64,000 nt of DNA from an uncultured Acidimicrobiales bacterium (GTDB lineage: Bacteria > Actinomycetota > Acidimicrobiia > Acidimicrobiales > SHLQ01). The DNA is taken from positions 33,057 through 97,056 of the forward strand of contig CALJDK010000025.1 of NCBI GenBank assembly GCA_938023735.1, given 5' to 3'. Below the pieces are notes generated by a model, which did not search any database, was not told the DNA's origin, and saw only the letters and a list, made by a program, of their open reading frames with translations. Below, piece after piece: positions 1 through 64,000 of this stretch; the first letter of the stretch is position 1, and each line of letters opens with the position of its first letter. A program made the position numbers and the translations under genes.

Positions 1-2
1 TG

Positions 3-74
3 ACGGCCATCTATGCCCGAGCGCTCGACACCAAGACCGTCCGACGCCACTACGAGGCGGGTCCGAACCCCTAA
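3..74 (+). CDS. 3' end of an unidentified CDS entering from upstream (...TAIYARALDTKTVRRHYEAGPNP*)
   Basis: Frame is open from the window edge to TAA at 72-74, with GC-rich third codon positions. Too short to assign a family. Confidence 0.3.
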   Translation, partial: TAIYARALDTKTVRRHYEAGPNP

Positions 75-96
75 GCCACGATCGGCTCGGCACGCT

Positions 97-720
97 CTAC
101 AGAATCGTGCACCCAGAATCTTCGAGTTCGGCGATGGCATTGTCGCCGTCGCCCGGTTCAAGGTTGACCGCACGCGACATCTCGGTGGGTACCGAGACCG
201 CGTAGCCGTTGGCCAAGGCGTCGAGAGCGGTGGCCTTGACACAAACGTCGAGCGCCAAGCCCACGACCACGACATCGGTGATGGATCTATCGGCCAGGAG
301 TTCGTGGAGTTCGGTTGGGCGTTCGTGGCCGGTGGTGGCATCGCGCATCGTAAAGCCCGAGTAGCCGTCCTCACCGTTGGTGCCCTTCTGCACGACGGGC
401 CCGACAACTTCGAGGTCGTCGCACAGCGACGCACCCCAGGTGTCGCGCACGCAATGCACCGGCCACACTCCCCCGTCGGTCACGAAGTGCGGAGTGCGTT
501 CGGGGTGCCAGTCCTGGGTGTACACGACAAAGGCACCAGCTTTCGTGGCCTCGGCTATATGAGAATTGATGGTGTCGACAATCTGATCGCCGCCGTCTAC
601 AAACAGGCTGCCATCGGGGCTGGCAAAGTCATGTTGCATGTCGACCACCACCAGTGCCGTGGCGGGGCCATAGCTCGGGGCTTGGGGATCGATGGTGGTC
701 ACTGCGATATCTCCGTTCAC
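97..720 (-). CDS. pncA: nicotinamidase/pyrazinamidase (isochorismatase family)
   Basis: 207 aa. VVVDMQHDF..., YTQDWHP and LALDVCV match the cysteine-hydrolase/PncA pattern. Divergent from pncB, 34 bp away. Confidence 0.85.
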   Translation of the reverse strand: MNGDIAVTTIDPQAPSYGPATALVVVDMQHDFASPDGSLFVDGGDQIVDTINSHIAEATKAGAFVVYTQDWHPERTPHFVTDGGVWPVHCVRDTWGASLCDDLEVVGPVVQKGTNGEDGYSGFTMRDATTGHERPTELHELLADRSITDVVVVGLALDVCVKATALDALANGYAVSVPTEMSRAVNLEPGDGDNAIAELEDSGCTIL

Positions 721-754
721 TGTCGCACCGTTTCACGCTTAGGCTAGTGGGCTT

Positions 755-2302
755 ATGGGAATTGCTGAACGTGCGTGGGCCGAGCGGGCTTTGTTTCTCG
801 ACAACTACCAACTCACGATGGCGCAACTGTATTTCCGCCATGGGATTCACGAAAGCACGGCGCAGTTCGAGCATTTCACTCGCAGTTGTCCCAACTACGG
901 CAACCACCAGGCGGGCTACTGCATCGCCGCCGGCCTCGAGTGGCTTCTCGACTGGATGGATGAAGCGAGCATCACCGACGCAGACATCGAGGCGTTGCGG
1001 TCGCAGCGAACCGCCACCGGCGAACAGCTCTTCGATGACGATTTCCTCTCCTGGCTTCGGGCCAACGGCTCGTTCGATTCGCTTTCGCTCCGAGCAGTTC
1101 CTGAAGGACGCGTGGTACATCCCAACGCTCCTCTCACCATCGTGCAGGGTCCGTTGGCCATCGCCCAACTTCTCGAAACCTCGTTGCTGAATCACTTGAA
1201 TTTTCAGACGCTTATCGCGACGAAGGCGAGCCGTATGGTTGAGGCCGCTCGTGGGCGACCAGTTCTCGAATTCGGTTTGCGACGCTCACCCGAGCATGCG
1301 GCTTCGGCGGCGACCCGAGCGGCCCTCATCGGCGGCGCAGACTTCTCGTCGAACACCGGCATCTCCAAGGTGCTGGGCGTCCCGCCCAAGGGAACCCATG
1401 CCCACAGCATGGTGCAGGTCTTCATGGCGCTCGGCGAAGGCGAGCTTGGGGCCTTCCGGTCCTATGCAAAGCAGTACCCCGACGATTGTCTGCTCCTGGT
1501 CGACACCATCGACACACTGCGCAGCGGCGTCCCCAACGCCATCACCGTGTTCGACGAGCTGCGTTCCGCTGGCCACAAGCCGGTCGGAGTTCGACTCGAC
1601 TCTGGCGACCTTGCGTATCTCGCCATTCAGTCGGCGCTGCTTCTCGATGCAGCCGGTCACGGCGAAACCAGCATCACCCTTTCGAGCGGACTCGACGAAC
1701 TCTCGATCTTTCAGATCCTGGCCCAGATCGACCAGGAGGCGCCGCGATATGGACTCTCAGCCGGGCAACTCATCAACCGATTGTCGTTTGGTGTTGGATC
1801 GAAGCTCACCGCATCTGATGGTCATCCCTATCTCGATGGTGTCTACAAGCTGGTGGCGCTTGAGAACCAAGGTGAGTGGCGGCCGGCAATCAAGCTGTCG
1901 GAGTCACCAGCGAAGTCTCAAACCCCTGGCGACAAGGATCTAATCCGGGTCTACGACGACCGGGGCCGCGCCACCGCCGATCTTTTGACCGTGGCCGGCG
2001 AAGAACTCCCCGACGATTTCATTACCCTGCAACACCCCATCGAACACGGCGTGCGCCGTCGACTGCCCAACGAGCGGGTGTCGGCCGTCGAGTCGCTGCT
2101 ACGCGACGTATACGGCCACGGCAAGCGGGTGGGCGAGCAGTCATCGCTAACCCAAATCCGAGAACGCCGCGATCGCGATATCGAGAAGCTTGACCCGGGT
2201 GTGCGGCGACTCGTGAACCCCCACACCTACCATGTGTCACTCTCGCCGGACCTATGGGATCTCAAGCAGCGTCTCATCACCGAGGCACGCGGCACCGGCT
2301 AG
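755..2302 (+). CDS. pncB: nicotinate phosphoribosyltransferase
   Basis: 515 aa. N-terminus [15 protein letters not shown] and HAHSMVQ are typical of NAPRTase. Paired with pncA. Confidence 0.9.
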
Positions 2303-2413
2303 CAAAAACCAAGAAGAGCGCTACCGGGGTAGCAATGTGACAGAGAAGAACCCGTTATTGTTGGTCAGTTGAACGAACAATAGATACCGAATGAACAAAT
2401 CAGTTGAGGGAAG

Positions 2414-3763
2414 ATGTCCGACGCAAACCCACCCGCATGGCACATCGACCCCTTCGACTCGAACCGACTGCGATGGTGGAACGGCACGGAGTGGACCGAG
2501 CACACCGAGCCTCAAACAACTCCTGAACCGATTGCAGAAACGAGCGTTATCGGCGACCAAGCCGGCGCCCATTACGAGTCCCCGCACGAAACGTTCTCGC
2601 CCCCCGGCACCGCCCCTGAAGGTCTCGACGCTGAGCGAGAGGCTTGGTTGAAGTTCGCGAAATCCGAGTACGACGAGATGGTCGAGTCGTTCGACCGGGA
2701 ACGCGCTGGCCTCGAATCAGAAGTGGCCGCTATCGAGACACAACTCATCGACCTCGGCGAGCGGCAGGAGATGCAGGAGGTAGGACTCGACGATGACGGT
2801 ACTCACCCCGTCTCGACCTCGGTTGAGTTTAAGGACGCAGTTACTACCGCAAAGAAGCGCCGAAAGGAGATGGCAAAGCGCAAAGACGCCGTGCTGGGCT
2901 CAACAAGCTGGACAGTCAACGGGTCGATCAAGGAAGGCAGGCAGATGGTCGACCAATTCTCGAAACTTATGCTTCGCTCCTACAACTCAGAACTCGACTC
3001 CCTCATAAAGGCGACCAACGCCACGAACTCCGCAGCGAAAATGACGGCTCTCGGCAAGAAGCGCGACCAGATCCGCAAGCTCGGCGCTTCGATGAACATC
3101 GAAGTTCATCCTGAGTATCACGAACTCGCAAGCTACGAAATACAAGTGACCGGACTCTACCAAGCTGCCAAACTCCGAGAGAAGGAAGCGGACCGGGCAC
3201 ACAAAGAGCAGCTGCGAGAACAGAAGAAGGTCGAAGCGGAGATAAAGCGGGAGCAGGAAAAACTCGACAAGGAAGCGGAGCTACACCGGCAAGCATTGGC
3301 GACGATCGAAAACGATCCCGATGCTGACCCAAACCAGCTTGCGGAATTGCGAGCGAAGGTGGCGGAGGTCGAAGCCGCCCAAGCAGACGTTATGAAGCGT
3401 GAAGCCAATACACGTGCCGGCCACGTCTACGTCATTTCGAACCAGGGGTCGTTCGGTGAGGACATGGTTAAGATAGGTATGACTAGACGCCTTGAACCTC
3501 TTGACCGAGTCCGCGAGCTTGGCGACGCTTCCGTTCCGTTCAGATTTTCCGTTCACGCACTACTCTTCTCCGACGATGCTGTGGGTCTTGAGGCGGAGCT
3601 TCACCGGCGATTTGCTGCGGTGCGGGTCAATAGAATCAACCACCGGCGAGAGTTCTTCAGGACGACGCCCGAAGCCGTTCGGGACGCCCTCGTCGACCTC
3701 AACGCACATATCGTCGAGTTCGACCCAAACCCGATTGACGAGGAGTGGGCGGCGTCGCAATGA
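2414..3763 (+). CDS. DUF2510 / DUF4041 coiled-coil / T5orf172 (MUG113, GIY-YIG-like) domain protein
   Basis: 449 aa. The N-terminus PAWHIDPF..LRWWNGTEWTEHT is DUF2510-like. The middle is a long K/E-rich coiled coil. The C-terminus GHVYVISN...VKIGMTRRLEPLDRVRELGDASVPFRF...LHRRF matches the T5orf172/MUG113 pattern. Confidence 0.8.
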   Translation: MSDANPPAWHIDPFDSNRLRWWNGTEWTEHTEPQTTPEPIAETSVIGDQAGAHYESPHETFSPPGTAPEGLDAEREAWLKFAKSEYDEMVESFDRERAGLESEVAAIETQLIDLGERQEMQEVGLDDDGTHPVSTSVEFKDAVTTAKKRRKEMAKRKDAVLGSTSWTVNGSIKEGRQMVDQFSKLMLRSYNSELDSLIKATNATNSAAKMTALGKKRDQIRKLGASMNIEVHPEYHELASYEIQVTGLYQAAKLREKEADRAHKEQLREQKKVEAEIKREQEKLDKEAELHRQALATIENDPDADPNQLAELRAKVAEVEAAQADVMKREANTRAGHVYVISNQGSFGEDMVKIGMTRRLEPLDRVRELGDASVPFRFSVHALLFSDDAVGLEAELHRRFAAVRVNRINHRREFFRTTPEAVRDALVDLNAHIVEFDPNPIDEEWAASQ

Positions 3764-3939
3764 CCAAACCGAATCCATTCCGGGAGCAGGGCTCACTTGC
3801 CGACCGCCAGCAATCGATCTGGTACCGGAAGCGTCTCGATGGCGAAGACCCAACCAAAATTGACCGAGCGAAGCTAACCGCAGAAAAGGCCAAGCGGAAG
3901 ATAGGCAAAACAGAACGCTGGCGGCGAAAGAAGACATAG
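3760..3939 (+). CDS. small basic hypothetical protein (59 aa) coupled to the upstream gene
   Basis: Its ATG overlaps the upstream stop (ATGA at 3760-3763). The product MTKPNPFREQ...KRKIGKTERWRRKKT has a Lys/Arg-rich tail. No family recognised. Confidence 0.45.
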   Translation: MTKPNPFREQGSLADRQQSIWYRKRLDGEDPTKIDRAKLTAEKAKRKIGKTERWRRKKT

Positions 3940-4019
3940 GCAAGCAGGACGCTCAAATCCTGAACCATCCCTGTGCTCATGGCGGTGGCAAGATTGAGTC
4001 GGTGCGGGCCGAAATTGGA

Positions 4020-4058
4020 GGAAAAACCAAGAAGAGCGCTACCGAAGTAGCGCTCTTC
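4020..4058 (-). terminator. intrinsic terminator of tRNA-Gly
   Basis: Perfect 12-bp stem GAAGAGCGCTAC-CGAA-GTAGCGCTCTTC at 4031-4058. On the minus strand it is followed by TTGGTTTTTCC. It begins 3 nt after the tRNA CCA end. Confidence 0.65.
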
Positions 4059-4061
4059 CTC

Positions 4062-4137
4062 TGGAGCGGACGACCAGATTCGAACTGGCGACCCTCACCT
4101 TGGCAAGGTGATGCTCTACCAACTGAGCTACGTCCGC
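4062..4137 (-). tRNA. tRNA-Gly (anticodon GCC), CCA encoded
   Basis: The reverse complement is GCGGACGTAGCTCAGTTGGTAGAGCATCACCTTGCCAAGGTGAGGGTCGCCAGTTCGAATCTGGTCGTCCGCTCCA. It folds by hand into a cloverleaf: 7-bp acceptor stem, anticodon loop TTGCCAA, T-loop TTCGAAT, discriminator U73. Confidence 0.95.
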
Positions 4138-4192
4138 AGGGTCACTCACTTTAGCAACCAAATGCCTCATCGCCACAGCGGGCGACGCAGGT

Positions 4193-4411
4193 TTAGCCTT
4201 CGGATCGAAGGTCGATCGTAAGGGTCAATACCCCATCGTCGAACTGCACCTCGGCATCGGCCAGCATGGCGAAATCCATGAAATCGTTCTGGGCTTGTTC
4301 GAGGAAGAGCGCCCGCTCATCGCCGCCCACTGGCGGCAGGGTGCGCTTCTTCACTGCTGCGGCTCGCGAGGCGAACCGGTCGATCATTTCTTGGGGATTA
4401 AAGGACGACAT
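4193..4411 (-). CDS. hypothetical protein (72 aa)
   Basis: Its start overlaps the upstream gene's stop (TAATG at 4409-4413). Acidic product, no recognisable family. Confidence 0.55.
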   Translation of the reverse strand: MSSFNPQEMIDRFASRAAAVKKRTLPPVGGDERALFLEQAQNDFMDFAMLADAEVQFDDGVLTLTIDLRSEG

Positions 4412-4869
4412 TACGAAACCTCTCGCTCAACTTCTGGCAGCTCAAACTCATCGTCGACAAGCTCAACGACGGCGTCGTCAACCTCAGGTATTCCATCGAT
4501 GCTCTCTGGATCAATGCTCTCTGGATCAATGCTGTTTGAGTGAATGCTGTTTGAGTGAATGCCGTCTGAGTGAATGCTCTCCTCGGCAACACTGCTGGCC
4601 ACGGCTTCGGGTTGTCGGCTCTCGGCATAGGCCGCTTTGCGGGCCTGCTTCTTCGAGTGCGCTCGAGCACGCCGTTTGGGGTCGGTGTGGATCCAGTAGA
4701 AAATCGTCAAGATGAGCAGCCCAATGGCGATTCCCATCAGACTCGACTTCACGATCTGCACCGTATCGTTGGCTTCGGCGCCGTTGGGAACGGCCTGGGC
4801 GGCAACAGGCGCCGCCAGCACGAGCGCGCTGACAAGCATCGCCGCCGTTACTCCCACGCCACGCCTGAC
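4411..4869 (-). CDS. membrane-anchored protein with an acidic tail of pentapeptide repeats (start uncertain)
   Basis: Signal-like AAMLVSALVLAAPVAAQA, one TM segment (GIAIGLLILTIFYWI), and a repeat tail IHSDGIHSNSIHSNSIDPESIDPESIDG. The track ORF extends to 5106 but overlaps nei, so a GTG at 4869 or the ATG at 4839 is more plausible. Confidence 0.55.
   Translation of the reverse strand, partial: VRRGVGVTAAMLVSALVLAAPVAAQAVPNGAEANDTVQIVKSSLMGIAIGLLILTIFYWIHTDPKRRARAHSKKQARKAAYAESRQPEAVASSVAEESIHSDGIHSNSIHSNSIDPESIDPESIDGIPEVDDAVVELVDDEFELPEVEREVS
4499..4573. repeat. five tandem 15-bp repeats inside the CDS
   Basis: ATGCTCTCTGGATCA x2, ATGCTGTTTGAGTGA x2 and ATGCCGTCTGAGTGA, read directly. They are in-frame, 5 codons per unit. 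Confidence 0.9.
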
Positions 4870-4957
4870 CGTGCGACGAAGAAGCGCCGCTCGCCCTGAT
4901 CCCGAACAATCCACCCTTTGATCGTAGCCGGTGGCGACGCAGCGGAAAGGGAGCACC

Positions 4958-5737
4958 CTAGAGCTGGTGTTTTGGGCACCAGTAGGTCGTACGACCGCCG
5001 ACTTTGTCTCGGGACAGGTCAAAACCGTCGAGGGGGCACACACCTGCCGCGTGACGCTCGTCGTGCAGGTCGCCTCGATGGGAACCTCCTCGGCTGTCGA
5101 GTTCATCGAGAACCTCGCGAACCTGCCTTGCGAGTTGGTGGATTTCGTCCCGTGAAAGGCTTCCGGCTGCCCGAGTTGGGGCGATACCGGCCCGCCACAG
5201 AATCTCGTCGGTAAGCAGATTTCCGAGGCCGGCCACCCGCTTCTGGTCGAGCAGACGGGCCTTCAGCGCCCCTCGGCCTTCGGCCAAAGCATTCGACAGC
5301 CCCTTCTCGTCGAGCCGCCAGGCATCGATGCCCAAGGCAGCCTCATCGGGATCGAGCTCGACCCCACCGAGGCGGCGAGGATCTCGCATCGTGAGCTTCC
5401 CGTGATCAAACACCAACGCGAACCGGTCCCACGCCGGGTCGTTTCGGTCGCTCGAGTACTCGAGCACGTCGATTGCCGCGTCGTCATCGACGATCAGCCG
5501 ACCGGTCATCCCGAATCGCAAACCTAGCGTCGGTCGCTGATCGCCCAGATCGAGGAGAAGTAGTTTGCCGTGGCGCCGGGAAGCCCGGATGGTGGCGTTG
5601 GTGATCGCATCGGTCACGGCATCGGCCGTGCACCCCTTCAGGTACCACGAGTCAGGAGCTTCGACCCTGCGGATCGTGCGGCCAATGACATTCTCGGCGA
5701 ACCTTCGATAGATCTCGATTTCGAGTATCTCAGGCAC
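4958..5737 (-). CDS. Fpg/Nei-family DNA glycosylase / AP lyase
   Basis: GTG start at 5737 gives (M)PEILEIEIYRR, with the catalytic Pro2/Glu3 motif. The H2TH region is LLDQKRVAGLGNLLTDEILW. The C-terminal CP...YWCPKHQ is finger-like. The track's longer ORF (to 6118) overlaps metX. Confidence 0.85.
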   Translation of the reverse strand: MPEILEIEIYRRFAENVIGRTIRRVEAPDSWYLKGCTADAVTDAITNATIRASRRHGKLLLLDLGDQRPTLGLRFGMTGRLIVDDDAAIDVLEYSSDRNDPAWDRFALVFDHGKLTMRDPRRLGGVELDPDEAALGIDAWRLDEKGLSNALAEGRGALKARLLDQKRVAGLGNLLTDEILWRAGIAPTRAAGSLSRDEIHQLARQVREVLDELDSRGGSHRGDLHDERHAAGVCPLDGFDLSRDKVGGRTTYWCPKHQL

Positions 5738-5754
5738 GAAGCTTTGCCTCGCCC

Positions 5755-6936
5755 CTAGGCGTTGGTGTCGGCGATGAACTTTGCGATCATCGGCCCAATT
5801 GCCGCCGACTCGAGAAGGAACCCGTCGTGCCCCTGCGGACTCTCGACCATTTCGTACTGCACCGACTGGCCCGACGATTCGAGCGCTTCGGCCATCTGTT
5901 GTTGCTGCCAAGGTTGGTACAACATGTCGGAGCTGACGCTCACCACAAGACTCGGAACCCGCACCCGCTTCACCGCATTGTCGACGCCGTTTCGTCCACG
6001 ACCAACGTCGTGGAGATCCATGGCCCGGTTGAGCACGAGATAGGAGTTGGCGTCGAAACGCCGGGCCAACTTCTGGCCGTGATGATCGAGGTAGCTCTCG
6101 ACTTGGAACCGACCCCAAAGTCCAAAACCGTCAAGCGAGTCAAGCGACTCACGCCCAAAGCGCTTCTGGAAAACTTCGTCGGACCGGTAGGTGACCTGTG
6201 CGACCGCGCGAGCTGCGGCAAGCCCCGCGTGCGGGCCGTCACCGGCTTCAGCCTCGTAGTACTCGCCACCACGCCACTTGGGGTCGAGCGCCAGCGAGCG
6301 ACGCCCCAGAGCGCTCCACGCAAGCTGCTGAGCTGACGCTGCGAGGGTGCTGGCCAGTGCGGTGAAGGAACGGAGCCGATCGGGGTACATGATGGCCCAT
6401 TCGATGACCTGCATGCCGCCCATCGAGCCACCAACCACGTGGTTCCACACGTCGATACCGAGATGGTCGGCCAGGCGGGCCTGAGTGCGCACCATGTCGC
6501 GAATCGTTACCACCGGAAAGCTGGAACCATACGGCTTGCCCGTGGCGGGATCGACCGATGCGGGACCCGTCGTCCCTTGGCAGCCCCCCAGCACGTTCGC
6601 GCAAACCACAAAGTACCGGTCGGTATCGATGGCCAGGCCGGGTCCGACAAAGTCATTCCACCATCCATCGGCCTTGTGTGCTCGCGACAGTTCGCCCGCA
6701 GCATGTGAATCGCCGGTGAGGGCATGGCAAACCAACACTGCATTCGATGCCGACTCATCGAGCTCGCCCCAGGTTTCATAGGCGATCTCAACCGCCCGAA
6801 GCGATCCGCCCAACTCGAGGACAAATGGCCGATCGTCGGCAATGGTCAAAAATTGGCGATGGCCAACGGCGTCGCCGTGCTGCCACGCGCCGGTTGCAGG
6901 GATATCGGAAGCAAAGTCATGCGGGCGATCAGCCAT
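5755..6936 (-). CDS. metX: homoserine O-acetyltransferase
   Basis: 393 aa. NAVLVCHALTGDSHAAG, GGSMGGMQ (nucleophile elbow) and the alpha/beta-hydrolase MetX pattern. Confidence 0.9.
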   Translation of the reverse strand: MADRPHDFASDIPATGAWQHGDAVGHRQFLTIADDRPFVLELGGSLRAVEIAYETWGELDESASNAVLVCHALTGDSHAAGELSRAHKADGWWNDFVGPGLAIDTDRYFVVCANVLGGCQGTTGPASVDPATGKPYGSSFPVVTIRDMVRTQARLADHLGIDVWNHVVGGSMGGMQVIEWAIMYPDRLRSFTALASTLAASAQQLAWSALGRRSLALDPKWRGGEYYEAEAGDGPHAGLAAARAVAQVTYRSDEVFQKRFGRESLDSLDGFGLWGRFQVESYLDHHGQKLARRFDANSYLVLNRAMDLHDVGRGRNGVDNAVKRVRVPSLVVSVSSDMLYQPWQQQQMAEALESSGQSVQYEMVESPQGHDGFLLESAAIGPMIAKFIADTNA

Positions 6937-8839
6937 CAGACTCTATTTTCCCTCGCGAACGAACCGCACGCACGACTGGGCTGTCGATTGCCAACCGATC
7001 GGTCCACCAGTCGAGAAGTTCATCAGGGGCGACCTGGTAGGCGTCACACATCACCGCACCGAGCTCGACCAGAAGAGTGTCACGGTCCGATGGTGCCGTC
7101 AGGTGACTGCTCGACGCCAATTCTTTTGCCAACGAAGCGCCTCGGTCCCAAGCCGCGCCACCGTTGGGGACGGGCAGGGCGAGGAGCTGTTTGGCCGAAA
7201 GTTTGATTGCATTTGCCGCCAAGGCGGCTCCCGCGGTCCGGCGTAACGCCACCGCAGAGGTAACCGGATTGGTAAGCACCGCAGCAAGGTGCCAGAGCGA
7301 TTCGACGTTCTCTGGTTCGACGCTCAGCACCGGAGTTACCGGGACCATGTTGCCGTCGGGGTCGGCAATGGCCTCGATCACTTTGGTCTGCGTTGCCACC
7401 AGCAGCTTCGGCACTCGGCGGGCCTCGACCCAACCAAATACCCGGCCATCGTCGGCCAGTGCCGTCAGGTCGATGCTCGGCTGCTCCCATCGTTGCTTGG
7501 CAAATCGGCAACTATCGATGCCCCAACGGCAATCAAGCGGCTCGATAAGCCCCGACGTGATGAGTCGTACCGGAGGGCCGTGATGTTTCTCTGGTGCTGT
7601 CTGCTCTGTCGCTGTCTTCTGTGCCTCCTGGGCTTCCTGTGCCACTCGGGCCAACCCGTAGTACTCATCTCGGAACCCGGCGGTCGCCCCGGCAAGGTCG
7701 GCCACCGTCTGCGACGACGAAACCTTCACCCGCGGAACGCCGAGGCGATCGGCCGCGAATTCGGACCATTGCGATGGCGGCGAGGCCGGTGGCACAACAT
7801 GGTCAAACACCGGAATGGACGAGATATAGCGCGCTACCGACTGCTGACGGCCTCCCTTCCGAAGCTTTGGGGCACAGACCCGAACCGAGGCGTCGAACCC
7901 AGCATCGTCGGCGATCCACAGGGCTTCGAGCGCCGAATCGGCCGACACGATTTCGCGGATTGGTTGGGTGTCGTTGGTAGCCAGAATCGATTGCGGAAGG
8001 ATCATCATCGCTACCCCGCCGTCGGCGAGTCGGTCATGTGCGTCGAGCAGGAACAGCGCCGCAGTGTCGGTGTAGGGGCGAACGATCTGCTTGCCGGTAT
8101 AGGAGGTGGCCTGGTTTTCTCTTGCCCGGTCGAATCGGGAACGAAGCGCTTTGGTGTCTTCGGCGGACCGGGCTGTCGTTTCGCCAAGCTGATTTTGAAA
8201 CGGCGGATTTCCGATGATGGCGGTGTAGATGACCTTCTCCGAGCGCGCGTGGTCGGCAAAAAGTTCGTCGATGAAGAAGCCATTCCCAGCACGGACATTG
8301 ACATTGTCGGGGTCCACATCGGCCCAGCTACCCAGCGCCATTCGTGCCGTAGCAGCGGCCAGCGGATCAAGGTCGACGCCGCGTAGTTTCGCGACCGCCG
8401 CAGCACGACTCAACCCCTGTTCGGCCAACCATCGAGCTGCGGCCAGGAGAAAGGCTCCGCCCCCGCAGGTGGGATCGAGGATGTATTCGTGGCTCGGAGC
8501 CGACCCCCAATCTTCGGGACCATCACTAAGCGCGACAGCGGTGATCGCTTCAGCAACCGGCCGGGGTGTGAAGTACATACCTTCGGCATGGCGCTCATCA
8601 GCAGCGGTCACCGCCTGCACGGCAAGCCCGAGCAGATCGGCGGCCTCGATGTCGGGCCCCAGGCCTGGTGGCACGGGCAGCACTGGCAGCACCGGTTCCG
8701 CAAGCAGTTCCTTGTCGATCGGCGCGCCGATATCGGTAGCGACAGCCACCATGACCGCCTCACGGGTTGAGCGAGCGACCACCTGACGCAGGTCGTGGAG
8801 ATAACGCTCGACGTCGTCTCGGACCGGGTTAGGCACCAC
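6929..8839 (-). CDS. N6-adenine DNA methyltransferase, gamma class (Eco57I/TaqI-like), no adjacent nuclease
   Basis: 636 aa. YFTPRPVAEAI, motif I ILDPTCGGGAFL and motif IV IIGNPPF, followed by about 300 aa consistent with a TaqI-like target-recognition domain. The 3' end overlaps the metX start by 8 nt. Confidence 0.8.
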   Translation of the reverse strand: MVPNPVRDDVERYLHDLRQVVARSTREAVMVAVATDIGAPIDKELLAEPVLPVLPVPPGLGPDIEAADLLGLAVQAVTAADERHAEGMYFTPRPVAEAITAVALSDGPEDWGSAPSHEYILDPTCGGGAFLLAAARWLAEQGLSRAAAVAKLRGVDLDPLAAATARMALGSWADVDPDNVNVRAGNGFFIDELFADHARSEKVIYTAIIGNPPFQNQLGETTARSAEDTKALRSRFDRARENQATSYTGKQIVRPYTDTAALFLLDAHDRLADGGVAMMILPQSILATNDTQPIREIVSADSALEALWIADDAGFDASVRVCAPKLRKGGRQQSVARYISSIPVFDHVVPPASPPSQWSEFAADRLGVPRVKVSSSQTVADLAGATAGFRDEYYGLARVAQEAQEAQKTATEQTAPEKHHGPPVRLITSGLIEPLDCRWGIDSCRFAKQRWEQPSIDLTALADDGRVFGWVEARRVPKLLVATQTKVIEAIADPDGNMVPVTPVLSVEPENVESLWHLAAVLTNPVTSAVALRRTAGAALAANAIKLSAKQLLALPVPNGGAAWDRGASLAKELASSSHLTAPSDRDTLLVELGAVMCDAYQVAPDELLDWWTDRLAIDSPVVRAVRSRGKIESDG

Positions 8840-8859
8840 TTGAGCCTACGCTCCAAGGA

Positions 8860-9387
8860 ATGAAATGGGATGTGTACGGCGAGACCGTGATTTATGACAA
8901 TCCATGGGTGCGGCTCACCACCGTCGATGTCGACGTTCCTGGCGTCGGACGCATAGACCATCACGTGGTGCGGGCAACCGGCGAGGTTGTCGGAACCGTG
9001 GTGACCGACCCCGACCGAGGCATCTTGTTGATGTATCGGCATCGGTTCATCACCGACCGGTGGGGATGGGAAATCCCGGCGGGCCGAGTTGACCCAGGCG
9101 AGTCGCTTCGGGATGCAGCCATTCGAGAAACCACCGAAGAGACCGGCTGGAAACCGCTCGATGTTACACCCGCCACCTTCTACTACCCCAGCGACGGACT
9201 GAGCGATCAGAAATTCAACGTGTTCACCGCCCGCGGCGCCGAATATGTCGGACCGCCTACCGACATCTCCGAGTCCGAGCGGATCGAATGGGTAACGCCT
9301 GCGCGTGCCCGGACCCTGCTTACCGACGGGTCTATCAGCAACGGCCTAACGATGGCCGCCCTGCTGTGGACGTTTAGCTTCGGCTAG
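8860..9387 (+). CDS. NUDIX hydrolase (ADP-ribose pyrophosphatase-like)
   Basis: 175 aa with the Nudix box GRVDPGESLRDAAIRETTEETG. Confidence 0.85.
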   Translation: MKWDVYGETVIYDNPWVRLTTVDVDVPGVGRIDHHVVRATGEVVGTVVTDPDRGILLMYRHRFITDRWGWEIPAGRVDPGESLRDAAIRETTEETGWKPLDVTPATFYYPSDGLSDQKFNVFTARGAEYVGPPTDISESERIEWVTPARARTLLTDGSISNGLTMAALLWTFSFG

Positions 9388-10541
9388 AGGTTGTCGGGGT
9401 CGTAGCTTGTGAGGTCGGCGAGTCGAGGGTCGTTGGAGAACATCTCGATAATCGGCTGGATGACCTCGATGCGCTTCTGCAGGCGCTTCACTTCGAGTTC
9501 TTCGTTGAACAACACCAACGTGGCAACGATGCCCGATTGGCCCGCACGGGCGGTACGGCCGGAGCGATGCAGGTAGGTCTTGTGATCGGACGGCGGGTCG
9601 TAATGAATGACCAGATCTACTTCGTCGACGTGAATGCCTCGGGCGGCCACATCGGTTGCCACCATTACCTGAAGTTTGCCGGCACTGAAATCGGCGAGTG
9701 CCCGCTCTCGGTTGCTCTGGCGCAGATCGCCGTGAATAGCGGCCGCACGCACGCCCTCGTCGTCGAGCGCAATGGCGAGTTTGTCAGCCATATGTTTGGT
9801 GCGGGTGAACATGATGGTGCGGTTTCCGCCACGCGAAATGGCAGCCGCCACTTTGGGCTTGTCCATCTGGTGGACCGCAATGAAGCGATGCAGCATCTGG
9901 TCGACGGTGACCTCTTTCGACTCGACCTCGTGCATGACCGGATCGGTTTGGTACCGCTTGATGAGCGTGTTGACCGCGCCATCGAGTGTTGCCGAGAAAA
10001 GCAGTGTCTGGTGATCGGTGTCGACCTGGCGCAGAATCCACTCGAGTTGGGGCAGGAACCCCATATCGGCCATGCGGTCGGCCTCGTCGACGATGACCAC
10101 CTGAATAGCCGAGACATCGATCTCTTTGCGCTCGATGAGGTCAATCATCCGGCCGGGCGTGGCGACGACAAGGTCGACACCCTTGTTGATCTTGGCAATC
10201 TGTTTTTCGATGGGCGCCCCGCCATAGATGGCGACGGCGGTGCGGTCGAGAACCTCGCCCAGCGGTGCAAGCTCGTCACAAACCTGGGTGGCCAACTCTC
10301 GGGTCGGGACCAAGGCAAGGCCGAGTGGCTGGCCGGGCTTCGCTTTCCCGAGGCGCTCCAGCGCAGGAATGCCAAAGGCCAAGGTCTTCCCCGAACCGGT
10401 CTGGGCTTTGCCGCAAACATCGCGCCCCGCAAGAGCATCGGGGATAGTAAGTTCCTGAATCGGGAAGGCACCAGTAATGCCGCGAGAGTCAAGAGACTTC
10501 GCGACCACGTCGGACACGCCGAGCGTGCGAAAATCGGTCAT
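9384..10541 (-). CDS. DEAD-box ATP-dependent RNA helicase
   Basis: Q-motif GFAFPIQ-like, AQTGSGKT, VDEADRM, SAT and HRSGRTARAG. Confidence 0.9.
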   Translation of the reverse strand: MTDFRTLGVSDVVAKSLDSRGITGAFPIQELTIPDALAGRDVCGKAQTGSGKTLAFGIPALERLGKAKPGQPLGLALVPTRELATQVCDELAPLGEVLDRTAVAIYGGAPIEKQIAKINKGVDLVVATPGRMIDLIERKEIDVSAIQVVIVDEADRMADMGFLPQLEWILRQVDTDHQTLLFSATLDGAVNTLIKRYQTDPVMHEVESKEVTVDQMLHRFIAVHQMDKPKVAAAISRGGNRTIMFTRTKHMADKLAIALDDEGVRAAAIHGDLRQSNRERALADFSAGKLQVMVATDVAARGIHVDEVDLVIHYDPPSDHKTYLHRSGRTARAGQSGIVATLVLFNEELEVKRLQKRIEVIQPIIEMFSNDPRLADLTSYDPDNL

Positions 10542-10549
10542 AGGTTTTG

Positions 10550-10885
10550 TCAGGCTAGTCGGGGTGGGGCTTGAAAGCGCACGCGACCACCCCTGACTCG
10601 GATTCCTTCGGCTCGCAATCGGCGCTGTTGTTCCGCTTCATTTCCCGGCGCCAACCGCCCCGCAGCGTTTACAACTCGCCACCACGGATACCCCTCGTGG
10701 CGCTTCAGGAAGCTGCCGACCGCACGGCTCGCTCCGGGAAACCCAGCTTCAGCAGCGATCTCTCCGTAGGTCATGACATCGCCGGGAACTGAAGATGTCA
10801 GAACTTCGGCAACCGCCCGTTCAAAGTCGGTGAGCCCGCTCAGTTCGGTAGGCGCAGGAGCCACGGGCTCGGGTTTAGCCGGCAC
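10550..10885 (-). CDS. MGMT-family DNA-binding protein, probably alkyltransferase-like (ATL, no acceptor Cys)
   Basis: 111 aa. TYGEIAAEAGFPGASRAVGSFL... then PWWRVVN where active MGMTs have PCHRV. The GTG start abuts the upstream cyclase stop. Confidence 0.7.
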   Translation of the reverse strand: MPAKPEPVAPAPTELSGLTDFERAVAEVLTSSVPGDVMTYGEIAAEAGFPGASRAVGSFLKRHEGYPWWRVVNAAGRLAPGNEAEQQRRLRAEGIRVRGGRVRFQAPPRLA

Positions 10886-11419
10886 CTACCGCATCTCGAC
10901 CGAGTCGAGACTCACGAGATCGATTGGTTCCTCGAGTCCGGCCACAGCGTAACTACCAATCTCGGTGACTGCGGTGTTCACCATCATCGATGACACCAGG
11001 CTGCTGGGTGCCAGCACCTGCTCGGGCTGCGCCAAGTCACAAAGCCGAGCGGCAAGGTTGACCGGTTGGCCGATGTAGTCATCGCCTTCGAACAAGATCA
11101 CGTTTCCCTCAGCGATTCCGCCGCGGAGCGCCAGCGGAGAGTTGCTTTCTTGCACGGCAATCTCGATGTCGACGATTGCTTCAACGAGCAGCTCGGTTTC
11201 GAGCCCAACCATCATGGCGCCGTCGCCGAGCCACTTTGCGATGCGCACGCCCTTGTAGGACGCAACGTGTCGCACGACCTGACGGAAATCGGCAAGCAGG
11301 TCCACGGCTGCGGTATCGCCCTGCTGGGCAGTAAAGGCCGTGAATCCCGAAAGGTCCACAAACGCAAACACCCGGTGAACTCGGGTTACCGCATCGCCGG
11401 TGGGTTGGTCAGTCAGCAT
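10886..11419 (-). CDS. class III adenylate/guanylate cyclase catalytic domain protein (minimal, no sensor domain)
   Basis: FAFVDLSGFT, KWLGDGAMMVG and GQPVNLAARL. The ATG at 11419 avoids overlap with the divergent gene at 11466. The track ORF extends to 11647. Confidence 0.8.
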   Translation of the reverse strand: MLTDQPTGDAVTRVHRVFAFVDLSGFTAFTAQQGDTAAVDLLADFRQVVRHVASYKGVRIAKWLGDGAMMVGLETELLVEAIVDIEIAVQESNSPLALRGGIAEGNVILFEGDDYIGQPVNLAARLCDLAQPEQVLAPSSLVSSMMVNTAVTEIGSYAVAGLEEPIDLVSLDSVEMR

Positions 11420-11465
11420 GGAGTCCACGAGCAGAGTATAAGGTTCCTCGTCACGTGAGGGTCGA

Positions 11466-12320
11466 ATGTCGATAGGCGAAACACTGAGTAGTTCTCCAGA
11501 TGGGCGATGGGCAGGAGTGCTCGACCCCATCGCCACCTGGCCGGTCGGATCGGCGTCGGCGTTGGTGATACATGGCGGCTCTGTAGTTGCCCGGTACGGG
11601 GACACAACTAGCCAGTTCGAACTGGCCTCGATCAGCAAACTTCTCACTGCGGTCGCCGTGTTGGTTGCGGTGGAAGAGGAGTCGGTTCACCTCGACGATC
11701 ACGTTCGCGGCGCTCCGGACGGTTCAACACTTCGTGATCTACTCGACCACAGCTCGGGCTTGGCGCCCGATGAGCCAAAGGCGATGAGCCCGGTTGGCGA
11801 ACGTCGTATCTATAGCAATATGGGCTACGAACTGGCCGCCCGGCATGTCGAGGCCCATACCGGAATCGGGTTTGCCACCTACCTTCACGAAGCGGTCTGC
11901 CAACCCGCCGGAATGGGCGCTACAAAGCTTGTTGGCTCTCCGGCACACGGTGCGGTGTCGACCGCCGACGACCTCGGGTCCTTCGTCACGACCCTCCTCG
12001 GAAACCAAATTTTGTCGGCAAACGGCGTCGCCCTGTTCTCGACCCCATCGCGGCCCAGCGTTGCGGGTGTGTTGCCGGGCTATGGACGCCAAGACCCGAA
12101 CCCCTGGGGCGTCGGTGCTGAGATCCGGGCCGCAAAGTCACCGCACTGGACGTCATCGGTAAACCATGAGACTACATGGGGCCACTTTGGTCGAGCCGGC
12201 ACCTTCGTGTGGGTCGACCCGTCGCGAGACCTCACAACCATTTGCCTCACCGACACCACGTTTGGCGAGTGGGCTCTCGAGCGCTGGCCCCAGCTCAGTA
12301 CCGACATTTTGAGCCGCTGA
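11466..12320 (+). CDS. serine hydrolase, beta-lactamase/PBP4*-like family
   Basis: 284 aa with the SxxK motif (ASISKLLTAV) and general class-C beta-lactamase-like layout. Confidence 0.75.
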   Translation: MSIGETLSSSPDGRWAGVLDPIATWPVGSASALVIHGGSVVARYGDTTSQFELASISKLLTAVAVLVAVEEESVHLDDHVRGAPDGSTLRDLLDHSSGLAPDEPKAMSPVGERRIYSNMGYELAARHVEAHTGIGFATYLHEAVCQPAGMGATKLVGSPAHGAVSTADDLGSFVTTLLGNQILSANGVALFSTPSRPSVAGVLPGYGRQDPNPWGVGAEIRAAKSPHWTSSVNHETTWGHFGRAGTFVWVDPSRDLTTICLTDTTFGEWALERWPQLSTDILSR

Positions 12321-12385
12321 ATAACCTTTCATTTCCTGCTAGAGATGCGTTAAGTCACCGCTCCGACAGGTCGATATCGATAGCT

Positions 12386-13402
12386 ATGAAGCCCGTTGCA
12401 CCGACCGGTGTTGCCGTGACAAGGTTGGCGAGAATTCGCGTCGCCAATGTCCTTGCCGCGGCCGGACTTCCGGGTGATACCCCGCTCGAACGTATGAGCA
12501 GCGTCACCAACGAGGTGTGGCGAACCCCTGATTACATCATCCGAATCAACCGAAAAACCGACGGTCGTCTTCGCCGCGAAGCATTCCTAAGCCGAGCGCT
12601 GCCAGACGATATTGCCTACCCCCCGGTACGCGCTGTGTCGTCAAATGCCGACAGCGATTGGGTGATTCATCAACGAGTGCCGGGCGGCCCCCTCAGCCGG
12701 GCATGGCCAACGATGACCAGCGCCGCCCGCCGGACCGCCGTTGAGCAGATCGCTTCGATGCTGCGATCGCTTCACGCCACGCCCTTCCCCGCCAAGATCC
12801 CACGGCTCGAGGAACCGCCTCAGCTCATCGACCCGGGCGACCATAACCCCACGGCTCGACTCGACCGTGCGCTGGTTCGCCTTACCAAACTCCCCAACGT
12901 CGACGAGGGACTCGTAAGGGCTACCGCCGAACAGATCCGATCGCTTTCCCCTGCTCTCGGAGGCGTCTCGGCCAAGAACCTGGTACACGGCGACCTAACC
13001 TTTGAGAACCTGCTCTGGGACGGATCCAAAGTCTCGGCGATCATCGATTTCGAATGGTCGCGGCCCGGACCCGCCGACTTGGATCTTGACATTCTTCTCC
13101 GTCTTTCGGCCTATCCGTTTCTCCACGTCGCCGAAGACTACGAAGCCGAAACGCTTGCGGCCGACTATGCGTGTGTCCCGCAGATTCTCGAATCGCGCTA
13201 TCCCGAACTCTGGGATAGCGAAGGCGTCGTTGACCGCCTCGTGCTGTATTCGATTGCCTATGACGTGCGGGCGCTGCTTCGGTTCCCACCGAAAGCCCAC
13301 GCCAGCAAACTCTCCGAGCACCATCCGTTAAATCGTCTGCGCCGGACGGTGGCTGGCACCAGCCACGTGCACGAGTTTCTCAACGCCGGCTTTTCGCTCT
13401 AG
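12386..13402 (+). CDS. aminoglycoside/choline-kinase-like phosphotransferase family protein
   Basis: Start at ATG 12386 (MKPVAPTG...). Brenner motif LVHGDLTFENLLW and IIDFEW...DLDLDILL. The track's upstream extension overlaps the previous gene. Confidence 0.75.
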   Translation: MKPVAPTGVAVTRLARIRVANVLAAAGLPGDTPLERMSSVTNEVWRTPDYIIRINRKTDGRLRREAFLSRALPDDIAYPPVRAVSSNADSDWVIHQRVPGGPLSRAWPTMTSAARRTAVEQIASMLRSLHATPFPAKIPRLEEPPQLIDPGDHNPTARLDRALVRLTKLPNVDEGLVRATAEQIRSLSPALGGVSAKNLVHGDLTFENLLWDGSKVSAIIDFEWSRPGPADLDLDILLRLSAYPFLHVAEDYEAETLAADYACVPQILESRYPELWDSEGVVDRLVLYSIAYDVRALLRFPPKAHASKLSEHHPLNRLRRTVAGTSHVHEFLNAGFSL

Positions 13403-13423
13403 CCGGACAGTCCGAACACGCCC

Positions 13424-14311
13424 TCAGGCGTCGGCGTCCTCGGTGTGTTCGGCGTCGGTATCACCAGACGCTTCGGCCGCTTGGTTGTCGGACTCGGTGA
13501 TCCCAAGCTCCGGATCGGATTCAGCGTCGGGGTCTCGTCGTCCCTTCGCAAGACCGATAACCCCGGCGATAATCAAGGCAGCACTCAGCCAGATATTGAC
13601 CCGCAGTCCGAGAACGATCGATGCTTCGTCGGTTCGAATCGCCTCGATCCAGAGGCGGCCGATGCCATAGCCGAGCACATACAGCCAGATGAGCCGCCCT
13701 CGCTTGAGCTTGCCGGTTCGGTCGACCCACAACAGCAAGGCCGTGAGCGCTAGGTTCCACAGGCCTTCGTAGAGGAACGTGGGGTGAAACGTTGGTTCGT
13801 TCTCGAACCCCTCCGGACGGAACGCCTCATCGATCTCGAGCGCCCACGGAAGATCGGTAGGGCCGCCGACGATCTCCTGGTTGAACCAGTTTCCGACCCG
13901 GCCTATGGCTTGGGCCAACGGCAGTGCAGGGGCGCATACATCGAGAAGCGTTGGGACATCGAGGCCTTTGCGCTTGGCATACCAAACACCGGCAAGAACA
14001 CCCAGAAACATGCCGCCCGGAATTCCCAGACCGCCTTCCCAGACCTTGTAGACGTCGCCCCACTGCCCCTGAAATCTCTTCCAGTCGGTGAGAACGTGAT
14101 ACAGCCGAGCGCCAACGAGGCCTGCCGGTACGCCAACCATCGCGATCGCACTGATGACCTCAGGGTTTCCGCCGCGCGCCTCGAGACGTTTGCTCGACAG
14201 CAGCACCGCAGCCATAACGCCAAGCGCGATCATCAGACCGTATGCGTTAAAGGTGAGTGGCCCGATTTCGAGGGTGTTGGAACCCGGACTGGGAATAGAA
14301 GAGAGGATCAT
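13424..14311 (-). CDS. lgt: prolipoprotein diacylglyceryl transferase
   Basis: 295 aa polytopic membrane protein. IGPLTFNAYGLMIALG and GRVGNWFNQE are Lgt signatures. Confidence 0.9.
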   Translation of the reverse strand: MILSSIPSPGSNTLEIGPLTFNAYGLMIALGVMAAVLLSSKRLEARGGNPEVISAIAMVGVPAGLVGARLYHVLTDWKRFQGQWGDVYKVWEGGLGIPGGMFLGVLAGVWYAKRKGLDVPTLLDVCAPALPLAQAIGRVGNWFNQEIVGGPTDLPWALEIDEAFRPEGFENEPTFHPTFLYEGLWNLALTALLLWVDRTGKLKRGRLIWLYVLGYGIGRLWIEAIRTDEASIVLGLRVNIWLSAALIIAGVIGLAKGRRDPDAESDPELGITESDNQAAEASGDTDAEHTEDADA

Positions 14312-14377
14312 TGGTTCTCCACGAAGTTAGTGGATACTGAACCCCGCCAACTGATCAGGACTTCCCAAACGTTGCTT

Positions 14378-16159
14378 CTAGAACTGGCTGGCGTCGAGCG
14401 CAAACAGATCGGAGGAGCCAGCGGTGGAAACCTGATGCAACCCGGGCGAGAGCGGCAGAACCGAATCGGCGTAGTAGCGAGCGCACACCAACTTCTCTTC
14501 GGCGAAAGCCTCGTCGTACTCACCGGCGGAGGCAGCAAGTGCAAGCTTCGCCAACACCCAGCCGCCAATGACGTTGCCGAACAACCGCAGATAGGGAGTT
14601 GCCCCGGCCAGCGCCTCGTTGGGCGCCGAACTTTTCTCAAGGAACCAGGTCGTTGCGGCTCGAAGCTCGCCGAGCGACGAGTTGAGTGCTTTGCCAAGAC
14701 CGACAAAATCGCCACCGGCTGCCGCCAGATCGGCTTCGAGCGCGCCCATATGATCGAGGAATCCGCTGACCACCGCACCACCCTTCATCGGCAGTTTGCG
14801 CAACACGAGGTCGATGGCCTGAATACCGTTGGTGCCCTCGTAGATAGGGGCGATTCGTGCGTCGCGTAGATGCTGAGCAACGCCGGTCTCTTCGACAAAG
14901 CCCATACCACCAAAGATCTGCACCCCAAGACCGGTGAGCTCACAACCCAGGTCGGTGGACCAGGCTTTGGAAATGGGGGTAAGCAACGCCGCGAGGTCGG
15001 CTGCGTTCTCGCGTGAAGCATCGTCGGCGCCGTGCTTGGCCCGATCGAGGTTTGCCGCATCGAGGTACAACAAGCCACGCATCGCTTCGATGTGAGACTT
15101 CATGGTCAGAAGCATTCGCCGAACATCGGCGTGTTCGATAATGGGCGATGACTCGCCGGGTTCGGCGCCAACGGCGCGACCCTGAAGTCGCTCGCGGGCG
15201 TACTCGGCTGACTGTTGGTAGGACCGCTCGGCGATGGCAAGGCCCTCGAGCCCAACCGAAAGGCGGGCATTGTTCATCATCGTGAACATGTAACGCATGC
15301 CCATGTTCTCTTCGCCGATAAGGAATCCCTTGGCGCCGCCGTTATCGCCGTAGGCCATGACGCAGGTTGGACTCGCGTGGATTCCGAGCTTGTGCTCGAT
15401 CGAGACGCAACGCAGATCGTTTTCTTCGCCGAGCGATCCGTCGTCGTTCACCAAGTATTTGGGAACGATGAAGCAGGAGATCCCCTTGGTGCCTGGAGGT
15501 GCACCGGGGGTACGGGCCAACACCAGGTGAATGATGTTGTCGGCCATATCGTGCTCGCCCCAGGTGATGAAGATTTTCTGGCCGGTGATGCTCCACGAAC
15601 CGTCATCGTTTGGTTCGGCCTTGGCGCGTAGTGCACCAACATCGGAACCCGCTTGGGGTTCGGTGAGGTTCATCGTGCCGGTCCATTCGCCGGTGATCAT
15701 CTTCGGCAGGTAGATCTCGCGCTGAATCTCGTCGGAATGGTGACTGATTGCGTCGATGGCGCCCTGGGTAAGCAGCGGACACAACGAAAACGCCATGTTG
15801 GCGGTGGTGAGCATCTCTTGAAGCGCGAGTCCGACAACCCACGGAAAGCCTGCGCCGCCGTACTCTGGCTCGAACGCCACGGCTCCCCAACCGGCTTCGA
15901 CGTACTTCTGGTAGGCGTCGATGAACCCCGGAGGCGTGGTGACGGTGCCGTCTTCGTGCCACACGCTTCCCTCGACATCGCCCGGACCATTCGTCGGAGC
16001 GACCTTGTCGACCATAAGGCGAGCCGATTCGGCCAGCGCGCCATCAACGGTGTCGCTGTCGACATGAGAGAACGACTCGAGCGTGCAAAGGTCGGCGAGT
16101 TCAGCGATCTCGTCGAGAACAAAGCGGATGTCTTGGAGTGGTGGGTTATAAATCGTCAC
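14378..16159 (-). CDS. acyl-CoA dehydrogenase (long form with C-terminal extension domain)
   Basis: 593 aa. LTEPQAGSD, ITWGEHD and YEGTNGIQAIDLV are ACAD motifs. Confidence 0.9.
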   Translation of the reverse strand: MTIYNPPLQDIRFVLDEIAELADLCTLESFSHVDSDTVDGALAESARLMVDKVAPTNGPGDVEGSVWHEDGTVTTPPGFIDAYQKYVEAGWGAVAFEPEYGGAGFPWVVGLALQEMLTTANMAFSLCPLLTQGAIDAISHHSDEIQREIYLPKMITGEWTGTMNLTEPQAGSDVGALRAKAEPNDDGSWSITGQKIFITWGEHDMADNIIHLVLARTPGAPPGTKGISCFIVPKYLVNDDGSLGEENDLRCVSIEHKLGIHASPTCVMAYGDNGGAKGFLIGEENMGMRYMFTMMNNARLSVGLEGLAIAERSYQQSAEYARERLQGRAVGAEPGESSPIIEHADVRRMLLTMKSHIEAMRGLLYLDAANLDRAKHGADDASRENAADLAALLTPISKAWSTDLGCELTGLGVQIFGGMGFVEETGVAQHLRDARIAPIYEGTNGIQAIDLVLRKLPMKGGAVVSGFLDHMGALEADLAAAGGDFVGLGKALNSSLGELRAATTWFLEKSSAPNEALAGATPYLRLFGNVIGGWVLAKLALAASAGEYDEAFAEEKLVCARYYADSVLPLSPGLHQVSTAGSSDLFALDASQF

Positions 16160-16467
16160 CCAGCCAGCGTACTCCGTTGACGTCCCAACGGTTTAGCGTG
16201 TTACGCAGCAAAGCCGGGACATCCACCCCGGCTGATCGCTGTTCGACACAAGCGATCAATTGGTTGGGCCCCGGCTCCGTGCTTTTTGGAGGGGTTTGCG
16301 CTGTCGCAGCAACGCAATCTTCAAACTAGTCACCAGATGACACGCTCTGCAACATAATTACCAAGATTCTCGCCCATTGCGGTCAAAAAATTACGATTTG
16401 ATGTCGGAATTCAACGTGAATAACACGAGCAACACGGAAATGCGTGGAGTCGACTGGCGGAAAATAC

Positions 16468-17418
16468 CTATGCCGAAATACGAACCGGCGCTCCGAGCGG
16501 CACATTTTCGGCCAAAAACGTCACCACGTCGTTCGGAATCCGGATGCAACCATTCGAGTGGGCGCCACCGATCAAGCCCGGATTGTTCGTGCCGTGGATC
16601 GCAATGACCGGGAGTCCCCCACCAAAGGTGTCGAGCGCCTCACTGAAGGCCGACAGACTGAGAATCCATGGCCCAAAGGCACCATCGGGGTTTGACCGTG
16701 GCAGGAGTTCGTTGACGTAGAAGTCGCCGAGGGGGGTCGGCGTTGAGGGCTTTCCAATAACCGCTTCGGTCTCGGCAATTACTTCGGAGCCTTCGAAAAC
16801 CCGCACGGTCCGGCTGCTAAGGATGACCTCGGCGTGCACGTTGTGGCTGAACGTGTCGAAACCCTCGGTTCGGATCCACGCTTCGCTGTGGTTTGGTCGA
16901 ACCGGCAGCGCGACCTTCACCCATTCGTCGGCGCCGGTTCCCTCGACGATGCGCAGCGCCAGGGCGGTGTCCCAGAACGTCGGGTTGAACACGCCAAACT
17001 CAAAGGCCACCGGGTTGCCGTTCGGCGCATCGAAGAGCTCGACTCGGCCAATGGCAGGGGTCGCCACCGCTACCCATGTTTCGTGCTCGCCCAGCGGCGG
17101 CAGTGTGGACGTGGTGGTCGTGGTTTCGACCGGTTCGGGTTGAGCCGCGATCGTGGTGGATGGTGGCGGCACCGAGTCGCGCAGTACCGGCTCGGCATCT
17201 TTGCCGTCGCTAAAGGCAACCGGCTCAAGAGCTCCGCCGTCGTCACCGCCACAGCCACTGGCGATGAGCGCCAGAACAACCAGTACCACCCCGAGTGCGC
17301 GCAACGGACGTCGGCGACGGCCAGCGTGCGGCGGGGAAAAGGATGCGGAGGGTTTCACAGTTCGAGTTTGTCGAGCGTTCGGGGGAAGGCCCATCGGTAC
17401 TAGGTATATCGGCATCAA
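16468..17418 (-). CDS. L,D-transpeptidase (YkuD domain) lipoprotein
   Basis: Lipobox LIASGC. Catalytic HGTNNPGLIGGAHSNGCIRI motif at the C-terminus. Confidence 0.85.
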   Translation of the reverse strand: MMPIYLVPMGLPPNARQTRTVKPSASFSPPHAGRRRRPLRALGVVLVVLALIASGCGGDDGGALEPVAFSDGKDAEPVLRDSVPPPSTTIAAQPEPVETTTTTSTLPPLGEHETWVAVATPAIGRVELFDAPNGNPVAFEFGVFNPTFWDTALALRIVEGTGADEWVKVALPVRPNHSEAWIRTEGFDTFSHNVHAEVILSSRTVRVFEGSEVIAETEAVIGKPSTPTPLGDFYVNELLPRSNPDGAFGPWILSLSAFSEALDTFGGGLPVIAIHGTNNPGLIGGAHSNGCIRIPNDVVTFLAENVPLGAPVRISA

Positions 17419-17481
17419 TGCCGATATTGCTTAGGTTGGACCGTAGCGGCGAACGAGCTTTTCTCATCCTACGATAGACAC

Positions 17482-18300
17482 ATGGCCGGATTTACCGAAC
17501 TCGCCGACGGCGTTCATGTGTGGCTCGCCGATTCAACGAAACGCGGATACACCAATAGTGGGTGCGTCATCGACGACGACGGCATCACCATCGTCGATGC
17601 ACAAACCACGCCCGCCCAGTCGGCTGCTGTGGTTGCAGCAGCCGAGTCCTTTGGCCGGCCGGTGAAACGGGTCGTGCTCACCAGCAGCCATATCGAGTTC
17701 GTCGGCGGATCAAGCTCGTTCACGATGGCTGCGTTTTATGGGTCGGCACAGATCAGCGCCCATCTCGACCAGCCACCAAATGTTCCGATCTATCAGCGAC
17801 TTCTGCCCGACCTTGCCGACGAGTTCATCGACCTCACCACCAAACCGGTTTCCCATACCGTCGATGAAGGCGCCTACGTCTCCGGCACCGCCATCGCCGT
17901 GCCGACCGAAGGCGAACTCGGGCAGAACCTTGTCGTGCAGGTGCCGCACGCAAACGTGGTGTTTGCCGGGGCCATGGCCCCCTTTGGTGTAACGCCCAAT
18001 GTGTTCGACGGCGATCCGGCAAAGTGGGCGGTAGCCCTCGACCAGGTCATGGCCTGGGGCACAACCATCGTCCCCGGACACGGCCGAGTGGGCAACCACG
18101 ACGACGTCGTAGCGCTGCAGGCGTACCTGTGGGCATGCGTGGAGGCCGAAGGCGACCCAAGCAAGATTCCGGCCGGCCCATGGGACACGTGGTCACATCG
18201 CGACCTCGATATCATCAACGTCGAACGAGCCCACATGCTCGCCAACGGTGATCCGTCGCCTCCCCCGTCGATGTTGGCAGCGATGGGGATCGAGCTCTAA
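17482..18300 (+). CDS. MBL-fold metallo-hydrolase-like protein with a degenerate metal motif
   Basis: The layout ...NSGCVIDDDGITIVDAQ...VVLTSSHIEFVGG...PGHG is MBL-like, but HxHxDH is replaced by SSHIEF. Confidence 0.6.
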   Translation: MAGFTELADGVHVWLADSTKRGYTNSGCVIDDDGITIVDAQTTPAQSAAVVAAAESFGRPVKRVVLTSSHIEFVGGSSSFTMAAFYGSAQISAHLDQPPNVPIYQRLLPDLADEFIDLTTKPVSHTVDEGAYVSGTAIAVPTEGELGQNLVVQVPHANVVFAGAMAPFGVTPNVFDGDPAKWAVALDQVMAWGTTIVPGHGRVGNHDDVVALQAYLWACVEAEGDPSKIPAGPWDTWSHRDLDIINVERAHMLANGDPSPPPSMLAAMGIEL

Positions 18301-19037
18301 ACCGCCGTTCCGGAGCTGCTCGGCTCGCCGAGGGGTTCGACCGGAGCGATGTCGGCTGACGACGGCTCGGGTTTCGCAGCACTGGATTCGACTGTTTTGG
18401 GTTTGGCAACCTTCGGGACCGTGCCCGGCGCCGACATTCCTGAGATCCAGTGTCGCCGGCAACGAAGCTCGTAGGTGGAGTTGGGCGTCTGGCTGGGGTC
18501 ATCGACCACCATGAGGTCGCCTTCGTAAACCTGAACGCCGTCGACAAGACGTGCGTTGTGGGTGGCTTTGCGGCCGCACCAGCACCGAGACTCGACGGCG
18601 ACTTCGTCGCACGAATCGGCCATCTCCAGCAGTCGTGCCGTGCCGGGAAACAAAAAGCCGCGAAAATCGCGGAGTAAGCCAAAGCAATAAACGTCGGCAT
18701 CAAGCTCGTCGACAACCCGGGCTAGCTGGTCGATTTGGGCTGCCGAGTAGAACTGGGCCTCGTCGCACACCATGAAATCGAGTTGCCCGTTTCGGTCGGC
18801 ATACGCTTTGCCGGCGGCGTAAAGATTGAGACCTTCTTCGACCCGGTAGGCATCGGCGCTTACGCCAAGGCGACTCGAGACCCGACCATCGACTCGGTCG
18901 AGTTGGGTCCAGAGCATGCCTCGCATTCCGGCGGATGCGAGGTTGTGATAGATCTGCAGCGCCATGGTGCTCTTGCCCGAGCCCATGGTTCCATACGCGA
19001 ACCGAAGTTCAGCATGGGAGTGTCGCTCAGCGGTCAT
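18297..19037 (-). CDS. tdk: thymidine kinase with a Pro/Ser/Ala-rich C-terminal tail
   Basis: P-loop GTMGSGKST and a Zn ribbon CWCGRKATHNAR...CRRHW. Its ATG overlaps the nrdJ stop (ATGA at 19034-19037). Confidence 0.85.
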   Translation of the reverse strand: MTAERHSHAELRFAYGTMGSGKSTMALQIYHNLASAGMRGMLWTQLDRVDGRVSSRLGVSADAYRVEEGLNLYAAGKAYADRNGQLDFMVCDEAQFYSAAQIDQLARVVDELDADVYCFGLLRDFRGFLFPGTARLLEMADSCDEVAVESRCWCGRKATHNARLVDGVQVYEGDLMVVDDPSQTPNSTYELRCRRHWISGMSAPGTVPKVAKPKTVESSAAKPEPSSADIAPVEPLGEPSSSGTAV

Positions 19038-21814
19038 GAGCACCCACTGGTTGAGCCACAATCAGAGCACACGTAACACGAGCCGGCCCGCTGCATGTGA
19101 ATGCCGCACTGCATGCATAGCGGCGAGTCGAGACTCTGCTCGGACTTCATTTCGGCCTCAAGCTGAAGCGCCGATGGCACCGATTTGGGGTCGGGGGCAA
19201 TGTCTTGGCCCTGGACGTTTGGGGTGACGCTCTCGACCACACCGGGAAGTGTGGGCTGGGTGCGCTCGTCGCTGGTAAGGATGTTGAGACCTTCGCGCTC
19301 TTCCAGCGTGAGGTACTCGACCGCCAGGCGACGGAACAGGTAGTCGGTGATGCTCGACGCAATTCGCAGGTCGGGGTCGTCGGTCATGCCGGCCGGCTCA
19401 AATCGCATTCCGACAAACGCTTCGACAAACGCCCGCATTGGAACGCCGTACTGCAGGCCATGACTTACCGAGATCGCAAAAGCATCCATGATGCCCGCAA
19501 GGGTGGATCCCTGCTTCGACACTCGGCAGAACAACTCGCCGGGTCGGCCATCCTCGTACTCGCCGACGGTGATGAATCCCTTGCAATCGGCGACCCGGAA
19601 TTCGAACGTGCGGGAGGTACGCGATCGAGGCAGCTTGCGACGAATTGGCTCGGTAGGTGCTGGGACCGCGTTGAGTAACGCCGAACCAGCAGACTCGGTA
19701 TTGGTGTCTCCGGTGTCTCCGGTGTCTCCTTTGCCGGAGCTGAGTGGCTGGCCAACCTTGCAGTTATCGCGATAGATCGCGACAGCCTTGAGACCAAGTT
19801 TCCACGACTCGATGTAGAGCTGTTCGACATCGTCGATGGTGGCGCTCTCGGGCATGTTGACGGTCTTGCTGATAGCGCCCGAAATAAACGGCTGCACCGC
19901 CGACATCATCTTGACGTGACCGAGATGATGGATCGGGTTGTCGCCCATCGAACAGGAAAAGACCGGCAGATGCTCGGGCTTGAGGTGCGGTGCACCGATC
20001 GCCGAGAAGTTCTCATTGATGTAATCGATGATTTCGTCGGCTTCCTCGGTGGAGTACCCCAGCGTCTCCAACGCCCACGGAATGGTCTGGTTGACGATGG
20101 ACATCGTGCCGCCGCCAACCAGCTTCTTGGTCTTCACCAGACCGAGATCGGGCTCGATGCCCGTGGTGTCGCAGTCCATCAGCAATCCAATGGTGCCGGT
20201 GGGTGCAAGGACCGATGCTTGTGAGTTTCGGACGCCGGCAACTTCGGCGAGCTCGCAGGCTTCATCCCAGGCTCGTTGACCGGCGCTGAGCAACCCGTGC
20301 TCGACTGCAGTTTCGTCGATCGCAGACACCGCAGATCGATGCATCGACAGCACCCGAAGCATGTGCTCGCGGTTGTCGTGGTAGCCGGCGAACGGGCCAA
20401 CTCGTTCGGCGAGCTTTGCCGAGGTCAGGTACGCCTGGCCGGTGAGCAACGCCGTGATTGCAGCTGCGAGCGAACGACCTTCGTCGCTGTCGTAGGCAAG
20501 ACCCTTCGCCATGAGCAATGCTCCGAGGTTGGCGTAACCAATGCCGAGCTGGCGGAACGCTCGGGCGGTTTCGCCAATTCCTTCGGTGGGGTAATCGGCG
20601 TTGCCAACAAGAATTTCCTGAGCGGCGAAGACAACCTCGACCGACGACTGGAATGCTTCGGTTTGAAAGTCGCCAGTTTCGGCGTCAAGGAACGAAAGCA
20701 GGTTCAGACTTGCCAGGTTGCATGCGCTGTTATCGAGGTGCACATATTCCGAGCAGGGGTTACTGGCATTGATTCGGCCGGTGTTTGCTGCGGTGTGCCA
20801 CCGGTTGATGGTGGTGTCGAACTGCAGTCCGGGATCGGCGCACCCCCAGGCCGCTTCGGAGATCTCTCGCATGAGCTCGCGGGCTTGGATGGTCTCGAGG
20901 ATCTGGCCAGTGGTGACCGCGTTGAGGTTCCATGGTTCGTCATTGACGACCGCTTCCATGAACTGGTCGGTAACCCGAACCGAATTGTTGGCGTTCTGGT
21001 ACTGCACCGACACCATGTCGCTGCCGTCGACTCCCATATCGAAGCCTGCATCGGCCAGGGCACGAATCTTGCGCTCTTCATGGGCCTTCGTGCGAACGAA
21101 ATCCAAGATGTCGGGGTGATCGGCATTGAGCACCACCATTTTGGCGGCCCGACGGGTCTTGCCGCCGCTCTTGATGGTTCCGGCTGAGGCATCGGCGCCC
21201 CGCATAAAGCTCACGGGGCCGCTGGCGGTGCCGCCGCCGCCCAGACTCTCTTTGGCACTGCGAATCTTGCTGAGGTTGACGCCGGCGCCGGACCCGCCCT
21301 TAAAGATGCGCCCCTCTTCGGCGTACCAGTTGAGAATGGAGTCCATCGTGTCGTCGACCGACAAGATGAAACAGGCCGATGCCTGTTGAGGAACGCCCTT
21401 GACGCCAATGTTGAACCAGACCGGCGAGTTAAACGCCGCCTTCTGGTTGATGATGAGGTGTTTCAGTTCGTCGGAGAACACATCGGCTTCGTGGGCATCG
21501 ACGAAGTAGCCGTCGCGTTCACCCCAGGCTCGAATGGTGTCGACAACCCGGTCGGCAACCTGCTTGAGCGAGGTCTCTCGTTCTGGGGAACCTTGCTCAC
21601 CGCGGAAGTACTTCTGCGCCAAGATGTTGGTGGCGTTGACCGACCATGACGATGGAACCTCGACGTCGGTCTGCTCAAAGGCCACCGAACCGTCGCGGTA
21701 GTCGGTTATCCGGGCATCGCGGCGCTCCCATGTAACGGTGTCGTACGGATGGACACCATCGATGGTGTGGACTCGGCGTAAACCAAGTCCGGCTCGTTCG
21801 GGAGCAAGAGCCAT
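19034..21814 (-). CDS. nrdJ: adenosylcobalamin-dependent (class II) ribonucleotide reductase
   Basis: Start at ATG 21814 (MALAPERAG...) with GGAG 8 nt upstream. NPCSE active-site region, TIGLLMDCDTTGIEPD, and the C-terminal Cys cluster CMQCG...CYVCSDCG. Confidence 0.92.
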   Translation of the reverse strand: MALAPERAGLGLRRVHTIDGVHPYDTVTWERRDARITDYRDGSVAFEQTDVEVPSSWSVNATNILAQKYFRGEQGSPERETSLKQVADRVVDTIRAWGERDGYFVDAHEADVFSDELKHLIINQKAAFNSPVWFNIGVKGVPQQASACFILSVDDTMDSILNWYAEEGRIFKGGSGAGVNLSKIRSAKESLGGGGTASGPVSFMRGADASAGTIKSGGKTRRAAKMVVLNADHPDILDFVRTKAHEERKIRALADAGFDMGVDGSDMVSVQYQNANNSVRVTDQFMEAVVNDEPWNLNAVTTGQILETIQARELMREISEAAWGCADPGLQFDTTINRWHTAANTGRINASNPCSEYVHLDNSACNLASLNLLSFLDAETGDFQTEAFQSSVEVVFAAQEILVGNADYPTEGIGETARAFRQLGIGYANLGALLMAKGLAYDSDEGRSLAAAITALLTGQAYLTSAKLAERVGPFAGYHDNREHMLRVLSMHRSAVSAIDETAVEHGLLSAGQRAWDEACELAEVAGVRNSQASVLAPTGTIGLLMDCDTTGIEPDLGLVKTKKLVGGGTMSIVNQTIPWALETLGYSTEEADEIIDYINENFSAIGAPHLKPEHLPVFSCSMGDNPIHHLGHVKMMSAVQPFISGAISKTVNMPESATIDDVEQLYIESWKLGLKAVAIYRDNCKVGQPLSSGKGDTGDTGDTNTESAGSALLNAVPAPTEPIRRKLPRSRTSRTFEFRVADCKGFITVGEYEDGRPGELFCRVSKQGSTLAGIMDAFAISVSHGLQYGVPMRAFVEAFVGMRFEPAGMTDDPDLRIASSITDYLFRRLAVEYLTLEEREGLNILTSDERTQPTLPGVVESVTPNVQGQDIAPDPKSVPSALQLEAEMKSEQSLDSPLCMQCGIHMQRAGSCYVCSDCGSTSGCS

Positions 21815-21890
21815 AGGTGTTCTCCAATCGGCGCTCGGCTGCAAATACTTCAGCTGAACAAAAGTGTGACATAGGTGTGGGTAGACGGGT

Positions 21891-22007
21891 GCAGCCACAA
21901 CAAGGCAATAGGTACGATCAACCCTGCTTCCGCTGGGCCAATCCAAGAGGTCGTTCGACCCACCGAGAGTGAACGCCAGCTGACATTCCACTGCCTGTTG
22001 TGGCTGC
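21891..22007 (-). promoter_or_regulatory. long-range inverted repeat in the nrdJ 5' leader (structured RNA or MITE-like insert)
   Basis: GCAGCCACAACAAGGCA (21891-21907) pairs with TGCCTGTTGTGGCTGC (21992-22007): 16 bp with a 1-nt bulge, enclosing 84 nt. It lies 76 nt upstream of the nrdJ ATG. Confidence 0.35.
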
Positions 22008-22113
22008 GTGAACAACCTAAAGAACCCAGCCTGTGGAGCAAAAGCGCGAAGCCTGTGTAAATCGTCGGGAACCTGTGCATTTCGCGTTGAACCTGTGGAT
22101 TAGGGTGGGACAA

Positions 22114-22890
22114 GTGCGCCAGGTCTTTCCAACGCTGCTTGAGCCGGTCGATATTCCGGCCCTGTATCGATCCGATGACCGTCCTGTTCCTCAGGATCGA
22201 CCGTGGATTCTGGCCAATATGGTTACCAGCGTCGATGGGGCTACCGCAGTCGACGGCTTGTCGGGAGCCCTTGGCGGCGAAGGGGACAAGGCGGTGTTTC
22301 GTGCGGTTCGAGCGCTGGCCGACGCGATTGTGGTGGGAGCTGGCACCGCGGTGGCCGAGAACTATGGCCCGCCGATACTGACCGACGAACTCATTGCCAT
22401 CCGGGTTGCCAATGGGCAAGCCAGGCTGCCCCGGATTGTGGTGGTTTCGAACTCGCTGCAGGCTTTCTTTGGCCCTGATTCCGCCGCCGCTGATGGTGCG
22501 CCGGTTCAGCGGCTGTTTCACGCCGAGGGCTTCCGCCCAACCGTCATAACCTCGGGCCGCGCTCGAGCCGACCGAATCGAGGCACTGCGTGAAGTGGCCG
22601 ACGTCGTGACGATTGGCGATGACGTGGTGAATCTTGCTGCGATGTTTGCCCAGCTTCGAGCAGAGGAAGTTCACACCGCACTGGTCGAGGGTGGCCCTAC
22701 CTTTAATGGCCATCTGGTGGCCGGCGATTTGGTTGACGAAATGGCGCTGACCTTTGCACCGGCCCTGGTTGCTGGCCCATCGGGCAGGTTGGCAATGGGC
22801 GATGCCGAAGCGGTTCGACCAATGCGGCTTCAGCGAATTCTCGAAGCCGACGATCACCTGTTTCTCCGCTACGTCCGCGATCGTTCCTAG
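22114..22890 (+). CDS. RibD C-terminal-domain (dihydrofolate-reductase-like pyrimidine reductase) family protein
   Basis: RPWILANMVTSVDGATAVDG...GDKAVFRAVRALADAIVVGAGT. The GTG at 22114 is preceded by GGGTGGGA; the track's alternative start is 22033. Confidence 0.75.
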   Translation: MRQVFPTLLEPVDIPALYRSDDRPVPQDRPWILANMVTSVDGATAVDGLSGALGGEGDKAVFRAVRALADAIVVGAGTAVAENYGPPILTDELIAIRVANGQARLPRIVVVSNSLQAFFGPDSAAADGAPVQRLFHAEGFRPTVITSGRARADRIEALREVADVVTIGDDVVNLAAMFAQLRAEEVHTALVEGGPTFNGHLVAGDLVDEMALTFAPALVAGPSGRLAMGDAEAVRPMRLQRILEADDHLFLRYVRDRS

Positions 22891-22900
22891 CCAATAATTC

Positions 22901-23356
22901 CTAGCCAAAGACTGCGGGGATCTCGAGGCGTTGCCCCACCTCAAGCATGGATCCCCCAGCAATCTTGGCTAGCTCGTCGACCGCCTTTCGGCGGTCGACT
23001 TCGGGAGCTACCCGCTCCGCGATAGTCCACAACGTGTCACCGGGTTGCACGATGACGGTGGTGGTTGCCGGTTCCGCCGCGCTTGCAGGCATAGTTGCGG
23101 CGGGGTGGCCGACAGAAACGCTGTGGTCGGCGCCGGCGGACCCGATGCCGACAACAGAAACGATGGTGGTGGCCACCACGGCGAGAACGACGCCGAGCCG
23201 ACGAAGCACAAAATTTGGCTGACCAGGCTTTGGCTGGGCGTGCCCCTGTGGTTGGGCGGCCGGGCTCGGCTGGTGGGGAGCAACCCGGTACCGGGGAGCT
23301 GCTGCGGTTGGTTGTGCGAGAACATTGATTTCGGGAAGCATTGCCATGAAGACCAT
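22901..23356 (-). CDS. LysM-domain membrane protein divergent from lexA
   Basis: One TM segment (LGVVLAVVATTIVSVVGIG) and a C-terminal LysM domain (VIVQPGDTLWTIAERV...LEVGQRLEIP). Start is one of three ATGs at 23341-23356. Confidence 0.7.
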   Translation of the reverse strand: MVFMAMLPEINVLAQPTAAAPRYRVAPHQPSPAAQPQGHAQPKPGQPNFVLRRLGVVLAVVATTIVSVVGIGSAGADHSVSVGHPAATMPASAAEPATTTVIVQPGDTLWTIAERVAPEVDRRKAVDELAKIAGGSMLEVGQRLEIPAVFG

Positions 23357-23483
23357 TCTCCAGATGGGGTGTGACACGAAGCGGATCTGGAACGACTTCG
23401 TGTGCCGGAACCCTCCGACCGCAGTACTCCAGCTGCGGTCGGAAAGAAATCGGCTAGGTGCTTGACTTGGAACGCCTGTTCGA

Positions 23484-23512
23484 CGAACATGTGATCGCCG
23501 AACAGTTGTTCG
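23484..23512. promoter_or_regulatory. two adjacent LexA (SOS) box-like sites
   Basis: CGAACATGTGATCG (23484-23497, one half-site mismatch) and CGAACAGTTGTTCG (23499-12), compared with the actinobacterial consensus TCGAAC-N4-GTTCGA. Confidence 0.6.
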
Positions 23513-23533
23513 CCCTTGCAAGATCCGATACTA

Positions 23534-23549
23534 TCGAACACGTGTTCGA
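23534..23549. promoter_or_regulatory. LexA (SOS) box
   Basis: TCGAACACGTGTTCGA is a perfect match to the actinobacterial SOS box palindrome, about 100 nt upstream of the lexA ATG. Confidence 0.85.
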
Positions 23550-23650
23550 TGTCAACCACAAATTCTCGAACCGTCCTTCTGTACCGCTCAGACATCCCCT
23601 TCTGTACCGTCCAATTCGTTCACCGTTCACTTCCTTACTGGAGCTTTCTC

Positions 23651-24280
23651 ATGGCCGATGCGCCCACCGCACGACAACGACAAATTCTCGAATTCATCGA
23701 TGCGCAGATGCGCGACCGCGGCTTTCCGCCATCGGTACGCGAGATCGGCGACGCTGTTGGACTCACCTCGCCGTCCACGGTCCACTCGCACCTCGCCACG
23801 CTGCAACGCCTCGGCTACCTTCGCCGTGACCCAACCAAACCACGGGCCATCGAAGTCCGCTGGGATTCAGCATCTGACGCCATCGTCGAGCGGCGCCCGG
23901 TCTGCCACGTTCCGATCGTTGGTCAAGTCGCAGCAGGTACCGACGTGCTCGCCCAGGAGAACATCGAAGAGGTCATGCCGCTTCCCGCCGACCTCACCGG
24001 CGACGGCGATCTCTTCATGCTGGTCGTGCGAGGCGACTCGATGATCAACGCCGGCATCTTCGATGGCGACTACATCGTGGCGCGGGCCCAGACCACCGCC
24101 GACAACGGCGACATTGTTGTAGCTGGCATCCCCGGAGACGAAGCAACCGTAAAAACCTTCACGAAAAAGGGAGCCACGGTTACCTTGCTTCCCGCGAACG
24201 ATCGGCTCGAGCCCATGGTGTTCGATCAGGGCGAAGTGAGCGTGTTTGGTCGGGTCGTTACCGTACTGCGCAAGCTGTAA
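23651..24280 (+). CDS. lexA: LexA repressor
   Basis: MADAPTARQRQILEFI...PSVREIGDAVGLTSPSTVHSHL (wHTH), AG cleavage site VAAG, and catalytic GDSM...K. Confidence 0.93.
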   Translation: MADAPTARQRQILEFIDAQMRDRGFPPSVREIGDAVGLTSPSTVHSHLATLQRLGYLRRDPTKPRAIEVRWDSASDAIVERRPVCHVPIVGQVAAGTDVLAQENIEEVMPLPADLTGDGDLFMLVVRGDSMINAGIFDGDYIVARAQTTADNGDIVVAGIPGDEATVKTFTKKGATVTLLPANDRLEPMVFDQGEVSVFGRVVTVLRKL

Positions 24281-24313
24281 GGCACTGCGCAAGCTCAAGA
24301 CGACGGCGAGCGT

Positions 24314-25594
24314 TTAGGGAAAGATTCCTCGCTGGTCATACACCCTTTCGAGTTTCTCGAGCGCAACAATGTATGCGGCGTTGCGGCGCGAGCAGCCGTG
24401 GTTTCCTTTGGCCACCACCGTTCGGTCGGCTGCGCCAAGCAACACGTCGCGAAGCTTGTTATCGACAACGTCGAGGGTCCATGGCTGAGCCGACTTGTTC
24501 TGCAACCACTCAAAATACGAGACCACAACACCACCGGCGTTCACCAGGATGTCGGGAAGCACTTCGCCGCCACCAGCGAGGAACTGTTCTTCGGCCGCAG
24601 GTGTGGTTGGCCCATTCGCGGCCTCAACAATCACCCGAGCCTGAATCTGGTCAACGTTGGCCAGCGTGATCTGGTTCTCGAGCGCACCCGGCACCAGCAC
24701 GTCAACATCAGCCGACCAGAAGTCGTCGGCAGAGCAGTTTGTGGCGCCGGCAAAGTCAACAACGCCACCGGTTTCGGCAACATGATCGGCGAGTTCAAAG
24801 GCTGAAAGACCATCGGGGGCAATGACTGCGCCCGTGTGATCGGCGACCGAGACGATGGTGGCGCCGTACACCTCGAAGAGTCGGCCCACGTTGGAGCCAA
24901 CGTTGCCGTATCCCTGAATGGCAACCCGAAGCCCGGAGAAGTCGGTGTTGGTCTCGTCGCACCAGTGCTGAAGACTGAAGAGCACGCCCTGGCCGGTGGC
25001 CTTTTCGCGTCCCAAGCTTCCGCCAGACTCAATCGGCTTGCCGGTTACGACACCCTTTACTGACTGCCGGTTGGCCGCAGCGGTGGAGTTTGCGTAGGTA
25101 TCCATCATCCACACCATCGTCTGGGCGTTACTGCCCAGATCGGGTGCCGGAATGTCGTGATCGGGGCCAATGTTTGAACCGAGGGCATGGGTGAACCGAC
25201 GCACGATGCGTTCGAGTTCGCTTTGTGAATGCTCGCGAGGATCAAACGCAATGCCGCCTTTGCCGCCGCCGAACGGCACGTCGCAAAGCGCTGACTTCCA
25301 GGTCATCCACGTGGCAAGAGCCTTCACCTCGTCGAGGTCCACATGCGGGCTGAAACGGATACCGCCCTTGTACGGGCCAAGCAGGTTGTTGTGTTGAATC
25401 CGGTAGCCACGGAACGAGCGATACTCGCCCGTGTCCATGCGAACGGGGAAGTTCACAATGACTTCGTTTTTGGGATGAGCGAGGATTGCTCGATAGTCAG
25501 GGTTGAGATCCATGATCTCCGCGGCCTCGTGAAATTGGCGCACGGCCTGCTCATGCAGGCTTACCTGTTTTTCCGGTGAATCGACAAGGGTCAT
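24314..25594 (-). CDS. gdh: glutamate dehydrogenase (Glu/Leu/Phe/Val dehydrogenase family)
   Basis: KGGIRFSPHVDLDEVKALATWMTWKSALCDVPFGGGKGG and GYGNVG. The ATG at 25594 has AGGAGG 7 nt upstream; the track start 25636 is an in-frame extension. Confidence 0.9.
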   Translation of the reverse strand: MTLVDSPEKQVSLHEQAVRQFHEAAEIMDLNPDYRAILAHPKNEVIVNFPVRMDTGEYRSFRGYRIQHNNLLGPYKGGIRFSPHVDLDEVKALATWMTWKSALCDVPFGGGKGGIAFDPREHSQSELERIVRRFTHALGSNIGPDHDIPAPDLGSNAQTMVWMMDTYANSTAAANRQSVKGVVTGKPIESGGSLGREKATGQGVLFSLQHWCDETNTDFSGLRVAIQGYGNVGSNVGRLFEVYGATIVSVADHTGAVIAPDGLSAFELADHVAETGGVVDFAGATNCSADDFWSADVDVLVPGALENQITLANVDQIQARVIVEAANGPTTPAAEEQFLAGGGEVLPDILVNAGGVVVSYFEWLQNKSAQPWTLDVVDNKLRDVLLGAADRTVVAKGNHGCSRRNAAYIVALEKLERVYDQRGIFP

Positions 25595-25821
25595 ATCAGA
25601 CCTCCTGTCGCGTTTATCGGCGGAAAATTTCGACACGTTTAGCCCCTTTGCTGAACGGTTGGTGACGCGGGCTTGAGAACCCGGGGATCACCGATGAACG
25701 ATCACAAAAGTGCCACCAGATTTAGGGTGACCGCGCCATTGCGGGCCCAGAACGCAATCTGGAGACACTTGTAGTGTTCGGCTTGCCGGCAGAGCATCTT
25801 CAGCTCTGGCCGGAACGGACT

Positions 25822-26919
25822 CTAGACGCCCTCGGTAAGTAGTTGTGCGAGGGCAAGGAAAACAATCTGCAAATACGGCTCTTCCACCCGCTCCTCCTGG
25901 GTGTGGGCAAGCAAAGGGTCACCGGCACCGAAGTTGACCGCGGGGATGCCACGCTCGGCGAAGAAGGCCACATCGGTCCAACCCAGCTTGGCCCTGACCT
26001 CGAGATCGTTGCGCCCGGCCAACGATGCCAGCAGCGGATGGTTCATTCCCGGTAGCGCTCCGGGCGATGCATCGGTTTGTTCGATGGTGTCGCCCTCTTC
26101 CAGGAACGGCCGCACGAATTCTTCAACATGTGCTCGGGCTTGTTCGATGCTGCGGTCGGGAGCGAAACGGTGATTGATGGTGAGCTTCACCGAGTCGGGA
26201 ACCACGTTGCCGGCCACTCCCCCGTCGATGAAAACCGCCTGCATACCCTCATGGAACTTGCAGCCATCGATGACCGGCTGGCGATGTTCGTAGGTATCAA
26301 GGGCACCGAGCAGCCCGCCGAGCCGGTGGATGGCGTTGCGTCCCATCCAGCCCCGAGCGGTATGAGCGCGTTTCCCGGCCAAGGTGAGCACGAATCGCAT
26401 GGTGCCCTGACAGCCCGCTTCAAGCACCGCATGAGTCGGTTCGCCAAGGACCGCGACATCGGCTTCGCAAAGGTCGGGACGTAGCTCGAACAGTTCACGA
26501 AGTCCGTTGTGCTTTATGGCGACTTCTTCGCGTGCGTAGAACAGGTAGGTGACATCGACGGCCGGTTCGGGGATCGACCGAGCCAGCTCCAGCATCACCG
26601 CCAAGCCACCCTTCATGTCGGCCGATCCAAGCCCCCAAAGGGTCTTTCCTTCGACTCGGGCATCGGCGTTACCGTTGGCCGGAACCGTGTCGGTATGCCC
26701 CCCAAGGAGGACTCGTTGGCTGCGGCCAAGGTTGGTGCGGGCAACCAGGTTGTCGCCGACGCGATCGACGGTGAGGCCGGGAATCTTGCGCAGTTCGGCT
26801 TCAAACCAGTCGGTGATTGGTCCCTCGTGAAAGCTCTCCGACGGCATGTCGACCATGTGGGCGGTGAGGCCCAGCAGGTCGGGAATGTTGGCGATGACTT
26901 CTTCTTTTGAGCGAAACAT
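25822..26919 (-). CDS. dapE: succinyl-diaminopimelate desuccinylase (M20 peptidase)
   Basis: LLGGHTDTVP and GLGSADMKGG are M20 motifs. The ATG at 26919 lies 1 nt after the dapC stop. Confidence 0.85.
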   Translation of the reverse strand: MFRSKEEVIANIPDLLGLTAHMVDMPSESFHEGPITDWFEAELRKIPGLTVDRVGDNLVARTNLGRSQRVLLGGHTDTVPANGNADARVEGKTLWGLGSADMKGGLAVMLELARSIPEPAVDVTYLFYAREEVAIKHNGLRELFELRPDLCEADVAVLGEPTHAVLEAGCQGTMRFVLTLAGKRAHTARGWMGRNAIHRLGGLLGALDTYEHRQPVIDGCKFHEGMQAVFIDGGVAGNVVPDSVKLTINHRFAPDRSIEQARAHVEEFVRPFLEEGDTIEQTDASPGALPGMNHPLLASLAGRNDLEVRAKLGWTDVAFFAERGIPAVNFGAGDPLLAHTQEERVEEPYLQIVFLALAQLLTEGV

Positions 26920-26920
26920 T

Positions 26921-28015
26921 TCAGACCCTATCGAGAACTCGGTCGATGAGTTCCAGCGGTTCGACGGCTGCGAGTCGAACATGACCCGAACCCGATGGTC
27001 CGTAGAATTCGCCAGGACTCACCAGCATCCCAAGGTTCTCCGCTAACTGGTGGGCAAGGTCCCAGCCATCGCCCGAGGGTGCTTTCACCCACAGGTAGAA
27101 ACTGCCATCGGGCAACGATGCATCGATGCCTGCCTTGTTGAGAATTTCGATGAGTCGGTTCATGCGGTTGAGGTAGCGCTGGCGTTGGATGTCGACGTGT
27201 TCGTCGTCGTCGAATGCCACGGCGCCCGCCTCGTGCATTGGTCCGGCGATGAGTTGGCCAGAGTGTTTGCGGCATTCGCTGAGATACCGAACAAGTTCGG
27301 CATCGCCGGCATACACCCCAATTCGACCCCCGGCGTAGTTCGATCGCTTCGACAACGAGTGAAGAGCCAGGACTCCCTCGTGCCCGTGGCGCAGGATGCT
27401 CTGCGGTTCGCCCGACCAGGTGAACTCGATGTAGCACTCGTCGCTGATAACCGGGACACCATGTTGGCGTCCCCACGCCGCGGCGGCTTCGAGGTCGTCC
27501 ATGCCACCGGCCGGATTACCTGGCGTATTCACCCAAACACAGAGCGCCCGGGCCGCATCGGCGGGGTCGACCGAAGAAAGGTCGATGCACCACGTGCTGT
27601 CCATCGTTACCGGCACCGCTCGGAGCCCCGCCAACGTAGCCCCCATGGCATAGGTGGGATAAGCAACCTCGGGGAAGAGCACCGTGTCGCGCTCGGGCGA
27701 CCGCATGTGAAGCAGCCGAGGAGTGGATGCCACAAACTCTTTACTTCCAACACACGCTGCAATCTGTGCGGCGTCGATGTCGATCCCGAAGCGACGACTG
27801 AGCCAACCTTGAGCAGCCGAACGCAAACGGGGGCTACCTACCGACGGCGGGTACCCCGCTTCAAGGCCCGACGATGATTGCGCCGCGATAACTTCTGCCG
27901 GCGGCGGATCGCAGGGCCGTCCAATCGACAAGTCGACGAGGCCTCCATCGAAGTTGTCGCCGAAGACCTTGAGCTCATTGAGGCGGTCGTAGGGGTAAGG
28001 CGGGGGCCATGTCAT
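26921..28015 (-). CDS. dapC: succinyldiaminopimelate aminotransferase (class I aminotransferase)
   Basis: N-terminus WPPPYPYDRLNELK...VDLSIGRPCDPPP, NTPGNPAG and SLSKRSNYAGGRIG (PLP lysine region). Adjacent to dapE. Confidence 0.8.
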   Translation of the reverse strand: MTWPPPYPYDRLNELKVFGDNFDGGLVDLSIGRPCDPPPAEVIAAQSSSGLEAGYPPSVGSPRLRSAAQGWLSRRFGIDIDAAQIAACVGSKEFVASTPRLLHMRSPERDTVLFPEVAYPTYAMGATLAGLRAVPVTMDSTWCIDLSSVDPADAARALCVWVNTPGNPAGGMDDLEAAAAWGRQHGVPVISDECYIEFTWSGEPQSILRHGHEGVLALHSLSKRSNYAGGRIGVYAGDAELVRYLSECRKHSGQLIAGPMHEAGAVAFDDDEHVDIQRQRYLNRMNRLIEILNKAGIDASLPDGSFYLWVKAPSGDGWDLAHQLAENLGMLVSPGEFYGPSGSGHVRLAAVEPLELIDRVLDRV

Positions 28016-28025
28016 GGTTGTATTG

Positions 28026-29387
28026 TCACACCTGTTCGGTTGCGTCGACTAACCATTCGCTCAGTCGACTTTTTGACGACGGCTCGAGTCGCACCCGCAA
28101 CCGCATCCCGCCTTCGCCGGCCTCTTCAGACAGCACTTGACCTTCTCGGTGAGCCTTTGCAAGGACGTCGCCGCGGGCGAATGGCACGAGCAGTTCGCAC
28201 AGTTCGGTCATCGACCGCACCCGGTCGCCGATGGCAAGCAGAAGGTCGTCGATTCCCTGGCCGGTTACCGCCGAAACGGCAACCGACGCTTCGGTCTGCT
28301 CGGCGAGCCGCACAGCGTCGTCGCTCAGGTCGGCCTTGTTGAACACCAGCAGTTCGGGCACGTCGCCGGCCCCGATCTGTTCGAGCACGTCGCGCACCGC
28401 CGCGATATGGCCCCACGGGTCGGGACCCGCCCCGTCGACCACATGAACGAGGATGTCGGCATCGATCACCACATCGAGCGTCGACTTGAAAGCTTCGACC
28501 AGTTGGGTTGGCAGCTTCCGGACAAAGCCAACCGTGTCGGTGAGGAATACCATCTCGCCGCCGGGCAACTGAAGGCGCCGGGTGGTGGCGTCGAGCGTCG
28601 CAAAAAGACGGTTCTCGCTCAAGACTCCAGCATCGGTGAGTTGGTTCAGAACCGTCGACTTGCCCGCGTTGGTGTACCCAACGATGGCCACTCGCCGGTT
28701 GCTGGTGCGTTTGCGAGCCTTCGATTGTGTGTCGCGCACCTTCGACACCTGACGCAGATCGGCCTCGAGTTTATGAACGCGACGAAGGAGACGGCGACGG
28801 TCGACCTCAAGCTGGGTTTCACCGGGACCACGAGTACCGATTCCACCGCCCTGCTGGCTGAGCTTCTTGCCCATGCCCCGAAGGCGCGGAAGCCGGTACT
28901 TCAGCTGGGCCAGCTCGACCTGAGCTTTACCCTCCTGGCTGCTGGCATTCTGGGCGAAGATATCGAGGATGACGGCGGTGCGGTCGAGCGCGGTACGCCC
29001 CAGAATCTTCTCGAGATTGAACTGCTGCCCGGGTGTGAGCTCATCGTCGAACACCACCGTGTCCGAGTCGACCCCTTCAGAGATGTCTTTGATCTCCTGT
29101 GCTTTGCCTTTCCCTACATACGTGGCGGGGTCGGGCGACTCACGGCGCTGATGTACCCGCGCAACTTCGTCGGCGCCCGCCGTGTCGACCAACAACGCAA
29201 GCTCGTCGAGCGAGGCATCGGTGTCGTCGGGGTGATCGGGAGGGGTGGTGACGCCCACCAGCACAATGCGTTCACGGAAGGTTCGGTCGATAAGCCCGCT
29301 GGTCTCACCGCCGAAGTCGCCGAAGCCGCCACGGTGGGACTCGGTGGCGGACGGCTTGGATTGATCATCAGAGCCTTCGCTACCCAT
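28026..29387 (-). CDS. hflX: GTPase HflX
   Basis: HflX N-domain, then VAIVGYTNAGKST, DTVGF and NKAD. Confidence 0.9.
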   Translation of the reverse strand: MGSEGSDDQSKPSATESHRGGFGDFGGETSGLIDRTFRERIVLVGVTTPPDHPDDTDASLDELALLVDTAGADEVARVHQRRESPDPATYVGKGKAQEIKDISEGVDSDTVVFDDELTPGQQFNLEKILGRTALDRTAVILDIFAQNASSQEGKAQVELAQLKYRLPRLRGMGKKLSQQGGGIGTRGPGETQLEVDRRRLLRRVHKLEADLRQVSKVRDTQSKARKRTSNRRVAIVGYTNAGKSTVLNQLTDAGVLSENRLFATLDATTRRLQLPGGEMVFLTDTVGFVRKLPTQLVEAFKSTLDVVIDADILVHVVDGAGPDPWGHIAAVRDVLEQIGAGDVPELLVFNKADLSDDAVRLAEQTEASVAVSAVTGQGIDDLLLAIGDRVRSMTELCELLVPFARGDVLAKAHREGQVLSEEAGEGGMRLRVRLEPSSKSRLSEWLVDATEQV

Positions 29388-30180
29388 GGACCACCTCGAT
29401 CGCTGCGATCATCTCGGCGGGGCCATTGAGATACACCCGGTCGCCCACTTCTACCACCACATCGCCTCCGGGCATCTGCACGGTGACCCGGTCGCCCACC
29501 AATCCCCACTCGTGAGCGCGGGCAGCAGCGGCACAGGCGCCGGTTCCGCAGGCTTCGGTGATGCCTGCGCCTCGCTCCCAGACCACCAGGTCGAGGGTGT
29601 CGGGCTCCTCAGCCGAGGCGGCGATGAACTCAACGTTCATACCCTCGGGATACACCTTCTCCAGAGCTGGCCCCTCGACGGACAGGTCGACAGCGGCAGG
29701 ATCGTCGACCACCACCACCAAATGGGGGTTGCCAAGATCTGCAGTGGCGGCCTGCTCAAGCAAGAGGCTTGGTTCGACGCCAGGACCCGCTCCAACCAAC
29801 CCCATGTCGACCCTGGCCATGATTTCGCCGGGGTGGCGCCCCGGCGACACACTAACCACTCGAGGCCCGCCATCGGTGACGATGGCGATGTTGCCTTCGG
29901 TGATGTTGTCGCGTGCTGCCACCGCTTGGGCCAGACAACGAATGCCGTTGCCGCTCATCTCGGGCCGCGAGCCGTCGGAGTTGAACAGCACCATCACGAT
30001 GTTGGCCACCTGCTCGCCGGTCGGGGGTTCGCCCGGTAACCCAAACATCAGACCGTCGGCTCCAATGCCTCGACGCCGATCGCAGACGCGGCGCGCTATT
30101 GCGGCAGCGTCGGCGGGGAGTTCGTCGACCAGCGCCACCAGAAAATCGTTTCCGAGCCCGTGATGTTTGGTTAGTTGCAT
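29380..30180 (-). CDS. dapF: diaminopimelate epimerase
   Basis: ATG at 30180 gives MQLTKHHGLGNDFLV. SGNGIRC and ACGTGACA are the two catalytic Cys motifs. Confidence 0.9.
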   Translation of the reverse strand: MQLTKHHGLGNDFLVALVDELPADAAAIARRVCDRRRGIGADGLMFGLPGEPPTGEQVANIVMVLFNSDGSRPEMSGNGIRCLAQAVAARDNITEGNIAIVTDGGPRVVSVSPGRHPGEIMARVDMGLVGAGPGVEPSLLLEQAATADLGNPHLVVVVDDPAAVDLSVEGPALEKVYPEGMNVEFIAASAEEPDTLDLVVWERGAGITEACGTGACAAAARAHEWGLVGDRVTVQMPGGDVVVEVGDRVYLNGPAEMIAAIEVVHG

Positions 30181-31112
30181 TGCTTGAAGTGTCCTACGAG
30201 ATCGGCGAACAGGTCCATTGGATTTGTGTCGGCTTCGAGCCAGGTGATGCGAGGGTCGCGTCGAAACCACCGTTCCTGCCGGCGGGCAAACCGATGCGTT
30301 CGATGCCGAGCAAGGTCAAGCGCTTCAGCAAGCGACAGCCGAAGCTCGAGGTGCTCGATGAGTTCTTTGTAGCCAAGCGCCTGCCGGGGAGCACGCGATA
30401 AACCCTCGGGCCGCAGCCGAAGCGCATCGACTTCGTCCAGGAATCCCTGTTCCAGCTGCTCCAGGTAACGGCCATCGATTCGCTCATTTATCCGGTCGCG
30501 AGGGAGGCGAACTCCTATCTGGCGAAAAGGTACCGGCGGGTACGCATCGATCCCCGGACCGAACGACGAAAACGGGCGCCCTGCCCCCAGCGTTACCTCG
30601 AGCGCCCGAGTGACTCGGCGGCGATTGTTTGGCTCCATTCGGCCAGCGGCAACCGGGTCGAGTTCGGCCAATTGCCGGTGGAGCGCCTCGGTGTCGGGAT
30701 TGGCATCGATATCTGCTCGAACGTCGGGAAACTGTTGCGGAATTTCCAACGCATTCACCACCGCCTGCACATACAACCCCGTGCCGCCAACCATCACCGG
30801 ATGCTTGCCCCGACCTCGAATATCGGCGATGGCAGCATTTGTTGCGGCTTGGAATGCTGACACCGTGTAGTCCTGCGACGGGTCGGCGACATCGATGACG
30901 TGGTGACGCACCTCGGCCTGCTCTGCGGCGCTGGGTTTTGCGGTGCCGATATCCATACCCCGGTATACCTGCATCGAGTCGGCCGAGATCAGCTCGATCG
31001 AATCAAACGTTCGAGCCAGGGCCATTGCGAGCGACGATTTGCCGCTGGCCGTGGGCCCAAGGATCACCAACGTTTCCGGATCGTCGCTCTTCAGAGACGG
31101 CAAAGAAGGCAC
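30171..31112 (-). CDS. miaA: tRNA dimethylallyltransferase
   Basis: ILGPTASGKSSLAMALA P-loop, DSMQVYRGMDIGTAKP and VGGTGLY. Confidence 0.9.
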   Translation of the reverse strand: MPSLPSLKSDDPETLVILGPTASGKSSLAMALARTFDSIELISADSMQVYRGMDIGTAKPSAAEQAEVRHHVIDVADPSQDYTVSAFQAATNAAIADIRGRGKHPVMVGGTGLYVQAVVNALEIPQQFPDVRADIDANPDTEALHRQLAELDPVAAGRMEPNNRRRVTRALEVTLGAGRPFSSFGPGIDAYPPVPFRQIGVRLPRDRINERIDGRYLEQLEQGFLDEVDALRLRPEGLSRAPRQALGYKELIEHLELRLSLAEALDLARHRTHRFARRQERWFRRDPRITWLEADTNPMDLFADLVGHFKQCN

Positions 31113-31964
31113 CTACAGAAACTCGATGAGTAGGCCGTAGTAGTCGAGGCGCAGCGGATCGGGGTGGGCAAGCCCGTACGAATCGAAGAAGATCGGAAGC
31201 AACTCGGCACCAAACACCGACGCAACCGAACGCGCTCCGGCCGCCAGGTCAAGGTACGGGTCGGCGGTTCCGGCTCGAGACCAATCGGTGATGCCGGTTA
31301 CTTCTCCTCCAGGCTCCTCGGGATTATCGAGGAGTACGGCGTGAAGCCCGAAGCTCCCGTGGCCGAATGCCCCGTGCAGCTCCTCGGGCCGACCCTCGTG
31401 CAACATTTCGACGAGCCGGACAGGGGTATGGCGTTGATACGGACCGCTGAGCGTCGATGCATCAAAAGATCCGGTGGTCACACGCTGCTCGATGAGAGGC
31501 AACAGCGCATCGAGGCGGTTGTCGAAGCCCCGGTCGGCAATGTCGTCAGGGTCGGTGCGGTGCACCATTCGAAGGGCGCGAGCCGCTTTGGTTACCGAGT
31601 GCACCGGGTCGACCCGATTTTCCGGTGCTGACGCCGGGGTTCCCACCGGGTACTTCAGCACCGCCACGGACCGAGAATCGTCCAGCTCGGCCGAACACAC
31701 CACCTGCGGGACCGGAAGTGTCGCCCCAATCCACCTGAGCCGCTGGATCTCGGCGTCTACCGGGCTCGCGATTGGCGTTGACGTCGTGGGTTCGGGATCG
31801 ACGATCAAGGCTTGAAGCGGCCAGGCATCGAGCGGCGCAAACTCCTGCACCAGCATTCCCCCAGCGCCGCGACGAGCCGACACCGGGTTCGACTCGCCAA
31901 CCGCTGCTTGGATCTGTTCGGGGAGGTCGTCGGGAAACTGCAGCGCATCTGCTTCTGGCGGCAC
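31113..31964 (-). CDS. phosphotransferase (APH/kinase-like) family protein, possibly catalytically degenerate
   Basis: ITDWSRAGTADPYLDLA resembles the APH DxD region, but the Brenner motif reads HGSFGLHAVLLD (expected HGD....N). Its stop abuts the miaA start. Confidence 0.55.
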   Translation of the reverse strand: MPPEADALQFPDDLPEQIQAAVGESNPVSARRGAGGMLVQEFAPLDAWPLQALIVDPEPTTSTPIASPVDAEIQRLRWIGATLPVPQVVCSAELDDSRSVAVLKYPVGTPASAPENRVDPVHSVTKAARALRMVHRTDPDDIADRGFDNRLDALLPLIEQRVTTGSFDASTLSGPYQRHTPVRLVEMLHEGRPEELHGAFGHGSFGLHAVLLDNPEEPGGEVTGITDWSRAGTADPYLDLAAGARSVASVFGAELLPIFFDSYGLAHPDPLRLDYYGLLIEFL

Positions 31965-31967
31965 GCG

Positions 31968-33380
31968 CTAGACCGCCACTACCGGAATCCGGACCTTGTG
32001 TGTCGGCGCCGCCAACACGTCGACGATTTCCCCCATGAGGTAGTACCCCTTGGCTTCGGTAACCCGAACGGTGGCGTACGAGCCAACCCGCAATGCATCG
32101 ACCCGGTCAAAGTGCACCACCTTGTTCTGACGGGTCCGACCGGTCATACGTTCCTTGTTGCGCTTCGACAGCCCCTCAACCACCACTTCTTCGATACGTC
32201 CCACCCGCGCCTCGTGCTTCCGGGCGCTGGTTCGGGCCACGAGTGCTCGCAGTCGTTCGAGCCGTTCAACGGCCACCGCATGGTCGACCGTGTCGGTGCG
32301 GTCGGCCGCCTCGGTGCCTGGACGGGCCGAAAAGATGAACATATATGCGGCGTCGAACTCGGCCGCCGCCGCAAGCTCGAGCGTTGCTTCGAAATCGGCA
32401 TTGGTCTCGCCGGGAAACCCGACGATGACATCGGTACTGACAGCCAGGTCATCGATGTCGGCCCGTGCGGCCGCGAGGCGCTCGAGGTAACGCTCGGCGG
32501 TATAGCCACGGTGCATGGCGGCCAACACCTTGTCGCTTCCCGCCTGCACCGGCAGATGAAGGTGTTCGCACACCTCGGGTGTTTCGGCCATCGCCAGGAT
32601 GGTCTCGGGGCGAAGATCTTTCGGATGCGGACTTACATATCGGACCCGTTTGATGCCCTCGACGGCGCCAACGCCACGCAACAGGTCGGCGAACAGCGGC
32701 CGGACCCGAACGTCGTCGCCAGCACGACGCTGCGCCAAGGTGAGATCGCGGCCATAGGAGTTGACGTTCTGACCCAATAGGGTCACCTCGGTCACACCCT
32801 GACCAGCCATTTCCGCGACATCAGTAATGAGGTCGTCAAAGGGGCGGCTCAGCTCGGGGCCTCGCACCGACGGCACGATGCAGAACGCACAGCTGTTGTC
32901 ACAACCCACCTGAATGGTAAGCCACGCCGCGTAATCAAACGTGTCACGAGGCGGAAGAGCCGACGGGAACGCCTCAGCATCGTCGCGGGCTGCAGCTTCA
33001 AGAACTTCGACGATGGGTCCGTTGGTGCGAGCCTCTCCCAACAAGTCGGCGGCCCGGTGCACGTTGTGGGTTCCAAACACCACATCCACATGACCCGCTC
33101 GTTCGCGAATCATGTCGCGGTCTTTCTGGGCGAGACACCCCGCAACCGCAATCTGGACATCGGGGTTCTCCGTCTTGCGGACCTTCAGGTCGCCAAGTTT
33201 CGCATACAATTTGTTATCGGCGTTTTCTCGGATGCAGCAGGTGTTGAGCACCACGACATCAGCTGCTTCCTCGCTGGCAGCAGCGACCAGGCCATCGGCC
33301 TCAAGCAGCCCGGCGATTCGCTCGGTGTCATGTTCATTCATCTGACAGCCGTACGTGGTGATGTGATAGCTCCGCGACAC
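31968..33380 (-). CDS. miaB: tRNA-i6A37 methylthiotransferase
   Basis: GTG at 33380 gives (M)SRSYHITTYGCQMNEHD. Radical-SAM CDNSCAFCIVP and a C-terminal TRAM domain. Confidence 0.9.
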   Translation of the reverse strand: MSRSYHITTYGCQMNEHDTERIAGLLEADGLVAAASEEAADVVVLNTCCIRENADNKLYAKLGDLKVRKTENPDVQIAVAGCLAQKDRDMIRERAGHVDVVFGTHNVHRAADLLGEARTNGPIVEVLEAAARDDAEAFPSALPPRDTFDYAAWLTIQVGCDNSCAFCIVPSVRGPELSRPFDDLITDVAEMAGQGVTEVTLLGQNVNSYGRDLTLAQRRAGDDVRVRPLFADLLRGVGAVEGIKRVRYVSPHPKDLRPETILAMAETPEVCEHLHLPVQAGSDKVLAAMHRGYTAERYLERLAAARADIDDLAVSTDVIVGFPGETNADFEATLELAAAAEFDAAYMFIFSARPGTEAADRTDTVDHAVAVERLERLRALVARTSARKHEARVGRIEEVVVEGLSKRNKERMTGRTRQNKVVHFDRVDALRVGSYATVRVTEAKGYYLMGEIVDVLAAPTHKVRIPVVAV

Positions 33381-33404
33381 ACCAACATCGTAGGGGAAAG
33401 GGAA

Positions 33405-33441
33405 CGGGCGACATCTGTCCGCCAAAAACAGATGTCGCCCG
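33405..33441 (-). terminator. hairpin downstream of recA
   Basis: CGGGCGACATCTGT (33405-18) pairs with ACAGATGTCGCCCG (33428-41): a 14-bp perfect stem with a 9-nt loop, 115 nt after the recA stop. The downstream tract is only moderately U-rich. Confidence 0.55.
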
Positions 33442-33556
33442 TGGACCGATAACACGGTTCCCTACTCTTTTGTTAGCTCATAGCCGAACGTCGTGACGAG
33501 ACGGACGACACAGTTCACAAAGAGCTGCGGCCAACAAAACCGCCGTCATTGCAGTG

Positions 33557-34615
33557 TCAGTCGTCGAGACTGATGGGTTCATCGTCGGCTTCACTGAAGT
33601 CCTCCGAGTCGGTGAGATCGACCACATCCTCGGGTTTTGGCATGACGATCTTGAACACCCGGTCGGTGACCTCGACCATGATCTCAGGGTTCTCTTTGAG
33701 GAACTTCTTCGCATTTTCTCGACCCTGGCCGAGCTGCTCTCCCTCGTAGGTGTACCAAGCACCCGACTTCTTGATGATGTCGTGTTCGACACTGATATCG
33801 AGCACCGAACCTTCTCGGCTGATGCCTTCGCCATACATGATGTCGAACTCAGCAACCCGGAAAGGCGGCGCCACCTTGTTCTTGGCGACCTTTACCTTCA
33901 CCCGGTTTCCAACAACCTCGGTGCCGTCCTTGATCGATTCGATACGACGGATATCGAGGCGGACCGAGGAGTAGAACTTGAGGGCCCGACCACCAGGTGT
34001 GGTCTCGGGAGAACCAAACATCACGCCGATCTTCTCGCGCAGCTGGTTAATGAAGATGCAGATGGTGTTGGACTTATTGAGGTTAGCGGTGAGCTTGCGC
34101 AGCGCCTGGCTCATGAGGCGGGCCTGAAGCCCCACGTGGGACTGGCCCATCTCGCCTTCGAGCTCGACCTTTGGAGTCAGCGCAGCAACCGAGTCGATAA
34201 CGATGACGTCGATCGCTCCCGAACGAACAAGCGTGTCGCAGATCTCAAGTGCCTGCTCGCCAGTATCGGGCTGGGCGATGAGCAATTCATCGACATCGAC
34301 GCCGATAGCCCGGGCGTAGACCGGATCCATGGCGTGCTCGGCATCGATATAGGCGCAAATACCACCATTGCGCTGGGCCTCGGCCACAACGTGGGTAGCG
34401 AGTGTGGTCTTACCAGATGACTCTGGACCGTAAATCTCGACCACACGACCACGCGGCAACCCGCCAACCCCCAAGCAAATATCGAGCGAGAGGGCACCGG
34501 TAGGTACTACCTCGATAGCCATGGTGGCTTTGTCACCCATCTTCATGACGGCGCCTTTGCCGTGGTTCTTTTCAATCTGGCTCATGGCCATTTCGAGTGC
34601 TTTTTCGCGATCCAT
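33557..34615 (-). CDS. recA: recombinase RecA
   Basis: ATG at 34615 gives [27 protein letters not shown]...[14 protein letters not shown], an unmistakable RecA. Confidence 0.96.
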
Positions 34616-34731
34616 TGGGGATTCTCCTTGAAGGAAATATGGGGGCCTGGACTCTCGAGGCCTTGACGTGAGCGAACCTACAGAGGGGGTGTGACACACT
34701 GTGGGGCGAACAAGATGACAGCACTGTAGTT

Positions 34732-34747
34732 TCGAACAAGCGTTCGA
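34732..34747. promoter_or_regulatory. LexA (SOS) box upstream of recA
   Basis: TCGAACAAGCGTTCGA has perfect half-sites and lies 117 nt upstream of the recA ATG. Confidence 0.85.
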
Positions 34748-34871
34748 TGCAACCATCCGGGCAAAATTCGCAAAAGATTTTTTTCGGAAAAGGCCGTTAG
34801 ATTGATGGGGCGGGTGGAGAACCGCTACTACGTCTGCGACCCCTTGCGGGTTTCGGACCAGGAGTTACCCC

Positions 34872-35060
34872 GTGCCCCGCAATTGGATCTACTTCCTGCT
34901 GATCCTCTTTATGCTTTACCTGATCAGCCTCAACCCAACCGATGCCGGCATCACCGCCCACTCCTTCTTTGGATGGCTCGGATCCATGCTCAGCTCAATA
35001 GGACAGTTCTTCGACGGACTCTTCGACGGGCCTGGACCTATCGACCCGGCGGCCGGCTAG
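34872..35060 (+). CDS. small membrane protein (62 aa)
   Basis: GTG start with AGGAG 9 nt upstream. Hydrophobic N-terminus WIYFLLILFMLYLISL. The competing 278-aa ORF (34802..35638) is Arg-rich and looks spurious. Confidence 0.5.
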   Translation: MPRNWIYFLLILFMLYLISLNPTDAGITAHSFFGWLGSMLSSIGQFFDGLFDGPGPIDPAAG

Positions 35061-35078
35061 AAGCCGCAACACTCGACT

Positions 35079-35771
35079 ATGACGTCGCACGGCGGCAGTC
35101 CGGGCCGCCTCTACGGAAGGCGGCGTTCGTCGCTCACCGCGCTCATCTGGCCGCTGCCCGAGAGCGAAATTCTGGTTCCTGGCGAAAAGGTGTACTACCG
35201 GGAACGAGCCCACTGGACATCGCTCTTTCCCTATTTGGTCGAAACGGTTTCGATCATCATTTTGCTGATGGTCGGACTCGAAGGAATGCCGCAAGGTTGG
35301 GGCGCTTCCGCCGGCGTCATTGTCATCGGGTCGGTCATTGTGGTTTTCCGGTTTCTGCAAGCCCGCGATTGGAACTGGACCCAAGGCATCTTCTTGGCCT
35401 GCATCGCACTCGTGGCGTTTGCCATGACGTCGGGATCCTCGACCGGTTTGGCCGTTTTGGCCGGGTTTGCCGCCATGATTCGCCTGGTAGCCCATTACCT
35501 TCGCTGGGCGTTCTACGAGGACCGCTACATCACAAATCGACGGGTCCTCGAAACCACCGGCTTCTTCGGCTCGCGCATCTCGTCCATGCCTTTGGGGCGC
35601 GTGACCGATATCAGTCTCACGCGAAGCGTCTTTGGTGAGGTGTTCGATTTCGGCACGCTTCGTGTGGAAAGCGCCGGTCAGGATCAGGCCCTCGGCACTA
35701 TCCCCTACCTCGTAGAACCCGAAATCTTCCACGAAACCATCGTCCTACTGTCAACCGAAACCCACGCGTAA
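35079..35771 (+). CDS. membrane-flanked bacterial PH domain (bPH_2/YdbT-like) protein
   Basis: ERAHWTSLFPYLV, two TM segments, then YITNRRVLETTGFFGSRISSMPLGRVTDISLTRSVFGEVFDFGTLRVES. Confidence 0.8.
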   Translation: MTSHGGSPGRLYGRRRSSLTALIWPLPESEILVPGEKVYYRERAHWTSLFPYLVETVSIIILLMVGLEGMPQGWGASAGVIVIGSVIVVFRFLQARDWNWTQGIFLACIALVAFAMTSGSSTGLAVLAGFAAMIRLVAHYLRWAFYEDRYITNRRVLETTGFFGSRISSMPLGRVTDISLTRSVFGEVFDFGTLRVESAGQDQALGTIPYLVEPEIFHETIVLLSTETHA

Positions 35772-35776
35772 TTTCT

Positions 35777-35953
35777 GGCGTTCCCTGGGCACGCAGCCCA
35801 ACAGGTCTCGGGCTCCAGGCTGGCGCTCTGTCTTCGGCGTTCCCTGGGCACGCAGCCCAACGGGTCTCGGGCTCCAGGCTGGCGCTCTGTCTTCGGCGTT
35901 CCCTGGGCACGCAACCCAACAGGTCTCACCCTCCAGGCTGGCGCCTTCCGGGC
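35777..35953. repeat. three tandem 59-bp repeats (units start at 35777, 35836 and 35895)
   Basis: Units 1 and 2 differ at 1 of 59 positions; unit 3 is more diverged. Each begins GGCGTTCCCTGGGCACGC. A partial fourth copy lies at 36099-36114. Confidence 0.9.
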
Positions 35954-36000
35954 TACGACCTCGACAACACTCAAACGCTGACATCCAGCCGTCCGGACCC

Positions 36001-36090
36001 GGTACCTGGCACCAAAACCCCACTTCGGTGCCAGGTACCAAACACCCAAACGGTGCCAGGTACCAAACACCCAAAAAGGTTCCAGGCACC
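36001..36090. repeat. four spaced copies of a 13-bp pseudo-palindrome GGTNCCWGGNACC
   Basis: GGTACCTGGCACC (36001-13), GGTGCCAGGTACC (36027-39 and 36052-64; exact reverse complement of the first) and GGTTCCAGGCACC (36078-90). Spacing is 25-26 bp. Confidence 0.85.
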
Positions 36091-36189
36091 GAATCTCTGG
36101 CGTTCCCTGGGCAACACAACTGGATGGGGTTCACGGGTTGGTTGGGAGATTTTTGGAAGGGGTTCCAAATATGGGGCAGGATGTAGTTC

Positions 36190-37137
36190 ATGCTCACTGG
36201 TATTGATCGCTTGAACTACGAAAAGGAAGCCGTTGCTCCTTATGTGGGCGGTATTGGCTGGCGGACGGTGTTCAACGCCATCTGGCCGATCGCTGGGTGG
36301 ATCGCCACTATCGCTGCGTACCAGACCGGCCGCATACCCCTTTGGGGCGCGTTCATCCTGTCCATGGTGTTACTGCAAGCCCTGTACATGCCGGTACACG
36401 AATCGGTGCACAAGACGGTTTCGGGTGGCCGGTCGTCACTGGCCTGGGCCGACAAACTCATTGGTTCGGTGGCCGGATGGCTGATGTTGGTGAGCTTTCG
36501 CGATCACACCATCACCCACCTCATCCATCACACCCACGCCAACGACGAGTACGACCCCGATGTACTCAACTCGAAGGGTCGGCCCATCGACCTCGTGATC
36601 CGCTCGATCATCGGCCTCGTGCTCTACCCGCTCGGTCCCATCATCGCTGCCGTGCCCGCCGTTGGCCGAATGGTTCCCAAAGCCATCGCCGGTCGGCTGC
36701 AACTTTCAGCGAAGCTTCGTGGCCCCGAGGCGGTGACCGCTGCACGACGAGCGGCCACGTCGCATCTTGCTGTGCTCATCATCGGCACGGTGATTGGTTT
36801 CGCCGACCTGGTGTGGCTGGTCTGGTACGTGCCGGTATGGATGGGCCGAATCTGGCTATCGTTTGTGTTCGGCTGGCTCCCCCATCATCCGCATGGCGAA
36901 GTGGGTCGCTATCGAGACACCCGGGTGTTCACCTTCCCGGCCAGCACGCTATTAATCCGCGGGCACGACCATCACCTCCTCCACCACATGTTTCCCAGGG
37001 TCCCCCACTACTCGCTCAAACGACTCTGGGCCGATATGGGGCCGCACCTGATCGAGCAGGGCGCACGCATCGAAGGCAGAGCCGCCCGCCAGCACGGTCT
37101 TACTCCGGGAACCGCCGCGACGCCGGCAACCCAGTGA
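36190..37137 (+). CDS. membrane fatty-acid desaturase / hydroxylase family protein
   Basis: Three His boxes: HESVHK, HLIHHTH and HHLLHHMFPRVPH. Confidence 0.85.
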   Translation: MLTGIDRLNYEKEAVAPYVGGIGWRTVFNAIWPIAGWIATIAAYQTGRIPLWGAFILSMVLLQALYMPVHESVHKTVSGGRSSLAWADKLIGSVAGWLMLVSFRDHTITHLIHHTHANDEYDPDVLNSKGRPIDLVIRSIIGLVLYPLGPIIAAVPAVGRMVPKAIAGRLQLSAKLRGPEAVTAARRAATSHLAVLIIGTVIGFADLVWLVWYVPVWMGRIWLSFVFGWLPHHPHGEVGRYRDTRVFTFPASTLLIRGHDHHLLHHMFPRVPHYSLKRLWADMGPHLIEQGARIEGRAARQHGLTPGTAATPATQ

Positions 37138-37811
37138 GCGGCGCCCGCCCAAGCACATCAGCGGCGTCGCGTCGCCGGCGAGAACAAATCATTGAAGCCG
37201 CGCGTGTACTACTTCGTGAATCGTCGGCCGACAAGATTCTGGTTGCCGACATCGCCGAACAAGCAAGCGTTTCCGTGGCAACCATTTACAACCTGGTTGG
37301 CCAACGCGACCGCGTGCTTCTAGCCGTTCTCGACCACACCGCCAGCACTATTCGCGACCAGCTCAAACACGATGAAGCGACGCTTGGCATCGACCGATGC
37401 CTTGCCGTGATCGCCACCGCATGCGATGCGATTCTGGCCGACCCGTCGGTCCACCGACACGCGTTGGCGGCCCTCGGCGAGGTGTCGCAGGGCCAGTGGC
37501 TCGACGAGGGCCTGTACGAAACCATCGAAGCTTCGATCATCGATGCCATCGAGCAACGTGAACTGGGCTCAGAAGTCGCAGCATCCAGCACCGCCGTCGC
37601 CGTGCAACTTGGTTTCCGTGGTGCCTTGATGAGCTGGTCGTTTGGCCAACTCAACGATGATGAACTTATCCAAACATCGCAGCTCACCGCGGCGCTCACG
37701 CTGGCTGCAACCGCACGCCCGTCGCACCGCCGCCGTCTCCATGCGCTGGCGAGCCAACCGTCCGAAATCAACGACATACGCCAACTACCCACAAAGAGGT
37801 CCAACCAATGA
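37134..37811 (+). CDS. TetR-family transcriptional regulator
   Basis: The GTG overlaps the desaturase stop (GTGA). HTH ILVADIAEQASVSVATIYNLVGQRD. The track shows it only as the tail of a 504-aa out-of-frame artefact (36297..37811). Confidence 0.8.
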   Translation: MSGARPSTSAASRRRREQIIEAARVLLRESSADKILVADIAEQASVSVATIYNLVGQRDRVLLAVLDHTASTIRDQLKHDEATLGIDRCLAVIATACDAILADPSVHRHALAALGEVSQGQWLDEGLYETIEASIIDAIEQRELGSEVAASSTAVAVQLGFRGALMSWSFGQLNDDELIQTSQLTAALTLAATARPSHRRRLHALASQPSEINDIRQLPTKRSNQ

Positions 37812-38896
37812 AGGCTGCGGTACTCGAATCCCAACCCGGCGACCTGGTGGTCGCCGATATCTCTATCGACAAACCCGGCCCCGACGAGGTCGTCCTGCAG
37901 ACCGCTGCGTGTGGACTCTGCCACAGTGACCTCCACGCCATCGATGGCCACCTTCCCATCCCGGTTCCGGCCGTGCTCGGCCATGAGGCGGCAGGCATCG
38001 TGCAAGCCGTGGGTGCCGACGTGACCGAGCTGGCTTCGGGCGACCGTGTGGTCGCGTGTCTGTCGGCCTTTTGTGGCGCCTGCCGCGAGTGCACCGCCGG
38101 TCGCACCTGGCTCTGCGAAGTCCGTCATGGATTGAACCGCGGACCGGACGAGGCGAGCCGCCTGTCGCGCGATGGCGTCGGCCTCAATCAGCTGGCTGGT
38201 CTCGGAGGGTTCGCTGAAGAGCTGCTGGTGCACCGCAACTCGGTGGTGAAGGTTCCCGACGAGCTTCCTCTCGATCGCGGCGCGCTCTTGGGTTGTGCGG
38301 TCGTCACGGGCATCGGCTCGGTGTTCAACGGTGCCAAGGTTGCGCCCGGTTCGACCGTCGCTGTCATCGGTACGGGCGGTATCGGCCTCAACATCGTGCA
38401 GGGAGCGGTTTTGGCTGGCGCCGAACGAGTCATCGCGGTCGATCTTCATGCCGAGAAACTGGAGCTGGCCACCACCTTTGGGGCCACCGACGTCATCAAC
38501 GCCTCCGATGTCGACCCGGTCGAAGCGGTCATCGAGCTCACCAGCGGCGGGGTCGACTACTCCTTTGAGGCCATCGGCCTACCACAAACGGCAGGGCAGG
38601 CGTTTCAGATGATTCGACCGGGCCGCACTGCGTATCTTGTTGGGCTGCCTGCAGCGGGCGCCACCATCGAACTGCCCGGCACGCAGATGCTGATGCAGGC
38701 GCGTGGTCTGCAAGGGCTGTTCATGGGATCGAACCGGTTCAAGGAAGATATTCCGATGCTGGCCAACCTGTATCTGCAGGGTCGGTTGAAGCTTGATGAG
38801 CTTATCGCCGGCCGCATTGGACTGGCTGATGTGAACGACGGCTACCAACGGATGCGCGAGGGCACCGAAGCCCGATCGGTGGTCACATTCGAGTGA
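37808..38896 (+). CDS. zinc-dependent alcohol dehydrogenase (MDR family)
   Basis: CGLCHSDLH and GTGGIGL. ATGA overlap with the TetR stop. Confidence 0.9.
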   Translation: MKAAVLESQPGDLVVADISIDKPGPDEVVLQTAACGLCHSDLHAIDGHLPIPVPAVLGHEAAGIVQAVGADVTELASGDRVVACLSAFCGACRECTAGRTWLCEVRHGLNRGPDEASRLSRDGVGLNQLAGLGGFAEELLVHRNSVVKVPDELPLDRGALLGCAVVTGIGSVFNGAKVAPGSTVAVIGTGGIGLNIVQGAVLAGAERVIAVDLHAEKLELATTFGATDVINASDVDPVEAVIELTSGGVDYSFEAIGLPQTAGQAFQMIRPGRTAYLVGLPAAGATIELPGTQMLMQARGLQGLFMGSNRFKEDIPMLANLYLQGRLKLDELIAGRIGLADVNDGYQRMREGTEARSVVTFE

Positions 38897-40077
38897 GTGG
38901 GCGCGGCACGGAACTCGAAGACTTCGAGGCCACCGTTCGACAATTCTTCGAGAAGCTTCCTGCGGCGCTCGATGGGGTCGACGGCGACGTTGCCCGCGGC
39001 AAGCACTACCGGTCCTTGTTAGTGGCCGAGGGACTGGCCGGGGTCTCGTATCCGGTCGAGTTCGGCGGGCAGGGCCTGTCGGCTGAGCATCAGGCTGCGT
39101 ATGACCGAGCGTCGATCGAACTCCTCCCGCCGGAGGAGTCGGTGTTCGGCATCGGGCTTGGCATGGCGCTCCCAACCATTCTGGGCAATGGGTCCGACGA
39201 ACAGAAGCGACGTTTCATCCCTCCGGGCCTCGCGGGCGAAGAGATCTGGTGCCAGCTGTATTCCGAACCAGGTGCCGGATCGGACCTGGCCGGTCTCACG
39301 ACCCAGGCAGTCCGCGACGGTGACGAGTGGGTCATTACCGGTCAGAAAGTATGGACCTCGGGCGCGCAAGATAGCGACCTTGCGATTCTTCTGGCCCGCA
39401 CCGATCAAACGGCCGCAAAACATGCTGGCATCACCATGTTTGTGTTGCCCATGCATCAGCCCGGCGTCGAGGTTCGGCCGCTTGTGCAGATGACAGGCGC
39501 CCAGGAGTTCAACGAGGTGTTTCTCACCGAAGCTCGGGTTCCGGCCTCGTGGGTTCTGGGCGACATCAATCAGGGCTGGTCGTTGGCCGTGGCATTGCTT
39601 GCCCATGAGCGCAAGACCCTGGGGCGAGGCGTCACGACCTCGGATGAAGCGAAGTCAAAAGCTGGCCGAGCCCCGCTGCAGTACGACGGGTTGGTTACTC
39701 GTGCCCGTGACGCCGGGGCCATCGACGACCTCACGATTCGCCAAGAGCTTGCGGCCGTCCATACCGGCGAGCGGCTAATTCTCTGGAACGCCGAGCGTCA
39801 GCTTCACCCGTCGATCGGCAAACTCTGGCGCACCATTCAGGGACGTCGGGCGGCTCAGCTTGCCCATGTGCTGGGCGGGCCCGAGGCAGTCGCGTGGGAG
39901 CACGACGATGTCGAGGCCGACTACTGGGCCTATCACGTGCTCAACTGTCGAGGCATGTCGTTGGGCGGCGGCACCGACGAGGTGCAGAAGAACACGCTGG
40001 GCGAACGTGTGCTCGGACTTCCTCGAGGCCCGGGTATCGACCGGCGCACTCCATTCAACGAGCTACCAAGAAACTGA
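38893..40077 (+). CDS. acyl-CoA dehydrogenase
   Basis: YSEPGAGSDLAG, KVWTSGA and GGGTDEVQKN. GTGA overlap with the ADH stop. Confidence 0.9.
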   Translation: MSGRGTELEDFEATVRQFFEKLPAALDGVDGDVARGKHYRSLLVAEGLAGVSYPVEFGGQGLSAEHQAAYDRASIELLPPEESVFGIGLGMALPTILGNGSDEQKRRFIPPGLAGEEIWCQLYSEPGAGSDLAGLTTQAVRDGDEWVITGQKVWTSGAQDSDLAILLARTDQTAAKHAGITMFVLPMHQPGVEVRPLVQMTGAQEFNEVFLTEARVPASWVLGDINQGWSLAVALLAHERKTLGRGVTTSDEAKSKAGRAPLQYDGLVTRARDAGAIDDLTIRQELAAVHTGERLILWNAERQLHPSIGKLWRTIQGRRAAQLAHVLGGPEAVAWEHDDVEADYWAYHVLNCRGMSLGGGTDEVQKNTLGERVLGLPRGPGIDRRTPFNELPRN

Positions 40078-40089
40078 CAGGAACCGCTA

Positions 40090-40859
40090 TGGATAGCAGT
40101 GCCCCCAAAGACAGTCCCGCTACAAAGAATGTCGTGAACTACGAATCGATCGATGGTGTGGCGGTGCTCGAGTTCAATCGGCCCGAGCGACGTAACGCCT
40201 TGATTGCACCGATGTTCGACCAGCTTGCCGATCACCTCGACGCCGTGGCAGACGATGCCGCGATTGGCGCGGTGCTGTTGCGTGGTGCCGGAGGCGCGTT
40301 CTGTTCGGGCCTCGACCTCGATGCCTACACTGCCGACCCACCGCCCCACTGGATCCCCACGGCATCGACATCTCTTCGGCGGGCGCATGTGGCGTTGGCA
40401 AACTGCAAGCTGCCCATCGTGGTCGCGCTTGAGCGATACGCAATCAACGGCGGTGCAGCCTTTGCGTTGGCTGGCGATTTTCTCATCGCCGGCGACAGCG
40501 CTTGGCTTCAGGTCGGCGAAGTGAGGCAGGGCCTTCCAGCACCGATGAACGTCGCGTGGCTCACGGCGCGCTTTGCCCCGTCGACGGTAACGCGAGTGGT
40601 GTTGGCGGGCGACCGTATCGGCGCCGAAGAACTCCACCGACTCACCATCGCCCACGAGGTGGTAGCCGACGATGCCGTGGGTGCCCGAGCCATGGAGTTT
40701 GCGAGCCAGTTGGCGCAGAACCCGCCCGAGATCAGCCGCACGCTCAAGGCGGCCGCCTTTGCCATGGCTGGACTCGACGACGCCGAAGCATGGTTTGCCC
40801 GTACCGCAGAACTCGTGCCGATGGGCTCAGGGTTCTCGCCCGAACGACAACAGGAGTAG
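40090..40859 (+). CDS. enoyl-CoA hydratase/isomerase (crotonase) family protein
   Basis: ATG at 40090. VAVLEFNRPERRNAL and GAGGAFCSGLDL. Confidence 0.85.
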
Positions 40860-40862
40860 CTC

Positions 40863-41481
40863 GTGTCTTACGAAACGGAAAATGATGTCGAACTGACGCC
40901 GGTGATCGATTGGTCCACCGATTGGGATTCCCATGATCCGGCGTGGCGAAACAACCCGTTTCCCATCTGGGATGAACTTCGACAAACGTGCCCGGTGGCC
41001 CACACCGAGCGATACAACGAAGGTGTCTGGCTTCCCACCCGTTTCGACGACATCACCGCGATCGCCCACGACACCGCTCATCCCCAACGCGGTCGAGGAG
41101 TTCCTGCGGGCCTACGCCGCCGTGAGCCTGTACCGGAGCGTGACCGCACCGGCGACCATCGGCGGGGTGGAGATGTCGCCCGGCGACACCGTGATGATGG
41201 CGTTTCCTGCGGCATGTCGCGATCCTGAGATGTTCGAAAACCCCAACGAGGTCGACATCGAACGACAGAAGAACCGCCACGTGGCGTTCGGTGCCGGTAT
41301 TCATCGATGCCTGGGCTCCAACCTGGCCCGGCTTGAACTCAACGTGGCCATCGAAACCTGGCTCGAGCTGATCCCTGATTTCGAACTACTCCCCGATGCC
41401 GAGGTGACCTGGTCGGGCGGCGGTATACGCGGTCCACGCCAGGTCCCGGTCCGAATTCCAGAAACGACAAACACACCATGA
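40863..41481 (+). pseudogene. cytochrome P450 remnant with a large internal deletion and frameshift
   Basis: Frame 1 encodes a P450 N-terminus (NPFPIWDELRQTCPVAH...WLPTRFDDITAIAHDTAH). From about 41080 the +1 frame continues at the ExxR region (AVEEFLRAY) through FGAGIHRCLG to the stop. Only about 206 codons remain, compared with about 400 expected. Confidence 0.75.
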
Positions 41482-42992
41482 CCGACCAGCTCCAGGTCGA
41501 GCGTCTGCTCGACGTCGCCAACCCCCACGAACCGGCCATCATCTCGCCCGAGCGAACTCTTACGTGGGAACAGCTCGAGGTTCGGTCGATACAGCTCGCC
41601 AACGCGCTCGAATCGAGTGGCGTGAAGGCCGGTGAAGCCTGGGGCGTGTTGGCGCACAACCGCGCCGAGTGGGCCGAGTTCTCCATGGGCAACAGCCGCG
41701 CCGGTACCCGCATCGTTTTTCTGAACTGGCATCTCACGGCCCGGGAACTGTCCGAGCTCATCATCGACTCGGGCGCAAAGGTGCTGGTGGTCGACCCCGG
41801 GCTCCGCCAACTCGCCGACGATGCGATCTCCTTGGCTGGCGATGTTTCTACCGTCGAACTTGGACCCGAGTACGAGGGATGGCTTGCCGACGCCCCCGCC
41901 ACTCCCCCGTCGGAACGTCAGGCTGGAGCACCGCTGCTGTTCACCGGTGGCACCACTGGCCGATCGAAGGGCGTCACTCGGTCGGACCACAAGGGAAACG
42001 CGAGCGACTGGGCCAAGATCTGGTCGCCGTGGGCCAATGCGGTTTCGTTCCCGCACGAGGGTGCAACCCTTGCCTCGACGCCGCTCTACCACGCCCTTGG
42101 CATGGCCGGCTTGGTGGCATCGATGTCGCGCCACGTTCCCGTTGTGGTCATGACCAAGTTCGTTCCCGAGGAAGTTCTGGAACTCATCGAACGCCATCGC
42201 ATCACCGCGGCCCCGATGGTGCCCACGCAGTTCATCCGGCTGCTGAAACTCGACGACCACACCAAGGAGCGCTACGACCTGTCGTCACTGCAGTGGGTGT
42301 TGCACACGGCGGCGCCGTGCCCGGCCTGGGCCAAACGGGCAATGATCGAGTGGTTCGGCCCGGTCATCGTCGAACTGTATGGCTCGTCGGAAGGCACCGG
42401 TCCGGCCATTTGCACGAGCGAAGAATGGTTGACGCACCCGGGAACCGTGGGCCGCTCGGTTGGTGTGACCACCTACACCATCGTCGACGACGACGGAAAC
42501 GATCTTCCCAATGGCGAAGTCGGCACCATCTACTGCAAGCGGGCCCAGGGTGCGCCCGAATACTTTGGTGACCCGGAGAAGACTGCCTCGATCCAACTCC
42601 CCGATGGCCGGTTCACGGTAGGCGACCTCGGCTGGCTCGACGACGACGGATTCCTGTACCTGGCCGATCGCCGAGTCGACCTCATCATCACCGGCGGGTC
42701 CAACGTATACCCGGCCGAAATCGAGGCCGTGCTGAGCCAGTTTCCGAGTGTGCTTGACGTTGCCGTCTTCGGTATTCCCGACCCCGAATTCGGCCAACAG
42801 ATCAAGGCCGTTATCGAGGTCGACACGCGTGATGAGGGTGATGAGCTCGATGTCGATGCACTCCGTGAATTCGCTTCGGCACAGCTGGCGTCGTTCAAGA
42901 TGCCCAAGTCATTCGATGTGGTCGACGAGCTACCCCGCGAGGCGCACGGCAAACTCAAAAAGCGACTGCTGCGCGATCCATACTGGGAGTAG
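41478..42992 (+). CDS. acyl-CoA synthetase / AMP-dependent ligase
   Basis: LFTGGTTGRSKGV, YGSSEG, TGDLG-like VGDLGWLDDDGFLY and a C-terminal HGKLKKR. Confidence 0.9.
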   Translation: MTDQLQVERLLDVANPHEPAIISPERTLTWEQLEVRSIQLANALESSGVKAGEAWGVLAHNRAEWAEFSMGNSRAGTRIVFLNWHLTARELSELIIDSGAKVLVVDPGLRQLADDAISLAGDVSTVELGPEYEGWLADAPATPPSERQAGAPLLFTGGTTGRSKGVTRSDHKGNASDWAKIWSPWANAVSFPHEGATLASTPLYHALGMAGLVASMSRHVPVVVMTKFVPEEVLELIERHRITAAPMVPTQFIRLLKLDDHTKERYDLSSLQWVLHTAAPCPAWAKRAMIEWFGPVIVELYGSSEGTGPAICTSEEWLTHPGTVGRSVGVTTYTIVDDDGNDLPNGEVGTIYCKRAQGAPEYFGDPEKTASIQLPDGRFTVGDLGWLDDDGFLYLADRRVDLIITGGSNVYPAEIEAVLSQFPSVLDVAVFGIPDPEFGQQIKAVIEVDTRDEGDELDVDALREFASAQLASFKMPKSFDVVDELPREAHGKLKKRLLRDPYWE

Positions 42993-43095
42993 ACGAGGCC
43001 ACGCCAGGAAGTCGCCGTCTCGTTACGCACCCCCGTAGCCTTGCGATCGGCGATACCGTTGAAGGACAAGCACTTGAGATCAAGGAGTATCTGCG

Positions 43096-43497
43096 ATGGC
43101 CGAGAAGACTTTCACCGATGAGGAGCTGCGCGAGCGCCTCACGGCAGCCCAGTATCAGGTAACCCAGCAGGCCGGCACCGAACGGGCCTTCACCGGCGAA
43201 TACTGGGATTGCAAAGACGACGGCACGTATCATTGCATCGTGTGCGACGCGGCGTTGTTTGCCAGCGACACCAAGTACGAGTCGGGATCGGGTTGGCCGA
43301 GCTTCTACAAGGCAATGGACGGCGCCAACGTCGATCGAATAGTCGACAAAAGCCACGGCATGGTCCGCACCGAGGCCGTATGTGGCTCGTGTGGCGCCCA
43401 CCTCGGTCACGTGTTTCCTGATGGCCCCGAGCCCAGCGGCGAGCGTTTCTGCATGAACTCGGCGTCACTTCGACTCGACCGAGCTGACGAGAGCTAG
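43096..43497 (+). CDS. msrB: peptide-methionine (R)-S-oxide reductase
   Basis: CIVCDAALF...GWPSF...CGSCGAHLGHVF...RFCMNS. Confidence 0.93.
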   Translation: MAEKTFTDEELRERLTAAQYQVTQQAGTERAFTGEYWDCKDDGTYHCIVCDAALFASDTKYESGSGWPSFYKAMDGANVDRIVDKSHGMVRTEAVCGSCGAHLGHVFPDGPEPSGERFCMNSASLRLDRADES

Positions 43498-45290
43498 CTT
43501 CGGCCTTCCAACGCCGAAAGCAGCGCCTCACAACGGAGCCGGTCGTCGTCGGTCTCGCCTTCGGGCGAGAACTGCACTCGGTTCATGATGTCACCAAGTT
43601 CCAACAACTCAGCGCGCCCACTTCTCGTCCCGAGAATTTCGGCGTAGCGTCCCACGCCTTCGCCCGGCCGTCGCGGCCGACCCGCGTCGGCTCCGAGTCG
43701 ATCCAGACGTTCACTGGCCCGCTGCTCCCAGCTCTTTGACCGGTGGCGAATGATCTGAAGCCCCATCGCGCCGACTGCCACCAATACACCGGCAAACACC
43801 AACGAAGCGACCACGCTCACCAACGAGACGATGGGTTGTTCGTCGACAACCGGATCGGGTCGCGGCCCCGAAAGCGGCACCTCTGCGGTCGGATCGAACC
43901 CTTGCCATCCAACTCCCGGAAAGTAGATTTCGGTCCACGAGTGAGCGTCTCGGCCCCGCACCGTCCACGTGCCCCGAAACCGATCAAACTCATTCGGCAC
44001 ATAGCCCACCGCCAAGCGAGCGGGAATTCCGAGCGACCGGGCCATCACGGCCAGTGCGCTGCCGATCTGTTCGCAGAATCCGACCTTGTCGACAAAGAGG
44101 AGATGTTCGACCGCGTCGGCCCCGGGCGGCAGCGTTGGGATGTTGGTGTCGTAGACGATGTTGCGACCCATCCACTCCTCGAGCGCCCGGATCTTGTCGT
44201 ACGCGGTCGGGGCGCCAGCGGTAATCCGTAACGCGAGGTCGCGCACCTTTGGCGTGGCCTCAACCGACGCGTTCTCGGCCCCATCCTGTCCAGGAAGATA
44301 TTGGTCGATGATTGCATCCGGAAGCGTCCGGGTAAGCGGATCGGCGTCTCGCAGCAACTCGGGGGTGACAAACGGCCGCTCGCTGACGACGGTGTATTGA
44401 GATCCGCCAGCAAGGTCGATCGGCGCTCGAATCGAGTCGTCACCGAACTGCACGAAACGGTCGACGGGATGATCGATCGACACGATGTCGGGCGCACCAA
44501 ACACCACGTCGGATCCGTCTTGTTCAAGGGTGAATGTCTGGGTGATGACCTCGCCCACCACGCCGCCTCGGGCACCAACCGACGTGATGCCATCCGCGCT
44601 GGCAGAAAGCGAGCGGGCAACGACGCTAGAACGTTCCGAACGACGCCATACTCGACCGTCCCATGTGTCGAACGACTGACCACGCCAGAACGACGGTGCG
44701 TCGGCCTGCACCCGCATCACCACCTCGTCACCAAGGTCACCTCGGGCCGCGGTGTCCATTTGATCAGTGAAACCCCAGTACGGCTGGGCACCATCGCCTT
44801 GCCCACCAAAGAGAGAACCCGACTGGGCCGACGGGGTGCCAAAGAACGCCATCGTCGGCGCAAGAACGACGGCGATAAGGGCCACCATCGCACCGGCTTG
44901 CAGCAGATCCCGACCGACCAATTTTGCTGGCGGAGCAACGCTCGAGGCCGACGTTCGATGGGTCGACAGCACGATATGGGTGTGCCGAATCGCAAGGAGC
45001 GCCAGCACGAACAAAACGATGCCGGGCTTCAGCGGAATTCCGGCCTCGCCTCGCACGGGCGAAAGAATGATGGCGAAGATCCAACCCGGTAGCCCGATAC
45101 CGCTCGCCGAGGAGAACACGGAATGAAGGCCAGCGCTGAGCACTACAACAATCGCCGACACCACCAGCAGCAGCGGGATCGGTGACGGAAGGAACTGGGC
45201 CGCCCATAGAAAGGTGCCACCGATGAAGAGTTTCGGAAGCAGGGCGATCTTGAGTTCCTCAGCTCGCCATGCGCGACGCTTACGGGTCAT
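43494..45290 (-). CDS. transglutaminase-domain membrane protein (TgpA-like)
   Basis: N-terminal TM segments, catalytic core GFCEQIGSALAVMARSLGIPARLAVGY...DAHSWTEIYFPGVGWQGFDPT. Confidence 0.85.
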   Translation of the reverse strand: MTRKRRAWRAEELKIALLPKLFIGGTFLWAAQFLPSPIPLLLVVSAIVVVLSAGLHSVFSSASGIGLPGWIFAIILSPVRGEAGIPLKPGIVLFVLALLAIRHTHIVLSTHRTSASSVAPPAKLVGRDLLQAGAMVALIAVVLAPTMAFFGTPSAQSGSLFGGQGDGAQPYWGFTDQMDTAARGDLGDEVVMRVQADAPSFWRGQSFDTWDGRVWRRSERSSVVARSLSASADGITSVGARGGVVGEVITQTFTLEQDGSDVVFGAPDIVSIDHPVDRFVQFGDDSIRAPIDLAGGSQYTVVSERPFVTPELLRDADPLTRTLPDAIIDQYLPGQDGAENASVEATPKVRDLALRITAGAPTAYDKIRALEEWMGRNIVYDTNIPTLPPGADAVEHLLFVDKVGFCEQIGSALAVMARSLGIPARLAVGYVPNEFDRFRGTWTVRGRDAHSWTEIYFPGVGWQGFDPTAEVPLSGPRPDPVVDEQPIVSLVSVVASLVFAGVLVAVGAMGLQIIRHRSKSWEQRASERLDRLGADAGRPRRPGEGVGRYAEILGTRSGRAELLELGDIMNRVQFSPEGETDDDRLRCEALLSALEGRS

Positions 45291-46411
45291 GTCGAAACGT
45301 CTCCCCCGACCACATGATCCCCGCCGGGGCCCACGAAAAACACGGCTGGTCCCGATCGTTCGAGGAGTTCAGGGCGGCGGCGCAGGTCTTCGCCCGCTCG
45401 GACGGCTGCGAGTCGGGCGATTACCTCGGTCTCGTTACGCACCGGAGCGTCGCGGACCACGACAGGACCACTTGGCGGGACCGGCTTGTTCGCCCCGAAT
45501 CGCGGGGGCGAACTGGCTCCGCTCGGGGCGGCTTGCTGTTCGTTGGTGATGAGCCGCACGGTCCGCCCCTGCCGAAGAGCGTCGATGGCGTAGCCTGCGG
45601 CGCGGCCGATGGCTTGCTCGCTCAGCGCGTCAGGCTCGTTCACCAGCCGTTTACGGGTGCGTGCCGATGCGGAGGGTGTCTTGGCTACCTGCACGGCCAA
45701 CACGACTTCCTGGTCGACGGTGCCTTCGAGTTCGCGGACCATCAGCTCGCCCGACCGGGCCGATGCCTTCCACGCAACCAGCGACTGGGCATCACCGCGA
45801 CGGTACGGGCGAACCGAACGGGTTAGATCGGAGCCCCGGCTCACCACGTGGCATTCGGTAGCCTCCTCGTCCGACGGCAGCTCTGGCAGTGCGGCGACCG
45901 ACGATGGCAACGGCCCCACCGCCACACCCCCTAACGGCACTACGTGGAATCGACGACGACACGACACGATGCCGAGCGGGCCGACCACTACCATCTCGCC
46001 TGGCAAAACGAGGTGGGTTGAGCGACGATCGAAGTACACGATGAGCGATGTTCTTTGGCCGACTCGTGCCGAGTTGTCCGACGTGCCCGAAACCGCAGAA
46101 TTTAGCTTCACCACCGCTCCCACGGGCGACGCGTCGGTGATCTCGATCCGACACGGCTCGTCCACGACAGAGACGTGCGGAGCACTAACCCGAAGCTGGG
46201 GGTTTCGTAAGCTCAGGTACGCAACCGTTGCGTCCAGAACGGCTGCCAGCCAGCCCGCGACAATGATGCCGAGCAACATCACGAAGCCGGTGGTGTTCCA
46301 GAGCCGGTAGAGCGGCAGTGTGAGAATTGCGAGCGAGGTGACGAGACTCGACGCTGGCATGAGGAGTCGCCCACTCCAAACGGTGGAGGACCGGGCCTGT
46401 TCAGCGGGCAC
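45287..46411 (-). CDS. DUF58 domain protein
   Basis: VRPYRRGDAQSLVAWKASARSGELMVRELE is the typical DUF58 core. It sits between MoxR and the transglutaminase gene. Confidence 0.8.
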   Translation of the reverse strand: MPAEQARSSTVWSGRLLMPASSLVTSLAILTLPLYRLWNTTGFVMLLGIIVAGWLAAVLDATVAYLSLRNPQLRVSAPHVSVVDEPCRIEITDASPVGAVVKLNSAVSGTSDNSARVGQRTSLIVYFDRRSTHLVLPGEMVVVGPLGIVSCRRRFHVVPLGGVAVGPLPSSVAALPELPSDEEATECHVVSRGSDLTRSVRPYRRGDAQSLVAWKASARSGELMVRELEGTVDQEVVLAVQVAKTPSASARTRKRLVNEPDALSEQAIGRAAGYAIDALRQGRTVRLITNEQQAAPSGASSPPRFGANKPVPPSGPVVVRDAPVRNETEVIARLAAVRAGEDLRRRPELLERSGPAVFFVGPGGDHVVGGDVST

Positions 46412-46423
46412 TGCGAAATTCGC

Positions 46424-47383
46424 TCAGTTGCCGGGTGCCGGGGCGGCAACCGAGCCGACGATCTCGCGAACCCATGCCGCAGCTACCGGGAGTGCCTCGT
46501 GTGGTCGGGCCCGATGGGCAAGCACAAACGGAGCGACATCGGCGATGTCTTCGGGAACCACATAGGTCCGTTCACGGAGCGCCGCCATCGAACGCGCCAC
46601 AGCCAGCAGCGACTGGGTTGCCCGAGTGCTGAGCACTTGATTGCCCTGCCCGGTGCCCCGAACCGCGCCGATCACATCGAGCACGTACTCGAGCACCGGT
46701 TCAGCCACGTGAAACGAGCCGATCGAGGCGCGCAGAGCTGCGAAGTTGTCGGCGTCGAGCAGCGGTTGCAGGTGGTCGGCGGCGTTCCGGCCACCGGTCC
46801 CCTGCAGCAGGCTTCGTTCGACATCTCGGCTCGGCAATCCGAGGGATACAGCCACATCAAAGCGATCTCGCTGGCCTTCGACAAGCGGGAACGTGCCGGC
46901 GTGATCCATCGGGTTCTGGGTGGCCACGACAAAGAACGGCTCGGGTAGTCGGTAGGTTCGTCCGTCGACACTTGTCTGACGCTCGGCCATGCCCTCGAGC
47001 AGCGCCGATTGGGCGCGGGGCGTCGACCGGTTGAGTTCGTCGAATAGCAGGACGTTGGTGAAGATGGGCCCGTGGTGAAACTCCCACGTGCCTTTCTCGG
47101 TGTTGAAGGTGTTGACGCCGACGATGTCTGACGGCAGCAGGTCGGGTGATCCCTGCAGTCGGGTGAAGCGTCCGCTCATCAACCTGCTCAATGCCGTTGC
47201 CAGCACGGTCTTGCCGACGCCAGGTTCGTCCTCGAGCATGAGGTGCGAGCCCGAAAGCAGTGCCGCCACAGCAAGCTCCACCTGGCGACGTTTCCCTAAC
47301 AGCACCGTTTCGACCGCATCGACCAACGCCCGTGGCGCTGGCGCGGTGGAAGGAGTCGAGCCCCGCTCGTCGGTCAAAGTCAT
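46424..47383 (-). CDS. MoxR-family AAA+ ATPase
   Basis: HLMLEDEPGVGKT, LLFDELNR and VVATQNP. Confidence 0.9.
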   Translation of the reverse strand: MTLTDERGSTPSTAPAPRALVDAVETVLLGKRRQVELAVAALLSGSHLMLEDEPGVGKTVLATALSRLMSGRFTRLQGSPDLLPSDIVGVNTFNTEKGTWEFHHGPIFTNVLLFDELNRSTPRAQSALLEGMAERQTSVDGRTYRLPEPFFVVATQNPMDHAGTFPLVEGQRDRFDVAVSLGLPSRDVERSLLQGTGGRNAADHLQPLLDADNFAALRASIGSFHVAEPVLEYVLDVIGAVRGTGQGNQVLSTRATQSLLAVARSMAALRERTYVVPEDIADVAPFVLAHRARPHEALPVAAAWVREIVGSVAAPAPGN

Positions 47384-47448
47384 ACCAAGGTATCGACCAA
47401 AACGACCCCGTTTCTTAAGACGGTTTCCCGCCCGGTTTCGTGTTTGGG

Positions 47449-48723
47449 TTACTTGGGGGTTTGCGCCCGGATGCGAAGGGCGTTGAGGACGGTGATGGTT
47501 GCGTATTGGCGGAGGCGGTTGCGGTCGGATGGGAAGGTCGCTTCGAGGCTTTCGACGGTGCCGTCGACCATCGTTGCCAGCCAGAGCGTGCTGAGGTTGT
47601 CATCGCCTGGTGTGGCGGGCCCGCTGGCGATAATGGTGTCAGTGCCCAGACGGTCGGCTGCCGCCAAGGCCAACGCCTCAACCCCGGCCTGGCCTTCAAC
47701 ACTTCCGCTCGTTCCGGCAAGCACAGCGGCGATATCGGCGTTCTGGGCGACAACTCCACCAAGCATCACGTCGGCAGCGCCCGGCGTATCGAGCAGACGC
47801 GACGCGATCATGCCGCCCGTGGCCATCTCGGCCACACCCAGGGTGAGCCCCATCGACCGCAGCGTTGCCAAGACCACTGCCTCCATGTTCTGCGGCACAG
47901 TGACGCGGGTTTGCTCGTCATCGACGCCGAACACGATGGGCCCAACGATGTCGCGCACCCGGGCCTCTTCCTCATCGAGCATTGCGGCCACAGCGGCTGC
48001 GTCGGCTCCCTTGGCGGTAAGGCGGATCTTCAGCCCCTCGACCCCGCTGGCGTTGAAGGCCAGGGTGACACCAAGCGCAGGATCATCGAGCCGGGCGATC
48101 TCGTCGGCAAGGATTTCGCCCAGATTCGACTCGCCGACGCCCCAGGTACGCAGGGTGCGAGACGAAATCGTTGCGGTTTCGCCCGACCGCCGGATGAGAT
48201 CGGGCACCACGGTTCCGAGCATCATCTCGTGCATCTCATAGGGCACGCCCGGCATTGCGTAGATCACGCAGCGTTCAGGATCGCCAGAATCACCGGAACC
48301 CACGGGGACCACCAGGCCAGCGGCCGTGCCAGGCTGTTCTGCCATAGCCCAGCCACCTTCGGGGATGTCGGCCTGGGGCAGGTTGCTGTCGGGCATCTCC
48401 CGACCGCGGGAGGCATACATTTGGCGGATCTTGCTCACCAACTCTTCGTTTCGCACCAGCGGCCGTCCGGTGAGTTCGGCGATGATGTCGCGGGTGATGT
48501 CGTCATGGGTCGGACCCAGCCCGCCGGTGATGATGACGGCATCGGACCGCTCGATCGCCTGCCCGATAACGGTTCGCATACGGCCGGGGTTATCGCCCAC
48601 CTTGGTCTGAAAGTGCGAGTTGATGCCCGCCAGCGCAAGCTGCTCGCCTATCCACGATGAATTCGTGTCGACAATCTGACCCAACAACAATTCGGTTCCG
48701 ACTGCAACAACCTCGACGTTCAT
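47449..48723 (-). CDS. cinA: CinA-family protein (MoCF-binding domain + nicotinamide-nucleotide amidase domain)
   Basis: VEVVAVGTELLLGQIVDTNSSWIGEQL and ITGGLGPTHDDITR. Confidence 0.88.
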   Translation of the reverse strand: MNVEVVAVGTELLLGQIVDTNSSWIGEQLALAGINSHFQTKVGDNPGRMRTVIGQAIERSDAVIITGGLGPTHDDITRDIIAELTGRPLVRNEELVSKIRQMYASRGREMPDSNLPQADIPEGGWAMAEQPGTAAGLVVPVGSGDSGDPERCVIYAMPGVPYEMHEMMLGTVVPDLIRRSGETATISSRTLRTWGVGESNLGEILADEIARLDDPALGVTLAFNASGVEGLKIRLTAKGADAAAVAAMLDEEEARVRDIVGPIVFGVDDEQTRVTVPQNMEAVVLATLRSMGLTLGVAEMATGGMIASRLLDTPGAADVMLGGVVAQNADIAAVLAGTSGSVEGQAGVEALALAAADRLGTDTIIASGPATPGDDNLSTLWLATMVDGTVESLEATFPSDRNRLRQYATITVLNALRIRAQTPK

Positions 48724-48733
48724 AGCGCCGAGG

Positions 48734-49309
48734 TTAACCGTGCTGGGCGTACGATCGACTGCCGTCGCGCAGATACATGTAGCCGGTATAGAGCGTCAGA
48801 CCAACGGCGATCCACAGCCATGCATTCACGACCCACCGGGTGTCTTCAAAGGGCGGCGCAACGGCCACCAGCAACGCAACACCTTGAATGGTGGATTTCC
48901 ACTTTGCGGCCTGACGAGCCGGGACCACCACCGACTTGGCGGCAAGCCAGCTCCGCCATGCGCTGATGCCGAGCTCTCGAATGGTGATGAGCACCACCGG
49001 AACCAGCCAATAGGCGCCAACCTTCCAGAGTGCAAAACCGGCACCGATAACGACGATTTTGTCGGCGAGCGGATCGAGAAAAGACCCGGCTTTGGTGACG
49101 CCGTGGCTTCGGGCCAGCCGCCCATCGATAAGGTCCGACACCGCCAGTACGATGCCAAGAATCACGGCGCCCCATGAAGTTCCGAGTGATTCTTCGTTGG
49201 CCAGGATCATCCAGAAGATCACCGGCGAAGCCAAAATGCGGCCAAGGGTCACCATATTGGCGGCGTTCGTGATGAACGCACCGCCATGATGAATGACCTC
49301 GGCGATCAC
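48734..49309 (-). CDS. pgsA: CDP-diacylglycerol--glycerol-3-phosphate 3-phosphatidyltransferase
   Basis: CDP-alcohol phosphatidyltransferase motif DLIDGRLAR...GSFLDPLADK. The GTG overlaps the rimO stop (GTGA). Confidence 0.88.
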   Translation of the reverse strand: MIAEVIHHGGAFITNAANMVTLGRILASPVIFWMILANEESLGTSWGAVILGIVLAVSDLIDGRLARSHGVTKAGSFLDPLADKIVVIGAGFALWKVGAYWLVPVVLITIRELGISAWRSWLAAKSVVVPARQAAKWKSTIQGVALLVAVAPPFEDTRWVVNAWLWIAVGLTLYTGYMYLRDGSRSYAQHG

Positions 49310-50586
49310 GACGATGGCTCGCCTTCGAACACTTCGGTTCCTTCAACGCCCTCGGCCATCAGGTCAGGGCCTAGCGCCCCAGCGATGGTGACCGTGGTGA
49401 ACTCACCGGCCGGAAGATCGATTGGAACGGCCACGATGCCATCGATTTCGGGAGCCTCGCGTGTGCTGCGGGCGATTCCGGGTTCATCCACGAGTACCTT
49501 GACCGTTTGGCCGATCATTTCGTCACGTTTGTTTGCGGTGATGCCATCTTGGATCTCGCGTAGCTCGGCCAGACGTTCGTGCATCAGGTGCGAATCGACT
49601 TCGCCATCAAGATCGACGGCGTAGGTGCCTTCCTCGGAGCTGTACGAGAAGAACCCGCACCAATCGAGTTCGGCCTGCTGTACGAAGTCGATGAGTTGGT
49701 CGTGGTCTTCTTCGGTCTCGCCTGGGTAACCAACGATGAAGTTGGACCGGAACGCCGCCGATGGCTCGCGGGTTCGGATCGCTGCAATCCGTTCGAGGAA
49801 GCGTTGGCCGTCGCCCCACCGTCGCATACGTCGCATCAGTGGTGGCGAAACGTGCTGGAGCGACAGGTCGAAGTACGGCACCTGCGTGGCACAGATAGCG
49901 TCGATGAGGGCATCGTTGAGCTCGGATGGGTACAGGTAGAGCAGGCGAATCCAGTCGGTGCGCTCAGCGACCTGCTCGACCAGTTTCACCAGGTCTTTGG
50001 TGCCTTGCCCCTGGTCGCGTCCGTAGCTCGCAAGGTCTTGGGCGACCAGCACGATCTCTTTGGCTTGCAGCTCGTCGACCTCGGTGAGAATCGACTCGAT
50101 GCTGCGCGAACGCTGCGGCCCTCGGAAGGTCGGAATGGCGCAGAATCCACAGGCCCGGTCGCAACCCTCGGCGATCTTCACATACGCCCATGGCCGGTCC
50201 GATGCGGGCCGCGGAAGATTGAGCAGATCAAAGGTAGGCAGCGCCGGAGCGCCAGGCTTGATGCCGATGCTCACCGGCACGCCGAATCCGGCGACCTGGT
50301 CGGCTTCAGGCAGCGCCTCGGCAAGCTCGGTTCCGTATCGCTCGGCCATACAACCGGTAACCACCAGCTCGGCGTTGGGGTTCTCGTCGGAGATCGCCAG
50401 CACGGTGTCGATGGACTCCTGCCGAGCCTCTTCGATGAAGGCGCAGGTGTTGACCACCACCACGTCGGCCTGGCCCATGTCGTCGGCGGCTTGCATTCCG
50501 TCGGCCAGCATCTTGCCGGCGAGCTTGTCGGAGTCGACTTGGTTCTTCGGGCAACCCAGCGTCTCGATAAAGAAGCGTTGGGCCAC
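49306..50586 (-). CDS. rimO: ribosomal protein S12 methylthiotransferase
   Basis: GTG at 50586 gives (M)AQRFFIETLGCPKNQVDSD. Radical-SAM CDRACGFCAIP and a TRAM C-terminus. Confidence 0.9.
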   Translation of the reverse strand: MAQRFFIETLGCPKNQVDSDKLAGKMLADGMQAADDMGQADVVVVNTCAFIEEARQESIDTVLAISDENPNAELVVTGCMAERYGTELAEALPEADQVAGFGVPVSIGIKPGAPALPTFDLLNLPRPASDRPWAYVKIAEGCDRACGFCAIPTFRGPQRSRSIESILTEVDELQAKEIVLVAQDLASYGRDQGQGTKDLVKLVEQVAERTDWIRLLYLYPSELNDALIDAICATQVPYFDLSLQHVSPPLMRRMRRWGDGQRFLERIAAIRTREPSAAFRSNFIVGYPGETEEDHDQLIDFVQQAELDWCGFFSYSSEEGTYAVDLDGEVDSHLMHERLAELREIQDGITANKRDEMIGQTVKVLVDEPGIARSTREAPEIDGIVAVPIDLPAGEFTTVTIAGALGPDLMAEGVEGTEVFEGEPSS

Positions 50587-50813
50587 TAGAACTCCCCCGC
50601 CGCGCCGTTTTCTTCGGCTCGACGGTGGGCGGCATACCACTGGGTGGCCGACACGATGGCATACGGGACGATGAGCAAAACCACGTAGATCCAGTTGCGG
50701 GTGATGAGGAACAGCACGAAGGCCGTGATCACCAATGCCACCAATCCTGCAAACAGCAATCTGGTGAGAATGCGGATGTCGGCGGTGGAGTCGATTCCCC
50801 GGTCTTCGTACAC
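50586..50813 (-). CDS. small two-TM membrane protein (start uncertain)
   Basis: TRLLFAGLVALVITAFVLFLI and IYVVLLIVPYAIV. Its stop overlaps the rimO GTG by 1 nt. The GTG at 50813 avoids overlap with the antiporter gene. Confidence 0.45.
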   Translation of the reverse strand: MYEDRGIDSTADIRILTRLLFAGLVALVITAFVLFLITRNWIYVVLLIVPYAIVSATQWYAAHRRAEENGAAGEF

Positions 50814-50838
50814 GGGGTTGAGGATACCGGACCCGGTT

Positions 50839-51774
50839 CTATGAACCAGTGCCCACGAGCACCACGGTGAGCACATAGAGGGCCAGAAGGATCGCTGCTT
50901 CCCACCGAACAACTAGTCGCTTGGTGAACATGAAGACGATGGCGACGGTCGAAATGATCATCATGAGGATGATGCCGTTTACTGCCACGCTGTCGTCGTT
51001 GACCAAGCCGGGGCCGATCACCGAGATTGCGCCACCAACGGCCAGGCTGTTGAACAGGTTAGAACCGAGGAGGTTTCCGACGATGAGTTCGGTCTCGTTG
51101 CGTCGGGCCGCAGCGACTGCGGTGACCAATTCGGGCAGTGAGGTACCAATGGCCACCATCGTGAGGCCCACGAAACCACCGCTCAAGCCCAGATCGTCGG
51201 CGATCCAGGTTGCGCCTTCCACCAGAAGCTGTGCGCCGGCAACGGTACCGACCAACCCGACCAGGGTGCGGCCGAGCTCATAGGACGTCGAGGTCTCCTG
51301 CTCGAGGAACTCCTCGTCGATTTCCACATCGCTCTCGCCAGACATCAGCAGCCAGCCGATCGCCGACACCAATGCGAGGAGCATGATGATGCCCTCGAGT
51401 CGGCTTAACCCGCCCTGAACAAACACGGCGAAAAGGGCCGCCGATGCAAACGCTAGCGGCGCTTCTCGGCCAATCGCTTTCGCCGGCAGCGGCAATGGGG
51501 AAATGATGGCGGCAAAGCCCAACACCAAGCTCAGGTTGGCTGCGTTGGACCCGACGATGTTGCCGACGCCGAGCGCAAGCTCGCCCTGTGATGCGGCGAT
51601 TCCCGATACCAAGAGCTCGGGTGCGCTGGTGCCGAACCCCAGGACGACAGCACCGATGACGATGGGCGACATTTTGAGGCTGGCGGCCAAACGTGCGCCG
51701 CCAAGAACAAATTGATCGGCGGCAAAGGTCAACAGCACCAGGCCGGCAACCACCGCAAGAATCGCAAATATCAC
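50839..51774 (-). CDS. Ca2+/Na+ antiporter (CaCA / YrbG-like)
   Basis: Two alpha-repeats: GFGTSAPEL and AIGTSLPEL. Polytopic membrane protein. Confidence 0.88.
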   Translation of the reverse strand: MIFAILAVVAGLVLLTFAADQFVLGGARLAASLKMSPIVIGAVVLGFGTSAPELLVSGIAASQGELALGVGNIVGSNAANLSLVLGFAAIISPLPLPAKAIGREAPLAFASAALFAVFVQGGLSRLEGIIMLLALVSAIGWLLMSGESDVEIDEEFLEQETSTSYELGRTLVGLVGTVAGAQLLVEGATWIADDLGLSGGFVGLTMVAIGTSLPELVTAVAAARRNETELIVGNLLGSNLFNSLAVGGAISVIGPGLVNDDSVAVNGIILMMIISTVAIVFMFTKRLVVRWEAAILLALYVLTVVLVGTGS

Positions 51775-51821
51775 AGGCGTCCGAACCTAGCCGAGCACAG
51801 GCCCGTTTAGCACGGACCCGG

Positions 51822-54662
51822 TTACCCCTGTTGTGCTGCGGCGAGCTCTTCGGGGGTGAGGAGAACCTCCCGCGCTTTCGACCCTTCGCTTGGGCCAACC
51901 ACGCCACGCTCTTCCATGAGGTCCATAATCCGGCCAGCCCGGGCAAAGCCAACGCGGAGCTTTCGCTGCAGCATCGAGGTGGAGCCCAGCTGGCTCTGCA
52001 CCACCAGCTCGATAGCCTGGGCAAGGAGTTCGTCGTCGTCGCTTCCGCCCGAAGCCCCAAAGGTTCCCGGGGGTGCGGCAGAGGTGAGATCATCATCGTC
52101 GAACGAACCTGCCGAGGCTCCCACAGACGGCGCAGTTGGGGTCTGGGGAAACTGGACGTTGGCGATAGCCAGCGGCTTTGCGGTGCTTGCACTCGGATCG
52201 GCGGTCGTCGATGGCATTTGATGGTTACCAGGTTCGGCAACGCCACCAGGGGCAGTCGGCGCGACCTGGTTGACTTCGTCGGGGGCTTCCGGTTCGCCTT
52301 CTTCGAGCTCGGGCTGCTGTTCTCGCCAGAACTCGACAACATTGCGTACTTCTTCTTCGGTGACCCAGCAGCCCTGCACACGATGCGGCGTGCTCGATGC
52401 GGGCCCCATCAGCAGCATGTCGCCCTTGCCAACCAAGCGTTCGGCGCCAGGCTGGTCGAGGATGACTCGACTGTCCTGCAAGCTCGATACGGCGAATGCC
52501 AAGCGGGCGGGAACGTTGGCCTTGATGACACCGGTGATGACGTTGACCGACGGGCGCTGTGTGGCGATAACCAAGTGGATACCAACCGCACGAGCCTTTT
52601 GAGCAATACGACAGATCGACTCTTCGACGTCGCGGGCGGCGACCATCATGAGGTCGGCGAGCTCGTCGACCACCACAACGATGTAGGGCATATGCTCGTA
52701 CACCTTGGGGTTGCCCTCGGCGTCAACCTCGCCAAGCTTGGCCTTCACGGTGCCTTTAGCGATCGCGGCGTTGTAACCGCCGATATCGCGGAAGCTGCAG
52801 GCGCTGAGGAGTTCGTAGCGACGTTCCATTTCCCGAACCGCCCACGCCAGCGCATTGGCGGCCTTCTTCGCGTCGGTGATGGGCTGGGTGAGCAGATGCG
52901 GCACCCGCTCGTACTGACCCATTTCGACCATCTTCGGGTCGACCAGAATCATGCGAACCTGATCGGGTGTGGCCCGCATGAGAATCGACGTGATGAGGCT
53001 GTTGATACACGACGACTTCCCGGCACCGGTGGCGCCAGCGATGAGAATATGAGGCATCGCGGCAAGGTTGGCCAGCATCGACCGACCGTTGATGTCACGA
53101 CCCAACGCAGCTTCCATCGGGTGGTCGGCGTCGCGCGCTTCCTGGGAGCCAAGGATGTCGCCCAGGGCAACGATCTCGCGGTTGGCGTTGGGAACCTCAA
53201 CACCAATGGCCTGACGGCCCGGGATGGGGGCCAGGATTCGTACGTCGGGCGATGCCATTGCGTATGCGATGTCTTTGTTGAGAGCGGTGACCCGAGCAAC
53301 CTTGACGCCGGGGCCGAGTTCGAGCTCGTAACGGGTGACGGTTGGGCCGACGACCATTCCGACCAGGCGAGTCTCGACGTTGTGTTCGGCCAGCGCGTTT
53401 TCGAGCACTCGGCCACGCTCTTCGACCGCGCGCTTGTCGATGGACTGGGCGTCGGACACGTCGAGCAAGCCGAGGGGCGGAAGCACCCAGTCGCCTCGCT
53501 TCTTGGCCACCGCCCGCTTCTTGGCCGACTGCGGCTTTGGTCGAGTCGGCACTTCGACCTTGGGCGTTTCGGTCTTCGCCTGCACCGGAGCCGGCTTTTC
53601 GTCACTTGACGTATCTACATCGATGCGTCGTTCATCGGAGTCATCGCTATGTACAGCGTTGGAGTCGTCATAGTCGTCGTCGGCTGGGTCATAGTTGGCG
53701 CCGCTCAGGTGGTTTTCGGGATATCCATCGTCGTAGTAGTCATCCGCGATGTCGCCAACCGAGTCGTCGGTGAGGTCAAGATCATCGAAGATCTGGCGAT
53801 CGCTCGGTGATTCGAGCAACCAGCGAAGGCGTTCACCAATCGAGCGCCGGCCGTCAACGCCGCCGGCCAAACCATCGGCGGTGGCGTCGGCGATGGAACG
53901 AACGGTGATTCCGCTCATCACCAGAAACGCAACGATCGAGATCGTGCCAAGAACCAGCACGGCGCCCCATACCGCGGCGATACGAAGAAGGGTTCCTCCG
54001 GTTGCAACACCGACGATTCCGCCAGCATCGCTGAGTGCTTCGACGCCTGCGTCGAGCCCGGGCCGTCCACGGAAGACATGGAGAAGCCCACTGACCGCGA
54101 CGGCGGTGAGTGCTGCTCCTACCGAAAAGCGGGTGGTGAGCTGGTGGTCGCCTTCAGGGGTGGGGTCGTCGACCTTGCCGCGCACCAAAACGATGCCAAA
54201 GCCGATCATGCCTACAGGGATCCATGCCCGCACCAAGCCGAGCAGCCAACCGAAGAACCCGTCGTAGAGTCGACCCAAAGGTCCAGCCATTTCGGCATAG
54301 GTGGCGAGCGCGGCGAACAGGCCGAGGGCGATAAGGATGAGGCCCCACAGGTCGGCTCCGTGATCGGCAAAGGCTTCCGAAACCGCTTCGTTGCCGGTAG
54401 TGCGTTCGTCGCGGCGCTGACGGGCCCTATCTTGAGAGGCCCGATTTGCCGAGGAGCTTCTTCCTCGGGCGTTCGCGGTGTTGCGGGTGCTTGCCGGCTT
54501 TTTCTTTACCGTGGTCGACTTCGTCGCTGCTGCTGGCCGCTTTTTGGCGGTCGAAGATCGACTGGCTGTCGATCGAGACCGAGATGACGCGGCCTTCTTC
54601 GATGAGGATCGGGGCACCGTGGTTCCCGAACGGTTCGATGAGGACTTCTTTGTAGTAGCCAC
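51822..54662 (-). CDS. ftsK: DNA translocase FtsK
   Basis: 946 aa. Basic N-terminus, TM segments, motor domain LIAGATGAGKSSCINS and VVVDELADLM, and a C-terminal gamma wHTH domain. Confidence 0.95.
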   Translation of the reverse strand: MATTKKSSSNRSGTTVPRSSSKKAASSRSRSTASRSSTAKKRPAAATKSTTVKKKPASTRNTANARGRSSSANRASQDRARQRRDERTTGNEAVSEAFADHGADLWGLILIALGLFAALATYAEMAGPLGRLYDGFFGWLLGLVRAWIPVGMIGFGIVLVRGKVDDPTPEGDHQLTTRFSVGAALTAVAVSGLLHVFRGRPGLDAGVEALSDAGGIVGVATGGTLLRIAAVWGAVLVLGTISIVAFLVMSGITVRSIADATADGLAGGVDGRRSIGERLRWLLESPSDRQIFDDLDLTDDSVGDIADDYYDDGYPENHLSGANYDPADDDYDDSNAVHSDDSDERRIDVDTSSDEKPAPVQAKTETPKVEVPTRPKPQSAKKRAVAKKRGDWVLPPLGLLDVSDAQSIDKRAVEERGRVLENALAEHNVETRLVGMVVGPTVTRYELELGPGVKVARVTALNKDIAYAMASPDVRILAPIPGRQAIGVEVPNANREIVALGDILGSQEARDADHPMEAALGRDINGRSMLANLAAMPHILIAGATGAGKSSCINSLITSILMRATPDQVRMILVDPKMVEMGQYERVPHLLTQPITDAKKAANALAWAVREMERRYELLSACSFRDIGGYNAAIAKGTVKAKLGEVDAEGNPKVYEHMPYIVVVVDELADLMMVAARDVEESICRIAQKARAVGIHLVIATQRPSVNVITGVIKANVPARLAFAVSSLQDSRVILDQPGAERLVGKGDMLLMGPASSTPHRVQGCWVTEEEVRNVVEFWREQQPELEEGEPEAPDEVNQVAPTAPGGVAEPGNHQMPSTTADPSASTAKPLAIANVQFPQTPTAPSVGASAGSFDDDDLTSAAPPGTFGASGGSDDDELLAQAIELVVQSQLGSTSMLQRKLRVGFARAGRIMDLMEERGVVGPSEGSKAREVLLTPEELAAAQQG

Positions 54663-54828
54663 AGCGTCACCAACGCTACCGGCGAGGCCGCCACTTTCAC
54701 CCCATAATCTCGACGCACCGCGCGCACACCCCCACGCGCGGCGTTCTTTAACCTGGCACCTGGTCTGACCCCTCGTCTGACCCCGGTGGGTGGCGGGGTT
54801 GGGTGGTGGTGGTTGGTAGGGTCTGGCC

Positions 54829-55008
54829 GTGAACGATTTTGATTGTCCTCGATGTGGATTGCCGGTCTCGGAGGTCTTCTATGGGCCCTGTGAGGCCTGT
54901 GTTGGTGCCCTACGAGCCGCCTACGTGGGCGAGGCACGAGACGTGGAAGCAGCGGCCTATGAGCCAAAGATGAACGTCACTCCCAACGCCGTGGCACTGA
55001 AGGACTAG
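54829..55008 (+). CDS. possible 59-aa zinc-ribbon-like protein (below the ORF-track size cutoff)
   Basis: Hand translation from the GTG gives VNDFDCPRCGLPVSEVFYGPCEACVGALRAAYVGEARDVEAAAYEPKMNVTPNAVALKD*, with CPxC...CxxC. It ends 5 nt before the SDR start. Confidence 0.35.
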   Translation: MNDFDCPRCGLPVSEVFYGPCEACVGALRAAYVGEARDVEAAAYEPKMNVTPNAVALKD

Positions 55009-55013
55009 CCGCT

Positions 55014-55865
55014 ATGGACGACCTCAAGGGCCGCACCGCGGTGATCACCGGAGGAGCCAGCGGTATTGGCTTGGCGCTAGCGCACCGGTTTGGGGCCCAA
55101 GGAATGCGCCTCGTGCTAGGCGACGTCGAAGCCCCGGCGCTCAAGCAAGCCACCGCTGAACTGCACGAAGCCGGCTACGAGGTTGTGGCCGAAGTCATCG
55201 ACGTACGCGAAATCGACGACCTCAAGCGACTCGAAGCAACCGCCCGCGAGCACTTTGGCAACGTCCATGTGTTGTGCAACAACGCAGGCGTCGGCGGGGG
55301 AGGGGCCGTTGCCGACATGGACAACCTGGCCAGCTGGAAGTGGACAATCGATATCGACCTGTGGGGCGTCATCTACGGTTGCAAAGTCTTCCTGCCAGCC
55401 ATGATCGAACACGGCGAGCCTTGCCATGTCATCAATACCGCATCGATGGCTGGCCACATAGCTCCACCGATGATGGGTGCCTACAACGTTTCGAAGTACG
55501 GCGTGGTTGCCCTTTCTGAGACCCTGACGCGAGAAATGCAGATGGATCAGACAAACGTTGGCGTCTCGGTGCTGTGCCCGGCCTTCGTGAGCACCGGCAT
55601 CGCAAAGAGTGCCCGCAATATGCCCGACGATGTCGCCGCTCAACTACCCGACAACTCCGAATCCGAAGAGGGCGTGCAATCGATCATCGAAGCGCTTGTC
55701 GACGGCGGAATCGACGCCGATGTTGTGGCCGAAGCGGTGGTCGACGCGGTACATAACGACCGCTTCTGGATTCTTACCCACGAGCAAACCGCACGGGCAA
55801 TCGTCGAGCGAGCAAATAGCATCGCCGCTGGAGAGAACCCAAGCCTCGACAGCACCTTCTCGTAG
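55014..55865 (+). CDS. short-chain dehydrogenase/reductase (SDR)
   Basis: TGGASGIGLALA, NNAG and YNVSK (YxxxK). Confidence 0.88.
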   Translation: MDDLKGRTAVITGGASGIGLALAHRFGAQGMRLVLGDVEAPALKQATAELHEAGYEVVAEVIDVREIDDLKRLEATAREHFGNVHVLCNNAGVGGGGAVADMDNLASWKWTIDIDLWGVIYGCKVFLPAMIEHGEPCHVINTASMAGHIAPPMMGAYNVSKYGVVALSETLTREMQMDQTNVGVSVLCPAFVSTGIAKSARNMPDDVAAQLPDNSESEEGVQSIIEALVDGGIDADVVAEAVVDAVHNDRFWILTHEQTARAIVERANSIAAGENPSLDSTFS

Positions 55866-55946
55866 GAGATTCCTAGGAGAGTTGCACGATGGTTCGAAGG
55901 AGCGCCGGGGGCACGATGGGCTCTGACTACGGCGTTCAAAAAGAAG

Positions 55947-55996
55947 GAAACCCCGAGTAGCCTCGCAGCTTGCGCCGCTCAACTCCTCGGGGTTTC
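55947..55996 (+). terminator. hairpin downstream of the SDR gene
   Basis: GAAACCCCGAG (55947-57) pairs with CTCGGGGTTTC (55986-96): an 11-bp stem with a large 28-nt loop. No clear U-tract. Confidence 0.35.
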
Positions 55997-56528
55997 ACAA
56001 AATGGTCCGGACATACATTCATCCGGCACGACCCGGAATCCTGAGACGATGTCGCAAGCGACTTCGTCCTGATTGTCAATCCTCACAGCCTCGTAACTCT
56101 GTGAGGTAAATCTGAATCTTCCAGTGGATGAGCGACCCCATCCTCTAAGAATCCCGGTCCCGAGCCACCCGACGGCGGAACGATTCTAGGTTTCCCATCG
56201 GCATAGCTTCCCAGCGTTTTCGCAACGTTTGTGGACCGACCCGTCGGTTGGTGCACGCCCGTAAGCGTCTGTGCTGTTCCACTTGGAATCTCCGTCGATC
56301 TCCGAACTTCCTCACCCGTCGGCGATTCTGTTCACTGATCACGTCGGAGTTTCCAACATGCAAACTGTTAGACCCACCGCACTCTGCGTCATTTGACGAT
56401 CTCGCCCGAACTGGTGGACAGTCTCCGAAGAAAGCGTCCGGCTCAGGGTTGGTCGCCTCACTCTGCCGAGTTTGGCTTGTCTGGTCCGAGTGTCTCGATC
56501 GGCATCGGGTTCTCGCTCTGGAACTCTC

Positions 56529-56825
56529 TCAAGATCGTTTCCGATGGCGCTGGTTTGTCGTGCCTGCCCAGATTGAACCGAAGCTCGCCCCAAGCAGACG
56601 CTCGAAACCGTTGCCCTCTTCTGCGACCTGAAAATCGTTCCGAAGGTTGAACCGTTTGCGTCTCTCGACGACCAGACCTTGGACCGAGTTGGCACGCGCC
56701 GTCAAGGCGAAACCAGATTTCCCCAGAGAACTCCACAACCGTTGCGCGAAATCCCCAGACATCTGATGCTTATACACAAGTTCATGCACAAGTGGTGGAT
56801 GCTCGTGGATTCTTTCGGGGGAGCC
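56529..56825 (-). pseudogene. possible relic of a DDE (rve-type) transposase C-terminus
   Basis: The minus-frame product ...SGDFAQRLWSSLGKSGFALTARANSVQGLVVERRKRFNLRNDF...WAGTTNQRH loosely parallels the rve pattern G.EF...L...GI....RP..PQTNGKVERFNRTL..E...W...YN..RPH. Low GC, and the frames decay downstream. Confidence 0.3.
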
Positions 56826-58202
56826 TTAAAGCTCGAATTGCTGATAGCCGAGGGCGAATCCGTAGACGGCATTTACGTAGCTGTCGCTGTGGTTGTATGC
56901 GAAGTACCCGCGACGCAATCCCTCGCTGGTGGTGACGCCGCCAGCGGTACGGCAAAGGTAGTGGGCTGCGGAAAGCGCGGCATCGTAGAGGTTGTGGGGG
57001 TTTGCCTCGCCGTCGCCGTCGCCGTCGAGTCCGTTGCCAGCCCAGGTCGACGGTATGAACTGCATCGGGCCAACCGCCCGGTCGAAGATCGGGTCGCGAT
57101 CGAGTAGACCGCCGTCGGTATCGGTAATAACTGCGGTCTCGGAATCTCCATTGAGGGGGATGCCGATGATCTGCGGCGAAACAAATCCTGCGGCGTCGAC
57201 CGAGCTTGGGTCAGGGGTGCCGTTGTAGGTTCCGTGCCGGCTTTCGACCCGCCCGATTCCAGCGAGCATCCACCACTGTACGCCGCACCCGGGGTGGATG
57301 AGCTCGGAGGCGATGGCGGCGCTGTTGTAGGCGTCGAGGACGACCACATCAAATTCGAGTTCGGGGATGTAGGCCATGCGGCGATGGTCGCGAACGGCAG
57401 CCTCGAGTTCGGGGATCTTTGTCGACGACTCGAAGAGCGCAATGCTCCAGTCCTCGACGTCGTTTTGGGTTGACGTGGTGGTGAGGGCAACCCGGGCGAG
57501 TTGCTTTTCGTCGCTGGCTTGATCGACGTCGAGCGTTTCGAGCGACGCCTTGAGTCCGGCGCGGTTCTCGACCTGAACTTCTCCAACCTCTTCGATCAAC
57601 TGAAACGATCGGCCGCCTTCGTGGATCGAGGTGGGGTCGAGGCCTTGGATTTGGGTGTGGGCGTTGGTGGTTCCCGACGAGACATATTCGTTTACCGCAA
57701 GAGCCCGTAGGTGATTCTCGATACGGTCGAGCTCGAACACCAAGGCCCGGCGTTCGCGTCGGCGTTCAGAGAGGCGAGTACGGATCTCCTGCTTGGTGGC
57801 TTGTAGCTCCACAAGCAGTTCCTTGGCCGTGCCGAGCGATTCGCGGGCCTCGGCGATGAGTCGCAGCTGGTTGAGGTAGGTGCTGATGGCTTCGTCGTAT
57901 TCGGGGCTTGTTGCCGCTACTCGGTCGACCCCGGGGCTGAGCTCGGGATCGGGAATGAGGTCGCCGATCTCGACATTCTCAAGCTGCTCAAGAGTGAGTT
58001 GCTCGGGGCGGAGCACATCGGACTCGCCGGAGTCGTCGGCGGCGCTGGTGTCGGCCGTCGGTTCCTGAGCCGTTGCTGGGCCAGCCGAGGTAACGACGTT
58101 GATGAGCAGAGCTAGCACAAGCGCAACGAGCGCAGGCGACCGCCAACGACCGAAGTTCGGTAACGAAGGTGGGGAATGCTGGGGATGGTGACCAGGAGGC
58201 AC
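56826..58202 (-). CDS. secreted lytic transglycosylase-like protein with a coiled-coil N-terminal region
   Basis: Signal/TM segment ALVALVLALLINVV, a coiled-coil stretch, and a C-terminal WWMLAGIGRVESRHG...GPMQFIPSTW...NPHNLYDAALSAAHYL (SLT_2/MltB-like). Confidence 0.8.
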   Translation of the reverse strand: MPPGHHPQHSPPSLPNFGRWRSPALVALVLALLINVVTSAGPATAQEPTADTSAADDSGESDVLRPEQLTLEQLENVEIGDLIPDPELSPGVDRVAATSPEYDEAISTYLNQLRLIAEARESLGTAKELLVELQATKQEIRTRLSERRRERRALVFELDRIENHLRALAVNEYVSSGTTNAHTQIQGLDPTSIHEGGRSFQLIEEVGEVQVENRAGLKASLETLDVDQASDEKQLARVALTTTSTQNDVEDWSIALFESSTKIPELEAAVRDHRRMAYIPELEFDVVVLDAYNSAAIASELIHPGCGVQWWMLAGIGRVESRHGTYNGTPDPSSVDAAGFVSPQIIGIPLNGDSETAVITDTDGGLLDRDPIFDRAVGPMQFIPSTWAGNGLDGDGDGEANPHNLYDAALSAAHYLCRTAGGVTTSEGLRRGYFAYNHSDSYVNAVYGFALGYQQFEL

Positions 58203-58258
58203 CGATACCTATCGGCCCCGACGCGCCGGAACGAAGGGTCAGCGGCAGCAAATCTGGG

Positions 58259-59029
58259 TCATTCGGACCAATCATTCCGTGCTACGAGAATGTCTTTCAG
58301 TACTTGTGGTTCGTCGGTCATGATGCCGTCGACGCCGAGGTCGAGTAGCCGGGTGATCTCGGCGGGGTCATCGATGGTCCACACATGTACCTGCATGCCT
58401 TGCTCGTGGGCGGCGGCGATAAATCGCTCGTCGGCGACGGGAATTCCGCGCAGCGAAACCGGAACCTGCGCAGCAGCAGCAGTGAGCGATGGAATCGGAA
58501 CGCCATAGGATCCGATGCGCAGCGCGAGAGTTGCGAGCGGTCCCATCGAGGTGCAGAGTCGGGGCCCCAGCAGGTCGCGGATGGCGTTGAGTCGAGCATC
58601 GGAGAATGAGCCGATGCACACTCGATCGATCGCCCCGGTGTCGGTAATGAGGTCGGCGAGCGGCTTGATGCTTTCTTTGGCCTTGATATCGATATTTATG
58701 CGAGCGTTGGGGAAACTCGACAGTAGGTCGGCCATGAGCGGGATGGGTTCGGTGCCATCGATCCGTGCTTTGCTTACCTCGTCCCAAGGGAGGTCGTTGA
58801 TGGCGCCTTTGCTGTCGGTGACCCGGTCGAGCGAACTGTCATGGAACGCAACTAGGACGCCATCGGCGGTGGCGTGGACATCGGTTTCGAGGTACCGGTA
58901 CCCCATGTCGACCGCATGTTGGAACGCCGGCATCGTGTTCTCGGGGTGATTGCTGGTTCCGCCGCGATGGGCAAACGCCAGCGTGGTATCGAAATCGAGA
59001 TAGGGAAAAGACAGCGAGTTGTTCGACAC
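58259..59029 (-). CDS. glycerophosphodiester phosphodiesterase
   Basis: AHRGG...ENT..AF, YLETDVHATADG and WTID. Confidence 0.88.
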   Translation of the reverse strand: MSNNSLSFPYLDFDTTLAFAHRGGTSNHPENTMPAFQHAVDMGYRYLETDVHATADGVLVAFHDSSLDRVTDSKGAINDLPWDEVSKARIDGTEPIPLMADLLSSFPNARINIDIKAKESIKPLADLITDTGAIDRVCIGSFSDARLNAIRDLLGPRLCTSMGPLATLALRIGSYGVPIPSLTAAAAQVPVSLRGIPVADERFIAAAHEQGMQVHVWTIDDPAEITRLLDLGVDGIMTDEPQVLKDILVARNDWSE

Positions 59030-59111
59030 GGTGTCGAGAAACTACTGGGTGGACCGCCGCGAGTGACGAATCGGTGATCGGGGGCGGTCTCGCGCACGGT
59101 AGGTTAAGGGC

Positions 59112-59912
59112 GTGTCTGAAGGATTGACCGAGCAGTTCGCGTCGTTGGTTTCGGGGCCAGATTCGGCGATCGAGCTCGATCGGGCCATGTTGCTGATCGC
59201 AGCGCACGAGCGACCGAATCTTGACGTCGATCGGTGGTTGTCGAAACTCGATGAACTGGCGGCTGGCTGCTCGGAACCGACGCTCGACGGGGTGAGTCGG
59301 CAACTGTTTCGCTTCGACGGGTATACCGGGAACGCCGCCGACTACTACGACGTCGAAAACTCGTTGCTCGACCGGGTGCTCGAACGCAAGACCGGTATTC
59401 CCATCACCCTGTCGGTCCTAGCGATCGAGGTGGGTAAGCGTCTCGGCGTGCCGATGGCGCCCGTTGGTATGCCTGGGCATTTCCTGGTGCGCGACCGGGT
59501 GCTCGATGATGTGTTCGTCGACCCATTCCACGGTGGGGCAGTGCTGAGCGCGGCGCAGTGTCGTCGGTATTTCCATACGATGCACGGCCCGCAAGCCCCC
59601 TGGACCGATGACTACCTCAACCCGGTGGGCAAGGGAGCGGTGCTGTTTCGGACGCTCAACAACCTGCGAGCCATCTCGCACGGTACCGGCGAAACCGAAC
59701 GCGAGATCTGGGTTCTTCGGCTGATGAGCCGTATTCCCGGCATGCGCCACGAGCCGACGATGGCGCTCACCGATCTGCTGGTCGAGCGCGGCCGCTATGA
59801 CATGGCCGCCGATGAGTTCGACCTCTTCGCCGATGCGGTCGAGGACGAAATGCCACAGGTGGCAACGCAAAGTCGACATCGAGCGGTTGGGCTGAGGTCG
59901 CAGCTGAACTGA
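59112..59912 (+). CDS. transglutaminase-like (SirB1/YchA-type) family protein
   Basis: NADYYDVENSLLDRVLERKTGIPITLSVLAIEVGKRLGVPMAPVGMPGHFLV. Confidence 0.7.
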   Translation: MSEGLTEQFASLVSGPDSAIELDRAMLLIAAHERPNLDVDRWLSKLDELAAGCSEPTLDGVSRQLFRFDGYTGNAADYYDVENSLLDRVLERKTGIPITLSVLAIEVGKRLGVPMAPVGMPGHFLVRDRVLDDVFVDPFHGGAVLSAAQCRRYFHTMHGPQAPWTDDYLNPVGKGAVLFRTLNNLRAISHGTGETEREIWVLRLMSRIPGMRHEPTMALTDLLVERGRYDMAADEFDLFADAVEDEMPQVATQSRHRAVGLRSQLN

Positions 59913-59929
59913 CCCAATCGTCGCAGAAG

Positions 59930-59959
59930 CCAACTTCTGAGAAACCAACTTCTGAGAAA
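59930..59959. repeat. 15-bp tandem duplication (CCAACTTCTGAGAAA x2) in the flavin-reductase 5' region
   Basis: Read directly. Weaker related copies (TTCCGAGAAA, TCTGACAGAAA) follow, up to the ATG at 60000. Confidence 0.85.
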
Positions 59960-59999
59960 CAACACAGCCTTCCGAGAAATCTGACAGAAAGAACCGAAC

Positions 60000-60557
60000 A
60001 TGATCGACCGTGAACTCAAACGAAGCCTTGGGCAGATGATGCACGGCGTCCAGGTGGTTGGCGCGACTCACGAGGGTGTGTCCCGGGCCTATTGCTCGCA
60101 CTGGGTTTCGCAGGTTTCCTTCGAGGAACCAATCGTGATGGCGTCGGTGTCGCCGAAGCACGATACCTACCCGCTGCTCGCCGAGTCGGGCCGTTTTTCC
60201 GTGTCGATCATGGCGGGCGATCAAGTTGCCGCGGCGCAGTATTTCTCGTACCCGGGCCGGAAGTTTCGCTACATAGCCCCCGAATTTCTTGACGAGGTCA
60301 ACGGCCTCCCGCGGGTTATCGACTGCATTGCCTGGCTCGAATGCGACGTGATCGACCGGATCCACAAATTCGACCACGAACTGTTTTTTGCAAAGGTGGT
60401 TCATGTCGAACCCGGGCGGCTCAAACACCCGCCGCTGCTTTACTCGTCGCGTCTGGGCTGGCGGATTGCCGGCGACAAGGCCCGCGAACCGGGTACCTCG
60501 GTTCGCGACGGTTTGCTGGAGCGTTTGGAAGCGGCCGGCGAGAGCCCCGAAACCTAA
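60000..60557 (+). CDS. flavin reductase-like (FMN-binding split-barrel) protein
   Basis: GVQVVGATHEG...SQVSFEEPIVMASVSPKHDTYPLL...FSVSI matches the Flavin_Reduct pattern. Confidence 0.8.
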   Translation: MIDRELKRSLGQMMHGVQVVGATHEGVSRAYCSHWVSQVSFEEPIVMASVSPKHDTYPLLAESGRFSVSIMAGDQVAAAQYFSYPGRKFRYIAPEFLDEVNGLPRVIDCIAWLECDVIDRIHKFDHELFFAKVVHVEPGRLKHPPLLYSSRLGWRIAGDKAREPGTSVRDGLLERLEAAGESPET

Positions 60558-60604
60558 CCAGAATTCGCCGCGCTCTACGTGTTCAAGTGACTACGCTTGA
60601 CTGA

Positions 60605-62038
60605 GTGAAAAGACGAACCAAAATAATTGCAACCATCGGTCCGGCCTGCGACGACGAGATCGTCCTGAAGGGCATGATCGAAGCCGGTATGGATGTGGCC
60701 CGCATCAACATGTCCCACGGCTCCATCGAAGAGGGGCTTGAGCGGTTTCACCGCATCCGTAAGCTCAGCGAAGAATGCGGTCAGCGGGTCGGAATTCTGG
60801 TGGACCTCCCCGGACCAAAGGTTCGGTGTGCAACGTTCGGCGACGAGTACGTCCGCTTGGTGGCCGGCAGCACGGTGGAACTTCGGGTCGGCAACGACTC
60901 CTCCAACGCCGAAATCATCGAGGTTGCCTACGACGGACTGGTCGAAGACGTTCAGGTTGGCGACCGCCTCAACATGGGCGACGGTCGGGCCATCCTTGAG
61001 ATCACCGAGAAGCAACCCGACAAACTGCTGGCCAATGTGGCTCACGGCGGCAAGATCTCAGGTCGCCCCGGAATTCATGTGCCATCCGATCGACTCCGCA
61101 TCAATACCCCGACCCCCGAAGATCTTGAGATCTTGGACGCCTTTGTAGAGGTTGGCGTCGACATGGTGGCGTTGTCGTTTGTGCGATCGGCCCACGAAGT
61201 GCGCCGAGTGGGCACCGAACCCCACCCACGGGGTCCACTCATCGTCGCAAAGATCGAAACCCGAGCCGCGGTCGACAATCTTGAAGGCATCATCGAAGCA
61301 TCCGGAGCCATCATGGTGGCCCGTGGCGACCTGGGGAACGAGCTTTCCCTCGAAGAGCTTCCGGTTCTCCAGAAAGAAATCATCTCCAAATGCATCGCGT
61401 TAGGTCGGCCGGCCATCACCGCCACACAGATGCTTGAGTCGATGATCGATGCGCCGGCGCCAACCCGCGCCGAAGCATCCGACGTTGCCAACGCCGTCTG
61501 GGACGGGTCGTCGGTCGTGATGTTGTCGGGCGAGACCGCCGTCGGCGTTGACCCCATCAACGTGGTTCGCACCATGGGTCGCATCGCTCGACGAGCCGAT
61601 GAAGAGTTCGACCACAAGCGCTGGGCGCGCCGGATCGCCGAGCTTCGGATGACCAGCGAAGCCGACGCCAACTCGTCGGTAACCGACGCCATGACCATGG
61701 CGGCCTGGCGAGCTACCGACGAGCTCGGGGTGAAGACCATCGTTGCAGTATCGGGGAGCGGGTTTACCGTTCGCTCAATGGCACGGTTCCGCCCCGAGGC
61801 CAACATTCTTGGCTTCTCCTCGGACCCTCGCACCGTCAACCAGCTCTCGTTGAGCTGGGGCACGATTCCGGTCGCGTTGCCGGGGCACGTTTCGAGCAAC
61901 GAAGAAATGGCCTACGAAGCGGTGAAGACCGCGAAGGCGCTGGGCCATGTTACGACCGGTGAGCTGGTGGCCGTACTAGCTGGTGCCAGCACGTCGAGCC
62001 AGTCGGCAAACGTACTCCGGCTCGTACGGGTCGACTAA
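60605..62038 (+). CDS. pyk: pyruvate kinase
   Basis: GTG start. RRTKIIATIGPA, MDVARINMSHG, MVARGDLG and MLSGETA. Confidence 0.93.
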   Translation: MKRRTKIIATIGPACDDEIVLKGMIEAGMDVARINMSHGSIEEGLERFHRIRKLSEECGQRVGILVDLPGPKVRCATFGDEYVRLVAGSTVELRVGNDSSNAEIIEVAYDGLVEDVQVGDRLNMGDGRAILEITEKQPDKLLANVAHGGKISGRPGIHVPSDRLRINTPTPEDLEILDAFVEVGVDMVALSFVRSAHEVRRVGTEPHPRGPLIVAKIETRAAVDNLEGIIEASGAIMVARGDLGNELSLEELPVLQKEIISKCIALGRPAITATQMLESMIDAPAPTRAEASDVANAVWDGSSVVMLSGETAVGVDPINVVRTMGRIARRADEEFDHKRWARRIAELRMTSEADANSSVTDAMTMAAWRATDELGVKTIVAVSGSGFTVRSMARFRPEANILGFSSDPRTVNQLSLSWGTIPVALPGHVSSNEEMAYEAVKTAKALGHVTTGELVAVLAGASTSSQSANVLRLVRVD

Positions 62039-62041
62039 GGC

Positions 62042-62365
62042 TTACCTGTTACACCCGTACTCGACGTACTGGTCCTGGGTGATATCGACCTCAATCCCGT
62101 ACAGGCTGCACTCGCACGTTTTGGCACAGTCGCCGAGGTCGCTGCGCTGAATCCAGAGGGTGAACAGGAAGAGGGCAATCACGCCAAGGATCGACGCCTT
62201 GATGGCGAGCTTGGTGATGAATCGCACCACCCAGAACGCCGCAAAGAGCATCGCCAGGGTTACGAGCGGGATAATCCATCGCAGCCGGTCGGGCGTGAGA
62301 AACGACGGCAGCGAAACGGCAAGCATCGAGTGGGCCGCGACGACGGGAGCGATGGGGAAGGCCAT
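62042..62365 (-). CDS. membrane protein with a Cys-rich C-terminus (107 aa)
   Basis: Three hydrophobic segments and the tail DCAKTCECSLYG...YGCNR. No family recognised. Confidence 0.55.
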   Translation of the reverse strand: MAFPIAPVVAAHSMLAVSLPSFLTPDRLRWIIPLVTLAMLFAAFWVVRFITKLAIKASILGVIALFLFTLWIQRSDLGDCAKTCECSLYGIEVDITQDQYVEYGCNR

Positions 62366-62385
62366 GCCCCGAGCGTAATAGGCTT

Positions 62386-62829
62386 GTGGCCATGTCAGAC
62401 ATCAATCCTGTTCATCTCACCACCGGGCCACCGGAGACCATCCTTCCGCCCGAGCCGGCCGACGCACTCGCCGCGCTCGAGGCGGCGCTCAATGCTCCCG
62501 AAGCTGAGCGACGTACCGAGGTCGGCAAGGTGGTTTGCTCATGGCCCACCTTTTTGGCTGGTTGGGCTTCGATGGGTGACCTTGCAAGCGACGATGCCGA
62601 GGCGTACGCCGCCTACCGAGTGGGGTACCACCGTGGTCTCGACCGGCTCCGCCAAAACGGCTGGCGCGGCTCGGGCTATGTGCGATGGCAGCATGAGACC
62701 AACCGGGGCTTCCTGCGAGCGCTTGCGGGCTTGCAGCGCCTCGCGGCCACCATCGGTGAGTCCGACGAGGACGAGCGTTGCGCGCACTTTCTTCTACAAC
62801 TCGACCCGGCCTGGCCTCCGAGCGAATAG
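62386..62829 (+). CDS. DUF3151-family protein
   Basis: YRVGYHRGLDRLRQNGWRGSGYVRW.HETNRGFLRAL...IGESDEDERC..FLLQLDP matches the conserved actinobacterial DUF3151 pattern as I remember it. Confidence 0.75.
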   Translation: MAMSDINPVHLTTGPPETILPPEPADALAALEAALNAPEAERRTEVGKVVCSWPTFLAGWASMGDLASDDAEAYAAYRVGYHRGLDRLRQNGWRGSGYVRWQHETNRGFLRALAGLQRLAATIGESDEDERCAHFLLQLDPAWPPSE

Positions 62830-62882
62830 TTTCCAGCTAGTACAGAGCCGAGCGCCTGGGCGAAGAGCCCCCACACTGGCCC

Positions 62883-62920
62883 AAAAAGTGTGATGACCGA
62901 TCCGTAAGGATCGATCATCA
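62883..62920 (-). terminator. intrinsic terminator (minus-strand orientation)
   Basis: The 13-bp arms at 62891-62903 and 62908-62920 pair at 12 of 13 positions with a 4-nt loop. On the minus strand the hairpin is followed by ACACUUUUUGG. Confidence 0.65.
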
Positions 62921-63075
62921 GCATTCATTGTTGAAGTCTCATTACCTTCGGAAGTTCTTCCTACGTTTCCAACCTTTGGTTCTCGGTCATCTTGCGAATT
63001 GGAGTTCTTTGGGTTTTCTTCGTTGGTTTTGTTCTTCTGGTGATGGTTCTTCATCAACTACTCCTGCTCCATCGG
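62883..63075 (-). ncRNA. candidate small RNA or small hydrophilic ORF, divergent from mobA
   Basis: Low-GC, purine-rich (minus-strand) stretch with GGAGCAGGAG 6 nt before an ATG at 63054. The frame (MKNHHQKNKTNEENPKNSNSQDD...) has no stop before the terminator; the first stop is at 62794, inside the convergent gene. Confidence 0.3.
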
Positions 63076-63141
63076 ACGCTTGGCCCGGGACATAAGGGTT
63101 TCGGGAAGATTTCTTTTTGGCAGCCCGCTGGGCGAAGGTAG

Positions 63142-63777
63142 GTGGCTATGAACGTTGAACCCGTTGGCGGCTTTTCGGTGGCGGTACTTGCCGGAGGGTC
63201 GAGTCGGCGCATGGGCCGCGACAAGGCGCTTATCGAGATCGACGGTGAGACGATGGTGGCTCGGGTGCTGGCCGAGGCTCACAAATCCGCCGCAACCGTG
63301 GCGGTAGTGGTCGGTCGCGAACCAGGGCTCTGGGACGGGATTGTGTCGGTGCCCGACCGCTTCCCGGGCGAAGGGCCGCTCGGGGGACTGCTGACCGCGC
63401 TCGAAACCAGCTCGACTGATGTGGTGGTGCTCATGCCTTGCGACCTCATCCATCCGGCAGCGGCATCGGTGGATCTGGTGGCAACCACGCTCATCGAGAA
63501 TCCCTCGCTCGATGTTGTGGTGCCAGTGGTCAACAACCGTCGGCAATACGTGCAGGCTGCGTTTCGCCGCAGCACGGCTGTTCAACTCGGCGAACAGTTT
63601 GCCGGCGGACGTCGTTCTATCCACGACGGAATCGCCGAACTTGCCGTACTTGAGCTACCCGTCGAGGAGCCAGATTGGTTTGCCGACGCCGATGAGCCCA
63701 GCGATCTTCCGGTATCATCAGCCTCACTCACGAAGACCGATTCGCGGGACAACGTACCTTTCGGAGACGACACTTGA
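63142..63777 (+). CDS. mobA: molybdenum cofactor guanylyltransferase (MobA-like NTP transferase)
   Basis: VAVLAGGSSRRMGRDKALIEIDGETMV and LMPCDL. Start is the GTG at 63142 or the ATG at 63148. Confidence 0.8.
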   Translation: MAMNVEPVGGFSVAVLAGGSSRRMGRDKALIEIDGETMVARVLAEAHKSAATVAVVVGREPGLWDGIVSVPDRFPGEGPLGGLLTALETSSTDVVVLMPCDLIHPAAASVDLVATTLIENPSLDVVVPVVNNRRQYVQAAFRRSTAVQLGEQFAGGRRSIHDGIAELAVLELPVEEPDWFADADEPSDLPVSSASLTKTDSRDNVPFGDDT

Positions 63778-64000
63778 ATTCAGTACCAGAACAGGGCATC
63801 GATGCGCTTGAAGCGGCACTCGCCGCAGGTGCCCCGTTACTCGACGTTCGCGAGGCCGATGAGTGGCACGACGAGCGGATCGATGGTGGTCTGCACATCG
63901 CACTCGGTGATGTGCCCGCCCGAGTCGACGACATCAAGGCCCACATTTCTGCCCATCCTGCTGACTCGGGTGAGTCCAGCGAACTTTGGGTGGTGTGTGC
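63774..64000 (+). CDS. rhodanese-domain protein (5' part; runs off the window)
   Basis: The TTG overlaps the mobA stop (TTGA). Hand translation gives LNSVPEQGIDALEAALAAGAPLLDVREADEWHDERIDGGLHIALGDV...ELWVVC, a rhodanese pattern up to the active-site Cys region. Confidence 0.7.
   Translation, partial: MNSVPEQGIDALEAALAAGAPLLDVREADEWHDERIDGGLHIALGDVPARVDDIKAHISAHPADSGESSELWVVC

What the first reader, a model, noticed from the sequence alone, without database searches (positions are those of the whole stretch)
2304..4051. 1.7-kb insertion without an integrase, split into the tRNA-Gly terminator and bounded by 23-bp perfect direct repeats
AAAAACCAAGAAGAGCGCTACCG occurs at 2304-2326, one nt after the pncB stop, and again at 4022-4044. 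Similarity extends to 28/30 positions. The right copy is part of a perfect 12-bp-stem hairpin (4031-4058). Read on the minus strand, that hairpin is followed by UUGGUUUUU and starts 3 nt after the CCA end of tRNA-Gly, so it is the tRNA terminator. The left copy keeps only the U-tract and one hairpin arm. Deleting 2327-4044 would restore a compact pncB-stop / terminator / tRNA-Gly junction. The inserted DNA opens with an AT-rich stretch (2334-2413) that is atypical for this window. It carries only two ORFs and has no integrase, transposase or terminal inverted repeats that I can see. This pattern looks like a site-specific insertion next to a tRNA gene, yet no mobilisation function is encoded in cis in any recognised form. 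The GIY-YIG-like protein itself could act in a homing-like way, but that is speculation.
Basis: seen in the sequence. Interest (0 to 1): 0.7.

Follow-up and report, generated by a model that had tools for sequence, protein, structure and literature searches.

The report
Integrase-less phage-defence cassette beside tRNA-Gly
A 1.7-kb piece of foreign DNA carrying a known kind of anti-phage nuclease gene (SNIPE/PD-lambda-1) sits in the terminator hairpin between pncB and tRNA-Gly in some members of an uncultured Acidimicrobiales population; it duplicated 23-30 bp of its target and brought no recombinase, a known but mechanistically unexplained way for defence genes to move.

Summary
The 23-mer occurs only at 2304-2326 and 4022-4044, with 28/30 similarity. 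The right copy lies in the intrinsic terminator of tRNA-Gly(GCC).

The predicted empty site exists. A metagenome contig is 100% identical to the window over 2.3 kb on the left and 6.0 kb on the right, has one repeat copy, and lacks the 1718 bp. Two sister species are also empty. Unitig ends suggest both alleles coexist in one sequencing run.

The cargo is not a homing endonuclease. It is a homologue of SNIPE/PD-lambda-1, a characterised anti-phage nuclease, here with DUF2510 instead of a membrane anchor. A conserved 59-aa basic ORF is translationally coupled to it. No integrase, transposase or terminal inverted repeats are present.

The most likely route is Campbell-type integration of a small non-autonomous circle that carried an imperfect copy of the terminator, catalysed in trans. 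Rivals are a staggered-break "long target duplication", as described for restriction-modification genes, and a decayed prophage.

Compact recombinase-less SNIPE units flanked by direct repeats recur: 10/141 loci against 4/848 controls. One sits at a tmRNA terminator.

Verdict: a new member of a known kind, of moderate interest.

The parts
755..2302 (+). pncB (nicotinate phosphoribosyltransferase), the left flank gene. Its stop codon lies 1 nt before the left repeat.
   Evidence: Pfam NAPRTase_N/NAPRTase/NAPRTase_C. An identical protein sits on empty-site contigs L001-L003.
2304..2333 (+). Left repeat copy (attL-like). It is perfect over 23 bp (2304-2326) and 28/30 through 2333. It holds the complement of the U-tract, the left hairpin arm, an altered loop (CGGG) and 5 nt of the right arm.
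   Evidence: It folds no better than shuffles.
2327..4044 (+). It is absent from otherwise identical contigs.
   Evidence: blastn of L001 against the window. GC 0.568, in the lowest 1% of 1.7-kb windows.
2334..2413 (+). AT-rich non-coding leader of the cassette (40% GC), presumably holding the promoter. It contains a GTTATTGT block that is conserved upstream of related cassettes.
   Evidence: The sigma-70 consensus scan found no match.
2414..3763 (+). ORF1, 449 aa: a SNIPE/PD-lambda-1 homologue with DUF2510 (7-39), DUF4041 (184-238) and a T5orf172/MUG113 GIY-YIG-type nuclease domain (336-426). It has no transmembrane segment.
   Evidence: Pfam; PADLOC PD-Lambda-1, E = 2.8e-102; phrog_1847, E = 6.5e-106; hydropathy maximum 0.93.
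3760..3939 (+). ORF2, 59 aa, very basic (19 K+R). Its start overlaps the ORF1 stop (ATGA). It is conserved downstream of the closest ORF1 homologues.
   Evidence: Alignment A5 has invariant positions R8, L13, S19, Y22, L26, G28 and E29. It has no Pfam, PADLOC or PHROG hit.
3940..4021 (+). Right non-coding end of the insert (82 bp). It has no terminator of its own and no homology to related cassettes.
4022..4051 (+). Right repeat copy (attR-like), continuous with the intact hairpin.
4029..4060 (-). Intrinsic terminator of tRNA-Gly: 13-14 bp stem, UUCG loop and U-tract. This is the target of the insertion, and it is conserved with the same loop in two sister species.
4062..4137 (-). tRNA-Gly(GCC), intact.
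   Evidence: ARAGORN; Rfam, 71.7 bits.

Best explanation
The segment is a strain-variable, non-autonomous phage-defence cassette. It carries a SNIPE-type nuclease gene plus a coupled small ORF, and it entered the terminator shared by pncB and tRNA-Gly by a single reciprocal (Campbell-type) recombination.

The incoming DNA was a roughly 1.7-kb circle, or a circularisable fragment. It carried its own imperfect 30-bp copy of the terminator region: the A-tract, the left hairpin arm, a CGGG loop and 5 nt of the right arm.

Crossover within the 23 bp of identity produced a hybrid left copy and a right copy that restores the complete tRNA terminator. Neither pncB nor the tRNA is damaged, and the cassette borrows the hairpin as its own 3' end.

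The cassette encodes no recombinase. The exchange was therefore catalysed in trans, either by an integrase of a co-resident phage or island, or by host homologous recombination acting at its lower length limit.

Once present, the allele can spread between conspecifics by ordinary recombination in the identical flanks. It persists as a presence/absence polymorphism.

What is shown: the insertion, the empty site, the identity of the cargo, the absence of a recombinase gene in the insert, and the intact terminator.

What is inferred: the circular intermediate, the position of the crossover, and the catalyst acting in trans.
For: 1. An empty allele with 100% identical flanks exists, and sister species are empty. 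This is therefore a gain, and by the flanks a recent one.

2. In run ERR9287622 the unitigs L003 (empty) and L088 (cassette) end at the same base, exactly where the next 31-mer becomes common to both. This suggests that both alleles are in that sample.

3. The repeat geometry is that of attL/attR: 23/23 identity, then 2 mismatches, then 5 more matches. An in-register 5-nt run by chance has p of about 0.006 (my estimate), so the incoming DNA most likely already carried a homologous, slightly different copy. The CGGG loop is found in none of the three species' terminators.

4. The target is a palindrome next to a stable-RNA gene, the classical setting for integrases.

5. The roughly 80-bp AT-rich and 82-bp non-coding ends would join around the core in a circle, giving a non-coding region of about 190 bp, the size of an attP.

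6. SNIPE homologues in temperate phages sit beside the integrase/att end. Examples are Poushou gp33 next to int gp32, and Mask int gp46 close to gp44. In IMG/VR, 21/80 have an integrase within 1.5 kb downstream and 46/80 lie less than 3 kb from a contig end.

7. The insert has foreign composition and codon usage.

8. It encodes no integrase or transposase and has no terminal inverted repeats.
Against: No helper integrase and no autonomous element with this att sequence was found. The 22-mer and the attL-type 19-mer have 0 relevant hits in IMG/VR and JGI contigs. None of 29 window proteins tested is a recombinase. These searches cannot see the rest of the genome.

Both repeat copies have AAAAA, whereas all three empty-site contigs have AAAA. 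A simple crossover into a 4-A site predicts one copy of each, so an unsampled 5-A recipient or gene conversion has to be assumed.

The A-tract part of the repeat is species-specific. This fits duplication of the local target at least as well as a foreign attP.

Across the family, compact repeat-flanked SNIPE units never contain an integrase, and SNIPE+integrase pairs are never compactly flanked by repeats. This is not what a simple decay series predicts.

The 23 bp of identity is marginal for RecA (my knowledge).
Confidence: 0.45

Rival explanations
1. [quoted passage not shown] Gap filling then duplicated 23-30 bp of the local target. This is the pattern described for restriction-modification genes, where the defence nuclease or another source of breaks is suspected to play a role.
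For: The insert contains only defence genes.

Both copies are identical to each other, including the 5-A run, and carry this species' own version of the variable A-tract.

Compact recombinase-less SNIPE units flanked by repeats of different sequence and length (17-104 bp) recur: 10/141 loci against 4/848 random pseudo-cassettes (Fisher p = 1.6e-6). The repeats often consist of a terminator or a gene 3' end. Examples are L161 with 104 bp, L101 with the tmRNA terminator, and L171 with 27 bp including a stop codon.

The same phenomenon, with the same features, was documented for R-M genes (PMC2853133).
Against: A fresh target duplication should be perfect. Here two adjacent mismatches in the loop are followed by 5 matches, which needs either error-prone filling or a chance match (p about 0.006).

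The mechanism has never been demonstrated. The published criterion was a repeat longer than 30 bp.

The cassette was not seen at multiple sites or in multiple copies in this species.
Confidence: 0.27
2. Decayed integrative element. A prophage or island with its own integrase integrated at the tRNA-Gly terminator. Deletions later removed everything except the defence moron and both att sites, giving a CIME-like remnant.
For: SNIPE is typically the gene next to the integrase/att end of temperate phages.

The site is adjacent to a tRNA gene, and the repeats look like att sites.

The closest cassette homologue in L006 lies in an island with a tyrosine integrase.
Against: It needs at least two precise deletions within a time in which 8.3 kb of flank acquired no substitution.

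No pseudogene debris is present. The non-coding ends are only 80 and 82 bp long and have no homology to anything found.

No intermediate SNIPE+integrase mini-island flanked by repeats was seen in 45 integrase-adjacent cases.
Confidence: 0.15
3. Self-mobilisation. The GIY-YIG nuclease of ORF1 cuts the terminator and drives homing-like copying of its own gene.
For: ORF1 has a nuclease domain of the GIY-YIG/T5orf172 type with conserved residues.

Repeat flanking is enriched around SNIPE genes.
Against: In E. coli, SNIPE is a non-sequence-specific nuclease tethered at the membrane that cuts injected phage DNA (10.1101/2025.11.03.685801).

Homing by double-strand-break repair does not create direct repeats. 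It also needs a donor allele at the same site.

No multi-copy spread was seen.
Confidence: 0.05
4. There was no insertion. The empty contigs are deletion derivatives or assembly artefacts, and the cassette is ancestral.
For: Direct repeats can mediate precise deletion.
Against: Two sister species are empty with conserved synteny.

The empty sites have 4 A's, whereas a deletion between the repeats would leave 5.

The empty site was assembled independently in three data sets. The insert has deviant composition.
Confidence: 0.03

Closest known systems
SNIPE / PD-lambda-1 single-gene anti-phage system (Vassallo et al. 2022, from my knowledge; Laub-lab preprint 10.1101/2025.11.03.685801, read)
   Same: ORF1 matches the PADLOC PD-Lambda-1 models over residues 82-448 (E = 2.8e-102). 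It has the DUF4041 domain (Pfam now names PF13250 'SNIPE') and the C-terminal GIY-YIG/T5orf172 nuclease domain.
   Different: It has no N-terminal transmembrane helix. The N-terminus is a DUF2510 domain, a term that does not occur in the paper. A conserved, translationally coupled 59-aa basic ORF follows it, and this is not part of the described system. Function was not tested here.
'Insertion with long target duplication' of restriction-modification genes (Nobusato et al. 2000, cited in Furuta et al. 2010; Furuta et al. 2010 is PMC2853133, read)
   Same: Nuclease-based defence genes are inserted without any mobility gene. An empty site exists in a close relative. The flanking direct repeats are unique in the genome, variable in length and sequence between cases, and often span the stop of a neighbouring gene so that the target stays intact. 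The two copies are often not quite identical.
   Different: The repeat here is shorter: 23 bp perfect and 30 bp imperfect, against their >30 bp criterion, although they list a 26/26 case. The cargo is a different defence family. The target is a stable-RNA terminator hairpin.
CIMEs (cis-mobilizable elements), i.e. att-flanked elements lacking integrase that depend on a related ICE/IME (my knowledge; the term occurs in review PMC5704250, listed but not read)
   Same: It is flanked by att-like direct repeats, has no recombination module, and sits at a site typical for integrative elements.
   Different: No cognate autonomous element, tandem accretion or third repeat copy was found. At 1.7 kb it is much smaller than described CIMEs.
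tRNA/tmRNA-targeting prophages and islands with defence 'morons' next to the integrase
   Same: The location is at the 3' side of a tRNA gene. SNIPE homologues occupy the integrase/att end of temperate phages.
   Different: The repeat does not overlap the tRNA gene itself, only its terminator. There is no integrase and there are no other phage genes.
IS1634/IS1549-type insertion sequences with long, variable target duplications (my knowledge; the 'transposon of Mycoplasma' is mentioned in PMC2853133)
   Same: They produce long target duplications of variable length.
   Different: Those elements encode a DDE transposase and have terminal inverted repeats. Neither is present here.

Membership tests
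SNIPE / PD-lambda-1 defence nuclease | Central DUF4041 (SNIPE) domain | tested here: met
   PF13250, E = 3.8e-11, residues 184-238. PADLOC PD-Lambda-1, E = 2.8e-102, covering model positions 96-469 of 491.
SNIPE / PD-lambda-1 defence nuclease | C-terminal GIY-YIG-type (T5orf172) nuclease domain with conserved catalytic positions | tested here: met
   PF10544, E = 3e-16, and PF13455, E = 3.1e-17. Positions Y339, R358, R359 and E413 are invariant in 16 homologues. Catalysis was not tested.
SNIPE / PD-lambda-1 defence nuclease | N-terminal membrane anchor (a TM helix in about two-thirds of homologues; other membrane-targeting domains in the rest) | tested here: not met
   The maximum 19-residue Kyte-Doolittle hydropathy is 0.93. 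The N-terminus is DUF2510. Whether DUF2510 or ORF2 provides localisation is unknown.
SNIPE / PD-lambda-1 defence nuclease | Protection against phage by cutting DNA during injection | not testable with these tools
   This requires an experiment.
Insertion with long target duplication (Kobayashi type) | The insert contains defence genes only and no mobility gene | tested here: met
Insertion with long target duplication (Kobayashi type) | An empty site with a single target copy exists in a close relative | tested here: met
   L001-L003; sister species.
Insertion with long target duplication (Kobayashi type) | A duplication longer than 30 bp, derived from the target itself | tested here: inconclusive
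   The repeat is 23 bp perfect and 28/30 imperfect. Both copies carry the species-specific A-tract. However, the CGGG loop and the 5-A run differ from the sampled target.
Integrase-mediated integrative element / CIME | Flanking att-type direct repeats at a tRNA-associated site | tested here: met
Integrase-mediated integrative element / CIME | An integrase in cis, or a cognate autonomous element with the same att that can act in trans | tested here: not met
   There is no recombinase in the insert. None was found among 27 further window proteins or by phmmer. The att sequences have no relevant hit in IMG/VR or JGI contigs.
Insertion sequence / transposon | Transposase, terminal inverted repeats and a short fixed target duplication | tested here: not met
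   the repeat is 23-30 bp long.
Free-standing homing endonuclease gene | Insertion without target duplication, and a sequence-specific nuclease that cuts the empty allele | tested here: not met
   A 23-30 bp direct repeat is present. The family's characterised member is not sequence-specific. Cleavage specificity of ORF1 was not tested.

The most novel reading that the evidence does not exclude
SNIPE genes, like restriction-modification genes, may form a class of recombinase-less mobile defence units. Such units would insert as bare transcription units with long, variable target duplications, preferentially at strong terminator hairpins of stable-RNA and other genes. The insertions would be triggered by nuclease-made or hairpin-associated staggered breaks rather than by any integrase. 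This locus would then be a freshly made example, with both alleles still present in one population.
Probability: 0.15. Interest if true: 0.75.

Novelty: new member of a known kind. Interest (0 to 1): 0.45.

Why it matters
How single defence genes move between genomes without a recognisable vehicle is an open question. The 'long target duplication' pattern was reported for restriction-modification genes in 2000 and 2010 and has never been explained.

This locus shows the same pattern for a different nuclease-based system, SNIPE. The occupied and empty alleles have identical flanks and apparently coexist in one natural population, so the junctions are close to their original state.

It also shows that the terminator hairpin behind a tRNA gene can be the target, rather than the tRNA gene itself, and that the insertion leaves both neighbouring genes intact.

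For annotation, it is a reminder that small integrase-less islets beside tRNA genes can hold functional defence systems. It also shows that a TM-less, DUF2510-type SNIPE subfamily with a coupled small ORF is common in Actinomycetota.

Tried and rejected
1. Generic repeat. The 23-mer has no other copy in the window. It has no hit in JGI metagenome contigs or IMG/VR.

2. Transposon. There are no terminal inverted repeats and no transposase.

3. Ends derived from a foreign pncB or tRNA locus. The insert ends show no significant similarity to the pncB 3' end or to the tRNA side.

4. Helper integrase in the window. Twenty-nine proteins were scanned with Pfam or PADLOC, and phmmer was run with an integrase from L006. 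None was found; the region is core genome with recA, hflX, miaA and lgt.

5. A phage or plasmid carrying the cassette or its att. Only the conserved nuclease-domain core matches at the DNA level. The single IMG/VR hit to the relaxed hairpin pattern is an unrelated palindrome inside a coding region.

6. Conserved element termini among related cassettes. Homology is confined to about 2350-3910, and the flanks differ in every context.

7. A third repeat copy or tandem accretion in ten repeat-flanked units. None was found.

8. A SNIPE+integrase mini-island as an intermediate. No flanking repeats above background were found in 45 cases.

9. Partial repeats upstream of the tRNA- or RNase P-adjacent cassettes L169, L005, L010, L013 and L082. 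None was found.

10. A suspected integrase fragment in L117. Pfam did not confirm it.

11. The exact ORF1 look-up by the look-up of encoding contigs returned nothing, although the protein is in the collection.

12. Close relatives of the cassette are absent from the GTDB representatives, JGI contigs and IMG/VR. The best identities are 49%, 52% and 48%.
Full report
**Observation**

The 23-mer AAAAACCAAGAAGAGCGCTACCG occurs exactly twice in the 64-kb window, at 2304-2326 and 4022-4044. No further match appears even when 3 mismatches are allowed, and shuffles expect none. blastn also finds no other copy. The similarity extends to 28 of 30 positions; the repeat finder reports 33 nt at 91%.

pncB (755-2302) ends one base before the left copy.

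The right copy runs into the perfect hairpin GAAGAGCGCTAC-CGAA-GTAGCGCTCTTC (4031-4058). This lies 3 nt from the CCA end of tRNA-Gly(GCC), 4062-4137 on the minus strand. Read on the minus strand it is a textbook intrinsic terminator, with a UUCG loop, a 13-14 bp stem and UUGGUUUUU. Its dG is -25.4 kcal/mol, with z = -5.2 against shuffles.

The left copy keeps the U-tract, the left arm, a changed loop (CGGG) and 5 nt of the right arm. It has no significant fold.

**It is an insertion, and the empty site exists**

An exact-protein look-up of PncB returned contig L001 (ENA ERZ6864144, 26 kb). There the pncB stop is followed by cAAAACCAAGAAGAGCGCTACCGAAGTAGCGCTCTTCCTC and then tRNA-Gly.

L001 is 100% identical to window 4023-10021. 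Over window 1-2333 it is identical except for the repeat itself, which shows one A fewer and AA in place of GG.

Two Logan unitigs, L002 and L003, show the same empty junction.

Sister species whose PncB is 89% and 87% identical keep the synteny pncB / hairpin / tRNA-Gly with no insert and the same CGAA loop. The empty state is therefore ancestral, and the 1718 bp were gained.

The best named PncB relatives are Acidimicrobiales MAGs, at 79% and 72% identity.

**Both alleles seem to coexist**

In run ERR9287622 the empty-site unitig L003 and a 1644-bp unitig, L088, end at the very same base (...ACCGAAGTAGCG). L088 equals window 2409-4052 at 100% identity.

That base is exactly where the next 31-mer becomes shared between the empty site and the right junction. 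With k = 31 de Bruijn unitigs (k is from my knowledge of Logan), this is the signature of two paths merging. It implies a presence/absence polymorphism within one sample. This is an inference from contig ends, not from reads.

**The cargo**

ORF1 (2414-3763, 449 aa) has DUF2510, DUF4041 and a T5orf172/MUG113 domain. It matches the PADLOC PD-Lambda-1 models at E = 2.8e-102 and phrog_1847 at E = 6.5e-106.

PD-lambda-1 has been renamed SNIPE. In E. coli it is a membrane-anchored GIY-YIG nuclease that cuts phage DNA during injection. DUF4041 binds DNA, and a version without the membrane anchor is toxic (10.1101/2025.11.03.685801).

The protein here has no hydrophobic segment.

ORF2 (3760-3939, 59 aa, 19 K+R) overlaps the ORF1 stop. 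It recurs in the same coupled position behind all the closest ORF1 homologues, with the conserved motif SLAD-x-PES-x2-Y-x3-L-x-GE. It has no family match.

The insert encodes no integrase or transposase. It has no terminal inverted repeats and no known RNA.

Its GC content of 0.568 is in the lowest 1% of 1.7-kb windows. The leader 2334-2413 is the lowest-GC 80-bp window of the 64 kb. ORF1 codon usage is the second most deviant among 29 long genes.

**Where related cassettes sit**

The exact cassette is known only from this contig and from L088.

Homologues with 65-92% protein identity share DNA homology only over about 2350-3910 and lie in different contexts:

- L005 lies 46 bp from the 3' end of RNase P RNA.
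- L169/L170 lie about 98 bp from a convergent tRNA-Arg.
- L006 lies inside an island with a tyrosine integrase.
- L173 lies beside GmrSD.

Several of these are again flanked by short direct repeats of unrelated sequence:

- L171/L172 have 27 bp (26/27), including the stop codon of the upstream gene.
- L173 has 20 bp (19/20).
- L006 has 22 bp (20/22).

**Family-wide test**

I scored the best ungapped direct repeat between the 1.5 kb upstream and the 1.2 kb downstream of each SNIPE homologue in loci from genomes and metagenomes. As a control I used random pseudo-cassettes elsewhere in the same loci and in the window.

A score of 17 or more occurs in 10/141 SNIPE loci against 4/848 controls (Fisher p = 1.6e-6).

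The clear cases are compact, 1.6-2.8 kb. They hold only SNIPE, with ORF2 or one small ORF in some cases, and mostly have lower GC than their flanks. Each has exactly two repeat copies.

- In L161 the repeat is 104 bp (103/104). It comprises a bidirectional terminator plus the last 65 bp of the convergent gene.
- In L101 the unit sits directly behind tmRNA, and the repeat is that gene's 31-bp terminator hairpin, again with the single mismatch in the loop. The gene on its far side is a housekeeping oxidoreductase.

The window's structure is therefore not a one-off.

**Comparison with known systems**

The pattern matches 'insertion with long target duplication', which Kobayashi's group described for restriction-modification genes. 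Those cases have defence genes only, an empty site in a relative, and unique repeats of variable length that often span a neighbour's stop or start. The mechanism is unknown, and double-strand breakage is suspected (PMC2853133).

It also matches the definition of an att-flanked, integrase-less element (CIME; my knowledge).

Phage data bear on this. In temperate phages SNIPE homologues lie next to the integrase/att end:

- Poushou has gp33 followed by integrase gp32.
- Mask has integrase gp46, then gp45, then gp44.
- Streptococcal prophages carry SNIPE 1-3 kb from an end.

In IMG/VR contigs, 21/80 have a tyrosine-integrase-like ORF within 1.5 kb downstream on the same strand. In 46/80 the gene lies within 3 kb of the contig end.

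However, no compact SNIPE+integrase unit flanked by repeats was found among 45 integrase-adjacent cases.

**Mechanism for this locus**

Three details constrain it.

(a) After the 23 identical bases come two mismatches in the hairpin loop and then five more matches. A fresh duplication of the target should be perfect, and a chance 5-nt in-register match has p of about 0.006 (my estimate). The CGGG loop occurs in no sampled terminator. This favours an incoming molecule that already carried a similar but not identical copy, which means a Campbell-type single crossover.

(b) Both copies carry this species' own version of the variable A-tract (AAAA(A)CCAAG, against AAAAAGCAAG and AAAACGCAGA in the sister species). 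The incoming copy therefore originated from this species' site, or else the sequence was duplicated locally.

(c) Both copies have five A's, whereas all sampled empty sites have four. No simple model explains this without an unsampled 5-A recipient or gene conversion. It also shows that the sampled empty sites are not excision products of this allele.

Weighing these, I favour Campbell-type integration of a small non-autonomous circle catalysed in trans (0.45). Next comes a staggered-break long target duplication (0.27), then a decayed prophage or island (0.15). Self-mobilisation by the nuclease (0.05) and 'no insertion' (0.03) are unlikely.

The insertion leaves pncB and the tRNA terminator intact and gives the cassette a terminator. 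This may simply be why insertions at such sites survive.

**What could not be done**

The rest of this genome could not be searched, so a helper integrase cannot be excluded. Raw reads could not be examined for circular junctions or allele frequencies. The Logan and ENA assemblies, where this lineage lives, could not be scanned by DNA. The family statistic uses random positions as its control, not other accessory genes, so specificity to SNIPE is not established.

**Verdict**

The cargo is identified as a SNIPE defence system of a TM-less subtype with a coupled small ORF. The thing is a new member of a known kind, an integrase-less defence islet of the 'long target duplication' type. It is of moderate interest because it is a clean, recent example at a stable-RNA terminator and because the pattern recurs in the family.

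Noticed in passing
window 3760-3939; L004 1434-1613; L005 3222-3404; L006 8264-8428; L169 7305-7469; L171 7554-7685; L173 2074-2226: A small, very basic ORF (44-61 aa; motif SLAD-x-PES-x2-Y-x3-L-x-GE) is always translationally coupled to the stop of the DUF2510-type or TM-less SNIPE gene in this actinobacterial clade. It has no family match. Because TM-less SNIPE is toxic in E. coli, it might be a partner or inhibitor.
   Followed up: partly
window 2304-2308 and 4022-4026 vs L001 7550-7553, L002/L003 7082-7085: Both repeat copies have five A's, whereas all three empty-site contigs have four. No simple integration or excision model predicts this.
   Followed up: partly
L088 position 1 (= window 2409): The cassette unitig from ERR9287622 starts 5 bp before the ORF1 start codon instead of running to the left repeat. 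This hints at a sequence variant or a second upstream context of the cassette in that sample.
   Followed up: no
L005 1876-3407 and 3453-3815: In a contig from the same sample as a sister-species contig, a 92%-identical SNIPE+ORF2 cassette lies 46 bp from the 3' end of RNase P RNA (convergent). Its DUF2510 region is frameshifted. No flanking repeat was found.
   Followed up: partly
L101 1-126 and 2245-2275: A SNIPE-only unit is inserted directly behind tmRNA with a duplication of the 31-bp tmRNA terminator hairpin. The only mismatch between the copies is in the loop, as in the window.
   Followed up: yes
L187-L266 (IMG/VR); L185 2312-4981; L186 284-3595: In (pro)phage contigs SNIPE homologues are strongly biased to one genome end, usually just upstream of the tyrosine integrase. 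21/80 have an integrase within 1.5 kb downstream, and 9/80 have less than 300 bp to the contig end.
   Followed up: yes
window 4495-4584 (inside ORF 4411-5106, minus strand): Six tandem 15-bp units (ATCAATGCTCTCTGG-like) encode a pentapeptide repeat in a putative membrane protein next to the tRNA. The gene call on L001 for this region is shorter (142 aa).
   Followed up: no
window 6929-8839 (-): A 636-aa N6-adenine methyltransferase (PF02384, weak Eco57I; PADLOC MTase_II) has no adjacent recognisable nuclease. It is conserved in synteny in the sister species, so it is probably an orphan or type IIG-like enzyme of the core genome.
   Followed up: no
window 34802-35638 (+), 36297-37811 (+), 40502-40885 (+): These ORFs have clearly lower third-position GC (0.48-0.56 against about 0.70). 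They have no Pfam match or only a weak one (a TetR_N fragment). This may be another patch of foreign DNA next to recA (33557-34756).
   Followed up: no
L096 3732-3852: A group II intron D1-D4 domain (Rfam RF01999, 95 bits) lies about 1.7 kb downstream of a repeat-flanked SNIPE unit.
   Followed up: no

What the first reader, a model, noticed from the sequence alone, without database searches (positions are those of the whole stretch)
35777..36114. Repeat-filled 420-bp leader upstream of the desaturase-TetR operon: 59-bp tandem units plus an array of 13-bp pseudo-palindromes
The gap between the PH-domain gene stop (35771) and the desaturase ATG (36190) is almost entirely repeats. (a) Three head-to-tail 59-bp units start at 35777, 35836 and 35895. 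Units 1 and 2 differ at 1 of 59 positions. A partial fourth copy lies at 36099-36114. Each contains the pseudo-palindrome GTTCCCTGGGCAC. (b) Four copies of GGTNCCWGGNACC lie at 36001, 36027, 36052 and 36078, spaced 25-26 bp apart. The first is the exact reverse complement of the second and third, so copies 1 and 2 could also form a 13-bp hairpin. Eight dyad-symmetric sites directly upstream of an operon whose second gene is a TetR regulator suggest a multi-operator control region. Alternatives are a REP/MITE-like repeat cluster or a structured RNA. Near-identity of the first two units implies recent duplication and possible copy-number variation.
Basis: seen in the sequence. Interest (0 to 1): 0.6.

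Follow-up and report, generated by a model that had tools for sequence, protein, structure and literature searches.

The report
REP-like repeat array, not TetR operators
The repeats upstream of the desaturase-TetR operon are one copy of a genome-wide family of about 58 hairpin-forming repeat arrays that also flank the genome's single REP-type tyrosine transposase gene, so they are selfish or structural DNA and not a local operator array.

Summary
Three 59-bp tandem units, a partial fourth copy and four GGTNCCWGGNACC sites spaced 25-26 bp apart all sit at the stated coordinates.

- The 13-mer occurs 209 times in this 4.68-Mb Acidimicrobiia genome, against about 5 expected.
- The sites form about 58 intergenic arrays, mostly just after gene 3' ends.
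- Orthologous desaturase-TetR loci in other genomes lack the motif.

The genome has a single Y1 (HUH) transposase gene. It is 211 aa, carries HUH and RYIHRNP motifs, and its model best matches E. coli TnpA-REP (4ER8). The same arrays flank it on both sides. Homologous transposase genes in nine other genomes of the family, and on one metagenome contig, are flanked by species-specific variants of the 13-mer. These variants keep their dyad symmetry through compensatory changes. Where I checked (G001, G044, G019, G022, G042), they are also dispersed through their genomes.

The array is therefore a REP/BIME-like element of a REP-RAYT system. Its architecture is unusual: it is polar, has 25-26-bp phasing and lacks a GTAG tag.

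The 59-bp unit belongs to a low-copy companion repeat (4 loci) that has been triplicated here.

A better TetR operator candidate is the unique palindrome TTTGGAAggggTTCCAAA at 36152-36169, which is conserved in one ortholog.

The parts
35079..35771 (+). Upstream gene with a bacterial PH domain (bPH_2). Its TAA stop lies 5 nt before the repeats.
   Evidence: Pfam PF03703, E 2.9e-11. recA-PH synteny is conserved in all five same-genus genomes.
35777..35835 (+). 59-bp unit, copy 1. It is the start of the 'type-C head' of the element.
   Evidence: TRF. blastn finds relatives only at C136 (x3), C117 (x2) and C60 (x1).
35836..35894 (+). 59-bp unit, copy 2. It is 58/59 identical to copy 1, which indicates a local tandem duplication.
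35895..36000 (+). 59-bp unit, copy 3, continuing into the unique part of the roughly 106-nt type-C head that leads into the 13-mer array.
   Evidence: 91-93% identical over 85-86 nt to two sites on contig C136 that also precede 13-mer arrays.
36001..36039 (+). REP-like 'founder' hairpin: GGTACCTGGCACC, a 13-nt loop, then GGTGCCAGGTACC. The stem is a perfect 13 bp.
   Evidence: The same hairpin opens about 45 arrays genome-wide.
36052..36090 (+). Units 3 and 4 of the array (GGTGCCAGGTACC and GGTTCCAGGCACC). They form an imperfect second hairpin and show the typical head-to-tail drift of unit variants.
   Evidence: Position-specific unit variants across 62 contiguous runs.
36099..36113 (+). Truncated start of a second type-C head.
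   Evidence: Same junction as in C136, where 13-mer, 8 nt, then GGCGTT(T/C)CCTGGGCA begins a full second composite unit.
36152..36169 (.). TTTGGAAggggTTCCAAA, an 18-bp palindrome 21 nt upstream of the desaturase ATG. It is a better candidate for the TetR operator and is not part of the repeat family.
   Evidence: Unique in the genome. Conserved as TTTGGAAgttcTTCTAAA at the same position in ortholog locus L001, which keeps the desaturase->TetR order. Binding was not tested.
36190..37811 (+). Desaturase (36190-37137) and overlapping TetR-like gene (37134-37811), downstream of the element.
   Evidence: PF00487, E 8.5e-30. TetR_N E 1.7e-4, which is below the Pfam gathering score.

Best explanation
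The 13-mer array at 36001-36090 is one copy of a dispersed REP/BIME-like repeat family. The family belongs to a REP-RAYT system of this Acidimicrobiia genome.

Basic module. The module is a roughly 39-nt hairpin made of two mutually complementary 13-mers centred on CCWGG, separated by a variable 12-13-nt loop. The loop has A/T-rich ends and a G/C-rich middle.

Array structure. In this genome the hairpin is preceded by one of three conserved 'heads'. It is followed by one to five further 25/26-bp units that drift from GGTGCC..GGTACC to GGTTCC..GGCACC. This gives a polar array.

Proposed mechanism (inferred). The single-copy 211-aa HUH/Tyr transposase, located outside the window at G000:C131:23273-23908, is flanked by such arrays. 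It presumably recognises the hairpin in single-stranded DNA, as E. coli TnpA-REP and IS200/IS605 TnpA do, and has spread or maintained the repeats.

The 59-bp units. They are the first part of the rare 'type-C' head (4 loci). Here that part has been tandemly triplicated, probably by replication slippage or unequal recombination.

The focal copy. It sits in the usual place for the family, just after a gene's TAA stop. It happens to lie upstream of the desaturase-TetR operon.

Shown versus inferred:
- Shown: dispersal, intergenic and 3'-end location, flanking of the RAYT-like gene, co-variation across genomes, hairpin potential, and the protein's fold and catalytic motifs.
- Inferred: that the transposase binds, cleaves or mobilises these repeats, and any effect on transcription of the neighbouring genes.
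For: Dispersal:
- There are 209 exact 13-mers. I estimate about 5 expected from base composition; the 11-mer core occurs 278 times against 56 expected.
- 245 of the 278 core sites lie in 58 arrays of 2-7 units, and 170 of 187 spacings are 25 or 26 bp.
- Isolated sites are at chance level, and 24 of 33 lie inside genes.

Location:
- 53 of 58 arrays are fully intergenic.
- The head side abuts a co-oriented gene's 3' end in 42 of 55 cases.
- 26 arrays lie between convergent genes and only 5 between divergent genes.

Shared architecture:
- Heads, founder hairpin, unit gradient and spacers were compared across all arrays.

The transposase gene:
- The genome has only one PF01797 hit, at C131:23306-23641. 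Arrays lie 93 bp upstream and 22 nt downstream of the gene.

The protein:
- H60, H62 and Y119 (in RYIHRNPL..G) are invariant in the alignment.
- The only NCBIfam hit is REP_Tyr_transpos.
- The AF2 model has pLDDT 91.9.
- The best PDB fold match is 4ER8, TnpA-REP bound to a REP hairpin (E 7e-7). It ranks ahead of the IS608, IS200 and ISDra2 transposases.

Co-variation across genomes:
- Homologous genes (48-55% identity) in G019, G042, G049, G022, G048, G044, G050, G047 and G001 are flanked on both sides by GGNNCCWGGNNCC variants.
- The variants are GGTGCC/GGCACC, GGTACC/GGTACC, GGGGCC/GGCCCC and GGAACC/GGTTCC. The two halves change together.
- These variants are dispersed only in their own genomes.
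- An 80%-identical homolog on a metagenome contig has the same neighbour gene (MazG) and the same 13-mers.
- Genomes with two or more 13-mer pairs are 8 of 15 that carry this transposase clade and 0 of 27 that lack it (Fisher p 5e-5).

Hairpin versus dimer site:
- 189 of 209 13-mers are not self-symmetric, yet 22 of 24 unit-1/unit-2 pairs are exact reverse complements.
Against:
- The protein scores 49.9 bits against NCBIfam's REP_Tyr_transpos cut-off of 80. Sequence searches against the PDB are not significant.
- The repeats lack the GTAG tag of classical REPs. CGTC occurs only in the type-B heads.
- After the first inverted pair the units are direct repeats. This is unlike alternating BIMEs or REPIN doublets.
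- Both arrays that flank the transposase gene have the same orientation.
- Five genomes with a transposase of this clade (G045, G018, G023, G041, G007) show no 13-mer beside it.
- No empty or filled site pair was obtained, so mobility itself was not shown.
- Gene context rests on a crude ORF caller that I wrote.
Confidence: 0.85

Rival explanations
1. The eight dyad-symmetric sites are a multi-operator control region for the TetR encoded second in the downstream operon.
For: The sites are dyad-symmetric and lie upstream of an operon that contains a TetR-like gene.
Against: - The same sites occur in about 58 arrays next to unrelated genes, mostly at 3' ends.
- Orthologous desaturase-TetR loci lack them.
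- 189 of 209 sites are not self-symmetric.
- A unique palindrome, conserved in one ortholog, lies nearer the start codon.
- In same-genus genomes the gene after the PH gene differs, and other repeats or none occupy the site.
Confidence: 0.03
2. Whatever their origin, the arrays have been taken over by the host. They would act as 3'-end modules, meaning transcription terminators, mRNA 3' stabilisers or insulators. Here the array would separate the PH-domain gene from the desaturase operon. This reading is compatible with the main explanation.
For: - The arrays sit strongly at gene 3' ends and between convergent genes.
- The hairpins are stable on both strands.
- Flanking genes end in TAA far more often than the genome average: 26 of 42 against 24%, p 2e-7.
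- REPs are reported to lie mainly downstream of coding regions and to be proposed as RNA elements (PMC3733652).
Against: - No T-tract terminator consensus and no Rfam match were found.
- No transcript data are available.
- The location bias could simply reflect where insertions are tolerated, or a target preference.
Confidence: 0.3
3. The 13-mers are double-stranded binding sites for a nucleoid-associated or global DNA-binding protein, phased every 2.5 helical turns. On this reading they are not single-strand hairpin substrates of the transposase.
For: The 25/26-bp phasing is regular and the spacers have A/T-rich ends. The near-palindromic core is typical of dimer sites.
Against: - Most 13-mers are asymmetric while their partner units are exact reverse complements.
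- The repeats flank and co-vary with a Y1 transposase gene.
- The family has a patchy, species-specific distribution: 10 of 42 genomes, and none of five same-genus genomes.
Confidence: 0.08
4. The threefold 59-bp tandem is an assembly artefact of a repeat-rich metagenome-derived genome.
For: The genome is in 211 contigs. About eight arrays lie at contig ends, so these repeats do break the assembly.
Against: - The units differ from each other: 1 mismatch between units 1 and 2, and unit 3 diverges.
- The locus is internal to a 169-kb contig.
- C136 and C117 also carry multiple copies.
Confidence: 0.07

Closest known systems
REP / REPIN-RAYT systems ('REPtrons') of Gammaproteobacteria, such as E. 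coli TnpA-REP with REP/BIME and the Pseudomonas fluorescens REPINs
   Same: - Short palindromic modules with conserved arms and a highly variable spacer.
- Dozens of extragenic copies, mostly downstream of genes.
- A single-copy HUH/Tyr Y1 transposase gene flanked by the repeats.
- Repeat sequence and transposase co-vary between species.
- The best structural match of the protein is 4ER8 (PMC2817692, PMC5581495, bioRxiv 10.1101/2021.07.10.451892).
   Different: - The host is an Acidimicrobiia bacterium. The four REP/RAYT papers I checked do not mention Actinobacteria in their main text.
- There is no GTAG tag.
- The module is about 39 nt rather than about 100 nt.
- The arrays are polar, with one inverted pair followed by direct 25/26-bp units that degenerate towards the tail.
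- The protein is 211 aa and scores below NCBIfam's REP_Tyr_transpos cut-off.
BIMEs (bacterial interspersed mosaic elements) of E. coli
   Same: Regularly spaced clusters of REP units in intergenic regions, with a variable unit number per locus.
   Different: BIMEs alternate REP orientation (PMC2817692 abstract). Here only the first unit is inverted.
TIRYT/'TIRtron' elements with GGGGWSAS motifs (Di Nocera et al. 2013, PMC3733652)
   Same: RAYT-like genes flanked by repeats other than GTAG REPs. Related Y1 genes in G023 and G008 are flanked by GGGGTCAGACC-type repeats.
   Different: The focal family has short phased 13-mers, not long terminal inverted repeats.
TetR-family operator palindromes
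   Same: Dyad symmetry upstream of a TetR-containing operon.
   Different: Operators are locus-specific and conserved with the regulator. These sites are genome-wide and absent from the orthologous loci.

Membership tests
REP / REPIN-RAYT system | Short (about 20-40 nt) imperfect palindrome able to form a stem-loop | tested here: met
   39-nt module with a 13-bp perfect stem. DNA fold z -5.7 and -5.9. About 45 such hairpins genome-wide. 22 of 24 unit pairs are exact reverse complements.
REP / REPIN-RAYT system | High-copy, dispersed, extragenic | tested here: met
   209 13-mers in 58 arrays on about 50 contigs. 53 of 58 arrays are fully intergenic.
REP / REPIN-RAYT system | The repeats flank a (usually single-copy) RAYT gene | tested here: met
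   There is one PF01797 gene in the genome, with arrays on both sides. The same holds in 9 other genomes and on one metagenome contig.
REP / REPIN-RAYT system | The RAYT protein has the HUH motif, a catalytic Tyr and the RAYT-specific NP(L/V)(R/K)xG motif next to the Tyr | tested here: inconclusive
   - HUH (H60, H62), Y119, N123 and P124 are invariant. The motif reads NPLDLG, with D in place of R/K (motif from PMC2817692).
- The best fold match is 4ER8.
- NCBIfam REP_Tyr_transpos scores 49.9 bits against a cut-off of 80.
REP / REPIN-RAYT system | Conserved GTAG (or CGTC) tetranucleotide at one end of the REP | tested here: not met
   No GTAG lies next to the hairpin in any head type. CGTC is present only in type-B heads (..aaagCGTCcGG..) and 9 nt upstream of the hairpin in the focal copy.
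REP / REPIN-RAYT system | The RAYT binds and cleaves its REP as single-stranded DNA | not testable with these tools
   Needs purified protein and oligonucleotides.
BIME | REPs regularly spaced in alternating orientation | tested here: not met
   Spacing is regular at 25/26 bp. However, only unit 1 is inverted and units 2 onward are direct.
TetR operator array | Sites specific to the regulated locus and conserved at orthologous loci | tested here: not met
   The sites are genome-wide. They are absent from L001-L006.
CRISPR array | Repeats of at least about 21 bp, unique spacers of at least about 25 bp, one or a few loci, cas genes | tested here: not met
   The repeats are 13 bp and the spacers 12-13 nt with constrained composition. 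There are 58 loci of 2-7 units. I did not search for cas genes.
MITE (DDE-transposase derived) | Terminal inverted repeats and target-site duplication | tested here: not met
   The head (ttcgcccaaatgaactttt..) and tail (GGTTCCAGGCACC plus short tandem repeats) are unrelated. No direct duplication was seen at the ends. This was checked by eye on the 58 arrays.

The most novel reading that the evidence does not exclude
The arrays might be built in a polar way, not as mere decaying copies. New 25/26-bp modules, each with a fresh 12-13-nt spacer, would be added next to the conserved head and founder hairpin by the Y1 transposase, while older units degenerate towards the tail. On this reading each array is an ordered record of successive single-strand insertion events. 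The species-specific 13-mers would then be a natural specificity code for HUH enzymes.
Probability: 0.07. Interest if true: 0.7.

Novelty: new variant of a known kind. Interest (0 to 1): 0.35.

Why it matters
For annotation, the finding removes a false regulatory lead. It points instead to a specific 18-bp palindrome as the testable TetR operator.

More broadly, it documents a REP-RAYT system in uncultured Acidimicrobiia. The REP/RAYT papers I checked do not mention this phylum.

The REP module here is very compact and centred on CCWGG, and its two halves change together with the transposase across at least ten genomes. That set of natural protein-hairpin pairs could be used to study how Y1 HUH enzymes read their DNA hairpins.

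The family also explains several contig breaks in this assembly.

Its tight association with TAA stop codons raises a testable question: does it reflect a target preference or a role at mRNA 3' ends?

Tried and rejected
- Rfam scan of 35500-36400 gave only sub-threshold miRNA-like hairpin hits.
- Sigma-70 promoter and intrinsic-terminator consensus scans found nothing in the gap.
- phmmer of the transposase against PDB sequences found nothing. The profile search gave only E 0.16 to ISDra2 TnpA. The fold search was needed to place the protein.
- A search for the desaturase ortholog in same-genus genomes, intended as an empty-site test, found none. The only hit was a 37%-identical paralog in G005. 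I therefore used the conserved recA-PH neighbourhood instead. It shows different or no repeats after the PH gene, but it does not give a clean empty site.
- The 59-bp unit as a structured RNA or DNA was rejected, with z about -1.3 on both strands.
- A CRISPR-like reading was rejected on repeat and spacer sizes and on the number of loci.
- A perfect-inverted-repeat scan of other RAYT loci was uninformative, and one script failed on a file path. The repeat finder then revealed the flanking repeats.
There is therefore no read-level check of copy number and no RNA evidence.

Full report
**1.

The gap between the PH-domain gene (35079-35771, TAA stop) and the desaturase ATG (36190) is 418 bp.
- Tandem Repeats Finder reports a 59-bp period with 2.8 copies at 35777-35944 (score 301) and a 25/26-bp period at 36000-36090.
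- GGCGTTCCCTGGGCA occurs exactly at 35777, 35836, 35895 and 36099.
- GGTNCCWGGNACC occurs exactly at 36001, 36027, 36052 and 36078.
- Units 1 and 2 differ at one position.
- Copy 1 of the 13-mer is the exact reverse complement of copies 2 and 3.
- Folded as DNA, copies 1-2 give a perfect 13-bp hairpin and copies 3-4 an imperfect one. The z-scores are -5.7 and -5.9 on the two strands.
- The 59-bp unit has no significant structure.

**2. The 13-mer is a genome-wide family**

The window is C25:33057-97056 of a 4.68-Mb, 61.5% G+C assembly in 211 contigs. Desaturase relatives place it in the Acidimicrobiia.

The whole genome holds 209 exact GGTNCCWGGNACC sites. The 11-mer core occurs 278 times against 56 expected from base composition. 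Of these, 245 lie in 58 arrays of 2-7 units, and 170 of 187 spacings are 25 or 26 bp. The 33 isolated core sites behave like chance, and 24 of them lie inside genes.

Other first-stage notes on this genome had seen the same 13-mer in other windows. I confirmed this independently with the whole-genome scan.

**3. Anatomy of the family**

When all arrays are oriented the same way they share a polar plan.
- **Head.** There are three types:
  - Type A is ..ttcgcccaaatgaactttt(a/g)TACCTGGCACC (about 31 copies).
  - Type B is ..ccacccaaagcgtccGGTACCTGGCACC.
  - Type C is about 106 nt long.
- **Founder hairpin.** This is GGTACCTGGCACC, a loop, then GGTGCCAGGTACC.
- **Further units.** One to five units follow. 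They drift from GGTGCCAGGTACC through GGTTCCAGGTACC to GGTTCCAGGCACC.
- **Tail.** The tail is made of short tandem repeats.
- **Spacers.** They are 12 nt (102 cases) or 13 nt (68 cases). They have A/T-rich ends and a G/C-rich middle, and almost every one is unique.

The focal copy has the pattern ATC-GAT-GAT-TAC at the three variable positions, which is a typical four-unit array.

Its head is type C. The 59-bp unit is the first part of that head. blastn finds it at only four loci: C25, C136 (three copies, two in tandem composite units with arrays), C117 (two copies beside an array) and C60 (alone).

In C136 the same junction continues into a full unit. So the 59-bp repeats are a low-copy companion of the 13-mer family that has been triplicated locally.

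**4. Location**

I used a crude ORF caller of my own (88% coding).
- 53 of 58 arrays are fully intergenic.
- The head side abuts the 3' end of a co-oriented gene in 42 of 55 cases.
- 26 arrays lie between convergent genes, 11 sit like the focal one (3' end then 5' end), and only 5 lie between divergent genes.

This is the pattern of REP-type elements, not of operators.

**5. Link to a RAYT-like transposase**

A search of 41 genomes with Pfam Y1_Tnp found exactly one match in this genome, at C131:23306-23641. The 211-aa ORF is preceded 93 bp upstream by a four-unit array. A six-unit array with a type-A head follows 22 nt after its stop.

The protein:
- It has HUH (GNHFHLLV) and RYIHRNPLDLG. H60, H62, Y119, N123 and P124 are invariant among 27 homologs.
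- Its only NCBIfam hit is 'REP-associated tyrosine transposase', at 49.9 bits against a cut-off of 80.
- Sequence searches of the PDB were not significant.
- An AlphaFold model (pLDDT 91.9) best matches 4ER8, the E. coli REP-associated tyrosine transposase bound to a REP hairpin. The match has E 7e-7 and covers all 165 target residues. IS608, IS200 and ISDra2 transposases come next.

**6. Co-variation across genomes**

The 42 held genomes of the same family give the following.
- 13-mer pairs occur in ten genomes: G000 110, G042 56, G049 23, G019 18, G022 12, G048 12, G047 5, G044 2, G050 1 and G056 1. The reversed-pattern control gave 0 everywhere. None of the five same-genus genomes has a pair.
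- Homologs of the transposase at 48-55% identity are flanked on both sides by species-specific variants:
  - GGTGCCWGGCACC in G019, G042 and G049.
  - GGTACCTGGTACC in G022 and G048.
  - GGGGCCWGGCCCC in G044.
  - GGAACCTGGTACC with GGTACCAGGTTCC in G050.
  - GGAACCTGGCACC in G047.
  - A 13-bp tandem, GGAGCCTGGCACT, in the same-genus genome G001.
- The G044 and G001 variants are dispersed only in their own genomes.
- The two halves of the motif change together. In the two genomes with asymmetric units (G000 and G050) the partner unit is the exact reverse complement.
- In G000, 189 of 209 units are not self-symmetric, yet 22 of 24 unit-1/unit-2 pairs are exact complements. This favours inter-unit hairpins over a dimer site on each 13-mer.
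- Genomes with two or more pairs are 8 of 15 that carry this transposase clade and 0 of 27 that lack it (p 5e-5).
- An 80%-identical homolog on a metagenome contig has the same MazG neighbour and the same 13-mers on both sides.
- More distant Y1 genes in G023 and G008 are flanked by GGGGTCAGACC-type repeats. These recall the GGGGWSAS 'TIRtrons' of PMC3733652.

**7. The TetR idea**

Relatives of the desaturase (55-73% identity) occur in other Acidimicrobiia MAGs. L001 and L004 keep the desaturase->TetR order, and L002 has a divergent TetR. None has the 13-mer core.

In the five same-genus genomes, recA and the PH gene are syntenic but the desaturase cluster is absent. After the PH stop they show the following:
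- G001 and G003 have a short spacer and then an msrB-like gene.
- G002 has a different 13-bp tandem repeat (CTAACCCTGCTKC, x6).
- G004 has 82/331-bp repeats and a stretch resembling the 13-mer/59-bp-unit junction.

The site is therefore a hot spot for unrelated repeats and not a conserved control region.

Nearer the start codon lies an 18-bp palindrome, TTTGGAAggggTTCCAAA (36152-36169). It is unique in the genome and recurs as TTTGGAAgttcTTCTAAA at the same position in L001. I propose it as the operator to test.

**8. Mechanism and comparison with known systems**

Established knowledge is that IS200/IS605 TnpA and E. coli TnpA-REP recognise hairpins in single-stranded DNA. They cleave with the HUH/Tyr site (PMC2817692, PMC3479197).

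By analogy, the 211-aa enzyme probably recognises the 39-nt hairpin. Arrays would grow by repeated insertion next to existing hairpins and by local slippage. Slippage is visible where neighbouring spacers are identical, as at C103, C184 and C144. This step is inferred.

The description of REPINs fits: short palindromes of about 14 bp, conserved, separated by a highly variable spacer, and tied to a single-copy RAYT (bioRxiv 10.1101/2021.07.10.451892).

The differences are:
- no GTAG tag;
- a much shorter module;
- polar arrays of mainly direct units;
- a protein below NCBIfam's cut-off;
- the host phylum.

None of the four REP/RAYT papers I searched mentions Actinobacteria in its main text. In Bertels et al. 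2017, only RAYT groups 2 and 3 carry abundant flanking repeats.

I therefore file the family as a new variant of a known kind. The focal locus is an ordinary member of it.

**9. Limits**

- The assembly is fragmented. About eight arrays sit at contig ends, so copy numbers are lower bounds.
- Gene context comes from a crude caller.
- Mobility, transcription effects and protein-DNA recognition were not tested.

Noticed in passing
window 36152-36169: An 18-bp palindrome, TTTGGAAggggTTCCAAA, lies 21 nt upstream of the desaturase ATG. It is unique in the genome and conserved as TTTGGAAgttcTTCTAAA at the same position in ortholog locus L001 (3958-3975). It is a candidate for the real TetR operator.
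   Followed up: partly
genome-wide (G000), genes next to the arrays: Genes that abut the arrays end in TAA far more often than average. On the head side the count is 26 of 42, and for tail-side convergent genes 21 of 36, against 24% genome-wide (p 2e-7). The stop is often CTAA, 0-12 nt before a type-A head. This could reflect a target preference, highly expressed genes, or a stop codon supplied by the element. It remains unexplained.
   Followed up: partly
G000 genome: Stop-codon usage is unusual by my crude gene calls: TAG 43%, TGA 33%, TAA 24%.
   Followed up: no
tails of arrays, e.g. G000 C77:48049-48164, C89:25830-25918, C68:31248-31362: Directly after the last 13-mer, many arrays continue with 2-3 short tandem repeats of 6-15 bp. 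These often repeat GGCACC plus the next few bases, for example GGCACCggtttccggtttccggtttt.
   Followed up: no
G001 (same genus), e.g. L024:583-649 and 1324-1468: The homologous RAYT-like gene is flanked by contiguous 13-bp tandem repeats, GGAGCCTGGCACT (x3 and x10). The same tandem is dispersed over more than 20 loci of that genome only. It looks like a spacer-less version of the family.
   Followed up: partly
L058 (G002) and L059 (G004), just after the PH-domain gene stop: The syntenic site carries different repeats in related species. G002 has CTAACCCTGCTKC x6. G004 has 82/331-bp repeats plus ccaCCAGGTACCaacttgctGGCGTTCCCAGGCCACGCAGG, which resembles the junction between the 13-mer and the 59-bp unit in the window.
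   Followed up: partly
G000 C137:3400-3500, C25:116300-116400; L016 (G023), L020 (G008): A second repeat motif, GGGGTCAGACC, has 36 sites on 18 contigs of G000. It occurs next to some 13-mer pairs and flanks other Y1 transposase genes in G023 and G008. It resembles the GGGGWSAS motif of 'TIRtrons' (PMC3733652).
   Followed up: no
homologs of the RAYT-like protein: Many homologs of about 320 aa (Thioalkalivibrio, Nitrospira, Gammaproteobacteria MAGs) carry an extra C-terminal DnaA-type DNA-binding domain (PF08299). The Acidimicrobiia proteins of about 210 aa lack it.
   Followed up: no
window 37134-37811: The 'TetR' ORF matches TetR_N only weakly (E 1.7e-4, 21.7 bits, below the gathering score of 24). 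Homologs sit next to the desaturase in L001, L002 and L004.
   Followed up: partly
window 4495-4581: Two overlapping 15-bp tandem repeats (AATGCTCTCTGGATC and AATGCTGTTTGAGTG types; TRF scores 71-89). I did not examine them.
   Followed up: no
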